This document shows positions 1 to 53,751 of a stretch of 53,751 nucleotides of DNA, piece by piece. Made by a program: the position numbers and the translations under genes. The notes under the pieces are model-generated. The model ran no database searches. It was given only the letters and a program-made list of their open reading frames with translations, and was not told the origin of the DNA. Source of the DNA: Candidatus Uhrbacteria bacterium RIFCSPLOWO2_01_FULL_47_17 (GTDB taxonomy: Bacteria > Patescibacteriota > Patescibacteriia > UBA9934 > GWF2-40-263); NCBI GenBank assembly GCA_001791305.1, contig MGEI01000003.1:182910-236660 (forward strand), written 5' to 3'. The number at the start of each line of letters is the position of its first letter. The stretch's first letter is position 1.

Positions 1-428
1 GCGGAACCAAGGACGATATGATTGTCTGATCCAACGTTTACCATAAACGTGGAAGTTTGGTTCGAAACGACTCGACTGATAATGGCTGCCGGAACGGCAC
101 TCAGTTGACGTTGTTTCAAAAAACCGAGTTCTTTTATCAAGGTCGTATTTTCTAATTTTATCCGCTCGATCTCTGAGCGTTCAATCGCATATTGATTCCG
201 CTCTGCAACCAGACGCTCATAATCATCGGGATTAACGGAACAGGCACCGAATGTTGATTGATATTGGTTTGAAATCCAAGTTCCAGAGGAGACAAACGGT
301 TTTTGGATGAATTGAAGTGATCGAAAAAAGAGGGATCGTGCAAAAAACAAGATCAAGAAAAACAGGACCAGGAGAGCTGGCGCAATAAATCGACGGTGAA
401 CATTCAACCATGTTCGAAAGGTGGGCAT
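1..428 (-). CDS. mreC: Rod shape-determining protein MreC, N-terminal part (runs off window start)
   Basis: Own translation from ATG at 428: MPTFRTWLNVHRRFIAPALLVLFFLILFF (TM), coiled coil ...IKLENTTLIKELGFL, then PAAIISR...FMVNVGSDNHIVLGS. Directly downstream of mreB; absent from ORF track. Confidence 0.85.
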   Translation of the reverse strand, partial: MPTFRTWLNVHRRFIAPALLVLFFLILFFARSLFFRSLQFIQKPFVSSGTWISNQYQSTFGACSVNPDDYERLVAERNQYAIERSEIERIKLENTTLIKELGFLKQRQLSAVPAAIISRVVSNQTSTFMVNVGSDNHIVLGS

Positions 429-436
429 AAAGAAAA

Positions 437-463
437 AAGGCGGAAAGGGCTGAAAAGGCGAAA
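437..463. repeat. Three 9-nt tandem units (A(A/G)GGC(G/T)(G/A)AA), intergenic
   Basis: aaggcggaa-agggctgaa-aaggcgaaa; same unit at 14388-14414 and 49225-49308. Confidence 0.7.
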
Positions 464-472
464 GAAACAATT

Positions 473-1525
473 TTAAATAATGTTGCCTTCGGTTGCGGAA
501 GGCAGTGATATATCTTTGAGGAGTTCTTCATTCTCGAGAAGTAAACCAGCTCCGCGCACAACAGAAGTCACGGGATCCTCGGCAACTCGCACAGGAATCT
601 CAGCGTGGCGACTGATCAAAACATCAAGTCCTCGAAGCAGCGCTCCGCCGCCTGTAAGCACAATGCCCCGCTCGTAAATGTCCGCCACGAGTTCTGGAGG
701 TGTTTTTTCAAGTGTTGCTTTGATTTGTTCGATGATTGTTCTGATCGAACGATCCATTGCCTCTCTGATCTGTGTGTCAGTGACGATAATCTCTCTCGGA
801 AGTCCTGTAATCAGATCGCGACCACGCATTTCAATTTCAAGAGGCGTTTCTTGTGGAATGGCGGATCCAATACGCATTTTCACTTTTTCGGCGACACGTT
901 CACCAAGCAACAGGTTAAACATGTCTCGCGCGTATTGGATAATATTTTTGTTCAATTCGTCACCCGCAATATCCAAAGACTTCCAGGTAACGATTCCTGC
1001 AAGGGACATGACAGCGATTTCCGTTGTTCCTCCACCCAAATCGACGATCATCATTCCAATCGATTCTGATAATGGAAGACGTGCACCGAGTGCGGCAAGC
1101 ATGGGATTCTCAACGAGATATACTTTACGCGCGCCGGCCGAGATTGCAGCATCTTCAACCGCTTTACGTTCCACTTCTGTTGTTTCAAGAGGAACACCGA
1201 TCACGATTCGTGGACGCGGAGCAAAGGTAAACGAGTCTGTGTAAGCTTTATCAATAAAATACTTCAACATTTTTTCTGTCACTTCAAAATCTGAAATCAC
1301 CCCTTTTTGCAATGGCTTTGTAATGGAAATATGCGGAGGGGTTTTTCCAAGCATGTCTTTTGCATCTTTTCCCACCGCTAAAATTTGATCGGTTCTTGTG
1401 TTCACCGCAACGATGGATGGTTCATTAATAATGATTCCACCCTCTTTCGAGTAAACGAGCGTGTGCGATGTTCCAAGATCAATTCCAAGATCTTTTGAGA
1501 ATTTACCGAAGAATTTGTCGAGCAT
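473..1525 (-). CDS. mreB: Actin-like rod shape-determining protein MreB
   Basis: GIDLGT, EPS, VDLGGGTTE, LTGGGALL motifs; start moved to MLDKFFG (ATG 1525). Confidence 0.97.
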   Translation of the reverse strand: MLDKFFGKFSKDLGIDLGTSHTLVYSKEGGIIINEPSIVAVNTRTDQILAVGKDAKDMLGKTPPHISITKPLQKGVISDFEVTEKMLKYFIDKAYTDSFTFAPRPRIVIGVPLETTEVERKAVEDAAISAGARKVYLVENPMLAALGARLPLSESIGMMIVDLGGGTTEIAVMSLAGIVTWKSLDIAGDELNKNIIQYARDMFNLLLGERVAEKVKMRIGSAIPQETPLEIEMRGRDLITGLPREIIVTDTQIREAMDRSIRTIIEQIKATLEKTPPELVADIYERGIVLTGGGALLRGLDVLISRHAEIPVRVAEDPVTSVVRGAGLLLENEELLKDISLPSATEGNII

Positions 1526-1613
1526 AAGGAGAACAAAAAAGATGTCACAATGTGCATCTATTTTACAAAATCTAGACGGATCCATCAAGGATTTTGATTG
1601 ATAATTTTGGTGT

Positions 1614-1994
1614 TCAAGTTGATTCTGTAGATCCAAGAAAAATAAGCTCCAAAATACTTGCAATAAAGACAATAAGGACAAGCACCCACCAGACTAAAAG
1701 CCCAATTCCAGAAAGGAGGAGCGCTGCCAAAAATAGCGCTGTGAGGATAAGGCCTTGTCTCAAGGATCGAATAACATGTCGGTAAACAACCTGATCTTTT
1801 TTTATCCAGACACGCAGAAGAGTTCCGAGAAGCGTTACGCTCGCGAGAACAGAAATTCCGAGTGTGACGAAGAATAAGAAGAATCCTAAAAACCCAGACT
1901 TTGTTGGATCGATGGTGTAAATAACAATAAACCATGCGATCCAAGCACTAAGACTCACGAGAGCCATGATGATGAGGTATAAACGCAAACTCAT
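1614..1994 (-). CDS. Four-TM hypothetical membrane protein
   Basis: 126-aa ORF with four hydrophobic segments; 4-nt overlap with upstream gene. Confidence 0.8.
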   Translation of the reverse strand: MSLRLYLIIMALVSLSAWIAWFIVIYTIDPTKSGFLGFFLFFVTLGISVLASVTLLGTLLRVWIKKDQVVYRHVIRSLRQGLILTALFLAALLLSGIGLLVWWVLVLIVFIASILELIFLGSTEST

Positions 1995-2314
1995 AGGTGT
2001 TCTTCCAAAAGGGCGCGATTGATTTGAAAAATAACTTTGTCTAATTTGGTGTCTTGAAATTTTTCCATCATCCGGTTTCGGAGTTCTTCCTCAAATTCTT
2101 TCAAGTACTGTGTTGTCGATCCACTTTTTGTCACAATTTTCAGCAGGCCATCTTTGTAGGAAATAACGCGCGCATCTGCATCCCGATCCATTGGTAATAC
2201 ATCTCGTAAAAATTCGTTTCCCCATCCAACAATTTGCGATGAAGTAATTGCCGTCCCGAATTGTTTTCTCTGAATCTGTCGGCGAACCAATTGTTTCATC
2301 GATGACATTCCCAT
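1991..2314 (-). CDS. DciA/DUF721-like protein
   Basis: 107 aa; ARVISYKDGLLKIVTKSGSTTQYL resembles the DUF721 core. Confidence 0.65.
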   Translation of the reverse strand: MGMSSMKQLVRRQIQRKQFGTAITSSQIVGWGNEFLRDVLPMDRDADARVISYKDGLLKIVTKSGSTTQYLKEFEEELRNRMMEKFQDTKLDKVIFQINRALLEEHL

Positions 2315-2332
2315 ACGTGTACATTTTACTTG

Positions 2333-5287
2333 CTACTGTCTGAATTCACAAATATCTGCAAAGTCACAAAATCGACAATGAAAACCAGGCGTCGCTTCGA
2401 ACTGACTCTTACGAATTGCCTGCACGCGATCAATGATGTTTTGTCGCAATTCCGCGAGTTGATCGTCTGTTCCGATAAATGAAACATCCGAGTTGTCCTC
2501 GAGATAATGATACGTGAGCTTCTTTGGTTTCAGTCCGAGCACATCGATCGCCGCCATCTGATACAAATACAACTGTTCACGATCTTCCGGCTTCAACGTT
2601 TTCTCCGTCTTTGGCGATCCTGTTTTGTAATCGATAATTTCCACACCATCCTCGAATGTGTCCATACGATCGATGCGCCCTTTCAGCACAACATCACCAA
2701 ACTTCAGCGTGAAGCCTTGTTCGAGAAACAAAGGACTGGGTCGCTTGTCTTTAAACGATCGAAAATACGCAAGCAGAGATTCTTTTCCTTTTGCGCGATA
2801 CTCCTCGCGTTGTTTATCATCCTCATACCAGTCATCAATCCAGGCTTGGGCGTAGAGGTCGAGAAGATCCTTCTCGGTGACAGGCATTGGGTCGGTCGTC
2901 GTCGAGGGCGTCTCGAATAACGACACTTGTTTCATTCCCGCACGCTCAAGCCAGAGGGTAAAATAGTTCTGAAGCGTGTTGTGCATGGTTTTTCCGAACG
3001 AGAATGTCCAGCGACCGAATACGGGCACTTTCAAGACGTGAGCAAATTTGTATTGATACGGACAGGTTTTAAATGCTGCAAGTTGCGTAAACGAAAATTG
3101 CTTCGGTACTGGGATCGAAATCTCGGTCTTCGAAATATGCTCTTCTTGTTCCCCACGATCTTCATCGAACAAATGCACGAGCGCGCGATCTTTCCCATCC
3201 GGTTTCTCATACCCAAGTTCATGGAGGAATCTTGACAGCTTACGCGCCCGCGCTCCGCCGTAATCATCCGCAGAAGTGAAATACAAACCTTCTTTTGCAC
3301 GCGTCATCGCAACATAAAACAGTCTGCGTTCTTCATGCAGGTGCGCATCATCGTGATCGTGAGTACCCTCGAATAAACCATCTGGAATAGGGATCGTTTC
3401 TCCGCGGGCCTGAGCCGGAAATCTGCGATCAACAAGGTTGACGACGAAGACATGTTTGAACTCAAGACCTTTCGATGCGTGAACCGTCATGATGCGTACA
3501 AGCTCAGGACCTGTCTCAAAATCAACAGAGAGCGAACCCTCTTCGCCCGCATCGCGCTCGTGAGCAAACTCATCGAGGAACGCGTGCAGTGTCTTTTGAT
3601 CATTGCGAACCTCAAACGACTTCACGCGCTCGAGAAACTGATTGAGATATCGAAACGATTCCATCTTCTCGTTTTCTGGTCGTGAGTTGAGATACTCGAT
3701 GTAACCGAGTTTTCGGACGAGTTGTTTAAAGCACTCAGTCGCCGGCTTTCCTTTCAAAGTCGTTCGAAGTTCGTTCAATTGAAACAAGATCGTGCGCAGT
3801 TTCTCGAGGACCTCCGGCGAGAGCTTGCTGATCGATGAAGCCATCTCACACGCCTCAAACAACGACTTTCCTTTCATTTGGGCAAGAAGATTCAGCTCTG
3901 AGATTGAGCGTGCATCGATCGCATACATTGGCGAAGTCAGAACACGATAGAAACTCGGACTCTCGAATGGGCGGTCGATGACTTGCATGAACGCGAGCAA
4001 GTCGAGAATAACCGGCTTTGTATAAAGTCCCGAGAGGGCGAGAAACTGAAATGGGATTCCGTGACGATCGAAAGCGGCCGCAAAGTCATCTCCGGCGCTG
4101 TTTGATCGGACGAGAATCGCAAAATCATTCCAGGATAAATCCTGGTCAGCATCTCGAAGCTCAGCGATCTTTTTCACGACCGAAAGAACTTCGTCCTCAA
4201 GCGTTGAGCAATGAATGTGTTCAATGGTTCCCTGTTTCTCGGAGTGCGCGATCAGACGCTTCGTTAATCCACTTTTTGACTCGAGACGGTGTGGGTTATT
4301 CATTTGAATAAACGTATGAGCATGGTCGAGGATCGATTGCGCAGATCGGTAATTCTTTGTAAGCACAACCCGAACAGTATTCGGGAAATCTGTCTCAAAA
4401 CGCAGAATATTCTCAAGAGACGCTCCGCGAAAGTGATAAATCGATTGATCATCATCCCCCACAATCGTTAGGTTGTTACTCGGCGCGGCAATGAGTTTTA
4501 CGAGTTCGTACTGCGCATGGTTTGTATCTTGAAACTCATCGACGAGGACGAAGCGAAACTTGTCGCGAACAAGTTTGAGAACGCGCGGCCGATCACGCAT
4601 CAGTTTTAATGAATACAAAATGAGATCACCAAAATCAAGGGCATCGTGCTCCTGAAGGATTGATTGGTACGTCTGATATGCATTCGCGAGCTCGCACAGT
4701 CGCTTCTTCTCGGACAAACCCTCTCCCCGGCCCTCTCCCTCGAAGGGAGAGGGGGTTTGCATTGCATCCTCGTCGAGAACGCGCTCTTCGACGAACTTCA
4801 GATAGGCATCCGGATCAATTGCTTGATCTTTAAGTCTCGAGAAATGCGAAAGGAATCCTTTGAGGTACTTTGTTGGGTTTCCGAGTGGGCGGTAATAGTC
4901 GAGGACAAACTTGTCGAAATGTTGGCGCATTAAAAGCCACGTGTCGAGTTCGGTTGAAAGCTTAAAGTCCCGAGCGAGACCGATCTCCGCACCATATTCT
5001 CGAAGGAGCCGTTCGCAGAATGCGTGGAAGGTCGAAATCTGAAGATCGACATACCCATACGGCAGCAACAAGTCGACACGCTCTTCCATTTCACCTGCCG
5101 CTTTGTCCGTAAACGTGAGCGACAAAATCTGCTCCGGCTTTGCGAGCCCTTGTTCGATGAGCCAAGCAATGCGCTTTGTGACCACTGTCGTCTTCCCTGT
5201 CCCCGCCCCCGCAACAATCATAAGAGGCCCCGTTGTATGAGTAACGGCTGAAATTTGCTCTGGATTCAGGTCATCAAGGAGATTCAT
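2333..5287 (-). CDS. UvrD/PcrA-family SF1 helicase fused to a C-terminal PD-(D/E)XK nuclease with four-Cys Fe-S motif (AddA/AdnB-like)
   Basis: AGAGTGKT, VDEFQD, VGDDDQSIY, NYRS, TVHASKGLEF, EERRLFYVAMTRA; nuclease GRIDRMD...IIDYKTG; CPYQY...CRFCDFADIC. Start set at MNLLDDLNPEQ. Confidence 0.93.
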   Translation of the reverse strand: MNLLDDLNPEQISAVTHTTGPLMIVAGAGTGKTTVVTKRIAWLIEQGLAKPEQILSLTFTDKAAGEMEERVDLLLPYGYVDLQISTFHAFCERLLREYGAEIGLARDFKLSTELDTWLLMRQHFDKFVLDYYRPLGNPTKYLKGFLSHFSRLKDQAIDPDAYLKFVEERVLDEDAMQTPSPFEGEGRGEGLSEKKRLCELANAYQTYQSILQEHDALDFGDLILYSLKLMRDRPRVLKLVRDKFRFVLVDEFQDTNHAQYELVKLIAAPSNNLTIVGDDDQSIYHFRGASLENILRFETDFPNTVRVVLTKNYRSAQSILDHAHTFIQMNNPHRLESKSGLTKRLIAHSEKQGTIEHIHCSTLEDEVLSVVKKIAELRDADQDLSWNDFAILVRSNSAGDDFAAAFDRHGIPFQFLALSGLYTKPVILDLLAFMQVIDRPFESPSFYRVLTSPMYAIDARSISELNLLAQMKGKSLFEACEMASSISKLSPEVLEKLRTILFQLNELRTTLKGKPATECFKQLVRKLGYIEYLNSRPENEKMESFRYLNQFLERVKSFEVRNDQKTLHAFLDEFAHERDAGEEGSLSVDFETGPELVRIMTVHASKGLEFKHVFVVNLVDRRFPAQARGETIPIPDGLFEGTHDHDDAHLHEERRLFYVAMTRAKEGLYFTSADDYGGARARKLSRFLHELGYEKPDGKDRALVHLFDEDRGEQEEHISKTEISIPVPKQFSFTQLAAFKTCPYQYKFAHVLKVPVFGRWTFSFGKTMHNTLQNYFTLWLERAGMKQVSLFETPSTTTDPMPVTEKDLLDLYAQAWIDDWYEDDKQREEYRAKGKESLLAYFRSFKDKRPSPLFLEQGFTLKFGDVVLKGRIDRMDTFEDGVEIIDYKTGSPKTEKTLKPEDREQLYLYQMAAIDVLGLKPKKLTYHYLEDNSDVSFIGTDDQLAELRQNIIDRVQAIRKSQFEATPGFHCRFCDFADICEFRQ
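4719..4755. repeat. CCCTCTCCC-type palindromic element, in frame in helicase gene
   Basis: ccctctccccggccctctccctcgaagggagaggg; 10-bp stem 4731-4740/4744-4753; encodes PSPFEGEGRGEG. Confidence 0.8.
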
Positions 5288-5318
5288 ATTGGCGATATTG
5301 TAACACATCTCGCCCAGC

Positions 5319-5345
5319 GTCATCCTGAGCTCCTCGAGGGATCTC
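5319..5345. repeat. Half copy of GTCAT...GGATCT-type palindromic repeat
   Basis: gtcatcctgagctcctcgagggatctc resembles the left arm of the element at 49849-49935. Confidence 0.5.
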
Positions 5346-5382
5346 CGGACGGGTATTTGTCCAAAAAGACAACGCGAATCCA

Positions 5383-5411
5383 TTGACAAAATCTCGGATT
5401 CTTGGTAAGAA
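5383..5411 (+). promoter_or_regulatory. sigma70-like promoter of vWA-FHA operon
   Basis: TTGACA-17nt-TAAGAA; AGGAGG SD at 5427-5432. Confidence 0.5.
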
Positions 5412-5439
5412 ATTGTTGCCAATCATAGGAGGAACGGCA

Positions 5440-6771
5440 ATGGAAAACCCTATCGTTCATGACAAACCGGAAGTCAAGATTCGTATTTCGCTAGGTCAAC
5501 ATCCGATTCCGATCGTTCATGGAATGGTCGAAGCGGATGTCGTTTTGGAAATCACGCCGGTCATTCCGGAGCGGAATTCCGCCCCACTTGATGTCTGTGT
5601 GGTTGTGGACTGTTCTGGGTCCATGAATGGTGGCGCGAGTCACAACTCGCGCATCACAAAAATCGACGCGGTTCGCGAAGGTCTTGTGAATGTCGTTCGC
5701 AAGATGGGTCCGGAAGATCGCATTCGTGTGATCGGGTTTAGTGATGATGCCTTCGAGGTTTTGCCCTGGACAGTCATCGGACAAACGGAACTCGAGAAAG
5801 TCGTCGATCAGCTCGAGAAAGAACTTCACCATCGAGGCTCGACTCACTTCAAAGACGCACTCAACATGTCAATCGAGAACGGCCTCGGCGATCACGGATC
5901 GCCGCTCATCGTTCTGCTGACGGATGGTCAGAGTTCGAACCCGCAAGAGGATCACCGATTCATGGTTCAGTTCGTTGATGAGCTGCGCGGAAAAAAGATT
6001 CCGCTCATCATCTACGGAACGGGGCCTGATTACAACAAGAATCTGTTGGACCAGCTCGCCATTCGAGCAGGCAACGGATCTCTCATGTATCACGTCTTGT
6101 CGGTCGAAGATCTGGATGCGCATCTCACGGGAGAACTCGCGTTTCGTCATGGATTTTGTCTTGAGCGTGTGGAGATCTTGGTCTTCCATGCGCTTGCGCG
6201 ATTCACGGACGTCTACCGCTTCATCCCGCAAGAGCATCGCCTGCTCGAACGAAACCAGAACAATCGTGAGCACGGAGATGCTGGTTGCTACATTCTGAAA
6301 GATGGAAAAGGCTTCCAGAATTCCTGCGGATCGGTGGATCACCTGCGTGGACAGAAGTTTCTGTTTCGCATCACGGTACCCGCTCACGATTTCCAGGAAA
6401 CATCTTTGTTCAATATGGAGATCTCCGGCAATAAGCCGGGTGAACTTCCCTTCAAATACACCCTTCAGGTTCCGGCGTCCTGTACGCCCAACCTTTCCAC
6501 ACAACCCATTCATCCTGAAGTGACGAAGTACAAGCTGATGGTTGAGGCGACAAAAGCCATCAAAGAACGGCGGTATGAGGACGGCGTTCAGATCTACGAA
6601 CGCATGGGGCGTCCGGATCTGGCACAGACCCTCGTCCTTCTCTCTGAGAAGGGAGAGGACGAAGAGTCGACATCGCGCGGGACGCAGTCTTTCGCAAGTT
6701 CGGCATCCTCGGTCGTCCTTTCGCAGGAAGCAATCGACCGATACTTCAAGGAGCGTGGAGAAAACCCATGA
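5440..6771 (+). CDS. von Willebrand factor A domain protein (intact MIDAS)
   Basis: VVDCSGSM, GSTHF, LLTDG; start at MENPIV after AGGAGG. Confidence 0.9.
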   Translation: MENPIVHDKPEVKIRISLGQHPIPIVHGMVEADVVLEITPVIPERNSAPLDVCVVVDCSGSMNGGASHNSRITKIDAVREGLVNVVRKMGPEDRIRVIGFSDDAFEVLPWTVIGQTELEKVVDQLEKELHHRGSTHFKDALNMSIENGLGDHGSPLIVLLTDGQSSNPQEDHRFMVQFVDELRGKKIPLIIYGTGPDYNKNLLDQLAIRAGNGSLMYHVLSVEDLDAHLTGELAFRHGFCLERVEILVFHALARFTDVYRFIPQEHRLLERNQNNREHGDAGCYILKDGKGFQNSCGSVDHLRGQKFLFRITVPAHDFQETSLFNMEISGNKPGELPFKYTLQVPASCTPNLSTQPIHPEVTKYKLMVEATKAIKERRYEDGVQIYERMGRPDLAQTLVLLSEKGEDEESTSRGTQSFASSASSVVLSQEAIDRYFKERGENP

Positions 6772-7250
6772 ACGAACTCGCCCTTTTTGAACGAGAAGAA
6801 CTGATAAAGTTCAACAGCGGTCTCAAAATCCTCTACCTCGGCAATGAACGTATTCGCGTAAGCGAGACGTATGCGCAAGGATTCATGATCGGCTGGAAGC
6901 GTCTCGAAAGCGGCCCACCCATCCGGGTTGGTCGTGAAGACGCTCCGCCGGATGAGATGCACATTCATCCAGAAATCGATCTTTCCCCTGTCATGCCTGT
7001 GGCACAGCAAGGCTGCGTCTCGCGGCTGCATGCAGTCATCGAATGGCAAGACGGAAAGCCGATGCTTCGAACCTATTCCCGGAAATCCGGAACGTGGGTT
7101 CGCCGCAGCGGTGAAACGCGCAAGCGACTCCTCCAGCTCCATGAGTACCATGAGTTGAAGCATGGCGACATGATCCAACTTGGGCACCCAAGATCCATTT
7201 ATGTGCGCCTGCGGATTCAGTTCCTCGGAGCGCCGACAGACAACACCTAA
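6768..7250 (+). CDS. FHA domain protein
   Basis: IRVGR...VSRLHAVI...SGTWV...LKHGDMIQLG; ATGA overlap with vWA gene. Confidence 0.85.
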   Translation: MNELALFEREELIKFNSGLKILYLGNERIRVSETYAQGFMIGWKRLESGPPIRVGREDAPPDEMHIHPEIDLSPVMPVAQQGCVSRLHAVIEWQDGKPMLRTYSRKSGTWVRRSGETRKRLLQLHEYHELKHGDMIQLGHPRSIYVRLRIQFLGAPTDNT

Positions 7251-7317
7251 CCACTCGTTGCGAAAGCTCCGGGTGGATTTTTTTGCAACAAAAAAGACAC
7301 TCATGTGAGTGTCAGAG

Positions 7318-7920
7318 TTACGGAATCGTCATGCCGCTGCGGCCATCGATACCTGCGTCGGGCTCGGAATCATCCTCAAGAGCGCGATCATCACGTCCAA
7401 GCACATCGCGTTCATACTTGTTGTACCACGCATGAAATTCTGGTGTGTTGACTTGCATGGTGTATTTCCGATCGTCCGAAAGCTGAAAACAGATGAAGTT
7501 GTGGATCTGTCGGCTTTTCCCGAACGTTTCACGAACAAATGCTTCCGCCGAACGAAGCTGATCGATTGTATCAACGAACGAACACCCAGGATTCAGAGAT
7601 GGCGCAGAAACAAGCGCAATCTCGTTGATCGGCTTCATCTGAAGCGCGGAGCGGATCAGAATCATGGTATGTGCACGACATTCTTCATGATCTGCATCAG
7701 ATGTGATGTTGTGCAAGGAACAACCGCCCGTCGAAACACAAATAATGTGTGCGGGTGGAACTTGGGTATGAAATGAAATATCCGGATGCAGATTCGCAAG
7801 ATCTGTGACCACAAGCGTGTGCGAGAGATCGCAATCGAGCTTTGCTTCATGCAAAACCCGTTGTGCGTACAGAGACTCGATCAGAGCTTGATCTTCCGGA
7901 GAAAGCTGTGGGCGTATCAT
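7318..7920 (-). CDS. Degenerate beta-carbonic-anhydrase-like protein, paralog of 15277-15912
   Basis: Colinear similarity by eye to the 15277-15912 product; Zn ligands partly lost. GAGGAG SD; own promoter TTGACA-17-TAGTCT at 7963-7991. Confidence 0.55.
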   Translation of the reverse strand: MIRPQLSPEDQALIESLYAQRVLHEAKLDCDLSHTLVVTDLANLHPDISFHTQVPPAHIICVSTGGCSLHNITSDADHEECRAHTMILIRSALQMKPINEIALVSAPSLNPGCSFVDTIDQLRSAEAFVRETFGKSRQIHNFICFQLSDDRKYTMQVNTPEFHAWYNKYERDVLGRDDRALEDDSEPDAGIDGRSGMTIP

Positions 7921-8002
7921 GGAGACTCCTCGAATCGTCAAGAAATGAGTGACGATGGGGAGAGACTACGGTAAATAAGAGAAAATGTCAATGCGTGAAA
8001 CC

Positions 8003-8027
8003 AAAAACCGATCTTTAAAGATCGGTT
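8003..8027 (-). terminator. Intrinsic terminator after Ehr operon
   Basis: aaccgatctttaaagatcggtt hairpin followed by a T run on the minus strand; overlaps the stop codon. Confidence 0.6.
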
Positions 8028-9571
8028 CCGGAATAGCTGAGATCCAATGACTTATTACAAAGAGGAAAATCTGGAATGATGTTTCCTGGACCAATCGCTC
8101 CAAAGAGCGCCCAGTTGCAAAACGATGGATCGCGTGGGACACAGCGGGTGATGCGTCCATTCTCGACGTATACCGCAACGAGTGTTTCACCGCGCCATGC
8201 CTCTACGGCTCCAATTCCCATTCCGTCTTTCGCCTGCACCTCGACATGTGTTGCGCCCTCATTGTTCGAGGAACAAACGGCTTCGACAAGCTTCATGGAC
8301 TCAATCATTTCGAGCGCACGTAATTTCCAGCGCGCGTAGACATCGCCTTTCTCGAAGGTGAGAACTTCCGGCTTCATTTCGCCATACGCTGCATACGGAT
8401 GATCACGTCGAACATCACGATCGACGCCAGATCCTCGAGCTGAAAGACCGAGAGCGCCGAACGCGACCGCGACGTCTTTTGCGAGCACGCCAGTCGTTTC
8501 GAGACGCTCACGAAGTCCATCGCTGTGACGACCGAGTTCAAAGAGATCTTGCATTTCATCCACCACCTCTTTTGTTGTTTTTTGAATATCACGAAGTTCC
8601 TCGACAGACAGAGACTTAGAAACTCCGCCTGGCGCGATGTACCCTCGCCAAAAACGATTTCCGAATACACGTTCAGACAATCGCATCATTTTTTCTTTCA
8701 CACGGAATCCATGAGCTGCCATAACCGTAAATCCAGTTCCCATTCCAGCCATGTTCGCAATGTCATGCGTGTGCATAGTGATACGCTCAAGCTCGGTTAC
8801 GAGCACGCGCAACTGTTGTGCGCACTCAGGAACGTTTGTGTGCGAGAGATTCTCGAGGGCGAGTGCGTATGCGAGACTGAACGATGCGGACATGTCGCCC
8901 GAGATACGTTCAATATACGGGAGCGCCTCTTCGACCGTCTTTCCTTCCATCAACTTTTCAACCCCTTTATGTGTGAAAAACAATTTTCCTTCAAGGGTGA
9001 TTATGCGCTCACCAGCTACGTTAAAGCGAAAATGTCCAGGTTCAATAATACCGGCGTGAATCGGTCCAACAGGAATCTCGAAAATCCCCTCACCCTCGAT
9101 GTGGTGCATTGGGTAAGGTTCGTTTGCATGTTCCATCTTTGTATTCCACGCAAAGTCTTTACGAAGTGGGTGTGTGTTTTTTGGAACATTCTCATGGTGA
9201 ACCAAACGACGTGGATCCGGATGCCCCTCGGCTTTTATGCCAAACATATCCATCGCATAGCGCTCATACCAATGCGCTTCCATGATGGTTTTCGTGAGAG
9301 ACTCGTACGTTGGGTTTGCTTCGGGAAGTGATGTCTCAACAAGCAACCACTCATGCGATGCGTCGAGGGAAAACAAAACGTGCACACCAAATCCTTTTCC
9401 TTTTTTGCGATTATCTGTCGCGTACAATAAAGAAAGAGGAAGCTTGAACTCCAACGACAATCGATTGCACAAAAGCGTGAATGCATCTTGCGAAACTCGC
9501 TCGACCGTCACGAGCGATCCTTGCGTCGTGCCAGACAATTTTACGTTGTGAAGAATTTCTTGTGCGTTCAT
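8015..9571 (-). CDS. Ehr-type large subunit (HyfG/HycE-like, NuoC+NuoD fold) lacking NiFe-binding cysteines
   Basis: WYER, GHPDPRRL, PLRKDF, VGPIHAGIIEPGHFRF, HKGVEK. L1 site reads ERISGD (not RxCxxC); C-terminus DFPLCNKSLDLSYSGTDL (not DPCxxC). Confidence 0.92.
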   Translation of the reverse strand: MNAQEILHNVKLSGTTQGSLVTVERVSQDAFTLLCNRLSLEFKLPLSLLYATDNRKKGKGFGVHVLFSLDASHEWLLVETSLPEANPTYESLTKTIMEAHWYERYAMDMFGIKAEGHPDPRRLVHHENVPKNTHPLRKDFAWNTKMEHANEPYPMHHIEGEGIFEIPVGPIHAGIIEPGHFRFNVAGERIITLEGKLFFTHKGVEKLMEGKTVEEALPYIERISGDMSASFSLAYALALENLSHTNVPECAQQLRVLVTELERITMHTHDIANMAGMGTGFTVMAAHGFRVKEKMMRLSERVFGNRFWRGYIAPGGVSKSLSVEELRDIQKTTKEVVDEMQDLFELGRHSDGLRERLETTGVLAKDVAVAFGALGLSARGSGVDRDVRRDHPYAAYGEMKPEVLTFEKGDVYARWKLRALEMIESMKLVEAVCSSNNEGATHVEVQAKDGMGIGAVEAWRGETLVAVYVENGRITRCVPRDPSFCNWALFGAIGPGNIIPDFPLCNKSLDLSYSGTDL

Positions 9572-9572
9572 A

Positions 9573-11084
9573 TTAAATTGATTGTGAAATCAAGGTGAAG
9601 GCGTTCTGCACCGTCGGTGTAGTCACCAAAAGTCCGAGAAGAACAATCAGCACGATCTGCGTGATTACGACCGCGTGCGTGAGGGTGAATCGTTCCGTGT
9701 GATCAACAGATTCTTGTGTTCCTTCTTCGTCCACCGCATACAACATAATCATCGTGCTTTTCAACATACTGAAGGCAATCATGGAGAGCGCAAGAAGAAG
9801 GACGATCGTAAGCCATGGAACGGACAGTAATCCAGCACCCACAAGCATGAATTCACTTGTAAACAGACCAGACGGTGGAATGGCGATGATCGCAAGAATA
9901 CCGAGCGCAAACAACGTTGCGGTGATCGGTGCTTTCTTCATCAAGTTCTTCACACCACTTATCTTGGTTGTCTTTTGAGAAAGCAAAATTTCACCTGCCG
10001 TAAAAAACAAGGCGGATTTTGCGAGAGTGTGAAATACGGAGTGAATCGTGAGCGCGAGCATGCCGACAGGGCCGAGACCGGAAGCAAAGCCCATGAGACC
10101 CATGTGTTCAACACTCGAATACGCAAGCATGCGCTTATAATTTCTGGGCTGTAAGATAAAGAATGCGGCAACGACAACCGACAACAATCCGAATCCGATC
10201 ATTAAGTGATCCGTCCACGTAGAATCTCCGAGCGTGCTATCCGTAAGAATTTTGAAACGAAGGAGAACGAAAAAGGCAACGTTCAACAAAACTCCTGACA
10301 AAAGAGCACTCACAGGAGATGGCGTTTTACTGTGTGCGTCTGGAAGCCATGTATGCATTGGGACAAAACCAACTTTTGTTCCAATTCCTACTAAAATGAA
10401 TACGAATGCCAATTTAACAGCGTCTACAGGAAACAACCCAGTTTGCTCACGCAACGATGCATAGGAAAATGCTTTGAAAACATCGAGTCCAGATTCAAGG
10501 CCCGCATGCACCATCATGAGAAGTCCAATCATGCTGATTCCAATTCCAACGGAACACAGAATGATAAATTTCCAGGCCGCCTCGATAGACGCGTCTTTTC
10601 TGTAAAGCGCGACAAGCAATGTTGTGGTGAGGGTTGTTCCTTCAAGCGCAATCCACAAAACTCCAAGATGATCTGCAAAGACGGCGATCAACATGGACAA
10701 AATAAAGAGAGGGACGCAGAAAAAATACAAACGAACCTTGTCGAGCGTCAATAGATGCTCGCGTGATTCTTCGCCAATGTAACGCACGCTTGCGATGATT
10801 GCGGTGAGGTAAGTAAACGAGATGAGTGCAACCATGAACCAGACATAATAGCTACTCGCACGCAACCAATCGAGATTCATACGATCCGCATAAAACCAAT
10901 TTGCCGCAAAAGGCACATTCCATCCGTAACGAAATGCTCCGGAAAGAAAAACAGCAGAAAGAAGGAGAAACGCACCGCTACCGAGCACCGCAAAAAAGAG
11001 CGCGCTCATGCGGATTTGTTTTTCTGTGCGTGCAAGGAATGCACTCGCCGCCGCGAAAAGAAAAATGTTGAGAAAAATAAACAT
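9573..11084 (-). CDS. HyfF-like proton-translocating antiporter subunit
   Basis: WIALEGTT, EAAWKF, GTKVGFVPMHTWLPDAHSKTPSPVSALLSG, KRMLAYSSVEH. Confidence 0.92.
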   Translation of the reverse strand: MFIFLNIFLFAAASAFLARTEKQIRMSALFFAVLGSGAFLLLSAVFLSGAFRYGWNVPFAANWFYADRMNLDWLRASSYYVWFMVALISFTYLTAIIASVRYIGEESREHLLTLDKVRLYFFCVPLFILSMLIAVFADHLGVLWIALEGTTLTTTLLVALYRKDASIEAAWKFIILCSVGIGISMIGLLMMVHAGLESGLDVFKAFSYASLREQTGLFPVDAVKLAFVFILVGIGTKVGFVPMHTWLPDAHSKTPSPVSALLSGVLLNVAFFVLLRFKILTDSTLGDSTWTDHLMIGFGLLSVVVAAFFILQPRNYKRMLAYSSVEHMGLMGFASGLGPVGMLALTIHSVFHTLAKSALFFTAGEILLSQKTTKISGVKNLMKKAPITATLFALGILAIIAIPPSGLFTSEFMLVGAGLLSVPWLTIVLLLALSMIAFSMLKSTMIMLYAVDEEGTQESVDHTERFTLTHAVVITQIVLIVLLGLLVTTPTVQNAFTLISQSI

Positions 11085-11085
11085 A

Positions 11086-11715
11086 TTATTCCGTGAGCTC
11101 AGTTAAAGATTCGGTATCCCCTGTTGCGTAGAGCTCTTGGACATGACGGCTTAAAACTGCCATGAGGACGGCTCCGGTAATGACCACGAACAAAATTCCT
11201 GTTTCAATCATGAACGGAAAACCGCCAATCATGAGAACACCATACGCAGCAATTCCATTTTCCATGGTCATAAAACCAATGATCTGGGAATACAAATCTT
11301 TACGCACGATCATGAACATGAGTCCAAGCAATACAAGCGCAATAGAAAGATATGGAGCTCCAGGCATCTTCATCGAAACAAAAACGGAGACGAGCAAAAT
11401 AAGCAAAGCGACAAAATACGTTGCGGTCGGACGCAAATAGAACTTCAGCGCCATTGATGCATGTACTTTCTTTGCGGCGAACATGAGGATCAGCGGAGCA
11501 AGAATCACCTTAAAAAACACGTTGATTGCCGCAATGGTGTATGGCTGTTCTTCGCCGTGCATGAGAGAAGACGTCACAATGAGTCCCGCAAGACAGAGCG
11601 AAGAAAGCGCAAAATAACGCAACATCGCAGGAAGACGCGGCTTCCCCATCATGACGATCGCAAACAAAAGCGTACCGCCCATGAAAACATTATTCCAAAG
11701 AGAAAGGGTAATCAT
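11086..11715 (-). CDS. HyfE-like membrane subunit
   Basis: Multi-TM; FKVILAP, SQIIGFMTMENG, PFMIE; position in operon. Confidence 0.88.
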   Translation of the reverse strand: MITLSLWNNVFMGGTLLFAIVMMGKPRLPAMLRYFALSSLCLAGLIVTSSLMHGEEQPYTIAAINVFFKVILAPLILMFAAKKVHASMALKFYLRPTATYFVALLILLVSVFVSMKMPGAPYLSIALVLLGLMFMIVRKDLYSQIIGFMTMENGIAAYGVLMIGGFPFMIETGILFVVITGAVLMAVLSRHVQELYATGDTESLTELTE

Positions 11716-12647
11716 AGTGTGATGTGAATGAGGGCAAAGACAAGACCGGCAAGCGCAAAGAAGAAGGCGATCGTGAGATACTCTTGCATGCGATAAAAAC
11801 GCATTTTGGCGATCATGGATTCAAGAAGCGCAAGCAAAAATGAAACGATAACCACTTTTATGATCATCCAACCAAGGGCCATAATGATCGCAATAAGTGT
11901 TGCATCAACCGCAAGCGTCATGGGAAACAAAACGTTTGCAACAAGTAACGAGAAAATGGTGAGTTTCAGTCCAGAAGCATATTCGAGCATCGCAAGATAA
12001 GGACCGGAATACTCAAGAACCATCGCTTCATGAACCATGGTGAGCTCAAGGTGAGTTGCTGGATTGTCGACGGGGTAACGCGCATTTTCTGCAAGCGCAA
12101 TCATGATTAGGGCGGCGATTGCGGGAAGAAGAGCGGGTGATGTCAAAATGTTTGCGCTTGCAAACATGGTATCAACCGTGAATGCGCCTGTAACAACGGC
12201 AAAGGTTGCAAATGTTGCGATCATGGCTGGTTCCACGAGCGAGGCAAGGGTCATTTCACGCGATGCGCCCATTCCACCAAACGCACTCGCACTTTCAAGT
12301 CCGCCCATCACAAGAAATGCGGTGCCGAGGGCAAGAACGCCCGCGATGATCATGAAGTGACCAAGATGTGAGAGAGCTCCACCGAAGACCACGAGCGGCA
12401 AAACGCAGACGAGAAACAGTGTGCTTGCAAGAACCACAAATGGGACTAAACGAAAAACCCATGAAGTGCTTTTCGAAATAACCATTTGTTTTTTCAGAAG
12501 AGTCGCGTACGTAATGTACGGCAAAAACGGAGAAGCTCCGTGACGACCTTGCAAACGCGCTTTGAACAGGCGAACGAGCCCAACAACAAATGGCGCAATC
12601 GCAAGTGTGGCAACAAATTGAACGAGAGTTAAGAGAATGGAATTCAT
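11712..12647 (-). CDS. HyfC/NuoH-like membrane subunit
   Basis: KARLQGRHG, FGGMGASRE, AENARYPVDNPATHLELTMVHEAMVLEYSG. Confidence 0.93.
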   Translation of the reverse strand: MNSILLTLVQFVATLAIAPFVVGLVRLFKARLQGRHGASPFLPYITYATLLKKQMVISKSTSWVFRLVPFVVLASTLFLVCVLPLVVFGGALSHLGHFMIIAGVLALGTAFLVMGGLESASAFGGMGASREMTLASLVEPAMIATFATFAVVTGAFTVDTMFASANILTSPALLPAIAALIMIALAENARYPVDNPATHLELTMVHEAMVLEYSGPYLAMLEYASGLKLTIFSLLVANVLFPMTLAVDATLIAIIMALGWMIIKVVIVSFLLALLESMIAKMRFYRMQEYLTIAFFFALAGLVFALIHITL

Positions 12648-14626
12648 AGGGCGATCGTCAAAGTAACAACGAGAGCGATGAAGATGAGGGCAATGTAGAA
12701 TTGAATCACTCCGTTTTGGAGCTTACGAACTTGTGTGGAAGTCCAAAGGCACGCGTGTTGAATAGGAACATACAAAACGTCGTACCAGATTTGACGCAGA
12801 TCAAGGGAAAATATTCGTGAAGCGATCCAAGGATTACTCGCAAGCACTGGTGTTGCGATCACGTTCTTTTTTGTTCGTGTGATCATGCGAAAAAAGAATC
12901 GAATCGGAGAAGAGAATGCGGTTGCCGTATATTCCATTCCGGATGTAATCGGCTGTCCGCAGTCCCATGTGTGATAGGGGCGCTCGTGTTTTTTATTTGA
13001 GAGCAGTCTTCGAGCAACGAAGACAACGAGAAACAACGCAATCAACACATCAAATAAGACGAGAGGATTCAGTGTCGCTTCTGCCACAACAAGATTTGTG
13101 TGCCATGTTTCAAAAGAAGTCAGATCGGCAAATCCAATGATACTCAAGATCCAAGGTGCACATGCACCAACGAAAATCGTAAGTGCAGCGAGTGCAAAGA
13201 TAGGAACGGCAATCAATGCATCCGGAGCTTTTGCGTGTGCTGCATGTTCTGAGCGAGGTTCGGCGAGAAAACCGATTCCGAACAATTTAATCATGGCAAA
13301 CAGGGCGAGACCTCCAACAAGAGCCATGGTGACAAGAACCAAAACGAGAACACCTTGGATAAATGGCGACATCTGGGACAGATTCGCAACGAGATTCTGA
13401 ATGAATGTCCATTCCGCCATGAATGCGGAGAATGGTGGAAGAGCGGCAGCGGCAAGGGCAAGAATAAGCATGGAGCCAGAAAAAACTGGCATGCGCTTCG
13501 AGAACCCGCCCATAACCTCGAGACTTCGAGAATGTGCGGCGTGAACCATCACACCAGCACCCATAAATAATCCGGACTTAAAAAAGGCATGTGCAATAGC
13601 AAATAACAACGCCGCACCAATCGCGACGTGTGCAAAGGTGTCCATGCCTTGTGATTTTACGAGCATGGCAACACCGATCATAGTGAAAATAATTCCCATG
13701 TTCTCAATACTACTGAACGCAAGAACACGTTTTACATCACGCTCGATCACCGCATAAATCACTCCGTAAACAGCCGAAAGGAGTCCGAGTGCGATAACGA
13801 TGAGAGCCTCGGTTGAACTTCTGATTGGAAGGACGGAGAACGTCATCACTAAGAATCCGTACAATGCCATTTTTAACATCACTCCAGACATGAGAGCAGA
13901 AATATGTGATGGAGCTTGCGGGTGGGCTTCTGGCAACCAAACATGAAACGGGACAAGTCCTGCTTTTGAACCAAACCCAAACAGAAACAATAAAAACACC
14001 CCAAACAATGTTTGTGGCGGTAAGCTTTGCGCAAGAACGGCAAGACGTGTGAAAGGTTCAAAAATAGATGAACCCGAAAGGATGAGGAATCCAGCAAGAA
14101 TCGCCCCTGCCCCAAGATGCGTCATGATGAGATAAAAAAGGGCGGCGCGAACGGATGCTGCTTGCTTATCAGCCATCACAAGAAAAAAGGAAGAAATGGA
14201 CATCACTTCCCAAAACACAAGAAATCCAAATGGAGCGGAGGAAAGAAGTACCCCTTGCATCCCAAGGACGAAGATCGCCATGAGACCGTCGAGAACGCGG
14301 ACGTTATAAATTTCTGCATATTGCTCGACATATTTGATCGCGTACACAGATGCGAGACATGCGACGGTATTGAGGAGGAAAAAGAAAAGGGCGGAAAGGG
14401 TGGAAAGGGCGAAAGGTGTACTAAAAAACCAGACAGATTGAGAAATGGCGAGTTGAGATTGACCACTGAGCAAAAATACCGCGCTCGCAATAGCACCTAG
14501 TCCTGTTGAGAGTGCTAGAAGTGTCATGACAGCCCGATGCCCCTGCCCTTTTGCGCTGATACACGAGACGAGCGCGGCGAGCAATGTGCCTGCAAGGGAT
14601 AACAAGACAAAAAACGAAAAATTCAT
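12644..14626 (-). CDS. HyfB/NuoL-like proton-translocating antiporter subunit
   Basis: FWEVMS, KAGLVPFHVWLPEAHPQAPSHISALMSGVMLK, KRVLAFSSIEN, WDCG, MEYTATAFS; start at MNFSFF. Confidence 0.93.
   Translation of the reverse strand: MNFSFFVLLSLAGTLLAALVSCISAKGQGHRAVMTLLALSTGLGAIASAVFLLSGQSQLAISQSVWFFSTPFALSTLSALFFFLLNTVACLASVYAIKYVEQYAEIYNVRVLDGLMAIFVLGMQGVLLSSAPFGFLVFWEVMSISSFFLVMADKQAASVRAALFYLIMTHLGAGAILAGFLILSGSSIFEPFTRLAVLAQSLPPQTLFGVFLLFLFGFGSKAGLVPFHVWLPEAHPQAPSHISALMSGVMLKMALYGFLVMTFSVLPIRSSTEALIVIALGLLSAVYGVIYAVIERDVKRVLAFSSIENMGIIFTMIGVAMLVKSQGMDTFAHVAIGAALLFAIAHAFFKSGLFMGAGVMVHAAHSRSLEVMGGFSKRMPVFSGSMLILALAAAALPPFSAFMAEWTFIQNLVANLSQMSPFIQGVLVLVLVTMALVGGLALFAMIKLFGIGFLAEPRSEHAAHAKAPDALIAVPIFALAALTIFVGACAPWILSIIGFADLTSFETWHTNLVVAEATLNPLVLFDVLIALFLVVFVARRLLSNKKHERPYHTWDCGQPITSGMEYTATAFSSPIRFFFRMITRTKKNVIATPVLASNPWIASRIFSLDLRQIWYDVLYVPIQHACLWTSTQVRKLQNGVIQFYIALIFIALVVTLTIAL
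14388..14414. repeat. Three 9-nt tandem units inside the hyfB-like CDS
   Basis: agggcggaa-agggtggaa-agggcgaaa; encodes FALSTLSAL. Confidence 0.6.
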
Positions 14627-14630
14627 AAAA

Positions 14631-15167
14631 TTACTTTGAGGATGATTGTTTGAGTGCATTCAACACGCCGCGGAGAATCTGTGTTGGTGTTGGAGGGTCT
14701 CCTGGAATTTTGATGTGAACTGGAATGACCTTGTCGAGAGCACCGACAACAGCATAAGAATCTTTCCAGATTCCGCCCGTGCAAGCTCCGTCACCAATCG
14801 CCACAACGATACATGGTTCTGGTGCGGCTTCGTAAGTTGTTCGAACGGCCCTCTCGAGATTACGCGTAACAGGACCCGTAACCCAGACCATGTCTGCGTG
14901 ACGAGGCGACGCAACGAAACTCAAACCAAAACGATCAATATCATAATAGGCATTGTTGAGGGCTGTGAGTTCAATTTCTTCGGCGTTTGTGGATCCGCCA
15001 TCAACGGCACGAATGCGAAGAGATCTTCCTCCGTAGAGATTGATTACGATCGATTTTAATTCTGCGCCAACTGTTTCAAATTCCTCATCTGTCTTTAAAA
15101 AAGATTCTTGTTTTTCGGTGACCCGGGGCCCAAGAAAAAGCCGATTCAGCAATTTTGGAAAGCTCAT
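14631..15167 (-). CDS. Ehr small subunit (HyfI/NuoB-like) with degenerate Fe-S ligands
   Basis: RSLRIRAVDGGSTNAEEIE, YDIDRFG, VASPRHAD, VTGPVT, AIGDGACTGG, IPGDPPTP; start at MSFPKL. Confidence 0.9.
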   Translation of the reverse strand: MSFPKLLNRLFLGPRVTEKQESFLKTDEEFETVGAELKSIVINLYGGRSLRIRAVDGGSTNAEEIELTALNNAYYDIDRFGLSFVASPRHADMVWVTGPVTRNLERAVRTTYEAAPEPCIVVAIGDGACTGGIWKDSYAVVGALDKVIPVHIKIPGDPPTPTQILRGVLNALKQSSSK

Positions 15168-15189
15168 AAGAAGATAAGTGAACCAGAAT

Positions 15190-15218
15190 AATTTACTCTT
15201 GAGAGACAACCGAGTCAA
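15190..15218 (-). promoter_or_regulatory. sigma70-like promoter of Ehr operon
   Basis: TTGACT-17nt-TAAATT on the minus strand. Confidence 0.6.
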
Positions 15219-15276
15219 GCATTTTTTTACACAGGATAAATAAAAAAACCGGGGGGCGAATCCGGTCAGAGGAGGT

Positions 15277-15912
15277 CTATGAAGTGGCAGGTGTCGTCGG
15301 TTCGAATTCGATTTTTTGATCAGAATCAGAGCCATTCTTCTTGTTCATGTGCTTCACGTACTGTTCCCCATTGTTCTCGCGAAACCACTGTTCGAAGGCA
15401 ACACGACTGAGAAAGTACGTTCGTTTTTTTTCGTTCGCATAATCCACATGGATGTAGCAACTGATACGGTCTTTCGGCCACCTGGCTTTGACGCGTTTCT
15501 TTGCTTCAACCACGTGATAGAGAACTTCAACCACGTTCAATCCTTCAAGCTGCGCCGCCCCACATGGTGCATGCACAAACAGAATGATCGTGTTGATATC
15601 CTTCAAGTTGCGGGCGATTCCAATGTGCTTCAACAGATACCGATCGATGTTGTATTCACGATCAAGTGGGCACGCTTCAGAAATGAGCATGCCTCCACCG
15701 TGCTGCTTGAGCGAGTGCAAACGAACTTTGCCTCCCGACTCATCAAGGATACGATGAACGTGGCCATCGATGTCCGCCGCTTGATCGCAGTCGGGACAAA
15801 CAACGGGGATCACACCATTCGGCGCGTCGAGCTTGTGGCCAACAACATCGACAAGAACATGGGCGTCACGCAACATGCGAATGAAACGGACATCTTCTGC
15901 AAGATTTGGCAT
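15277..15912 (-). CDS. Putative beta-class carbonic anhydrase-like Zn protein
   Basis: VVCPD ... HGGG ... INTIILFVHAPCGA gives the CxD and HxxC Zn-ligand pattern of the beta-CA fold. Confidence 0.6.
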   Translation of the reverse strand: MPNLAEDVRFIRMLRDAHVLVDVVGHKLDAPNGVIPVVCPDCDQAADIDGHVHRILDESGGKVRLHSLKQHGGGMLISEACPLDREYNIDRYLLKHIGIARNLKDINTIILFVHAPCGAAQLEGLNVVEVLYHVVEAKKRVKARWPKDRISCYIHVDYANEKKRTYFLSRVAFEQWFRENNGEQYVKHMNKKNGSDSDQKIEFEPTTPATS

Positions 15913-15976
15913 GGGCAGACTCTCGGTTCAAGTTTAGGGTCAAAGAACGTCTCCAAATAGGCACTTGGAGATCACG

Positions 15977-16005
15977 ATGATACCTCCAAATGGGCTTTGC
16001 GTCAA
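15977..16005 (-). promoter_or_regulatory. sigma70-like promoter of CA-like gene
   Basis: TTGACG-17nt-TATCAT on the minus strand. Confidence 0.65.
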
Positions 16006-16011
16006 GGGTAT

Positions 16012-16048
16012 AAAAAAATCCACTGCGCAAAACAGTGGATATCTTTTT
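16012..16048 (-). terminator. Terminator of atp operon
   Basis: atccactg-cgcaaaa-cagtggat hairpin flanked by A/T runs. Confidence 0.7.
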
Positions 16049-16474
16049 CTAATTTTTGTGTGACTTTCTGCGCTTAATGGCAACGTGGTATCGTGCCAGT
16101 TCTCTTTCGAGGTGAACCGCCGCATCTGCAAACGCAACATCATCTTTATGCCGTGTTTCCGTAAGGAATTTGCGTGCGCGTTCTTTCGCCTCCTCAATCT
16201 TCTCGAGTTCGAGTTCCTCGGCACGCTCGGCGGTGTCCGCAAGGATCACAACTTGATTCCCTGGGCGCACCTCGAGAAACCCAGTGGACGCAACAAGATG
16301 TGACTCTTCTCCATTTTTTTTCAAACGAACTTCCCCTGCACGCAAATTGGAAACGAGTGGAACGTGATTCGGCAAAATCGTGACTTCACCCGTTTCTGTC
16401 ATGAGCGTAACCGAATCAACCGTGTCTTCATAAACGATTCGCTCAGGAGTTACGATTTTGAGAAAAATGGGCAT
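16049..16474 (-). CDS. atpC: F1 ATP synthase epsilon subunit
   Basis: IVTPER, GEVTILPNH, GFLEV, ILADTAE. Confidence 0.96.
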   Translation of the reverse strand: MPIFLKIVTPERIVYEDTVDSVTLMTETGEVTILPNHVPLVSNLRAGEVRLKKNGEESHLVASTGFLEVRPGNQVVILADTAERAEELELEKIEEAKERARKFLTETRHKDDVAFADAAVHLERELARYHVAIKRRKSHKN

Positions 16475-16477
16475 AAA

Positions 16478-18785
<2,308 letters not shown>

Positions 18786-18788
18786 AAG

Positions 18789-20291
18789 TTATTTCCATTG
18801 TTCGTTAAATCCTGTGATTGCTTCTTTAAGTGACGCAACAATTTCATCTGTAAGTGCCTTCTCTTCTCGAAGATTCTTCATAACTTCTGCTCCAACAGAA
18901 TTCATGTATGCACGAAACTCTGTTTCCCATCGAACAACTTGATCAATCGAAATTGCATTCAAGAATCCGTTTGTAACGGAAAAAATCACCACAACTTGTT
19001 CCTCAAACGGCAACGGTTGATATTGTAATTGCTTGAGCAACTCTGTTGTTCGGCGTCCAAGTTCAATTTGTGCGCGTGTTCCCGCGTCGAGGTCGGTCGC
19101 AAATTGTGCGAACGCTTCGAGCTCGCGGAATTGCGCGAGGTCGAGACGCAACTTTCCAGCTACTTTCTTCATGGCTTTTGTTTGCGCGGCGGATCCGACA
19201 CGAGAAACAGAGAGACCAACGTTGAGCGCTGGACGAATTCCGCGGTAGAACAAATCGCTCTCGAGATAAATCTGTCCGTCAGTGATTGAGATCACGTTTG
19301 TTGGAATGTAGGCAGAGACATCACCCGCTTGTGTCTCGATAATTGGCAACGCAGTGAGTGATCCTCCTCCGTTCTCTTCATTCAAACGCGCAGCGCGCTC
19401 AAGAAGTCTCGAGTGAAGATAAAAAACGTCTCCAGGATACGCCTCGCGTCCTGGTGGACGGCGGAGCAAGAGCGAGATTTCGCGGTACGCCCATGCGTGC
19501 TTCGACAAATCATCATACACAACGAGTGCATCTTCGCCCTTTGCCATGAAGTATTCTCCGATCGTGCATCCCGTATATGGTGCGATGTACGAAAGAGCGG
19601 CCGGATCGGATGCACCCGCGACAACGACGGTTGTGTATTCCATTGCGCCAGCTTCCTCAAGCTTTGCAACAATCTTTGCGATCTTCGATTCTTTCTGACC
19701 AATTGCAACGTAAATACATTTCACTCCTTGGCCTTTTTGGTTGATGATTGTGTCGACCGCAATCGCTGTTTTTCCAACCTGGCGATCCCCAATAATGAGC
19801 TCACGTTGTCCGCGACCAATTGGGATAAGCGCGTCGATCGCTTTAATTCCCGTTTGAAGTGGAACACCAACGGATTTACGTGTCATCACACCTGGCGCGA
19901 CTTTTTCGATTGGAAAAAACTTGGAAGCACGAAACGCTCCTTTGCCATCGATGGGATTTCCGAGTGGATCTACAACACGCCCAACAATCTCGTCGGATAC
20001 AGGAACAGAGAGAATACGTCCGAGAGCGCGTACGGTATCCCCTTCTTTAATCTTCGTTGTGTCGCCGAGAATAACGGCACCCACCGTATCTTCTTCGAGG
20101 TTGAGAACCACACCAAAGACTCCGCCAGGAAATTCAAGCATTTCGGACGACTTGGCATTCGAGAGTCCGCTCATGCGGGCGGTTCCATCAGAAACAGAGA
20201 GAACGGTTCCGACTTGTTCTTCTGACGTGCTTGTTTGAAATGTTTCGAGCGACTTTTTCAACGCTTCGACGATATCAGTTTTTGTGTTCAT
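18789..20291 (-). CDS. atpA: F1 ATP synthase alpha subunit
   Basis: [28 protein letters not shown]; start at MNTKTD. Confidence 0.99.
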
Positions 20292-20295
20292 ACAG

Positions 20296-20679
20296 TTATT
20301 TCGATAACGAAACGGTGAGTTGTTCAAGCGCGCCTTTCAAAGATCCGTCGATGATGCGCTCATCGATGCGAAGTTTTGCGCCGCCGATGAGTGAAGGATC
20401 GATGACTTCTCGAACTTCCGCGCCAGCCGCGAGCTTCGTAAGAGCATCCTTCATCGTTTTAGTAAGCGGATGAGCAGTCTCAATCGTAAGCGTGCTCAAT
20501 CCGTGCTTTTCTTTCCAGATTTGGTCAATCGATCGAACAACATCCTTCAGCTTCTTGAGCTCACCTCGCGCGTGAAGCCATGTAATCAGTTCTGTTGCAG
20601 CCTCTTCGAGATGCTTCTGTGAAGCGCCTTCGACAGACTCGACAAACAGGCGTGCTAATTGTTTAGGAGAAACGTTCAT
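20296..20679 (-). CDS. atpH: ATP synthase delta subunit (short form)
   Basis: [29 protein letters not shown]; between atpF and atpA. Confidence 0.9.
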
Positions 20680-20683
20680 ACGC

Positions 20684-21190
20684 CTAGGACATTTTTTGAA
20701 TAACTTCAGAGGCAATCTTGTGTGATGCTTTCTCATCTACTTCTGATTCGAGAATCTTTTTTGTTGCGGCAACAGCCATTCCAATCAACTCAGCTTTTGC
20801 TTCGTGAAGCATCTGTGCCTTCTCAGCCTGAAGCTGTTCTTTGCCTTGCATCACGACACGTTCAACTTCTTTTTTTGCCGCTGCAAGTAATTCTTGCTTA
20901 CGAACATCCGCATCTGCTTTCGCTGTTTCAAGAATCTGCAATGCCTCTCCCTTTGCAGTGGCAATAATTTGTTTTTGTTCAACTTCAAGCTGTTTCACGC
21001 GAACTTCAACGGCGTCTGATTGCTTCAGACTCTCTTCAATCTTGTTTGATCGATCATCCAAAATTTTAACAAGGGGCTTATAGGCAAATTTCCAAAGCAC
21101 CAACAACACGATCACGAAGTTCACGAGTTGGGCAATAAAAATATTCAAATTGATTCCAAGGGTCGCAATTCCGCCAGTTGGTTCGGACAT
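20684..21190 (-). CDS. atpF: Fo b subunit
   Basis: LGIN...QLVNF...KFAYKPL...R..KI, then coiled coil; start at MSEPTG. Confidence 0.95.
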   Translation of the reverse strand: MSEPTGGIATLGINLNIFIAQLVNFVIVLLVLWKFAYKPLVKILDDRSNKIEESLKQSDAVEVRVKQLEVEQKQIIATAKGEALQILETAKADADVRKQELLAAAKKEVERVVMQGKEQLQAEKAQMLHEAKAELIGMAVAATKKILESEVDEKASHKIASEVIQKMS

Positions 21191-21278
21191 AAAAGAAAAG
21201 TGAAAGAGTGAAAAACTTACATAAACAACAATCCACGTTGATCGTCGACCTGCTCGACAATCATGCGTTGCGTGTCGT

Positions 21279-21506
<228 letters not shown>

Positions 21507-21510
21507 TTAT

Positions 21511-21535
21511 GTAGGGGTGCCCCTTGTGGGTACCC
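21511..21535 (+). repeat. GTAG-type REP element
   Basis: GTAG-GGGTGCCC-cttgt-GGGTACCC; related copy at 36155-36179. Confidence 0.7.
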
Positions 21536-21613
21536 TATAAGTGAGTAAGTTATTTCATCTTCGCGATGAACGTTGATCTTCGAGGAGTCTCGACCATCAA
21601 CACCCTGCGCGAA

Positions 21614-22450
21614 CTAGGCATGGGCATTCGCATGACTCTCAACATGTTCCTCTTCATGTTCCTCGTGTGAAGTTGTCGCGACCGTGAGATAAGCGAGGGT
21701 TAACATGGCAAACACGGTTGCTTGAATGACACCGACAAGAATTTCAAGAAACAAAAACGGAATTGGAAGAAAAAATGAGAAGAGTCCGATCATAACCGAA
21801 AGGAGAACTTCACCTGCAAACACATTTCCAAACAAACGAAGAGAGAGTGAAAGAACTTTCGCGAGCTCACTCACGATTTCGAGAAGACCAACACCAAACT
21901 CGATGACAGCGACCATGATGGCCATCGGACCTTTCTTGAGCGATCGCCAAATACCACGAATGTTCACGAATTTACTAAAGTGATTCACAATCCCAACAGA
22001 TCGAAGTCCGATAAAATGGGATGTAAGAACGGCGAACGCAGCAATCGCGAGCGTTAAATTTAAATCGGATGCGGCAGAACGAAAGAATGGGATGAGTTCT
22101 TTCTCACCGTTATGGATTCCCCATACACCGATCGAACCGACACCAGGAAACAAACCGATCCAGTTTGAAAACAAAACGAACAAGAAAATGGTTCCGACAA
22201 TAGGTAAAAATTGTCTGGAGCGTTTTGCGTCACCCGTCACTTTTTGAACTTCCGCAAGCATGAACTCAACAAGTCCTTCTGCGATGTTACGCAAACCTTT
22301 TGGAACACGCGTTTGTTTTCGGTTCAAAAGAATCGCAATCACCACAAAAAAAACAACAGCAACCCAGCTGTTGATGATGGCATTTGTAACAGAAAGCCCC
22401 CCAAGGTGGAAAACCGTTTCGGCAGCTGCGGGAGGAATCGAAAATTGCAT
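21614..22450 (-). CDS. atpB: Fo a subunit
   Basis: SNWIGLFPG, SLSLRLFGNVFAGE, IQATVF; His/Glu-rich C-terminal tail. Confidence 0.97.
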   Translation of the reverse strand: MQFSIPPAAAETVFHLGGLSVTNAIINSWVAVVFFVVIAILLNRKQTRVPKGLRNIAEGLVEFMLAEVQKVTGDAKRSRQFLPIVGTIFLFVLFSNWIGLFPGVGSIGVWGIHNGEKELIPFFRSAASDLNLTLAIAAFAVLTSHFIGLRSVGIVNHFSKFVNIRGIWRSLKKGPMAIMVAVIEFGVGLLEIVSELAKVLSLSLRLFGNVFAGEVLLSVMIGLFSFFLPIPFLFLEILVGVIQATVFAMLTLAYLTVATTSHEEHEEEHVESHANAHA

Positions 22451-22453
22451 AAT

Positions 22454-22693
22454 CTACTTTTTATTTAACGCTTCGTACTCATTTCCATACTTCTTTGCCT
22501 TTCTCACAACGATCCACGCTGTGGATAACAGAGCGATCGAGAGAGAAAACACTAGGAATTTTGGCGCTGTGTGATATTTACCATCCAACCATTTTCCAAC
22601 CAACGCTCCCAAAACCGCCGGAACCGCAATAGATCCGCTAAAATCTGCAAAAATTCGGAGGGCAAGGCGATAATAGGCAGCTTCGATATTCAT
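22454..22693 (-). CDS. AtpZ/AtpI-family two-TM protein
   Basis: IAVPAVLGALVGKWLDGKY.T.P; first gene of atp operon; TTGACC-17-TACACT upstream. Confidence 0.8.
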   Translation of the reverse strand: MNIEAAYYRLALRIFADFSGSIAVPAVLGALVGKWLDGKYHTAPKFLVFSLSIALLSTAWIVVRKAKKYGNEYEALNKK

Positions 22694-22827
22694 AAAAGAC
22701 GCCGGTAGTGTATCGGTTTTTGAAAAAGAGGTCAATCGTTTTTTTCAATTGACCCAAAGGAAATGCTATGATAGCCTCGTACCTTCGATACGCTTAGTAT
22801 TGAAGGTCCAATTTTGTGAGGAGAATC

Positions 22828-24633
22828 ATGGACGAAGTCACGCTCAGCTCGATAACCTTGATTGAGCTCGGTCTTGCCACGCAAGCGCAACCAACCGAAG
22901 CTCTTCCATCACGTGATCATATCAAAGCAAATCTTCCTGCGATCCCGGAAACCGTTCCGGGTGCAAATCGCATGCTTGCGGATCTGATCGATCTTGCTGC
23001 CCTCGAGGATCCTAACCATGATCGCGAAAAAGCTCGAGATGTGAAACGTGGACAACTTGTTCGCAATCCAGACGGACGCGTGCATTACGCCGCCATCGAG
23101 TTCGAGCCAGAGATTCAAGCAAACGGTGATGTACACGCCGTGGCACACTATTCATTCGTTCCGGAAAAAGTTGTCCTGGATGCAGGAACGGAAAAGGAAC
23201 GCGTTGAATACGCCGTTGGAATCAAATCCAGAAAGGTGATTCCTTTCTACTACGCAGGTCCAGAATTTCTGAAACCAACCACAAACGGTGGTTACATCAG
23301 CGGCGGCACGTTTCAATGTATTCTCTTTGAATCTGATTCGAAGGCAAAGAATGCTCCACTTCGTGCGCTCCTGCTTGGAATGGCAAATCCAAAAACCATT
23401 CGCACATGGAACGAAATTGCCGAACGTCGAAACGCCCTTGCGGCTTTCAGAGACGACCCGTGGCCAATCATTACGGTGATCGAACATGAACTGCGCAGGC
23501 CTGGTGTGCGTCGCATTCGATTCATTCCCCGTTTTGATCTCCACAAAGATCTTCAGTCGGGATGTTCAAAACGACAGCTTCTCGGCTGCCATTTTGGTCA
23601 AAAAGTCTATCTTGCAGCGAAAGCAACCGTTCCGGAATGTGATGTTCAAGATGGAGTAAAAGGCTTCTTTGAAAAACATTTGTTCCGTGTAAAACGACTC
23701 AAAAAAAATTCTATCGAAGTTGTCTGGCTTGGAAAAGCTTCGGAAGTTCAAATCGAAGATCGCATTGCGGTTGACGAAGTCAACAATGAGATGAATCCCT
23801 TTGTGGTCCTGAACACCACACCAACTGCCGTTGATTGGAAAACGGTCGATCAATCCACACGCAAGTGGCTGAATCGTACGTACAATGAAAAAAATCCGCT
23901 CTATCTTGCAGGGCTCGAACTTGGCCTTGTCAAAGAGACGGATGATAACGTGTTGAAACGTGCGCATCTAGAGCAACTTTGGCAAGAGGCTGTGCGATTG
24001 ATCCGTATGGAAATGTTGCATGCAGCCGAAATGGGTCGCAAGCAACTCACCATTGCCCCAAACAAGCCCTCGCTTGAAGAAATTCTCGGATCCGAAACGG
24101 AAATTGAAACGGTTCTGCTCTATCTGAATGAGCCCGAAGACGCTGCCGCCATCTGGATCAGTCGCGTACTCGATAGACCGTTCGATCCAAAAAGTCCGTA
24201 CTTGATGCACTTGCGCACATGGCTCATCAATACCTATCCGAATCCGGGCCGAACCATTGCGCCACCGATCCCGGACATCGATGTGTCGCGAGTTTCCATT
24301 CAAGTTCCAGTACTCACCCCCCTTCCCCAAAATCTTTCCGTTCCGCCGCCTCCCACGCATCGTCGTGAGGTGAGTCATCCTGCGTTTCAGGTAAATCCGG
24401 CGATCCAACAGGAATCCGCTCCTCACACAGCAGAAGACATCGTCGTTTTGGACGATAATGATCTTGAAGAGTGCATTGAGGATGAGCACACAACCGTTGA
24501 TTTCGAGAGACAGGAAGAACTGTCGTTTGCAAATGAAGAAAATCCTGATGAGGCACCTCCTCGGAAATTCTTTGCTAAAGCAGGATCAATCCTCCATACC
24601 GGAAGTCTGAAAGATGGATATACAACCAAATAA
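22828..24633 (+). CDS. Hypothetical protein, paralog of 24719-26350
   Basis: Long ORF, GAGGAG SD, own promoter candidate, Pro-rich then acidic C-tail. Confidence 0.85.
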   Translation: MDEVTLSSITLIELGLATQAQPTEALPSRDHIKANLPAIPETVPGANRMLADLIDLAALEDPNHDREKARDVKRGQLVRNPDGRVHYAAIEFEPEIQANGDVHAVAHYSFVPEKVVLDAGTEKERVEYAVGIKSRKVIPFYYAGPEFLKPTTNGGYISGGTFQCILFESDSKAKNAPLRALLLGMANPKTIRTWNEIAERRNALAAFRDDPWPIITVIEHELRRPGVRRIRFIPRFDLHKDLQSGCSKRQLLGCHFGQKVYLAAKATVPECDVQDGVKGFFEKHLFRVKRLKKNSIEVVWLGKASEVQIEDRIAVDEVNNEMNPFVVLNTTPTAVDWKTVDQSTRKWLNRTYNEKNPLYLAGLELGLVKETDDNVLKRAHLEQLWQEAVRLIRMEMLHAAEMGRKQLTIAPNKPSLEEILGSETEIETVLLYLNEPEDAAAIWISRVLDRPFDPKSPYLMHLRTWLINTYPNPGRTIAPPIPDIDVSRVSIQVPVLTPLPQNLSVPPPPTHRREVSHPAFQVNPAIQQESAPHTAEDIVVLDDNDLEECIEDEHTTVDFERQEELSFANEENPDEAPPRKFFAKAGSILHTGSLKDGYTTK

Positions 24634-24718
24634 AGACAATCCTTTCCGATCAATCACATGATCGGTTTTTTTATTGCCACAAAAAAACCGACCCATGAGG
24701 ATCAGTTGAGAGCTTAGC

Positions 24719-26350
24719 TTACGCCGGCGACGACGCAGACGCATCCTTCTTCGACTTGCCCGGCTTGCGCGCACGCTTCGGCTTCACAGCTTCGGCGGGA
24801 GCGGCTTCTTCTGCGGGCGGAGCCGCATTGGCGGGAGGGACGACGACTTGCGTCTTCGGCTCTTCCGCCTTTTCCTTCTTCGGACGAGCGGGAGGCGAAA
24901 CGCCATCCTTGCTCGCAATCATGCGCAACACTTCCGTGCGCACACGAGTGTGCAACCAGGAATCGAAGCGGAACTCGCCTTCGATGCGCTCACCAATCCA
25001 ATTGGCAACCACATCGTCATCGCCACTCGAGCGATACCACACTTCCACAATGTCCACCCCAGCCAGAGCTTCCTCAAGCGTCGGGAGAATCGCCGTCGAG
25101 AACTTGTCGAGGTAAGCCTTGTGCTTCTCCCGCAGTTCGTTCTGAACGTACTCGGAAGCTTCCTTTGCCATCATACGAAGGACCGGGCGCACGTTGTTCG
25201 CGTCCCAATCTTCTTCGACAGAACCGCTCGCAAGTGCGTACAGGTAAAGCGAGTTCTCCTTGTCGAGAGACCCCGTCGCCAAACGCATCGCGCGAGTCAT
25301 GACCGTGAGCGGATCGGCATCCAATTCGTTGAGGTTCAACGCCTCGAATCCGTTCATGTGCAACTTGTCGAACTTCATCGACTCCTGGGGTCGAATGGTA
25401 GAGATGCCAACGGCACCGTCCCAAAGGACCACAAGCGACGACTCCGTAATCTCGAAGATGCGGAACACATGCTCGCCGAAGCACGGGTTGCCCTCAGCAT
25501 CCAGCTTGTCTGCAGCAGGCACGCGCTGCACACTTCCATCACTGAGGTCGATCACCTTCTGTCCGAAGATGGTGCCGTACATCCGCTTTGAATCCGCGTG
25601 GCTCTCATTCGACGGCTGATAGCACGTCGGCTGATACTCCAGGTAAAGATTCAGATTGCGCAGGTCACGCCCACGGAAATTTTCCGGAAGCTCGAGGCAA
25701 TGGTCGAACGGTTCGATCACCGGCCAGTCCTTCTGTACCAGTTCAAGCTGATCTGCTTGTGCGTTCCCCTGCTTGGTCTTCGCGATGAGATTCCACCGGA
25801 AGAGAGCCGAGGTGCCGAGCGCGAGCGGAGCCAGGCGGTAATGCCGATCCCGACCACGCGGCTTGAGCAAGAAGCACCAGTGAGCCTTCGCAACGTACTT
25901 GTAGGTCGTCGCCGTCGTTTCGTCGTCCGAAACGATCGGCTGAACACCGAAGTACGGCAACACACCGCCCTTTCCGTTCACCATCAGATGCACCCGAGCA
26001 GGCACACTCACCTTCTCGGACGGGCATTTCGGATCCGGGATCGAAACGTGAGTTTCGTTGAAAACGACTTCGTCTCCATCACGGGAACGAATCGGACGGA
26101 GTGTCACGAGCACCACGTAGGGCATGTCCGGGTTGTCCGCCTCGCGCACGAAACGCTCGAGCGATCGATCCGCCTTTTCTTTCGTCGAGAGCGTGAGGAC
26201 GGGCCTCTTTCCTTGGGACTTTGCCTCTTCGATGCGAGCACGCTTTTCGTCCGGGGAGAGCTCCTCCGTAATCCCGGTGACACGAGCCACATTGCTCATG
26301 AGTGCACGCATATACGCAGAACGTTGGCTGACCACGATGGCAGTCGACAT
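24719..26350 (-). CDS. Hypothetical protein, paralog of 22828-24633
   Basis: Long ORF, AAGGAG SD before MSTAIV, Pro/Ala/Lys-rich C-tail. Confidence 0.85.
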   Translation of the reverse strand: MSTAIVVSQRSAYMRALMSNVARVTGITEELSPDEKRARIEEAKSQGKRPVLTLSTKEKADRSLERFVREADNPDMPYVVLVTLRPIRSRDGDEVVFNETHVSIPDPKCPSEKVSVPARVHLMVNGKGGVLPYFGVQPIVSDDETTATTYKYVAKAHWCFLLKPRGRDRHYRLAPLALGTSALFRWNLIAKTKQGNAQADQLELVQKDWPVIEPFDHCLELPENFRGRDLRNLNLYLEYQPTCYQPSNESHADSKRMYGTIFGQKVIDLSDGSVQRVPAADKLDAEGNPCFGEHVFRIFEITESSLVVLWDGAVGISTIRPQESMKFDKLHMNGFEALNLNELDADPLTVMTRAMRLATGSLDKENSLYLYALASGSVEEDWDANNVRPVLRMMAKEASEYVQNELREKHKAYLDKFSTAILPTLEEALAGVDIVEVWYRSSGDDDVVANWIGERIEGEFRFDSWLHTRVRTEVLRMIASKDGVSPPARPKKEKAEEPKTQVVVPPANAAPPAEEAAPAEAVKPKRARKPGKSKKDASASSPA

Positions 26351-26582
26351 GAACTTCTCCTTGGTTGAGGTAGACACCCTCTAGCACCGTGCTAGAGCTG
26401 GAAAAACCAGAGATGGAGATTACCAACATTTATGATAATTGTCAATGTATTTTGACATCTGTTGATAAATGATGACAAAAAAACAAAACTGGCGCACTAA
26501 ATCGCGCTATTTTGTAAATACTTTTTCTTGACATTTTTTAATTTTCATGCTAATTTTACGGGTCCATTTTACGGAGGAAGCC

Positions 26583-27611
26583 ATGGACGACCCGAAATTT
26601 GCTGGCATTAGCTTACGCTTTTCTGCAATCATTGCTCTTTTTGGAAAGGGCGTCACACCTACACAGGAACATGTTGAGGAGCTCAGAAAAAATCCTCGAC
26701 CAGACGCAGATGAAGCAGACGATCTGTTTCTTCTTGACTCATCTGCATACAACAACTTGGTCGCATTTGACTGCGATCATGCGTCATACATCAATGATCT
26801 TGATGGAAACGACCGTCAAAAAGTCTTTCTTCAACGACTTGCGGGACTCCCTGAAGACCCAAAGCCGAAAGAGGAACCGATCAAGACTTTGCCTAAAGAA
26901 CTTCCTGCCCCTGCGAAAAAGCCAAAACCAACCAAAAATGAGGACCCCCTCTTCACAAGCCTGCGTCATCTCTTTAATCCTCAGTCGACAACGTTCTCAC
27001 AAGCGGATGTCGACATGATCGATGGTCGGTGGCGATGGAAGAAGGGCTTTGAGAAATGCCTTTCAAGAGACATCAAATCCGCTATGGATGTTTTCGCAGA
27101 GGGCGTGGATAACGGAGATCCTGACGGATACGTGGATGGAATCGACAAAGATTCACATCCGCATCTGACAGATGACAAGTGCGAAGAGTTGAAAGACCTG
27201 CTTCGTCAACTGCTCGGAATTCCAAAGGCAACGGAACCGGAGCCCGCTCCCGATCCTGTCGTGCCTGTTACGTCGCCCGCGCGTCCAGTGGCAATCGTTG
27301 CACCTAGCACAACTACCTTGCGTGCCATGCCACTCTGGGTCACATGGCTCCACAAAGATCCACGCTGCGAAATGGTGCGAAAGAAAATTGAAGAAGCGTT
27401 CCAAGACAGCAAAAGTCCAAACCTTGAAATTCAAAAAAAAGGCGAGGAGCACATCGTTGCATGGAAACGCGTCACAAAAGAATACGCGGACGGCTGTGCT
27501 GGTCCCGCCCTCGTCAACCTGGGAAAACACATGCTGAACTGTATCATCGATCTTGAGAACAACGTCGACACAAGTTCCGCAATTTACAGACACGTCTACA
27601 TCACCTCCTAA
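26583..27611 (+). CDS. Hypothetical protein with repeated helical modules and Pro-rich linkers
   Basis: GGAGG SD; TTGACA-17-TAATTT at 26528-26556. Confidence 0.75.
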   Translation: MDDPKFAGISLRFSAIIALFGKGVTPTQEHVEELRKNPRPDADEADDLFLLDSSAYNNLVAFDCDHASYINDLDGNDRQKVFLQRLAGLPEDPKPKEEPIKTLPKELPAPAKKPKPTKNEDPLFTSLRHLFNPQSTTFSQADVDMIDGRWRWKKGFEKCLSRDIKSAMDVFAEGVDNGDPDGYVDGIDKDSHPHLTDDKCEELKDLLRQLLGIPKATEPEPAPDPVVPVTSPARPVAIVAPSTTTLRAMPLWVTWLHKDPRCEMVRKKIEEAFQDSKSPNLEIQKKGEEHIVAWKRVTKEYADGCAGPALVNLGKHMLNCIIDLENNVDTSSAIYRHVYITS

Positions 27612-27634
27612 CTCGAGCATTGTCTCGGGTTTTT

Positions 27635-28498
27635 TTATAGATCCAATCCAAAAAGTTTTTTTGCATTCGCTGTTGTTGCCTGTTCAATTTCTTCCATGGA
27701 TACGCCCCGAATTTCCGCAATCTTTTGTGCAACAAATTTTACATACGAAGGCTCGTTGCGTTTTCCACGAAATGGGATGGGGGTGAGGTACGGCGAATCC
27801 GTTTCAATCAAAATGCGATCAAGCGGCATTTCGCGAATGACCTGCTGAATTTCTGTGAGTCCCTCGATAAGCACATCTGTCTTTCGTGGTGGAAACGTGA
27901 TCACACCTGTAAAGCCAAGATAAAAACCCTGATCCAAAAAGGCGTGTGCATACTCACGAGAACCAGAAAAACAATGAATCACCCCTCGTCGAGACAACGT
28001 TCCAGCATCGATAAATTCCTGATTGATCATCAGCTGATCCTCATACGCATCACGACAATGCACGACAACAGGAAGATTTAGTTCATCTGCCAACGCAAAA
28101 TGTGCTCGCACCGTTTGTTTTTGTTTCTGAATCGCCTCTTCTCGATTCGTTGTTTCTGGAATACGGTAATAATCAAGACCGCATTCTCCAATCGCAACGC
28201 ACTTTTTGCTTTTCGCAAGTGATCGATAAACAAATGGATCAAATACTTCAGCCGAATAAAGCTCCGCAGTTTCATTCTCATCCACAAACGTCTGGTCCAC
28301 AACATATTCCGGATGCAATCCGACGGTTGCAAACACCCCCTCATATTTTTCTGCAACCTCAATCGCTTCACGACTTGTGTTCTTTTGCGTTCCAATGGTT
28401 ACCATAAAAACCCCGCTCTCCAGGGTTTTTTTAATCAGGGAATCCTGTTCATTCTGATACGCACGAACATGAACATGACAATGAGAATCAACAAACAT
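27635..28498 (-). CDS. tatD: TatD family deoxyribonuclease
   Basis: DSHCH, GLHP, AIGECGLDY, HCR, HCFSG, ETDSPYL. Confidence 0.96.
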   Translation of the reverse strand: MFVDSHCHVHVRAYQNEQDSLIKKTLESGVFMVTIGTQKNTSREAIEVAEKYEGVFATVGLHPEYVVDQTFVDENETAELYSAEVFDPFVYRSLAKSKKCVAIGECGLDYYRIPETTNREEAIQKQKQTVRAHFALADELNLPVVVHCRDAYEDQLMINQEFIDAGTLSRRGVIHCFSGSREYAHAFLDQGFYLGFTGVITFPPRKTDVLIEGLTEIQQVIREMPLDRILIETDSPYLTPIPFRGKRNEPSYVKFVAQKIAEIRGVSMEEIEQATTANAKKLFGLDL

Positions 28499-28500
28499 AT

Positions 28501-29049
28501 CTACTTTGGCTGAGGAATAACTTTTGATGCGGTTGCCGCCGTCGTCAAAATGAAATTTCGAATGGCGTCAGGCAAAAAGAGTTCGAGTGTTTTCATGGTT
28601 TGAAGCACATACTTTGCAAACTCAGATTGATCCAGGTGCGCTTGTTGCATCACAATCGGAGGGAGCACGTGGGAAGCGTAGAGGAGAACGATTCCGACAA
28701 GAATGATTCCTTCAATAAACCCTAACAATCCTCCAAGCAAATGATCGATCGATTTTACAAATGGAAGCCATGTAATAATTCCTAACATTTTTCCAACGAT
28801 CCAAAAAACGAGTCCGACCAGTCGCGAGATGATGAGAAAAACAATGATGTAAATAATCACCTTCGCAAACTCACCGCCTCCAAACAAAAATCCGAATGAG
28901 TGCGTAAGAAGGTCAATGATTTGACCTGTGAAAAGCACGGCAACAATCGTTCCAACAAGTGTACCGAGTGTACGGAACAGTCCAAAAAATAATCCGGAAA
29001 GAGCGAATCCTCCAACAAGAACGATCAGAACAATGTCTGCGTAGTTCAT
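28501..29049 (-). CDS. CvpA (colicin V production) family membrane protein
   Basis: D in TM1, G..GL.R, IDHLLGGLLGFIEG. Confidence 0.8.
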   Translation of the reverse strand: MNYADIVLIVLVGGFALSGLFFGLFRTLGTLVGTIVAVLFTGQIIDLLTHSFGFLFGGGEFAKVIIYIIVFLIISRLVGLVFWIVGKMLGIITWLPFVKSIDHLLGGLLGFIEGIILVGIVLLYASHVLPPIVMQQAHLDQSEFAKYVLQTMKTLELFLPDAIRNFILTTAATASKVIPQPK

Positions 29050-29052
29050 AGG

Positions 29053-30483
29053 CTATGCATCACGACGGGGAAATAAGGGATCCCCTATTTCAATGATTGT
29101 ACCATATCGTCGCAAAATTTCCTCGGATGTTTTTGGGATAACACAGGCAAGAGAACGCGCAACAAAGCGAATCATCTCGGACGCTTCTGCTAGAACGGCT
29201 TTCGCCGCAGCTTCATCTTCTTTGATCAATTTAAACGGCGCCTTCTTGTCGATCAGTTCATTTGCATCGTCAACGATCGCGAAGACACGGTCGATGTATG
29301 CTTTAAAGTTGTAATTATTCATGTGCACCTCAAGTTCCTTCTCGACGGATGTGTGTTCGAAGACAAACGTACCAACATCACCAGCAAAATACTTTTGTGT
29401 CATCGCTGCGACACGACCCACGAGATTTCCAAGGCGATTTGCGAGTTCGGCGTAACGTTCCTCGAGACGTGGGCGAGAAAAGTCTCCATCATCACCTGGC
29501 GGAATTTCGCGCAACAAATAATAGCGAATTGCGTCGGTTCCGTATTCCTTTACTTCTTCGAACGGATCCACAACGTTCCCGAGACTCTTACTCATTTTTT
29601 GGCCATTCGCTGTAATGAATCCATGAATAAAAATCTGATGAGATGGCTCGATTCCTGCGGACATAAGCATCGCCTGCCACATGGCTGACTGTTGGCGAAG
29701 ATTATCTTTGCCCGCAACTTGCACACCTGGCCAGAATGAGAATTCTCGAGATGTGTCCGGCCAACCGAGCGTCGAGATATAATTTACAAGCGCGTCGAAC
29801 CAAACATACATGACCTGAGAGTCATCATCTGGAACAGGAACGCCCCATGGCATTTTTTCTTTGAGTCTCGAGATACTGAAATCATTGAGTCCGCCTTCGA
29901 CGAAGTTTTTAATTTCGTGCAAACGAAAATCCGGCATGACGAAATCTGGACGAGATGCATAAAGGTCTAGAAGTGGCTGTTGGTACTTCGAAAAACGGAA
30001 AAAATAATTCTCTTCGTCAATAAATTGCAAGTCGAGATTCGGATGCACGGGGCATTTCTCGTTCACGAGTTCGGAATTGGTTTTCTCGAGCTCACAACCG
30101 ACGCAGTACTTCACCTGATACTGTTTTTTGTAAATGTCGTCGTTTGCAAGACAGCGCTTCCAAAATTCTTGCGCAGCCGCTTTATGACTTGGATTCGTTG
30201 TACGAATAAAATGATCGTAACTCAAATTGAGCGATGCTTTTAAGTCATCAAATTGCGCCGCATACTCATCTGTATACGCTTGTAGTTCCTTCCCTTCCGC
30301 AATCGCCTTTTCATAAATCTTCTGCCCATGCTCATCCGTTCCGGTATTAAAAATCACCTCATCACCGAGCATGCGGCGATAACGAGCGATCATGTCAGCC
30401 TGGACGATTTCGAGTGCAAAGCCAATATGTGGCTTTGCGTTTACGTACGGCAGTGTGGTTGTGATGTAATATTTGTTCGGCAT
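29053..30483 (-). CDS. metG: Methionine--tRNA ligase (short form)
   Basis: YVNAKPHIG, GTDEHG, YVWFDAL, KMSKS; start at MPNKYY. Confidence 0.97.
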   Translation of the reverse strand: MPNKYYITTTLPYVNAKPHIGFALEIVQADMIARYRRMLGDEVIFNTGTDEHGQKIYEKAIAEGKELQAYTDEYAAQFDDLKASLNLSYDHFIRTTNPSHKAAAQEFWKRCLANDDIYKKQYQVKYCVGCELEKTNSELVNEKCPVHPNLDLQFIDEENYFFRFSKYQQPLLDLYASRPDFVMPDFRLHEIKNFVEGGLNDFSISRLKEKMPWGVPVPDDDSQVMYVWFDALVNYISTLGWPDTSREFSFWPGVQVAGKDNLRQQSAMWQAMLMSAGIEPSHQIFIHGFITANGQKMSKSLGNVVDPFEEVKEYGTDAIRYYLLREIPPGDDGDFSRPRLEERYAELANRLGNLVGRVAAMTQKYFAGDVGTFVFEHTSVEKELEVHMNNYNFKAYIDRVFAIVDDANELIDKKAPFKLIKEDEAAAKAVLAEASEMIRFVARSLACVIPKTSEEILRRYGTIIEIGDPLFPRRDA

Positions 30484-30484
30484 A

Positions 30485-31168
30485 TTATTTTCTTTTTGGT
30501 CCAATCACGACAACGAATTCACCTTTGATGCTCGTGGATTTAAGTTTCGCGATAATCTCGGCAGCGGTGCCACGATAAATCGTTTCGTACATCTTGGTCA
30601 ACTCGCGGCAAACCACGACGGATCGATCACCGATCACATCAGCAAGTTCTTGCATGGATTTCTCGATGCGGTGAGTACTCTCATAATACGCAATGGTCGA
30701 GGAAATTGTATCAAGTCGCTTGAAATACGTTTGTCTTCCCTTTTTGTGTGGAGGAAAACCGAGAAAGATGAACTCATCGGCAGGAAATCCGCTGATCGAG
30801 AGTGCCGCGATGACAGCACTCGCGCCTGGAATCGGAATAATCTCGAGTTCTTCGCCAAGCATCTTGAGCATGGCTTCGACAAGTTTGCCTCCAGGATCTG
30901 AAATGCCGGGCGTGCCCGCATCCGTTACAAGCGCGAGGGACTTGCCTTCCTCGAGCATCTTCGAAATATCTTTTACGCGAAGATCATCCGAATGCTGATG
31001 ATACGCAACAAGCGGTTTTGAAACATGAATCGAACGCAAAAGATTCTGCGTGACGCGTGTATCCTCGCACAAAATCGCGTCGACCATCTCGAATGTTTGT
31101 TTCGCACGATCCGTGATATCCGAAAGATTCCCGATCGGAGTGGCGACGATGAAGAGTTTTCCCAACAT
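30485..31168 (-). CDS. rsmI: 16S rRNA (cytidine-1402-2'-O)-methyltransferase
   Basis: VATPIGNL.DIT, EDTR, DAGTPGISDPG, RELTK.YE, KGEF. Confidence 0.96.
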   Translation of the reverse strand: MLGKLFIVATPIGNLSDITDRAKQTFEMVDAILCEDTRVTQNLLRSIHVSKPLVAYHQHSDDLRVKDISKMLEEGKSLALVTDAGTPGISDPGGKLVEAMLKMLGEELEIIPIPGASAVIAALSISGFPADEFIFLGFPPHKKGRQTYFKRLDTISSTIAYYESTHRIEKSMQELADVIGDRSVVVCRELTKMYETIYRGTAAEIIAKLKSTSIKGEFVVVIGPKRK

Positions 31169-31172
31169 AATT

Positions 31173-32120
31173 CTAGTTAAATAAATCCGTCCCCGGAAAC
31201 GCGCTTGCCCAGGCAAACCAGAACGACGGCGTTACAGGAATCTCATTCTGATGATTTCCGCTTGCGTCGAGTTGATACGCGTGGACAACGCCTGACGTTG
31301 CATCGTCCTCGATCGATATGTTTGTTCTGTCGATCGAATCACGAATGGTCGATTGTTTCTCGAGAAGCGTCACTGGATATGCTTTCTGTTTTTGATTCCA
31401 TTCGATCCCATACACAAGTGCCTTGGCTGCAAGTCGATCATCTTTATGCGCAACCGGAAACAAAATTTTCTGCGTGTACAAATAATCTCCGTATGGGTCA
31501 TGTGTATAATCTCGTGAGTAACCTGTGTTTCGAGAAAGCACCTGACCATTCGAGCGAAACGCTTTGAATGTATTCCATGTCATCACGGTCGAAGGATAAC
31601 GGGTGAGCGTGATCCCTTTCATTTCTCCTTCAAGAGCCTTATGTGTCATTGGATCCCACAAAGAATGTGTGGCGCGATCATACAACAAAAGATTGCTGTT
31701 TGCGAGTTTGTCGGAAAGTCCAAAATCCAAAACCGTACCTTGAGTGGTTCGTTGATAAGCCGCGCCGCTCATGGCAAACGGATTGTACGTAATGAGAAGA
31801 GGCTGTCCCGCAATGACATCGTTCACGACATGATGCCAAACCAGAATCTGATATGGGTAAAATCTGGAAACTCCATTTACAGAAACCGTGATGCCAAGCC
31901 CATCATTATTCAAATACTGATCCGCGACGTTTACGGATTCAAACGTTGGCTTATCAATCGCCGGCACACCATCTTTCAAGATTGTTCCAGAAATAATGTT
32001 CGAGGAATCAAGAATTGGCGAAGATACTGATCGATATGCACGATATTGCAAAACAACCACAGCGATAACGACAAGGCATAAAAACGCAGGAAATTTTGGA
32101 AACGGGCGCTTGTGACGCAT
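31173..32120 (-). CDS. DUF3179 family exported protein
   Basis: KDG.PAIDKP.F, YPYQILVWH.VVND, LLYDR.T.SLW, FWFAW..FP. Confidence 0.85.
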   Translation of the reverse strand: MRHKRPFPKFPAFLCLVVIAVVVLQYRAYRSVSSPILDSSNIISGTILKDGVPAIDKPTFESVNVADQYLNNDGLGITVSVNGVSRFYPYQILVWHHVVNDVIAGQPLLITYNPFAMSGAAYQRTTQGTVLDFGLSDKLANSNLLLYDRATHSLWDPMTHKALEGEMKGITLTRYPSTVMTWNTFKAFRSNGQVLSRNTGYSRDYTHDPYGDYLYTQKILFPVAHKDDRLAAKALVYGIEWNQKQKAYPVTLLEKQSTIRDSIDRTNISIEDDATSGVVHAYQLDASGNHQNEIPVTPSFWFAWASAFPGTDLFN

Positions 32121-32183
32121 ATTGTCTGATCATGTTCGATCGGCTACTATTGTAGCATCTCATTCGTAAATTCGTATAAATTT

Positions 32184-32810
32184 ATGTCCTCTGCAACGCA
32201 ATACGAACCAAAACCACTCCCGTTCAACAAATCACTGACTGGAATATCTGACAAAACCATGGCGATTCACCATGACAAGCTCTATGTCGGGTACGTGAAC
32301 AAAATGAAGGAAATCGCCGAAAAACTCAAAGAGATAAATGCAAGTGGAACAGGTCTCGACAAGGCGAACCAAAGTTTCTCTGAACTGCGCGCGCTTCGCA
32401 TGGCGGAAACATTTACGGTGAATGGAGTTTACCTGCACGAGTATTATTTCAACGTTCTCGGCGGAGACGGTGCCGCAAGCGGATCCCTCGTCGATGCGCT
32501 CGTCGAAAAATACGGCTCCCTTAAAAAATTCATCGCGTTCTTCTCCGCAACCGGCATGGCCGTACGCGGATGGGTTGTTCTTGCGTGGGACATGCAGCTC
32601 GGCCGATTAAAAATTTACGGATGTGATTCTCACAATCAAGGCGGTGTGTGGGGATGCGTCCCGATTCTGGTTCTCGATGTGTATGAACACGCGTACTTCA
32701 TCGACTACGGTTCTGATCGTCCAGCGTACATTGCCGATTTTTGGAAGAACTTAAATTGGAGTGCCGCAAATACACTTTTCGAGAAAGTTCGATCGTTTAA
32801 CTTGTCCTAA
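32184..32810 (+). CDS. Fe/Mn superoxide dismutase family
   Basis: HHDKLY.GYV, LHEYYF, DVYEHAY. Confidence 0.9.
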   Translation: MSSATQYEPKPLPFNKSLTGISDKTMAIHHDKLYVGYVNKMKEIAEKLKEINASGTGLDKANQSFSELRALRMAETFTVNGVYLHEYYFNVLGGDGAASGSLVDALVEKYGSLKKFIAFFSATGMAVRGWVVLAWDMQLGRLKIYGCDSHNQGGVWGCVPILVLDVYEHAYFIDYGSDRPAYIADFWKNLNWSAANTLFEKVRSFNLS

Positions 32811-32819
32811 CATCTCGCT

Positions 32820-33350
32820 ATGATTCGTATTTCACAACCAGCCCCATCATTCGAAAAAAACATTGCGTATAAAAAAGGCGCGTCTGATTTTGTAAAAATC
32901 AGTCTTGGTGATTACAAAGACAAGTGGCTCGTGTTCTTCTTTTATCCGCGAGATTTTACATTCATCTGTCCGACAGAATTAAAAGGGTTTGCACAACACA
33001 AGAGCGAATTTGAGGCACTCAATGCAGAGGTTCTCGCATGTTCCACAGACTCGGAATGGTCACACAAAAATTGGTTCGAGAAAGATCTTCCGGATGTTGA
33101 CTACCCAATTCTTGCCGACAATACGCATGCAATCGCAAAGGCCTATGATGTCTATAACGAAGTCGACGGCCTCGCAGAACGTGGAAGTTTCATCATCGAT
33201 CCAGAAGGCGTTGTTCGATACGCACTTATAAGTTCAGGTTCTGTCGGCCGCTCGGTCACCGAAACCATTCGCGTCTTGAAAGCACTACAGACGGGCGAGC
33301 TTTGTCCAATGGAATGGGCAGATGGAGGAAAGACGCTTGGAAAGGCATAA
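32820..33350 (+). CDS. ahpC: 2-Cys peroxiredoxin
   Basis: FYPRDFTFICPTE, STDS, GELCP. Confidence 0.93.
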   Translation: MIRISQPAPSFEKNIAYKKGASDFVKISLGDYKDKWLVFFFYPRDFTFICPTELKGFAQHKSEFEALNAEVLACSTDSEWSHKNWFEKDLPDVDYPILADNTHAIAKAYDVYNEVDGLAERGSFIIDPEGVVRYALISSGSVGRSVTETIRVLKALQTGELCPMEWADGGKTLGKA

Positions 33351-33353
33351 ACA

Positions 33354-33386
33354 AAAAACATCGCGATGATTTCGCGATATTTTTTG
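33354..33386. terminator. Bidirectional terminator
   Basis: atcgcga-tgatt-tcgcgat with A and T tails, between convergent genes. Confidence 0.65.
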
Positions 33387-33387
33387 T

Positions 33388-33663
33388 TTACTTAAGCATT
33401 TCGAGGATCTCAGGAATATCCGATTCCCTCACCTCGCCGAGGTACACATTCTTCGGCATGATCGCGACGGTTGCGCCGGATTCGCAGTTGCCGAGACAGC
33501 CTGTTTTCGAAACGCGAATCGTTGGATCCATGCCTGCGACCGCGAGTTTCAATGCATGATAAAGCTCAGACGATGCTTTTTGTGCACAGCATGGACGCCC
33601 ATCTGGTTTTTCGTTTGTGCACACGAGAACGAGTTTTGAAAATTGTTTATCGGATAAGCGCAT
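33388..33663 (-). CDS. Thioredoxin-like [2Fe-2S] ferredoxin
   Basis: VLVCTN...CC...TGCLGNC..G, Y.EV...D. Confidence 0.85.
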   Translation of the reverse strand: MRLSDKQFSKLVLVCTNEKPDGRPCCAQKASSELYHALKLAVAGMDPTIRVSKTGCLGNCESGATVAIMPKNVYLGEVRESDIPEILEMLK

Positions 33664-33706
33664 AAAGGTTGAGCGCAAGAAATCAATGTTATCGTTTTCA
33701 AGAAGC

Positions 33707-35197
33707 TTAGATGGAAAGTAAATATTTCAATAATGTTCGAACTCCGTGACCTGTTGCCCCCTTTTTCTCATACGCATTGATATCGCGCTCCGCAAATGCA
33801 GGGCCAGCAATATCGAGGTGAGCCCATGGAGTTTTATCGACGAATTCTTGGAGGAAGAGACCCGCGGTCAACGCTCCACCGTATCGACCGCCGATATTTT
33901 TGATGTCGGCAATATCACCCTGAATCAATTTGCGATAATTTTTCTCGAGCGGCAACTCCCACATTTTCTCTCCGGCCGATGCGGCCGCTGTCAATAATGC
34001 ATTCGAGAGTGCGGGGGTATTCGACATCACTCCTGTGATTTCCTCACCGAGCGCGACAACACATGCACCTGTGAGTGTTGCAAGATCAATAATTGCGTCA
34101 GGTTTCTGTCGCGTTGCATACACAAGTGCGTCCGCGAGGATGAGTCGTCCTTCGGCATCTGTGTTCAACACTTCGACGGTCTTCTTGTTCATAATCTCAA
34201 TCACATCTCCCGGACGAATAGCATTTCCGGAAGGCATATTCTCGACGGTCGCAAAAATTCCATGAACTTCAACCTTTGGTGCGATTGCCGCGATAACGGC
34301 GAAGACTCCGAGAACATCCGCAGCGCCGGCCATGTCACATTTCATGGTCATCATGTAATCCGCTGGCTTGAGCGAGAGACCGCCAGAATCAAACGTGACA
34401 CCTTTTCCAACAAGCGCAATGCGCTTCTTTGACTTCGTTGCGGGTGTGTAGGTCATGTGAACGAGGAACGACGGATGGTCCGATCCTTGTGAGACGCACA
34501 AAATTCCACCTGCACCCATTTTTGCGAGTTTTTCTTCATCAAAAACTTTTACTTTGATTTGTTTGTTATTCTTTGCAATTAATTTTGCCTCATCGACGAG
34601 ATGTTGCGGTGCCATATGCAATCCTGGAGTGTTGACGAGGTCTCGCACAAAAAGCGTTCCTTTGACGAATTGCTCTGCGAGTTCCATTCCCTTCTTTGCC
34701 GCAATCACATCGCGTCCATCCTCAACGAGAAGATCGAGGGATTTCAAATGCGTCTTTTTCTCTTTTTTGTATCGACCAAATCCATAATCTGCCAAACGAA
34801 TCCCCTCAATCATTGCATGCGTGCGTTCTCGTACATCTGAGACATCACCAAGCAACAAACAAACAGCAGACTTCGCCGTCGTTTGTTTTATCGCGCTCAA
34901 AGCAATGGCAGCTGCTTGGCGAATGGTTTCAAGGGTACACTCCTCTTTTTTTCCGAGCCCCACGAGCAATAAACGCTTTGAAGCAAACGCGTCATTTGAT
35001 CGTGCCCAAAGAATCTGATTCGCTTTTCCGTGAAACGATTCTTCTTTGGCGATTTGTGTGAGGAGCCCTTCAAGAAGTTCGTCGATTTTTTTCGAGGACG
35101 CTGAATGCTCAAACGATTGTTTATCTTGATAAACACCCAAAACAAGAACATCACTTGTTTCTGAAACGAGATCGGATTTTTTGATGCGAATTTCCAT
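33707..35197 (-). CDS. pepA: Leucyl aminopeptidase (M17)
   Basis: GKGVTFDSGG, MKCDMAG, NTDAEGRL, DLATLTG, WAHLDIAG. Confidence 0.97.
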   Translation of the reverse strand: MEIRIKKSDLVSETSDVLVLGVYQDKQSFEHSASSKKIDELLEGLLTQIAKEESFHGKANQILWARSNDAFASKRLLLVGLGKKEECTLETIRQAAAIALSAIKQTTAKSAVCLLLGDVSDVRERTHAMIEGIRLADYGFGRYKKEKKTHLKSLDLLVEDGRDVIAAKKGMELAEQFVKGTLFVRDLVNTPGLHMAPQHLVDEAKLIAKNNKQIKVKVFDEEKLAKMGAGGILCVSQGSDHPSFLVHMTYTPATKSKKRIALVGKGVTFDSGGLSLKPADYMMTMKCDMAGAADVLGVFAVIAAIAPKVEVHGIFATVENMPSGNAIRPGDVIEIMNKKTVEVLNTDAEGRLILADALVYATRQKPDAIIDLATLTGACVVALGEEITGVMSNTPALSNALLTAAASAGEKMWELPLEKNYRKLIQGDIADIKNIGGRYGGALTAGLFLQEFVDKTPWAHLDIAGPAFAERDINAYEKKGATGHGVRTLLKYLLSI

Positions 35198-35246
35198 AAA
35201 ACAGAAAAAAAATAAGCTTTGTGAGAGCTTACCCGTGTTCGCTAAA

Positions 35247-35597
35247 TTATTCAAACCGAACAGAGAACGAATACACGAACGGAAGCGTCATCACAAAAAA
35301 GATGAGTGTGGAAAACAGAAAAAACGAGAGAAGGGATTTACGATGATGAGAGCAGTCTTTTCCACGCCAATACCAACCAGCAATCAAAAAGACAAACACG
35401 AACGTTCCAATCGCTTTCAAATACATTCCGGAAATGGGTCCAACCGATGGAATGATTGTGTAGAGTCGTGCAATAAAGGGAATGCGCACGACCAATAAAT
35501 TTACAATCCACATGACCTGAAGTGTCAGAGCCCCCGCAAGAAGCGCGGCGCATGCGATGGATTCATGAAAGCGATTTTTGAACAGATGATGAAACAT
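35247..35597 (-). CDS. Hypothetical membrane protein
   Basis: Three hydrophobic segments; follows 35602-36057 at 4-nt spacing. Confidence 0.7.
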   Translation of the reverse strand: MFHHLFKNRFHESIACAALLAGALTLQVMWIVNLLVVRIPFIARLYTIIPSVGPISGMYLKAIGTFVFVFLIAGWYWRGKDCSHHRKSLLSFFLFSTLIFFVMTLPFVYSFSVRFE

Positions 35598-35601
35598 ACG
35601 A

Positions 35602-36057
35602 TCAAATCAATGACTCAAATCCAATGACAAGAACCGTGAGAAAACTCACGATCACACAAAATTGCATGGCAAAAACATACGTCTTTGCATGTGGCTCTTT
35701 TTCATGACCGTGACAAACAGAAAGCAGCAAAATAGCGACGATCGTAAATAAGATGGGAATCTGAATGAGTAACCAACGATGTGTTGAAAATAATTCGGAA
35801 ATAACGCCCGTGGAAGAATCTTCATAAAGACGCGTCACACTTCCAATCAAATCAAACGCAAGAATTCCGTCCAATGTGAGGTGAATCAGCACAAGAAATC
35901 CAAGAAGTGCGCTTGTGATCAAGGAACTCAATTTCACAAGAAACGACAACACAAGGGCGGCGCTCATGAGCATGAGCAAACATCCAAATAAAATAGTTCC
36001 TGGTTCCAGGAAAAAAATGCGGAGGAGCGGTTGTGTTGTAAGCAAATAGCCGTTCAT
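35602..36057 (-). CDS. Hypothetical four-TM membrane protein
   Basis: Hydrophobic ORF; start MNGYLL 9 nt after TATAAT. Confidence 0.7.
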   Translation of the reverse strand: MNGYLLTTQPLLRIFFLEPGTILFGCLLMLMSAALVLSFLVKLSSLITSALLGFLVLIHLTLDGILAFDLIGSVTRLYEDSSTGVISELFSTHRWLLIQIPILFTIVAILLLSVCHGHEKEPHAKTYVFAMQFCVIVSFLTVLVIGFESLI

Positions 36058-36109
36058 AATGTTCAAATTATACACGATCAATCGTTATTACGCACGCAGA
36101 GCAAAATTC

Positions 36110-36138
36110 TTGACAAAATTATCCATAAATCGTATCCT
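36110..36138 (+). promoter_or_regulatory. sigma70-like promoter of small basic peptide gene
   Basis: TTGACA-17nt-TATCCT. Confidence 0.6.
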
Positions 36139-36154
36139 TCCTTTGTTCATACAT

Positions 36155-36179
36155 GGGTAGGCACGAGACCTACCCCTAC
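36155..36179 (-). repeat. GTAG-type REP element
   Basis: Minus strand GTAG-GGGTAGG-tctcgtg-CCTACCC. Confidence 0.7.
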
Positions 36180-36200
36180 AAATCCAGATTAAATTTATCT

Positions 36201-36311
36201 ATGGCAAAACGAAAAATGATTCGCACCAAATGGAAGGCGGAACGCAAAGTCCAGCTTGCAAGTAACCGCAGGCAGAAAGCTGTTCGCCTCGCTAAAGCTG
36301 CAGCAAAATAA
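36201..36311 (+). CDS. 36-aa highly basic peptide, possibly ribosome- or nucleic-acid-associated
   Basis: MAKRKMIRTKWKAERKVQLASNRRQKAVRLAKAAAK*; own promoter and downstream hairpins; below ORF-track cutoff. Confidence 0.7.
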   Translation: MAKRKMIRTKWKAERKVQLASNRRQKAVRLAKAAAK

Positions 36312-36370
36312 ACCACGTCACTCGCGAGTGACGTGGTAAAAAAAAGCCCTGACACATTGTCGGGCTTTTT
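36312..36370. terminator. 26-bp perfect palindrome plus bidirectional terminator
   Basis: accacgtcactcgcgagtgacgtggt (36312-36337), then aaaaaagccctgacacattgtcgggcttttt. Confidence 0.7.
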
Positions 36371-36387
36371 TGTTTTCACTTGTTTCT

Positions 36388-36978
36388 TTATCGAACGACT
36401 CCTTCGAGTAAATGTTCTCCGGGAACCGTTGCGTTTGCTGTCTGAAGTGTTACGACAAAAAAATCATATTCGCTCAAATCCATTTTTGATGCATAGGTAA
36501 GCGTCATGATTTTTCCAATCGCATTCAACTCACCCAAATTCAAAACCTTCATCCCATCACCCCGTTTCACGAGCCATGCTTGATACGAAGATCCATTCGT
36601 TGTTTCTGGTAGATCACCAAAGGTTGCCGCAACCTGAAATTTTCCTTGCGAAAAATTCAGGTGCACAAGACCATAACTTGTTCCACCCGTTACATCCGCA
36701 AGGGCCGCTGCTTTCCAATTTTTGAAATCAACGCCGTTTAACAATTCCCAATCTGGAGTCGTGAGTTTTTTTTCATCCACAATCAACACGGCAGGATCCT
36801 GCATATGTTGAATTTCGCCCGTGTCCATAATAAGACCCTGCTTTTTTGCTTCGAGTAGAATGGCTGCGCGATCAATGTCTTGTTTATTTTCTTCTGTTGG
36901 TTTGATGACACGACTACATCCAAATCCAAGCACAGCAATCAATCCAACGAGTCCGATCACTTTCGAAATACGTTTCAT
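36388..36978 (-). CDS. Lipoprotein with RskA/anti-sigma-K-like C-terminal domain
   Basis: Lipobox LGFGC; LP...YQAWLV...LGEL...VVTLQ...PG. Confidence 0.65.
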   Translation of the reverse strand: MKRISKVIGLVGLIAVLGFGCSRVIKPTEENKQDIDRAAILLEAKKQGLIMDTGEIQHMQDPAVLIVDEKKLTTPDWELLNGVDFKNWKAAALADVTGGTSYGLVHLNFSQGKFQVAATFGDLPETTNGSSYQAWLVKRGDGMKVLNLGELNAIGKIMTLTYASKMDLSEYDFFVVTLQTANATVPGEHLLEGVVR

Positions 36979-37112
36979 ATCAACAATTCATTTCCATTTC
37001 TTAAGCCCAATCACTTGAGCGTTTCTATCTACTCGATAACGTCCGACAGTATAGCACAACCTGTTTTTGATGCGAATATTGAAAAGACTCCGTTTTCGGA
37101 GTCTTTTTTAGC

Positions 37113-37871
37113 CTAGTTTGAAAGAAGATAGGTGACGGTTACGTGAAGGCGTAATTCCTGTGTTCCTGATTGGATAGAAGGAGCACTCGACGCCATTCCT
37201 CCGCCGATGCCTTTATCGGCAAAATACGGAACCGGTCCACCTCCATCTTCTTTATATTCGCTGTAACTCACAACACGTTCAATCTTCAGTCCGAGCGCCT
37301 TCACAATGGCTTCTGCTTTTTGTTTTGCATCCGCAAGAGCTTTTGCGCGCGCGGTTGCTTCATAAGCCGTTTGATCATCAACGGTAAATGTGGGTCCACT
37401 AATGGATGTAGATCCGTTTTGTCCGGCAATTTCTACAATCGTTGAAATCTTTTGGACATCTCGAATCTTTACCGCAAGGGACTGTGAAACCACCCATCCG
37501 GTGCTTTCAGATTTTTGTGTCTCCGGATTCCATTCCGTTTTCTCATACGCGCTGTAATCTTTTGTTTGCAAATCTGCTTCCAGAACACCTGCTTTTTTTA
37601 TTTTTTCAATAAGCGTATTCATGAGCGTTGAATTTTGCTTTTGCGCCTCAGAAACTGTTTTCCCCGTGGAAGAAATTCCAAACGTCATGACCGCAATGTC
37701 TGGAGACATCGTGGCTTTTCCGACACCCTCAACAAAAATCGTGTGTTCTAAAGGTAACGGCTTATTCAAAAGAGAGGATTTAACACCAAGAAAAATAACA
37801 AGAGAAAGGCATACAAGTGAAAGGGCGACGGTGAAAAGTGGATTTTCCCGCCAGGTTGGAAAGAAGGACAT
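37113..37871 (-). CDS. SIMPL (DUF541) family protein
   Basis: I.VEG.G...PDIA, AR.KALADA..KA, V.VTY. Confidence 0.9.
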   Translation of the reverse strand: MSFFPTWRENPLFTVALSLVCLSLVIFLGVKSSLLNKPLPLEHTIFVEGVGKATMSPDIAVMTFGISSTGKTVSEAQKQNSTLMNTLIEKIKKAGVLEADLQTKDYSAYEKTEWNPETQKSESTGWVVSQSLAVKIRDVQKISTIVEIAGQNGSTSISGPTFTVDDQTAYEATARAKALADAKQKAEAIVKALGLKIERVVSYSEYKEDGGGPVPYFADKGIGGGMASSAPSIQSGTQELRLHVTVTYLLSN

Positions 37872-38030
37872 AAGGGTAAGGACAGAAATTCTCTCTGCCC
37901 GATTGAACGTCAATGCGTTCGTTAATAAATAAACAGATTGCGTTCAGTATACAACTTTTTTTCAAGATTGAATATTGACGAAAAGAGTTTTTTTTGTTAC
38001 AGTTTCGACCTCTTGGATGGAGGTACCCGG

Positions 38031-39023
38031 ATGGACCAAGACGACCGGAAGGTTGCAGATCTGCTTGAAGACCAAGACATCGTCGACAGAAAATTTGCAG
38101 ATCGTGTTGCAAAACGATTTGACGATATTGAGACAACACCCAACTGGCTTACTGTGTGGCGAATCATTCTCGCCGTCCCGACTTTGCTTTGTTTCTTTAT
38201 CGCGAATCTCTTCGTGAATAAGAATCAAGATTTCACACTATGGCTCTGGGGAACACTCGGCACAGCCCTTCTTTACATGAGTCATGAGCTGTGGAATTTC
38301 TACCATAAGAAGAATGATATGCTGGTGACAACATCACGTCTGTTATTCTTCTCACCGTTTCTCACGGTTTCCGCCTTTGCCATCCAATCATTGCATCGTG
38401 ATGCATTGATTTGGCTCTTGTGCATGACGGCCGGCGGACTCTTTTACATTTGGGCCGCTCTCCTCGATGCCTTCGATGGAGCGCTTGCACGTTTCCAGGA
38501 TGACAGAGACAAAATTCCAAAACACGCTCGACCAAGAACATCTGAGAGCGATGAATACAATCTCCCATTCTCAAAGCGGTTGAATCTGCAAGGATCTTCC
38601 CATTACGGTGGAGTGCTTGACCCACTCAGCGACAAAATTCTGTACTTCGTGACAGTCTTTCCGCTTGGATGGAATACAGTCGAACACCTCTATTTATTGT
38701 TTAGCCTCTTTGTTGCGCTCTTACTCACGCTTATTCGTTTTCGCGCCATCAGACGCGCATTCGAAATTGCAGGAAAGGGCTCAGCGAATCGATTTGGCAA
38801 ATACAAGATCTGGGTTGAGGTCGCAACAGTTGCGGCACTCGCTCTCCTTCTTATGGGACCATTTCGCGTTCTGTGCGCAAACATCTTGATCGGAACCGCA
38901 CTCATCATCGGCATTCTCTCCCTTGCCGGCCATGCATGGCTCGGCTACAAAAAAGCTGTTGCACTTCGAAAAGCTGCGGCGGCTCGTCGGAAATCTTCCT
39001 CTTCCCTCCGTATTGTCAAATGA
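38031..39023 (+). CDS. CDP-alcohol phosphatidyltransferase family, with insertions
   Basis: TPNWLT..R, DAFDGALAR...GGVLDPLSDK, AN.FGK.K; GGAGG SD. Confidence 0.85.
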   Translation: MDQDDRKVADLLEDQDIVDRKFADRVAKRFDDIETTPNWLTVWRIILAVPTLLCFFIANLFVNKNQDFTLWLWGTLGTALLYMSHELWNFYHKKNDMLVTTSRLLFFSPFLTVSAFAIQSLHRDALIWLLCMTAGGLFYIWAALLDAFDGALARFQDDRDKIPKHARPRTSESDEYNLPFSKRLNLQGSSHYGGVLDPLSDKILYFVTVFPLGWNTVEHLYLLFSLFVALLLTLIRFRAIRRAFEIAGKGSANRFGKYKIWVEVATVAALALLLMGPFRVLCANILIGTALIIGILSLAGHAWLGYKKAVALRKAAAARRKSSSSLRIVK

Positions 39024-39035
39024 CACGGAGGTTTT

Positions 39036-40316
39036 TTATTTCGCTTCCTCAAGGATCACATTTACATCCTTTTGTTCCCCTCCATGGAGCACCTTCAACT
39101 TCAATGTTTCACCAACCTTCTTTTGACGAATATACGTTGTGAGTGGATGCTCCACGTCAATCTTTTTTCCGTCAGCTTCCAAAATAATATCGTACTCTAC
39201 GATTCCAGCTTTATTTGCCGGCGATCCTGGAATCACCGCTAAATCCGTTTGCTTTTCTCCTCGAACAACAAGGACACCGTAATCTACCGTCAGTTGATTT
39301 TGTTTTTTTAATGCCTCAGTAACTGGTAAATAACGAATTCCAAGAAATGGACGAATCGTTCGGCCATTCACTTTCATGGATTCGATGGATTGTTTAATCA
39401 TGTTTGCCGCAAGGGCGAATCCAACATTTTCTGAACCTTGTGCAACGGCCACGTTTACTCCAACGACTTTTCCTTCCATGTTAATGAGAGGTCCACCGGA
39501 ATTTCCTGGGTTGATGGCGGCATCGGTCTGAATAAGATGATCCAAATTTTCTGATGTCGCACTGTTTTGCGCAGTGATGGATCGTGAAAGACCTGAGACC
39601 ACACCTGTTGAAACCGTATTTCTAAATTCCCCAAGCGCGTTTCCAATAGCGACAACAGATTGTCCAAGTTTCAATGAGTCTGAGTCACCAAACTCCGCAA
39701 ACGGCAAATTCTTTTCTTCAATTTTCAAAAGAGCAATGTCCAATCCATCATCAAGTGCAATGACGCGTGCATCATATTTTTTTCCTCCATTCAAAAAGAC
39801 GGTGTATTTTGCCGTCGAATCATTAACGACGTGTGCATTACTCACAATGTATCCGTCTGCAGAAATAAGAAAACCGGATCCCCCTCCCACTTCTTTTGAT
39901 TCTGTCCCATTCTGACGATAGCGCGGAACTTGAAAATTTCCGAATGGGCTATTTTCTCCAAATGGATTCACAAAATACTGCTCCATGACAGGAACATCTT
40001 TTGTGATCACAATAGACACAACCGCCGGATTCACCTTCGCAACAATTTCACTAACATCCAAAGGACGCACAGGGGCAGGAGTTTTTTCCGCAGGTTTACT
40101 TTTTTTTGTTGAATCATCCATTCCAGAAAAAACAGGAATCACTGACATGGGTCGTGAAACGGATTGCAAAAAAGGCCGAAACTTTACAACAAGGTTCTGC
40201 GCAACCACAAGAACCACGACGCTTACGGCAATGCTGCCACACACCCCACCAAGTAAACCAAATAAAAACGATCGGCCGTCTCCGTCTCGAAAAAAGTCTT
40301 TTTTATTGAAAAACAT
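39036..40316 (-). CDS. HtrA/DegP serine protease with one PDZ domain
   Basis: GSGF, SNAHVV, DIALLK, TDAAINPGNSGGPL, PGSPA.KAG. Confidence 0.96.
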   Translation of the reverse strand: MFFNKKDFFRDGDGRSFLFGLLGGVCGSIAVSVVVLVVAQNLVVKFRPFLQSVSRPMSVIPVFSGMDDSTKKSKPAEKTPAPVRPLDVSEIVAKVNPAVVSIVITKDVPVMEQYFVNPFGENSPFGNFQVPRYRQNGTESKEVGGGSGFLISADGYIVSNAHVVNDSTAKYTVFLNGGKKYDARVIALDDGLDIALLKIEEKNLPFAEFGDSDSLKLGQSVVAIGNALGEFRNTVSTGVVSGLSRSITAQNSATSENLDHLIQTDAAINPGNSGGPLINMEGKVVGVNVAVAQGSENVGFALAANMIKQSIESMKVNGRTIRPFLGIRYLPVTEALKKQNQLTVDYGVLVVRGEKQTDLAVIPGSPANKAGIVEYDIILEADGKKIDVEHPLTTYIRQKKVGETLKLKVLHGGEQKDVNVILEEAK

Positions 40317-40411
40317 AAAAATGAAATTGAATTCAATATTTACATCGCATTTTACCTAAAATGGTTGCACATCGCCAAGATATGGTAGAGTATTTCTATT
40401 CTATAAACCAT

Positions 40412-41530
40412 ATGCCTTCACAAACTCAATCACAAATTCAGACGCTCCTAGATGGCAGCGGAATCACCCTCAACGGAACAAATCCGTGGGACATCCAAGT
40501 CAAAAACGAAGCATTCTATAACCGTGTTCTCACCCAAGGCTCGCTCGGCTTCGGCGAAAGCTACATGGACGGCTGGTGGGAATGCGATGCCATCGATGAA
40601 CTCATCACCCGACTTTTTTCGATTGATGTCACGCGTCGATTGAAAACGAACTGGAAAGAGATCGGACTTCTTCTTGCTTCCTCGCTTATGAATCGGCAGG
40701 CGGGAAAGCGAGCGTACAAAATTGGAGAGGAACATTACGACGTTGGAAATGAGCTTTATAAAGCCATGCTCGACAAGCGCATGGTTTATACCTGTGGCTA
40801 TTGGAAAGATGCAACAGATCTAGACTCTGCACAGGAAGCGAAATTAGATCTTGTTTGCAAAAAGATTGGTCTCAAAGCCGGCGATCGCGTTCTCGACATA
40901 GGTTGTGGCTGGGGGAGCTTTGCAAAATTTGCTGCAGAAAAATATGGTGCGAGCGTCGTTGGAATTACTGTGTCGCGTGAACAACTCGCGCTTGGAAAAA
41001 AAGCGTGCGAGAGCCTCGACGTCGAATTGCGTTATCAAGACTATCGTGATGTCAACGAAAAATTTGATCACATCGTCTCGCTTGGCATGTTTGAACACGT
41101 TGGATACAAAAATTATCGTTCATACATGGAAGTTGCGGAACGTTGCTTAAAAGATGATGGATTATTTCTCCTGCACACGATCGGGACAACACAATCCGTC
41201 ATGTCCACAGATCCATGGATCGAAAAATACATTTTCCCAAATTCCATGCTTCCCTCTCTCGCGCAAATCACAAAGTCCGTCGAAAAATTGTTTGTCGTCG
41301 AAGACATTCATAATTTCAGCGTAGATTACGACACAACACTCATGCATTGGTTTCAGAACTTCGAGAAGGCGTGGCCAACACTCAACGAGCAGTACGATGA
41401 ACGTTTCTATCGCATGTGGAAATTCTATCTGCTCACGTGCGCCGGATCATTTCGCTCTCGCAGAAACCAGTTGTGGCAAATTGTCCTCTCGAAGAGGGGT
41501 GTTGCGGGTGGATATCAATCGATTCGATAA
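40412..41530 (+). CDS. cfa: Cyclopropane fatty acyl phospholipid synthase
   Basis: GSLGFGESYMDGWW, HYD.GN, YTCGYW, LDIGCGWG, GMFEHVG, RMW.FYL..C. Confidence 0.95.
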   Translation: MPSQTQSQIQTLLDGSGITLNGTNPWDIQVKNEAFYNRVLTQGSLGFGESYMDGWWECDAIDELITRLFSIDVTRRLKTNWKEIGLLLASSLMNRQAGKRAYKIGEEHYDVGNELYKAMLDKRMVYTCGYWKDATDLDSAQEAKLDLVCKKIGLKAGDRVLDIGCGWGSFAKFAAEKYGASVVGITVSREQLALGKKACESLDVELRYQDYRDVNEKFDHIVSLGMFEHVGYKNYRSYMEVAERCLKDDGLFLLHTIGTTQSVMSTDPWIEKYIFPNSMLPSLAQITKSVEKLFVVEDIHNFSVDYDTTLMHWFQNFEKAWPTLNEQYDERFYRMWKFYLLTCAGSFRSRRNQLWQIVLSKRGVAGGYQSIR

Positions 41531-41533
41531 TAA

Positions 41534-42289
41534 ATGTTTATGAAAATACATCGCAACGCTTTGCTGATTTGCATTCCTGTTGTTGTTATTGTTTTTATTT
41601 TCATTGGACAAACGAAACAAAATTACGTGAAGACAAAAGAAATACTCCCCCAATTTATCCAAGCAGATTTTATTGATCTAGAAAAAGTCGCTTCAATTTC
41701 AAAATTCCGCTCGGGAAGTGGACATGATTTTTCTAAAGGCTCCGGAGAAACATGTCGAAGCATGAAACATTACTACAATCTTTTTCGTCCGGAAGAAATT
41801 GAGAAATGGATCAATCAAAACCATGGTTTGCCACCAAAACCCGATGGGAAAACAGATATTCTTATCTTTAGTCCCGTTGACGGAAAAATTGTAAGTATCG
41901 AATCAGAGCGAACGGATTTTGGTGAACAAATCTACCTAAGACCAAAAGCAAATCCAGATTTCATGGTTCGACTTTTTCACATCTATCCGCTCTCAAGCAT
42001 GAAAAAAGGTTCCATTGTGAAGGCAGGAGAAAACATTGGTGTGATTTCACAATATCAAAATACCGATATCGCCATTATGAAAAATTGGAATACGTTCATT
42101 TCATATTTTGAGGTGATGCCGGATTCCCTCTTCATGAATTATCAAAAATTTGGCATCAAGAATCGAAGTGAATTCATCATTTCAAAAGCGGAACGTGACG
42201 CCAATCCATTCGAATGCAACGGTGAATATTTTACGGAGCTGTATGACAGGGATCCGCGTTTTGAAAATTTTATTTTTCTCAAAAAATAA
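41534..42289 (+). CDS. Hypothetical exported protein with M23-like fold remnant
   Basis: N-terminal TM; IFSPVDGKI, FH, G..VKAGE.IG; AT-rich. Confidence 0.6.
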   Translation: MFMKIHRNALLICIPVVVIVFIFIGQTKQNYVKTKEILPQFIQADFIDLEKVASISKFRSGSGHDFSKGSGETCRSMKHYYNLFRPEEIEKWINQNHGLPPKPDGKTDILIFSPVDGKIVSIESERTDFGEQIYLRPKANPDFMVRLFHIYPLSSMKKGSIVKAGENIGVISQYQNTDIAIMKNWNTFISYFEVMPDSLFMNYQKFGIKNRSEFIISKAERDANPFECNGEYFTELYDRDPRFENFIFLKK

Positions 42290-42337
42290 GTAAGGAATAA
42301 AAAGAAAAAACGAGCTCGAATGCTCGTTTAAGAAGTC

Positions 42338-42664
42338 TCACGTTGGCGGCATATTGAGAACGCAGCCAAAAGATTCATGATGCGGTTGATGCTTGCGAGC
42401 TTGTATCGTCCGATCGCATCGCACACGCACAATTTTTTGATCCCCTTCATGTGCATCTCGCACGTACGCGTCGCAATAGACGTGATTCCCTTCCGTCAAT
42501 GAATCTTCATTACAACTAATCATGACGATTTGAAGTTGTGTTCCCAACACGTATCGCCGAATGTTTGATTGTGCCGTCACATTCGATGGGATAGGCTTGT
42601 TCTCGCAGGCAAGATTACTTGCCGTAAAAATGAAAATGAGAAAAAACAAACGTTTCATAATCAC
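42338..42664 (-). CDS. Small Cys-rich lipoprotein-like protein
   Basis: Signal peptide ending NLAC; four further Cys. Confidence 0.65.
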   Translation of the reverse strand: MIMKRLFFLIFIFTASNLACENKPIPSNVTAQSNIRRYVLGTQLQIVMISCNEDSLTEGNHVYCDAYVRDAHEGDQKIVRVRCDRTIQARKHQPHHESFGCVLNMPPT

Positions 42665-43053
42665 CTCGATTCAGGCTTTGCAGGGGCTGAAGGCGTGGGC
42701 GCCGGAAGCTGCTGCATGGTTGGCGGATACGGGGCGAACTTGGGCTTACAACCACCCGTTCGCGCTCCCCAGGCACCAGAACCGCAGTCGAGCAGTTCCT
42801 TGAACTCGGGTGCGTTGTCAGCTCCTTGAAACCGACCTGTGCAGGTAATGTACCCGTCACGATCGGAATCCGTCTCCGCACAACTCTTTCCAAGAAGCTT
42901 GTAGTTCATCTCTTTTGAGTACTTCTCCAAGTTCTCAATCGCGCCTTCCTCAGAGCCAACAAAGATGGCAAACCCAACGGCTTTGTTGTAGGTCCACGCG
43001 CTCAGAATTCCTGTGACAAGAAGAATCAAACCAACAATCAATCCTTTCTGCAT
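42661..43053 (-). CDS. Small Cys-rich exported protein with DxDxDG loop
   Basis: N-terminal TM; CAETDSDRDGYITC...C...GGC; GGGAG SD before MQKGLI. Confidence 0.7.
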   Translation of the reverse strand: MQKGLIVGLILLVTGILSAWTYNKAVGFAIFVGSEEGAIENLEKYSKEMNYKLLGKSCAETDSDRDGYITCTGRFQGADNAPEFKELLDCGSGAWGARTGGCKPKFAPYPPTMQQLPAPTPSAPAKPESR

Positions 43054-43149
43054 CTGTTTCTCCCTTTCTCCAATCAACATTGATGGAGAAAAAAATCTAC
43101 ACGAAATAAGACAAAATGTCAATGATTCTTCAAAACACATGCGAATCGA

Positions 43150-43178
43150 TTGACAGAACCCCATTTTCCTGATAGTCT
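43150..43178 (+). promoter_or_regulatory. sigma70-like promoter of DEAD-box gene, implying a ~150-nt leader
   Basis: TTGACA-17nt-TAGTCT. Confidence 0.6.
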
Positions 43179-43333
43179 TTCAGCATAATTTCGCTCGACT
43201 TTATTTCGAGCATGACTCGTGGCCTCTTGTCTATTTTACGACCTGATGGAAAAACGGGTCGTAATTTTTTTAACGCTTCCTAAGCGCCTGGTCCCTTTTT
43301 GGGCTCCTTGCTCGACTTTGGTTGCCTTACTAT

Positions 43334-44794
43334 ATGACAGAGACACAAAAACCGTCTTTTGACGGCCTCGGGATCTTTCCAGATCTCCTTACCCACTTGA
43401 GTAAAATTGGATTTCACCATCCAACCCCCATTCAAGAAAAAGCGATTCCGATCGGCGCAACGGGCGAGGATTTGATTGGAATCGCCCAAACAGGAACCGG
43501 AAAAACACTCGCGTTTTCCATTCCAATGATGCAGCAAATCTCGATCAACAAAGGTCAGGGACTTGTTTTGTTACCAACACGCGAGCTCGCTTTGCAGGTT
43601 GAAGAGACCCTTCAAAAACTCAGCAAGCCATTCGGACTTCGCACAGCCGTTCTTATTGGAGGTGCGGCCATGAGTTTACAAATTAAGGCACTTCGCAATA
43701 AGCCACACGTTATTGTGGCAACTCCAGGACGTTTACTTGATCACATGGAGCAAAAAATTCTTGGTCTTCAAAACGTAAAAGTTTTGGTGCTCGATGAAGC
43801 AGACAGAATGCTCGACATGGGATTTGAACCACAAATCAAAAAAATCCTTGCGGCCGTTCCAAAAGAACGCCAAACCATGTTGTTCTCCGCAACGATGCCA
43901 GAAAAAATTTCGCAGATTGCGGAAAAGTACATGAAGAAACCACTTCGTATCGAAATGGCTCGTCAAGGAACCGCGAATGAAAATGTTGAACAAGAATTCT
44001 TCATGGTTGGAAAGGGTGACAAATTACGTCTTCTCGACAAGGTCCTCGTCGATTATAAAGGATCTGTTCTCGTATTCAGTCGAACGAAACATGGCGCAAA
44101 AAAAATCACACATGCGATTGAAAAAATGGGACATACTGTTTCCGAAATTCACTCGAACAAATCATTAAACCAACGCAAGATGGCGCTCGCCGGATTCAAA
44201 TCCGGAAAAGTGCGCGTGCTTGTCGCAACCGATATTGCTTCACGCGGAATCGATGTGACAAACATCGAACTCGTGATCAACTTTGATCTTCCAGACCAAG
44301 CAGAAGATTACGTTCACCGTATCGGACGCACGGGTCGCGCAGGGCGCACGGGAAAAGCCATTTCATTTGCAACGCCAGATCAGAAAAATGATCTCAGAAT
44401 CATTGAACGTTTGATTCGCACAAAGCTGAACGTCTTACCAACTCCAGAACTCCCCCCTCATCGCGCGGCTCCGGTCTATGAACCAGAACGTGGTGACCGC
44501 AGAGGGTCATTTCAACGAGGTGGTCGCGGAGGATTCGGTGGTGGATCTTCTCGAGGCGGAAGTTCATTTGGACATTCTCGAGGTGGCAGCTCACATGGTA
44601 GTTCTCGAGGAGGATCTTATGGCGGAAAACCAAAAGAAAAAGTTTATCAATATAAAGATGTGAAAAAAGAAGGTGCGACGGGAACAACATCGACAGACAA
44701 GCCCCGCACACAACACAAGCCATACGACCGAAAACGCCAAGGTGGTGGACAAGGATATCAAGGTCATAATCCACGCCCAATGAATCGCGTATAA
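43334..44794 (+). CDS. DEAD-box RNA helicase (RhlE-like) with RGG-rich tail
   Basis: AQTGTGKT, PTRELA, DEAD, SAT, RGID, HRIGRTGR. Confidence 0.97.
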   Translation: MTETQKPSFDGLGIFPDLLTHLSKIGFHHPTPIQEKAIPIGATGEDLIGIAQTGTGKTLAFSIPMMQQISINKGQGLVLLPTRELALQVEETLQKLSKPFGLRTAVLIGGAAMSLQIKALRNKPHVIVATPGRLLDHMEQKILGLQNVKVLVLDEADRMLDMGFEPQIKKILAAVPKERQTMLFSATMPEKISQIAEKYMKKPLRIEMARQGTANENVEQEFFMVGKGDKLRLLDKVLVDYKGSVLVFSRTKHGAKKITHAIEKMGHTVSEIHSNKSLNQRKMALAGFKSGKVRVLVATDIASRGIDVTNIELVINFDLPDQAEDYVHRIGRTGRAGRTGKAISFATPDQKNDLRIIERLIRTKLNVLPTPELPPHRAAPVYEPERGDRRGSFQRGGRGGFGGGSSRGGSSFGHSRGGSSHGSSRGGSYGGKPKEKVYQYKDVKKEGATGTTSTDKPRTQHKPYDRKRQGGGQGYQGHNPRPMNRV

Positions 44795-44798
44795 AACG

Positions 44799-44839
44799 AA
44801 AAACAAAACCATCGATTAAATGTCGATGGTTTTGTTTTT
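44799..44839. terminator. Bidirectional terminator overlapping msrB 3' end
   Basis: aaaaacaaaaccatcga...tcgatggttttgttttt. Confidence 0.7.
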
Positions 44840-45202
44840 GAAATCCAGTGCCAGCGAATTAATGCAGTAGCGCTTCCCTGTTGGACCCGGACCATCGTCA
44901 AAGACATGTCCGAGGTGCGCACCGCAATTTGCGCATGTCACTTCCGTACGACGCATTCCCATCGTCGTATCGTCCGAGAGCTTCACGTGCCCTTGGTCAA
45001 CAACGTCCGAGAAGCTCGGCCAACCAGACCCAGAATCAAACTTTGTGTCCGAGGAGAACAGCGTTTGCCCACAATTCACACAGGTGAACATGCCGTTCTC
45101 GTGGAAATCAACATATTTACCGGAGAATGGCGGCTCGGTTCCTTTCAAAAAACAGATGTTCTTTTGTTCGGCTGTGAGATTTGGATTTTCCATCTTTGGC
45201 AT
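44816..45202 (-). CDS. msrB: Peptide-methionine (R)-S-oxide reductase
   Basis: GTEPPF, CxxC, GSGWPSF, HLGHVF.DGP, RYCINS. Confidence 0.97.
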
Positions 45203-45281
45203 ATGAATCGATCATACAAGATCGTTGACAATGAGACAAAAATTGCATACCCTCAGTTCATCTCATTCATAGGAGAACACA

Positions 45282-46256
45282 ATGGATCATCTCATTGTCA
45301 TGAATCCGTTTGCGAGGCATATGCGGAAAGATCGAACGCTTCGTACGCGCTTGCGCTCGCTTGTGCGACGACCCGCGTCGGTGATTGAGCCGCAATCTGT
45401 TGATGAACTGATTAAAACCATGAAAGCCTTGGGAGACGTTCGAGGTCTTGCGGATGTGACGGTCTACATCGTTGGTGGAGACGGAACGTTCAATCAAGTC
45501 TTGAATTGGGTGATGACATTGCCCGCGGAAAATCGACCGCGCCTTATGCCGGTTGGTGGCGGGCAATTCAATTTCATGACCAAATTCGTTGGTCTGAAAA
45601 GCACGGATCCGTCTGTGAATCTTGCGAAAATCTTTTCTGGAGATATCGAAACTGTTTCAGAACCCTGGAAGTCCATTCGTATTCATCATTCGACTTCAAA
45701 TGAGACACGCTTTGCCGCGGTTGTTGCAAACGGGATTCTCTGTGATGCGGTGGAATGGTACGAAGAGGTTGGCAAAGGTGATATGGCGGATGTAGTGAAG
45801 CTGATCGGCGCCATGGTCGCAGATTTTGCCAAAAACATGATTCATGGCCGCCATGGTCGCATCAAACCCACCAGGGGTGACATTACGATCAATCACAACA
45901 ATCTCGGAGTTGAGGAATACGCTGCATTCATGTTCGGTACTGTCCCAGAGTTTCTACCGGGCTGTCGGCCGTTTCTGTCACCTCCCAACCACGCATCGTT
46001 TTCAGCCATGGTCTACTCGGGAAACCTTGCATCGCTTGCGGCAAGTGTCCCGCTCGTTTGGAATGGCTGGGCTTCACCGCTCACGGATCTGCACATGTTC
46101 AACGCCGACGCGGAACATGTCGTTGTTAAAACAAAAGACCCGCGCCTCCTTGTGGATGGCGATCTGCATACCTGGCCCGTTTCTGAACAGCATCCAACAC
46201 ACATCCTCACCATCACGCACAGCGAACCCATTCAGCTTCTTCACGCAGTCTCCTAA
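45282..46256 (+). CDS. Diacylglycerol/lipid kinase family protein
   Basis: VMNP, VGGDGT, P.GG..N, VDGD; AGGAG SD; TTGACA-17-TACCCT. Confidence 0.8.
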   Translation: MDHLIVMNPFARHMRKDRTLRTRLRSLVRRPASVIEPQSVDELIKTMKALGDVRGLADVTVYIVGGDGTFNQVLNWVMTLPAENRPRLMPVGGGQFNFMTKFVGLKSTDPSVNLAKIFSGDIETVSEPWKSIRIHHSTSNETRFAAVVANGILCDAVEWYEEVGKGDMADVVKLIGAMVADFAKNMIHGRHGRIKPTRGDITINHNNLGVEEYAAFMFGTVPEFLPGCRPFLSPPNHASFSAMVYSGNLASLAASVPLVWNGWASPLTDLHMFNADAEHVVVKTKDPRLLVDGDLHTWPVSEQHPTHILTITHSEPIQLLHAVS

Positions 46257-46332
46257 AGGCTGCTTTTTTGTATCCATCCGTTGACTTTTCGATCTATTCC
46301 TATATAATTCGAACGAATTTAAATACACCCCT

Positions 46333-47805
46333 ATGTCCGACCACGGAAATGTCATTGTCCGATTTGATAACGTTACGTTTGGTTATCATGAAAAAAACAC
46401 GCTTCTGAAAGACGTGAATTTTTCTATTCGCGAAAATGCCAAAGTCACACTCATGGGACAAAATGGTGCTGGGAAATCAACGATTTTTCATTTGATGCTT
46501 GGAGATGCAAAACCCCTCAAGGGACAAGTTCATATCAAACAGGGGGCAAAGATTGGAATTGCAAAACAAGTCATGGATCGCTCATATCTCGAAATGACGG
46601 TCGAAGATTACTTCGCAACAGCATTTGCGGAGAGACCACGAAATCTGCCGGCTCTCATTGATCAAGCTCTCGAAGCGGTAAACTATCCTCTTGATCACAA
46701 AATCACCATCAATCGTCTGAGTGGAGGACAACAAGCTCGTCTCCTCCTCGCCTACGCCCTCATCCAAAAACCGGACATTCTCCTTCTCGACGAGCCAACG
46801 AACAATCTCGATGAGGACGGCATTGGTCACCTCATCACCTTCCTCATGATGTATGAGAAAACCGTGATCGTTATTTCCCACGATGCAGACTTCTTAAACA
46901 CATTTACCGATAGCGTCATCTATCTCGACGCGCAAAAACAAGAAGTGGACTCCTACCAAGGCGACTACTATGACGTGGTCGAACAAATCAAATCACGTAT
47001 CGAAGCCGAAGAGCGCAAGAACGCTCAGTTGCTCAAGAACATTCAAGATCGAAAAGAAAAAGTAAACTTCTTTGCAAACAAAGGAGGAAAAATGCGTAAG
47101 CTTGCTGCAAAGTTGAAAGAAGAAATTGAAGAGGATGAATCCAACATGGTGGACGTGAAACAAGATGACAAAACGATCGTTCGCTTCGACATCGAAGCGA
47201 CAGAATACAAAGATCCAATCGTCGATGTCTCGTCCGTGGGTGTTTGGAATCAAGGCGAGGCGATTCACTGCCCTGTCGAACTCAAACTACGCCGCGGAGA
47301 TCGATTACTTCTCAAAGGTCCAAACGGAATTGGAAAGACCACATTGCTGAAGCGACTCGCGACACGCACAGAAGAAGGTGTGTTTATCCCAGCCGATGTG
47401 ATCGTTGGATACTACGAACAAGACTTCTCCGGACTCGACTTCTCGCAAACAGCATTCGAATCTCTCAAATCCGTCATGGCCGTTGGAGATGATGAAACCG
47501 TTTACGGAACCGCAGGTCGCTTTTTACTTCGAGGAGAAACCATGCAAACACGAGTCGGCGCGCTTTCGGAAGGACAAAAGGCCCTTCTCTGTTTCGCTCG
47601 CTTCGTCATTCAAAAACCAAACTTATTGATTCTCGACGAGCCAACCAACCACGTAAACTTCCGCCATTTGCCTGTGATCGCACAAGCGTTGCAGAATTTC
47701 AAAGGTGCGATGATCGTAGTCAGTCACGACACAGAGTTTCTCAAATCGATCTCGTTCAACAACGAACTCGACCTCGGAGCGCTTCGTAAGAAAGCGTTAT
47801 CATAA
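46333..47805 (+). CDS. ABC-F family ATPase
   Basis: Two NBDs (GQNGAGKS/LSGGQ/DEPTN and GPNGIGKT/LSEGQ/DEPTN); no TM segments. Confidence 0.92.
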   Translation: MSDHGNVIVRFDNVTFGYHEKNTLLKDVNFSIRENAKVTLMGQNGAGKSTIFHLMLGDAKPLKGQVHIKQGAKIGIAKQVMDRSYLEMTVEDYFATAFAERPRNLPALIDQALEAVNYPLDHKITINRLSGGQQARLLLAYALIQKPDILLLDEPTNNLDEDGIGHLITFLMMYEKTVIVISHDADFLNTFTDSVIYLDAQKQEVDSYQGDYYDVVEQIKSRIEAEERKNAQLLKNIQDRKEKVNFFANKGGKMRKLAAKLKEEIEEDESNMVDVKQDDKTIVRFDIEATEYKDPIVDVSSVGVWNQGEAIHCPVELKLRRGDRLLLKGPNGIGKTTLLKRLATRTEEGVFIPADVIVGYYEQDFSGLDFSQTAFESLKSVMAVGDDETVYGTAGRFLLRGETMQTRVGALSEGQKALLCFARFVIQKPNLLILDEPTNHVNFRHLPVIAQALQNFKGAMIVVSHDTEFLKSISFNNELDLGALRKKALS

Positions 47806-47807
47806 AC

Positions 47808-47838
47808 AAAATCCTCGAGTTGATCTCGAGGATTTTTT
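47808..47838. terminator. Bidirectional terminator
   Basis: aaaatcctcgag-ttgat-ctcgaggatttt. Confidence 0.75.
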
Positions 47839-47839
47839 G

Positions 47840-48805
47840 TTACTGGATTGGAACGGCTGGCGGCATCTTTTCTGTCACTGGCCGATACAGTTCCGGGTCA
47901 ATGGTGCGTTCGAAACAAATGCGGCCGCCGCCATGAGACCAGTTATCCATGAAGGACTCTCCGTATCGCATAGGGACTGCAGGATATTTGCTAAGTGAGT
48001 TTGTTTCAGATGAGTACGTGAACGTTGCGCACAACTCGAATTTAAGATCACCTTTTACAAAATACTCATAAGGTTGCTTTGTACTTGGATCCAGAGGCGG
48101 AGTAAAACCCGAGAGTGAGTCGGTGAGTTCTGATAACTGCGCAGGGATCTTGGATTTTTGTGTCCAATGATTAATGATGTTCGATTGAATCATTTGAAGA
48201 TCTTGCACGCGCTGATCATCAAATCTCATGGCACGTTGCTTTGCGGGACTTCCGATGATAAAAAATCCTGCGACAATCGCTGCAAGCACAACCACTGCAC
48301 TTGCAATGGCTGCCATGCGTGTCACGTGAGTCTTCTTCGAGGGATCACGGCGAAGCTCCCAGAGGTAGTAGGCAAACACGGCGGCTGCAACCACAAGAAC
48401 TACGAGAACTTTGAGAACAAATCGCGTTGTAATCTCTCCGCTCAAAAAACTGTTGATGAGTGTGATCAAATCAACAATGATGGTGATTGATGCAAGGAAT
48501 AATGTGAGATACAAAAGCCATTTGCGAATGCGAGAGTCTTTTTTGTGAGGATCTTGTCGCAAATCTTTGCCAATAAGCCACGTCATAAAAATCATGACTG
48601 GCCAGACAATGAGAAGCGCGGAAATATATCCTCGAATCGCGCCGGAAGCACCCGAGTAGTAAAAATTTAATGCATCGGGAAACTTCACCTCTACGTATTG
48701 CCAAAGCAATCCGACGAAGCTGATCACACCAACATAAAGCATGGCGATCATAAGAAGATACGAAAACACATCTTTGGCAGCGGACGAATGTTTTAGAGTG
48801 GGCAT
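47840..48805 (-). CDS. DUF5671-like membrane protein
   Basis: KDVF.YL, RKWLLYLTLF, FL.GEIT.RF, GSP...R..RFD..R..DL, P.DP.T..PYEY. Confidence 0.75.
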   Translation of the reverse strand: MPTLKHSSAAKDVFSYLLMIAMLYVGVISFVGLLWQYVEVKFPDALNFYYSGASGAIRGYISALLIVWPVMIFMTWLIGKDLRQDPHKKDSRIRKWLLYLTLFLASITIIVDLITLINSFLSGEITTRFVLKVLVVLVVAAAVFAYYLWELRRDPSKKTHVTRMAAIASAVVVLAAIVAGFFIIGSPAKQRAMRFDDQRVQDLQMIQSNIINHWTQKSKIPAQLSELTDSLSGFTPPLDPSTKQPYEYFVKGDLKFELCATFTYSSETNSLSKYPAVPMRYGESFMDNWSHGGGRICFERTIDPELYRPVTEKMPPAVPIQ

Positions 48806-48821
48806 ATGATCAAAGTATAGC

Positions 48822-48860
48822 AAAAACAAAAACACCTGACGAATCAGGTGTTTTTGTTTT
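48822..48860 (-). terminator. Terminator after csp
   Basis: aaaacaaaaacacctga-cgaa-tcaggtgtttttgtttt. Confidence 0.75.
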
Positions 48861-48867
48861 CAAGCTA

Positions 48868-49065
48868 TTACGCTTGTTGAACGTTTACAGCACGTGGTCC
48901 TTTGTCAGAAGCTTCAGTTTCAAAAGAAACTTTGTCTCCAACAGAAAGATCATTGTATTGAACGTCAACTAATGCAGAAGAGTGAAAGAAAAGATCCTTA
49001 CCACCATCGTCTGGTGTGATGAATCCAAATCCCTTTTCTGTCATTGTTTTGATGGTTCCCATCAT
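48868..49065 (-). CDS. Cold shock domain protein
   Basis: KGFGFI, LFFHSS, KGPRAVNV. Confidence 0.95.
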   Translation of the reverse strand: MMGTIKTMTEKGFGFITPDDGGKDLFFHSSALVDVQYNDLSVGDKVSFETEASDKGPRAVNVQQA

Positions 49066-49160
49066 AATGTCTGACTTCATGTGATTTATCCGCAAATTAT
49101 GGCCGCTTTGCGAAATTCGACGAATCTCCGCGTTTGTGTGGCTTACTTTTGCTTGGCTGC

Positions 49161-49189
49161 ACTATACACCAAATACCGGATTTTGTCAA
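49161..49189 (-). promoter_or_regulatory. sigma70-like promoter of csp, ~90-nt leader
   Basis: TTGACA-17nt-TATAGT. Confidence 0.7.
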
Positions 49190-49224
49190 TGGATCGACGG
49201 AAAGATGTCAAGGGGGAGAGATGA

Positions 49225-49308
49225 AAGGCGGAAAGGGCGGAGAGGGCGGAAAAGGCTAAGAAAATAAACGCTTATGTTGTTATTCGCCCTTTCCGCCTTC
49301 TTCGCCCT
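49225..49308. repeat. Inverted pair of 9-nt tandem arrays
   Basis: Four purine-rich units 49225-49260; three complementary units 49282-49308. Confidence 0.7.
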
Positions 49309-49327
49309 TCTGCTATACTTCCCCCAT

Positions 49328-49840
49328 ATGCGTCTCCCAACTCGAAAAAAAGAACTGGATAACAATCAGCTGAAGGGCGATGATGGTCCTGTGTACCTCA
49401 CAAAAGCCGGGCTTGAGAAACTCGAGCATCAACTGGTTGATCTTGAAGTCCAGCACAAACAGGCGGTAAAAGACACACAGACGACTGGTGAGCTTGGGGA
49501 TTTCTCGGAAAACGCGGAGTACCAGGAAGCAAAACACCGTATGCGTAATCTGGCATCGAGAATGACGATTATCAAAGAGAAACTGAAAAACATGATCGTG
49601 ATTGAAAAAGACGAAACGGACGCGGATCGCATTCAACTCGGGTCAACGGTTGTGCTCAATATGAACGATCGAACACTCACATTCGAGATCGTTGGGCCAC
49701 ATGAAGCAAACCCAATGCGTGGAAGAATCTCACACCTCTCCCCGCTTGGCTCGCACCTGATCGGACACACAGTAGGTGAAACGATTTCGGTTGTGACGCA
49801 TGGCGATGAATTGGTTTATACGATTCTCAAAGTAACATGA
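49328..49840 (+). CDS. GreA/GreB transcription elongation factor
   Basis: GDFSENAEY..AK, IQLGS.V, IVG..EA.P..G.IS..SPLG..L.G. Confidence 0.93.
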   Translation: MRLPTRKKELDNNQLKGDDGPVYLTKAGLEKLEHQLVDLEVQHKQAVKDTQTTGELGDFSENAEYQEAKHRMRNLASRMTIIKEKLKNMIVIEKDETDADRIQLGSTVVLNMNDRTLTFEIVGPHEANPMRGRISHLSPLGSHLIGHTVGETISVVTHGDELVYTILKVT

Positions 49841-49848
49841 ATTCCCCC

Positions 49849-49935
49849 GTGTCATTCCGACCGAGGAGTCATCGACGAGTGGAGGAATCTCACATTTAGA
49901 AACGCGGGATCCCTCGGCTTCGCTCGGGATGACAC
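49849..49935. repeat. GTCAT-type miniature palindromic element
   Basis: gtgtcattccga...gaggaatct...ggatccctcggcttcgctcgggatgacac; 12-bp termini with one mismatch. Confidence 0.8.
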
Positions 49936-49952
49936 AAGAAAAAAGCTGGACA

Positions 49953-51398
49953 TTACGTCCAGCTTTTTGTTACAGGCTTCCCTTCTTCATATCCGGATGC
50001 AGTCTGTACTCCAACAATTGCTTTTTCATGAAATTCATCGAGATTGCGCGCACCCGAGTATGTGCACGCACTGCGAACTCCCGCCGTGATTTCATCGATA
50101 ATGTCCTCAACACTTTCTTGGCCTGGATTCAAATACATGCGCGTTTGACTCACCCCCTCTTCGAAGAATTCTTTCTGCGCCTGCTCAAACGGATCTGTAT
50201 TCTCGGTACGATTCGTCACCGCGCGTCGTGACGCCATGCCAAATTGTTCTTTATACATGCGACCATTCTCGTCGAACTGAACATCCGCCGGGCTCTCGTA
50301 CGTTCCGGCAAACCAAGTTCCGATCATAACCGAATGTGCGCCGGCCGCAAGTGCGAGCGCGACATCACGCGGATGCTTTACGCCTCCATCCGCACACACG
50401 AACGCACCATGCGCCCGCGCGTACTTCGCGACTTCTGATACAGCCGAAAATTGCGGACGTCCGACTCCAGTCGTCATGCGCGTTTTACACGCCCCGCCCG
50501 GACCCACTCCCACTTTCAAATGCGTTGCGCCTGCGTCGATCAAATCCTTCGCCGCCGCTTCGCCTACGATGTTCCCAGCCATAATCGGTTTCGACGGACC
50601 AACGAGCGAGCGCGCTTTCTTTACGGCATCAATCATCATCTTCTGATGTCCGTGCGCAGTGTCGAGAACAATCATATCGACGCCGATCTGGTTTAATCGA
50701 TCGAGTGTTTCGTCGAGGCCAAAACGAATTCGAACTGCCACGGCAGTGAGGAGATTTCCACTAGAGTTTAGCGCCGGCTTATACTGCACCGCGCGAACAC
50801 AGCCCTTTTTTGTCATGACGCCGGCGAGCGTTCCGTCGAGATTCACAACGGGCGCAATCGAAAGTCGACGATCGTGAAGTGTTTGAAAAATCTCTTTTGG
50901 TGTTTGTGTGCTCGGAACCGTAATCAAATCGCGCGTCATGACGTCGACGAGACGGTTATAGCGATCGCGACGATACGCATCTTTCTCTGTAAAAATTCCA
51001 ACAGGCTTGTTTTGTTTATCGACGATAATGACGGCGCGATGCGCTCGCTTGTTGATGAGGTTCAACGCGGTCTGCACAGACTCTTGCTCATCGAGCACAA
51101 TCGGCGTCTCAAATACCGGATGACAAACCTTTGTTGCCTTTACGATCTCTTCGATGCGCTCGAGCGACATGTCCTGTGTGAGAACCACGAGACCGCCGCG
51201 ACGTGTCACTGCTTCCGACATACGTTTTCCTGCAACTGCCGTCATGTTCGAGACAACGATCGGCAACGTCATTCCCGTTCCGTCTTGTGGCGAAAGGTCA
51301 ACGTTCATGCGCGAGACAATATCCGAAAACTGCGGCATGAGAAAGACATCCTGATAAGTCAGTTCTTTTTCGGCGTCGAGCGGATGAAGGAAGTGCAT
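49953..51398 (-). CDS. GuaB1-type IMP dehydrogenase/GMP reductase with CBS domains
   Basis: LTY.DVF, NMTAVAG.RM, DTAHGHQ, KVGVGPG..C.TR, ADGG, FGMAS. Confidence 0.92.
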   Translation of the reverse strand: MHFLHPLDAEKELTYQDVFLMPQFSDIVSRMNVDLSPQDGTGMTLPIVVSNMTAVAGKRMSEAVTRRGGLVVLTQDMSLERIEEIVKATKVCHPVFETPIVLDEQESVQTALNLINKRAHRAVIIVDKQNKPVGIFTEKDAYRRDRYNRLVDVMTRDLITVPSTQTPKEIFQTLHDRRLSIAPVVNLDGTLAGVMTKKGCVRAVQYKPALNSSGNLLTAVAVRIRFGLDETLDRLNQIGVDMIVLDTAHGHQKMMIDAVKKARSLVGPSKPIMAGNIVGEAAAKDLIDAGATHLKVGVGPGGACKTRMTTGVGRPQFSAVSEVAKYARAHGAFVCADGGVKHPRDVALALAAGAHSVMIGTWFAGTYESPADVQFDENGRMYKEQFGMASRRAVTNRTENTDPFEQAQKEFFEEGVSQTRMYLNPGQESVEDIIDEITAGVRSACTYSGARNLDEFHEKAIVGVQTASGYEEGKPVTKSWT

Positions 51399-51425
51399 AA
51401 AAAAAGTCGATAAGTCGTTGAGTCG

Positions 51426-52175
51426 TTAAGTGAAGGAGATTCTTTGTTCTGGTTCTGGCGCCGATACGGGCTCATCTATCTTCAACAGCTTTTTCAGTTG
51501 AACAACTTCTGTGTTCGTGAGTTCTCGGTGTTGTCCAACGATCAGATTTCCAAGTTCGATGTTCATGACGCGAATGCGCATGAGCTTTCGGACATCATAC
51601 CCAAGTTCTTCACACATGCGACGAATTTGGCGATTACGTCCTTCGGTAAGCGTGATGTGAAATGTGTCGGCGGATTCTCGAGAAACGATCGCGGGTTTGG
51701 TCATGGAACCAAGGATCACGAGTCCGCGACGCATCGTCTCAAGATCTTTATCTTCAATTGGACGATCGACGGTGACGACGTATTCCTTGTCGTGATCATA
51801 TCGCGGATGCGTAATGCGTTCCGAGAGGCGGCCGTCGTTTGTAAGCAACAAAAGTCCACAGGAGGCGACGTCCAAGCGGCCAATCGGAAATACGCGTTCT
51901 GGATAATTCACGTACTGAATGACGTTATCGTGCGCGTTTGGATCGACAGATGTAATAATCCCAACTGGCTTGTTAAATGCGAGGTAAACCTCTTTTGGTT
52001 TTGCGACCTGCAACATTTGTCCATCCACAACAACTTCGTCCGAATCATCCACTTTTAGTCCGAGTTCCGAGACTTGTCCGTTTACCACAACTTTGCCAGA
52101 TGAAATCAAATCATCGGCTTTGCGTCGCGAGCAGACGCCACGGTCTGCAAGGTATTTGTTAATGCGGGTTTTCAT
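51426..52175 (-). CDS. S4-domain rRNA pseudouridine synthase (RluF/RsuA family)
   Basis: RINKYLA..G.CSRR, NKP.G, GRLD, EGRNRQIRRM. Confidence 0.95.
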   Translation of the reverse strand: MKTRINKYLADRGVCSRRKADDLISSGKVVVNGQVSELGLKVDDSDEVVVDGQMLQVAKPKEVYLAFNKPVGIITSVDPNAHDNVIQYVNYPERVFPIGRLDVASCGLLLLTNDGRLSERITHPRYDHDKEYVVTVDRPIEDKDLETMRRGLVILGSMTKPAIVSRESADTFHITLTEGRNRQIRRMCEELGYDVRKLMRIRVMNIELGNLIVGQHRELTNTEVVQLKKLLKIDEPVSAPEPEQRISFT

Positions 52176-52204
52176 AGCGGAAGTATTGTAACACAGTCGC
52201 AGTC

Positions 52205-52288
52205 AAAGGGGTCAGGTCTGGAATTTGAAATTTGTGTAAAATCATTAATGAATACATCAAAATTCCAAATTCCAGACCTGACCCCTTT
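52205..52288. repeat. 84-bp MITE/REP-like element with 29-bp inverted termini
   Basis: aaaggggtcaggtctggaatttgaaattt ... aaattccaaattccagacctgaccccttt (one mismatch). Confidence 0.85.
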
Positions 52289-52327
52289 TTCGCGCACAAA
52301 AAAACAGACGCATGCGCGTCTGTGAGA

Positions 52328-53086
52328 TTACTTGATCTTCCCTGTCAGTTCCGCCCAATTTGCCTTGGGCTTGAGACGCTTCGAGCCGGCTGCGCAGAGC
52401 GGGCAGTCCTTTGGTTCCCAGGTGTCAATGTCGTAGTGACGGACGTAGTGAATCGGCGTGCCTTCGAACTCGAACTCTTTGGATCGATGAACAAGCGTGA
52501 ACACAAGAGGAGCAAATTGGACAGGAGTTGGATTTCCAAAGCGCACACCACTGCGCACTCGGCTCAGAGTTGTTGTCGTTGTCACGAGCTCTTCAACCTG
52601 TAACACGACTTCATTTGGATCGATCTGGAACCGTTTCCACACCTGAGTGTTGTTTGAACCTTTTTCTGTAAAGTCATGCTGACACCCAAGGCGTCGAGCA
52701 ACTTCATAGGAAAAAACCGCGCTCGCATGATCCGATCCAATGATCCAATCCACTTTACCTACTTTTTTAATAAGTGGATGGCTCATCTTGTGTAAACAAT
52801 CAACAATTTGACGAGCCATGAGCTCGCAGAGATTTGTGTATCGGAGCACGCGCAACGTATCCACAAACCCGTTCGAACATTTTCCAGACGTAAGTTCCGC
52901 ATGCGGATCTTTCGGGTCACCCGAATGAAGCCAGAGGGCGTCACACGCATAAAAAAAATGATCAAATGCTTCCGGCGTCAATGGAAATGAAAATTGTTTG
53001 GATCGCAATTGACGAACCGTTTCATTATCCATGAGAACAACATCTTCTGAACTGAGATTTTCCCACTTTCCTAAAGTCATAAACAT
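52328..53086 (-). CDS. Divergent type I phosphoribosyltransferase (OPRTase/PyrE-like)
   Basis: H.ELTSGK.S.GF, VLQVEELVTT, C-terminal W.P..CPLC; start codon uncertain. Confidence 0.7.
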   Translation of the reverse strand: MFMTLGKWENLSSEDVVLMDNETVRQLRSKQFSFPLTPEAFDHFFYACDALWLHSGDPKDPHAELTSGKCSNGFVDTLRVLRYTNLCELMARQIVDCLHKMSHPLIKKVGKVDWIIGSDHASAVFSYEVARRLGCQHDFTEKGSNNTQVWKRFQIDPNEVVLQVEELVTTTTTLSRVRSGVRFGNPTPVQFAPLVFTLVHRSKEFEFEGTPIHYVRHYDIDTWEPKDCPLCAAGSKRLKPKANWAELTGKIK

Positions 53087-53165
53087 GAAATACATTCCCT
53101 TGTTGAAAGAACTCCCTTTGATCTCGCACTTTTTCGAACAAAAGAATCTTAACAAAAAGAGAGAT

Positions 53166-53751
53166 TTATGACAACCCCTCTATTATCTGTTCTTGTAATT
53201 TGAACCATTCCTCTTCTTTGCGTTTGTATTCTTCATCGAGCTCCCCGAGTCGCGTTGCCTTCTCCGGCGCATACTCGGTGGGATTCTCGAAATAAAACTG
53301 GAGGATTTCACTGCGCTCGCGATCAAGAGCCTTCATGAGTTTCTCGAGACGCTCGACGGCACGCTGTAATTCTTTGATCTTCGCACGAGCCTCGGCCTTC
53401 TTGACATGTGCCGCGTTCCCTCCTCCTGTCGAGGGAGAGCCAGGGGAGGTCTCCCTTCGAACTTCCATTTCCATAATCTCCGCAAGATCCGCCACATATT
53501 CCTCATACGGCCCAGGATAATTCCTCAGCGTGCCGAAGCGAATTTCGAGAACTTTGTCGCAAAGCGCGTTTACGAATGTGCGAGCGTGGGAAACAAAAAT
53601 CACTGTGCCTTCGTACTGTTTCAATGCAACCGCAAGCGCTTCGGCCGTCTCGACGTCGAGGTGGTTCGTTGGCTCGTCGAGGAGGAGGACAGAGTGTTCA
53701 TGAAGCAGAATGCCGGCGAGACACAGGCGGGCTCGTTCACCTCCGGAGAGA
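53166..53751 (-). CDS. ABC-F ATPase (Uup-like), C-terminal part
   Basis: Own translation extends to the window edge: LSGGERARLCLA...LLLDEPTNHLD...VSHAR; C-terminal coiled coil. Confidence 0.9.
   Translation of the reverse strand, partial: LSGGERARLCLAGILLHEHSVLLLDEPTNHLDVETAEALAVALKQYEGTVIFVSHARTFVNALCDKVLEIRFGTLRNYPGPYEEYVADLAEIMEMEVRRETSPGSPSTGGGNAAHVKKAEARAKIKELQRAVERLEKLMKALDRERSEILQFYFENPTEYAPEKATRLGELDEEYKRKEEEWFKLQEQIIEGLS
53416..53450. repeat. Degenerate CCCTC-type element in frame in ABC-F linker
   Basis: ttccctcctcctgtcgagggagagccaggggaggt; encodes TSPGSPSTGGGN; resembles 4719-4755. Confidence 0.5.

Follow-up and report, generated by a model that had tools for sequence, protein, structure and literature searches.

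A predicted cofactor-free Ehr-type membrane complex linked to ATP synthase and carbonic-anhydrase-fold genes in a Patescibacteria genome

The window analyzed here, 53,751 nucleotides from the 1.07 Mb, 99.8%-complete genome of a Patescibacteria groundwater bacterium, encodes a complete Ehr-type (group-4-hydrogenase/complex-I-like) membrane complex that has lost every cysteine ligand for a NiFe centre and a [4Fe-4S] cluster. Its operon is flanked on either side by ORF211 and ORF207, two paralogous genes that lack annotation and have a predicted beta-carbonic-anhydrase (CA) fold, and an F1Fo ATP synthase operon lies directly upstream on the same strand. Based on this gene neighbourhood and the predicted folds, we propose, with a probability of roughly 0.4, that the complex works without redox chemistry as a proton-coupled CO2/bicarbonate machine, comparable to DAB or NDH-1/CupA. 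The flanking genes and the ATP synthase linkage, which an earlier sequence-only reading of this DNA did not mention, are the most specific functional lead. That reading's central observation, a complex-I-like machine stripped of its redox cofactors, proved stronger than it was written, and its interpretation is partly supported.

The six Ehr genes are tightly packed on the minus strand at 8015-15167 of the window, with gaps of -29, -4, -4, +1, and +1 bases. As previously reported, every one of the six frames is open, and the motifs quoted at the time all lie where they were placed on that strand. The only Pfam domains in the six genes are PF01058, PF00361 (twice), PF00146, PF00420, and PF00329 with PF00346. 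Together with ORF211 and ORF207, they apparently form one transcription unit. The promoter- and terminator-like sites listed below are consensus matches only, and their count is not above that in shuffled sequences.

16049..22735, minus strand: F1Fo ATP synthase operon, nine ORFs by Pfam (atpI-like, a, c, b, delta, alpha, gamma, beta, epsilon)
16040-16018: terminator-like hairpin just past atpC
15977..16005, minus strand: promoter-like site TTGACG-17-TATCAT (10/12) between atpC and ORF211
15277..15912, minus strand: ORF211, predicted beta-CA fold, with the zinc-site pattern C39-x-D41 ... H114-x-P-C117
14631..15167, minus strand: EhrS, NuoB/HycG-like small subunit, 178 aa (PF01058, E 4e-23)
12644..14659, minus strand: HyfB/HycC/NuoL-like antiporter-type subunit, 671 aa (PF00361; NF005086 hydrogenase 4 subunit B, E 9e-152)
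11712..12647, minus strand: HyfC/HycD/NuoH-like subunit, 311 aa (PF00146; full-length alignment to HycD 7z0s_D, E 4e-28)
11086..11715, minus strand: HyfE-like small membrane subunit with a NuoK-like C-terminus (PF00420; NF008556 hydrogenase 4 membrane subunit, E 1e-18)
9573..11084, minus strand: HyfF/NuoN/M-like antiporter-type subunit, 503 aa (PF00361; NF005045 hydrogenase 4 subunit F, E 3e-105)
8015..9571, minus strand: EhrL, fused NuoC-NuoD/HycE-like large subunit (PF00329 and PF00346; alignment to HycE 7z0s_E, E 1e-57)
7318..7941, minus strand: ORF207, paralogue of ORF211 with a predicted beta-CA fold, likely starting at M8 (7920)
7296..7313, minus strand: terminator-like hairpin followed by TTTTTT, directly 3' of ORF207

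A longer EhrS reading frame, extending to 15335, was rejected as unsupported, the homologues being 174-182 aa long.

EhrS carries the motifs GSTNAEEIE, GDGACTGG, and IPGDPP. Aligned to three solved structures, MbhJ (6cfw_J), HycG (7z0s_G), and bovine PSST (5lc5_B), it retains none of the four [4Fe-4S] ligands, whose positions are occupied by T60, E63, G127, and D157. The sequence-only reading was thus right that the cluster site is degenerate, and it undercounted the losses as three: the invariant third ligand (G-x-C-A) falls on G127 in these alignments. The cysteine of GDGAC, C129, which had been counted as the retained third ligand, lies two residues past that position, where canonical relatives have C, I, R, V, or A, and we rejected it as a ligand. 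The large subunit, EhrL, carries ERISGDM and DFPLCNKSLDLSYSGTDL. Its alignment to E. coli HycE (7z0s_E) pairs RVCGIC with RISGDM and DPCYSC with DLSYSG (the second site reads DLSYSGTDL), leaving none of the four NiFe cysteines, in agreement with the claim that the NiFe site is gone.

The reported lack of a NuoI/HyfH-like ferredoxin subunit was also confirmed: Pfam identified none among the six operon genes, and the ferredoxin-type domains PF00037 and PF12838 had no match in the whole genome. HypD was likewise not found in the genome. NifU/NifS-like and radical-SAM genes are present, so Fe-S cluster assembly is available to the organism and the loss is specific to the Ehr complex. Since neither the NiFe centre nor the proximal [4Fe-4S] cluster could be bound, and no ferredoxin-like subunit accompanies them, the complex is probably not an electron-transfer enzyme. 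The sequence evidence therefore supports the non-redox function suggested earlier.

The proton channels of the membrane arm, by comparison with known subunits, are intact. The antiporter Glu/Lys residues are in place in both antiporter-type subunits, as had been stated. The HyfB-like subunit, which aligns to 7z0s_C (E 3e-52), has E151 in TM5, K232 in TM7, and K263 in TM8, together with H357 and K361. The HyfF-like subunit has E148, K237, H352, and K356, and its TM8 position is N268, as it is family-wide. These channel residues are invariant across the subclade (45/45 HyfB-like and 42/42 HyfF-like sequences), apart from one or two exceptions at individual positions. The HyfC-like subunit keeps its channel residues as well, and retains GASRE, VEP, and the EYSG loop motif.

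Median dN/dS values of 0.07-0.12 across all six Ehr genes point to purifying selection and indicate that the complex is kept under strong constraint. The cap (EhrS/EhrL) is conserved like the membrane arm, with medians of 0.108 (EhrS) and 0.120 and a mean column identity of 70-78% (70% for EhrL, across 13 clade members). Lineage-private substitutions under relaxed selection in EhrS, which would have refuted the sequence-only reading, were not what we found: among the homologues compared, the substitutions are clade-wide across CPR, E63 being kept in 120/120 close homologues and the TEGD pattern in 44 of 61 metagenome copies. In both Cys-less clades, the cluster cysteines are replaced by acidic or polar residues (T/S/D, E, G/D, and D/N), and the site may, as the sequence-only reading also suggested, be a carboxylate-lined one for a metal or ligand. 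Ehr homologues number in the thousands, the closest 120 sharing 73-94% identity, and EhrL falls among CPR sequences in the large-subunit tree. Within Patescibacteria the complex occurs patchily: of 401 genomes sampled, 20 match, 11 of them strongly, including the window's own.

The Ehr naming reportedly originates with Marreiros et al. 2013. It appears, including Geobacter EhrA-D/L/S, in the available parts of papers citing that work (PMC7894505, PMC6349859). An Ehr-type large subunit without NiFe cysteines, patchily distributed in CPR, was described by Jaffe et al. 2020 (PMC7304191), and, as far as the available part of that paper goes, the subunit set, large-subunit signature, and distribution match those found here. 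The present clade differs in its small subunit: most sampled Ehr-type loci keep all four cysteines (52/75 rows), as the sequence-only reading had held, whereas this clade keeps none. Further features here are the small-subunit-first gene order and the linkages to ATP synthase and CA-like genes; neither the small-subunit loss nor the linkages are mentioned in the available part of PMC7304191. In the literature that we found on Ehr-type complexes, only the NiFe loss is in print, and the small-subunit cysteine loss and both linkages go beyond it.

By sequence, ORF211 has no Pfam, NCBIfam, or CA profile match. Its AF2 model (pLDDT 82) nevertheless predicts a beta-CA fold: every one of the top 40 Foldseek matches is a beta-CA (E 8e-5 to 1e-3), and the top 50 in VIA all belong to the beta-CA family (Z 9.9-11.8; best rows with rmsd 2.6-3.2 A over 115-131 residues). 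C39, D41, H114, and C117 are invariant in 21/21 family members; the Arg that pairs with Asp in the beta-CA dyad is missing, and position 43 is D in 19 of the 21. ESM Atlas neighbours of ORF211 carry PF20393. ORF207 (AF2 model pLDDT 80; VIA Z 8.8-10.6, top 50 all beta-CA family) lacks the zinc ligands, T-D replacing C-x-D and S replacing H. The two families align in hhalign with 97.7% probability (E 2e-12, 178 columns), and ORF207 was found in five of seven same-genus genomes. COS and CS2 hydrolases share this fold and also occur among the VIA rows of both proteins, so their substrate is not certain. CsoSCA, the carboxysome shell beta-carbonic anhydrase, has one active and one degenerate domain. 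Similarly, ORF211 and ORF207 comprise one protein with and one without a zinc site (418 aa together), and they occupy the same genomic slots as single CsoSCA-like genes of 340-403 aa in relatives; by analogy, they may form a pair with one active site, like the two CsoSCA domains. Unlike CsoSCA, they are separate genes at opposite operon ends, and neither showed significant profile similarity to the CsoSCA-like family.

The neighbourhood is conserved in relatives. Of the 29 related loci whose sequence extends 3 kb or more upstream, 22 have atpD-atpC upstream of ehrS. Where both flanks can be read, a CA-like gene sits next to the operon in 19/39 small-subunit-first loci; in the query's subclade the figure is 17/26 (a hand count of rows), several loci in these counts being near-duplicates. 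No recognizable CA neighbour was found at 9/26 subclade loci, or at 11 of 13 small-subunit-first genome-contig loci with both flanks readable (10/11 for Cys-less CPR). The neighbouring CA-like genes fall into four or more sequence families (CsoSCA-like, gamma-CA/CcmM-like, Pro_CA_2-like, and ORF211-like) with no detectable mutual similarity. The pairing also extends beyond this clade: a canonical Pro_CA lies near 2/8 loci of the second Cys-less clade, and one four-Cys locus is flanked by a CsoSCA-like gene and a SulP transporter. In the window's genome, we found no RuBisCO large subunit, no PF02786 (ATP-grasp carboxylase/carbamoyl-phosphate synthase), and no canonical Pro_CA, which leaves no obvious consumer of concentrated bicarbonate.

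Comparison with known systems shows how such a machine might work. E. coli formate hydrogenlyase (FHL)/hydrogenase-4 (HycC/D/E/G, HyfB-I; 7z0s) is the best solved-structure match for four of the five subunits searched, EhrS matching MbhJ best and HycG second. FHL shares the fused NuoC-NuoD large subunit, and its HycC has a C-terminal extension similar to the one on the HyfB-like subunit here, but its NiFe site, HycG cluster, HycF ferredoxin-like subunit, and HycB/FdhF partners have no counterpart here. NDH-1 transfers electrons from ferredoxin to plastoquinone through intact Fe-S clusters, and CupA is not a beta-CA. This electron transfer powers NDH-1, whereas the Ehr complex has no redox input. 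According to the available part of PMC13684180, cyanobacterial NDH-1MS/MS' with CupA/CupB is a complex-I-type machine whose proton-pumping membrane arm gives CO2 hydration its direction, and DAB1, in the solved structure, has a beta-CA fold coupled to a NuoL homologue. DAB (DabA/DabB/DabC), as described there, resembles our locus in that a beta-CA-fold protein is genetically tied to a proton-translocating subunit of the NuoL type and no redox chemistry is involved. It differs in having one antiporter-like subunit and no NuoB/NuoD/NuoH-like module, and in serving carboxysomal CO2 fixation; ORF211, lacking any Pfam match, is not a recognizable DabA. In both precedents the CA sits on an antiporter-like subunit, and neither explains why a whole NuoB/NuoCD-like cap is conserved here.

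In the proposed CO2/bicarbonate machine, protons would cross the HyfB-, HyfF-, and HyfC-like channels. We infer that the CA would associate with the complex, and that proton flow would be coupled to it via the conserved, cofactor-less cap. CO2 hydration would become directional, yielding a vectorial CO2/bicarbonate converter as in DabAB(C) and NDH-1 with CupA. The co-encoded ATPase would supply the proton gradient in a non-respiring fermenter, and the physiological use would probably lie in keeping pH or bicarbonate steady, not in fixing carbon. Against this proposal stand the loci without a CA neighbour, the missing dyad Arg and absent CA profile match of ORF211, the lack of an obvious bicarbonate consumer, the COS and CS2 hydrolases of the same fold, and the conserved cap.

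The sequence-only reading had offered, as one example, an Mrp-like cation/H+ antiporter with a regulatory cap. Such a plain secondary ion translocator, or a proton-leak regulator, would serve pH or sodium homeostasis, the cap being a structural or regulatory remnant and the CAs independent pH-buffering neighbours. We consider this a credible but rather unlikely account. Like Mrp, the complex combines PF00361 antiporter-type subunits, with intact Glu/Lys/His channels, and a NuoK-like subunit without redox cofactors; ATP synthase linkage suits any proton-circuit component, and the nine subclade loci lacking a CA neighbour fit as well. However, Pfam identified no MrpE/F/G-type genes in the operon, which unlike Mrp encodes a NuoH-like subunit and the large cytoplasmic cap; two single-gene PF00999 Na+/H+ exchangers are already encoded in the genome; and the cap is at least as constrained as the membrane subunits. 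The Mrp interpretation is thus not specifically supported, and the repeated recruitment to one slot of CA families without detectable sequence similarity would be surprising if no functional tie existed. The same linkage could be read in reverse: CO2 hydration by an attached CA, driven by CO2/bicarbonate disequilibrium near a CO2-producing host or in CO2-rich groundwater, would push protons outward through the complex and feed the adjacent ATP synthase. The gene order (ATP synthase, CA-like gene, Ehr) is suggestive, neither a respiratory nor a ferredoxin-linked source of proton-motive force turned up in the genome, nor did any enzyme that consumes bicarbonate, and the c subunit lacks what we take to be the Na+-site residues, making a proton circuit likely. 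Yet CO2 hydration close to equilibrium releases very little free energy, no bicarbonate exit route was identified, such a pump has no known precedent, and direction is unreadable from sequence. We regard this version as improbable.

Two further accounts are less likely still. The complex might be a redox enzyme after all, using an unrecognized cofactor or a partner encoded elsewhere: E63 and D157 could, for example, hold a metal with their carboxylates, or the former NiFe pocket could house a flavin or a quinone-like ligand. The polar and acidic replacements in both Cys-less clades are compatible with this, as is the conservation of the pocket's Ser/Asp in all Ehr types (R-I/V-S-G-D, L-S-Y-S-G-x-D). 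It is nonetheless very unlikely, given a genome without a Fer4 domain, a locus without NuoI-, NuoE/F/G-, or formate-dehydrogenase-like genes, and a cap whose only conserved cysteines, one or two per subunit, are C119 in EhrS and C477 and C485 in EhrL. Finally, the loss of all catalytic ligands and the patchy distribution might indicate a decaying hydrogenase relic without present function, an idea that is scarcely tenable: the frames are open, the genes translationally packed, and the channel residues invariant, and both the dN/dS values and the thousands of homologues, many of them close, contradict it.

The six ehr genes, assigned by Pfam and NCBIfam, lie on the reverse strand of a genome of 1,070,576 bases in 5 contigs that is 99.8% complete. 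All six are open, as the sequence-only reading had stated, and tightly packed, with gaps of -29, -4, -4, +1 and +1 bases between successive genes. Because terminator-like or promoter-like elements occur at both ends, the predicted transcription unit comprises ORF211, the six ehr genes and ORF207, the two ORFs being those that bracket the operon. The features are as follows.

21279-21497: ATP synthase c subunit
16040-16018, reverse strand: terminator-like hairpin between atpC and ORF211 (consensus match only)
16005-15977, reverse strand: promoter-like site between atpC and ORF211 (consensus match only)
15277-15912, reverse strand: ORF211, unannotated, with a beta-carbonic anhydrase (beta-CA) fold by predicted model and ligand motif
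14631-15167, reverse strand: EhrS, the NuoB/HycG-like small subunit (PF01058)
12644-14659, reverse strand: HyfB/HycC/NuoL-like subunit (PF00361)
11712-12647, reverse strand: HyfC/HycD/NuoH-like subunit (PF00146)
11086-11715, reverse strand: HyfE-like subunit (PF00420)
9573-11084, reverse strand: HyfF/NuoN-like subunit (PF00361)
8015-9571, reverse strand: EhrL, the fused NuoC-NuoD/HycE-like large subunit (PF00329+PF00346)
7318-7941, reverse strand: ORF207, unannotated, with a beta-CA fold by predicted model and profile match to ORF211
7313-7296, reverse strand: terminator-like hairpin after ORF207 (consensus match only)

Read mechanically, the EhrS frame spans 14631-15335 (reverse strand), 56 codons longer upstream and overlapping ORF211; the lengths of its homologues (174-182 residues) support a start at 15167. 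The genome has no PF01058 gene other than that for EhrS, whose closest homologues are labelled Candidatus Uhrbacteria or Patescibacteria by their sources.

Both subunits of the cap, EhrL and EhrS, have lost their cofactor sites. Aligned to E. coli HycE (7z0s_E, E 1e-57), EhrL reads RISGDM for RVCGIC and DLSYSG for DPCYSC, and keeps 0 of the 4 NiFe cysteines, which bears out the claim that the site is absent. Alignment of EhrS to MbhJ (6cfw_J), HycG (7z0s_G) and bovine PSST (5lc5_B) revealed GSTNAE in place of GSCNGC (T60 and E63) and PGDPP in place of PGCPP (D157), with the invariant third ligand of G-x-C-A falling on G127. The sequence-only reading had counted three lost cluster cysteines, replaced by T, E and D. 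These replacements stand, but the cysteine of GDGAC is not a retained ligand: C129 lies two residues past the third-ligand position, at a site where canonical relatives have C, I, R, V or A and where 12 of 59 sequences of the query's own clade have I. All four [4Fe-4S] ligands are therefore gone from a subunit that carries four cysteines in most Ehr members, a typical though maybe not formally defining trait. The operon likewise contains no NuoI/HyfH-like gene by Pfam on its six genes, as previously noted, and the Fer4 families PF00037 and PF12838, both of which match in 14/14 control genomes, have no match in the whole 99.8%-complete genome. HypD (PF01924) and SufBD were not found there either. 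An organism unable to make Fe-S clusters is ruled out by a NifU_N gene adjoining a cysteine-desulfurase gene, together with radical-SAM genes; cluster loss is thus specific to the Ehr complex. On these alignments, the complex is unable to hold its ancestral redox centres.

The complex is accordingly neither a group 4 [NiFe] hydrogenase, given the missing NiFe cysteines and the lack of HypD in the genome, nor a respiratory complex I (NDH-1). The hallmarks of NDH-1 are cluster N2 in NuoB, a NuoI with two clusters, and the NuoA/J subunits; here, there are no N2 ligands, no Fer4 domains in the genome, and a six-gene operon. The membrane set is that of an Ehr complex, with two antiporter-like subunits, one NuoH-like and one HyfE-like, and without a NuoI-like subunit (Pfam, NCBIfam).

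The sequence-only reading had left room for the substitutions to be private to the lineage or under relaxed selection, and neither proved to be the case. Among the best 120 of 7830 small-subunit matches (73-94% identity), the second ligand position is E in 120/120, and the first is T in 103, S in 10, N in 3, C in 3 and A in 1; GDGAC occurs in 117/120 and [IV]PGDPP in 110/120. Metagenome copies of the small subunit lack the ligands in 59 of 61 cases, with the pattern TEGD (the residues at the four former ligand positions) in 44 and TEGN, NEGD, SEGD, TEGE or CEGN among the others. Pairwise Nei-Gojobori dN/dS, over pairs with dS of 0.05-1.5, had medians of 0.108 for EhrS (85 pairs), 0.120 for EhrL (17 pairs), 0.110 for the HyfC-like (56 pairs), 0.099 for the HyfB-like (19), 0.072 for the HyfF-like (23) and 0.110 for the HyfE-like subunit (35). 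Strong purifying selection thus acts on the cap and the membrane arm alike. The antiporter residues, reported earlier as intact, show little or no variation in any of the Ehr groups examined, both in the HyfB-like subunit (E151, K232, K263, H357, K361) and in the HyfF-like one (E148, K237, H352, K356). The TM8 position of the latter is N268, a family-wide trait rather than a local defect. The alignment of the NuoH-like subunit with HycD runs over its full length, and the motifs GASRE, VEP and EYSG are preserved. Overall, the proton channels are intact.

A scan of one genome per species yielded 80 related loci. The Ehr-type signature (R-I/V-S-G-D and L-S-Y-S-G-x-D) is present in all 74 loci with a readable large subunit except L017, L020 and L079. 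In a quick LG+G4 tree of the large subunit (75 rows, with no true hydrogenase outgroup apart from L079), the query EhrL falls in a 4-row subclade (support 100) of a 15-row CPR clade (SH-aLRT 86), itself within a 34-row group of Ehr-type sequences (97). The CPR clade has the gene order S-B-C-E-F-G (S and G denoting the small and large subunits, and B, C, E and F the HyfB-, HyfC-, HyfE- and HyfF-like ones) and the ligand-position patterns TEGD, SEGD, TCDD, DCDD and TEGN. Across the tree, the small subunit has four cysteines in 52 rows and lacks the ligands in 23. The four-Cys rows belong to Pseudomonadota, Verrucomicrobiota, Bacillota, Thermoproteota and Nitrososphaerota, mostly with the order B-C-E-F-G-S. 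A second Cys-less clade of 7 rows (100) unites Methanosarcina, Methanoregulaceae, Dehalococcoidia and Moduliflexus; its patterns are D-T/P/A-D-N, and the free tree places it as the sister group of four-Cys archaeal sequences, apart from the CPR clade. In both Cys-less groups, the cysteines are replaced by polar or acidic residues. A single clade of all Cys-less rows, a group named after the tree had been seen, was not rejected by an AU test (p 0.117), and the number of cluster losses is thus one or two.

The operons of the second clade (L026, L027, L031, L034, L035, L038, L040 and L060), which include Methanomicrobiales, have the order B-C-E-F-G-S. Two distant Cys-less small-subunit relatives, P0254 and P0225, carry an N-terminal extension in which a ferredoxin-like C-x-x-C-x-x-C is fused to the NuoB-like domain. 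The melainabacterial L079, the longest branch in the tree, has a large subunit with 4/4 NiFe cysteines and a small subunit aligned as C-E-G-N; the alignment may be at fault, or this may be a genuine hydrogenase whose small subunit is unusual. Within Patescibacteria, matches at E <=1e-5 were obtained in 20 of the 401 genomes sampled, with strong matches in 11 of these, including the window's own genome. This patchy distribution agrees with Jaffe et al. 2020 (PMC7304191), who described a CPR clade of Ehr complexes that is monophyletic and has no metal-binding cysteines in the large subunit.

Two genetic links recur around these operons. One is to the ATP synthase: Pfam searches on nine ORFs identified a complete F1Fo operon directly upstream of the unit formed by ORF211 and the ehr genes, on the same strand. 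The genes atpD-atpC precede ehrS, by 17 to 2963 bases, in 22 of the 29 related metagenome loci whose upstream sequence reaches 3 kb or more; they also do so in L024, L041 and L042 of the species-genome set. The c subunit lacks the Gln/Ser/Thr that we take to mark Na+-binding c rings, and the ATPase is likely proton-coupled.

The other link is to carbonic anhydrases (CAs). Neither ORF211 nor ORF207 has a useful Pfam (E up to 10) or NCBIfam match, and the ORF211 family, a small one of 13 clusters, is labelled 'hypothetical protein' throughout. The AlphaFold2 model of ORF211, built on an 8-sequence alignment (pLDDT 82), retrieved beta-CA family members in all top 40 Foldseek matches (E 8e-5 to 1e-3, probability 0.94-1.00). 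The top 50 VIA entries (Z 9.9-11.8) consist entirely of beta-CAs, COS hydrolases and CS2 hydrolases, with rmsd of 2.6-3.2 A over 115-131 residues in the top rows. The predicted model of ORF211 thus has the features expected of a beta-CA fold. All 21 family members examined share C39, D41, H114 and C117 (C-x-D ... H-x-x-C); C39, H114 and C117, together with D41, form a candidate zinc site, whose equivalence to the beta-CA ligands we infer from motif spacing. The dyad Arg of beta-CAs is absent, position 43 being D in 19 of the 21 members, H in 1 and N in 1. As a lead only, the nearest named ESM Atlas clusters carry PF20393 (Pro_CA_2). Comparison by hhalign of the ORF211 family with the CsoSCA-like and Pro_CA_2-like neighbour families described below was not significant (probabilities of 0.2% and 2.4%), and the CA assignment therefore rests on predicted folds and the ligand motif.

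ORF207 is a paralogue of ORF211. BLASTP alone gave a weak match (E 0.084), but hhalign against the ORF211 family was decisive (probability 97.7%, E 2e-12, 178 columns). Its model (pLDDT 80) has the beta-CA fold, with VIA Z of 8.8-10.6, and hhalign against the CsoSCA-like family was not significant (0.3%). In the profile alignment with ORF211, its zinc-ligand positions are T/D and S, so ORF207 is likely a non-catalytic paralogue. It occurs in 5 of 7 genomes of the genus; in one relative it occupies the ORF211 slot right after atpC, and in another it forms a tandem pair with an ORF211-like gene.

Four kinds of CA-like gene occupy the positions ahead of ehrS and behind ehrL in relatives: CsoSCA-like (PF20686; 12 loci by BLAST clustering), gamma-CA-like left-handed beta-helix (5 loci), Pro_CA_2-like (PF20393; 3 loci) and ORF211-like. 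In NCBIfam, the gamma-CA-like genes match best to the CcmM gamma-CA domain (E 1e-39 to 1e-49) and to Cam-type carbonic anhydrase. Among loci with both flanks readable, a CA-like neighbour is present in 19 of the 39 with the small subunit first and, by hand count, in 17 of the 26 in the query's subclade. These loci are not independent, because they include near-duplicates (L145/L147, L158/L159 and L025/L155/L156); the independent signal, at the sequence level, is the use of at least four CA-like families without detectable mutual similarity. L028 is the sole locus with a CA neighbour in the other CPR subclade, that of the SEGD/TCDD types. Outside the CPR clade, the pairing is sporadic: 2 of 8 methanogen/Dehalococcoidia-clade loci have a canonical Pro_CA (E ~1e-49) ~1.3 kb upstream, on the opposite strand, and the 78 flanking ORFs of 30 four-Cys loci contain no CA family at E up to 1e-10. 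In the four-Cys locus L047 of a Pseudomonadota MAG (480-11115), a SulP transporter gene (Sulfate_transp) precedes the operon and a CsoSCA-like gene comes immediately after that of the small subunit; L052 of Rhodocyclaceae (927-3077) also has this SulP gene, there with a STAS domain, which hints that an inorganic-carbon link is not confined to Cys-less forms.

The complex is thus genetically tied to a probably proton-coupled ATPase and to proteins of predicted CA fold, and it may be a non-redox machine coupling proton movement to CO2/bicarbonate interconversion. The direction that we favour, with a probability of roughly 40%, resembles DAB: the ATPase would make a proton gradient, and proton flow through the Ehr complex would drive directional CO2 hydration. 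DAB, in which a beta-CA fold is coupled to a NuoL homologue (PMC13684180), provides a precedent for such coupling, and cyanobacterial NDH-1 with CupA a second one. A DabAB pump pairs a DabA-family beta-CA-like subunit with a PF00361 DabB; the operon has PF00361 subunits, and ORF211 has a predicted beta-CA fold, its one Pfam match at E up to 10 being a chance match to DUF7560. Several observations count against this reading: neither precedent explains the retained NuoB/NuoCD-like cap, about a third of the subclade loci have no CA neighbour, ORF211 lacks the dyad Arg, and searches of the genome found no RuBisCO large subunit, no PF02786 carboxylase/carbamoyl-phosphate-synthase domain and no canonical Pro_CA. 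With RuBisCO large subunit and PF02786 not found, a carbon-concentrating role for CO2 fixation is disfavoured; the product would instead serve pH or bicarbonate homeostasis or exchange with a host.

The sequence-only reading had proposed an Mrp-like cation/H+ antiporter. The intact antiporter residues would suit a plain antiporter, but MrpE, MrpF and MrpG families are absent from the six operon genes and the two flanking ORFs, the genome already encodes two PF00999 exchangers, and the cap is under constraint, all of which weaken this explanation. A relic, which the loss of every cofactor ligand might suggest, is contradicted by the selection data. The reverse direction, in which CO2 hydration would drive proton pumping that feeds the ATP synthase, is an improbable rival to the DAB-like direction, and a cryptic redox function, set against the loss of the ancestral centres, is less probable still. 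A bolder reading, which we consider improbable, is that this is the first complex-I-type converter with an acid-base rather than a redox coupling site. The CA pair would dock on the cofactor-less EhrS/EhrL cap, charges from CO2/bicarbonate interconversion would replace quinone or proton reduction as the trigger of the E-channel and antiporter modules, and E63 and D157, the carboxylates replacing cluster ligands, would be part of the proton relay. Run forward, such a machine could let a non-respiring epibiont turn a host-made CO2 disequilibrium into proton-motive force for the adjacent ATP synthase.

How a local chemical event is coupled to distant proton channels in complex-I-type machines is still debated, and Ehr complexes, although widespread, have to our knowledge had no function assigned since they were named. 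The present Ehr variant, without any redox cofactor, is nevertheless constrained like an essential enzyme; the scaffold can therefore be driven by, or drive, something besides electron transfer. The recurrent pairing with CAs and the ATP synthase offers a concrete candidate for that partner, and bears on the proton circuit, pH and inorganic carbon management of ultra-small, non-respiring CPR bacteria. Ehr complexes and a CPR Ehr clade without NiFe ligands are already in print. In full-text searches we found no paper on cluster loss in the Ehr small subunit or on Ehr-ATP synthase or Ehr-CA linkage, although the small-subunit loss could already be contained in Marreiros et al. 2013 or in Fig. 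S6b of Jaffe et al. 2020. New here are the paralogous genes of predicted beta-CA fold on either side of the operon, of which ORF211 has a candidate zinc site and ORF207 does not, the lack of the bicarbonate-consuming enzymes searched for in the genome, and the second Cys-less clade in methanogens and Dehalococcoidia.

The surrounding window holds further genes. Between ORF207 and a helicase gene, at 5383-7250 (forward strand), a VWA-domain protein (462 aa) is followed by an FHA-domain protein (160 aa). The helicase (2333-5422, reverse strand) is of the UvrD type and 1029 aa long, with what seems to be a nuclease-like part fused at its C terminus. Genes for UvrD helicases also lie 3' of the Ehr operon in seven relatives (L023, whose gene has a PD-(D/E)XK domain, L111, L113, L114, L133, L143 and L166), and the neighbourhood is therefore syntenic in the subclade. 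At 22816-26377, two large convergent ORFs of 605 aa (forward) and 552 aa (reverse) both end in low-complexity Pro/Ala/Glu-rich tails, and lie partly within the most GC-rich 2 kb of the window (0.55 at 24001-26000, against ~0.46 elsewhere).
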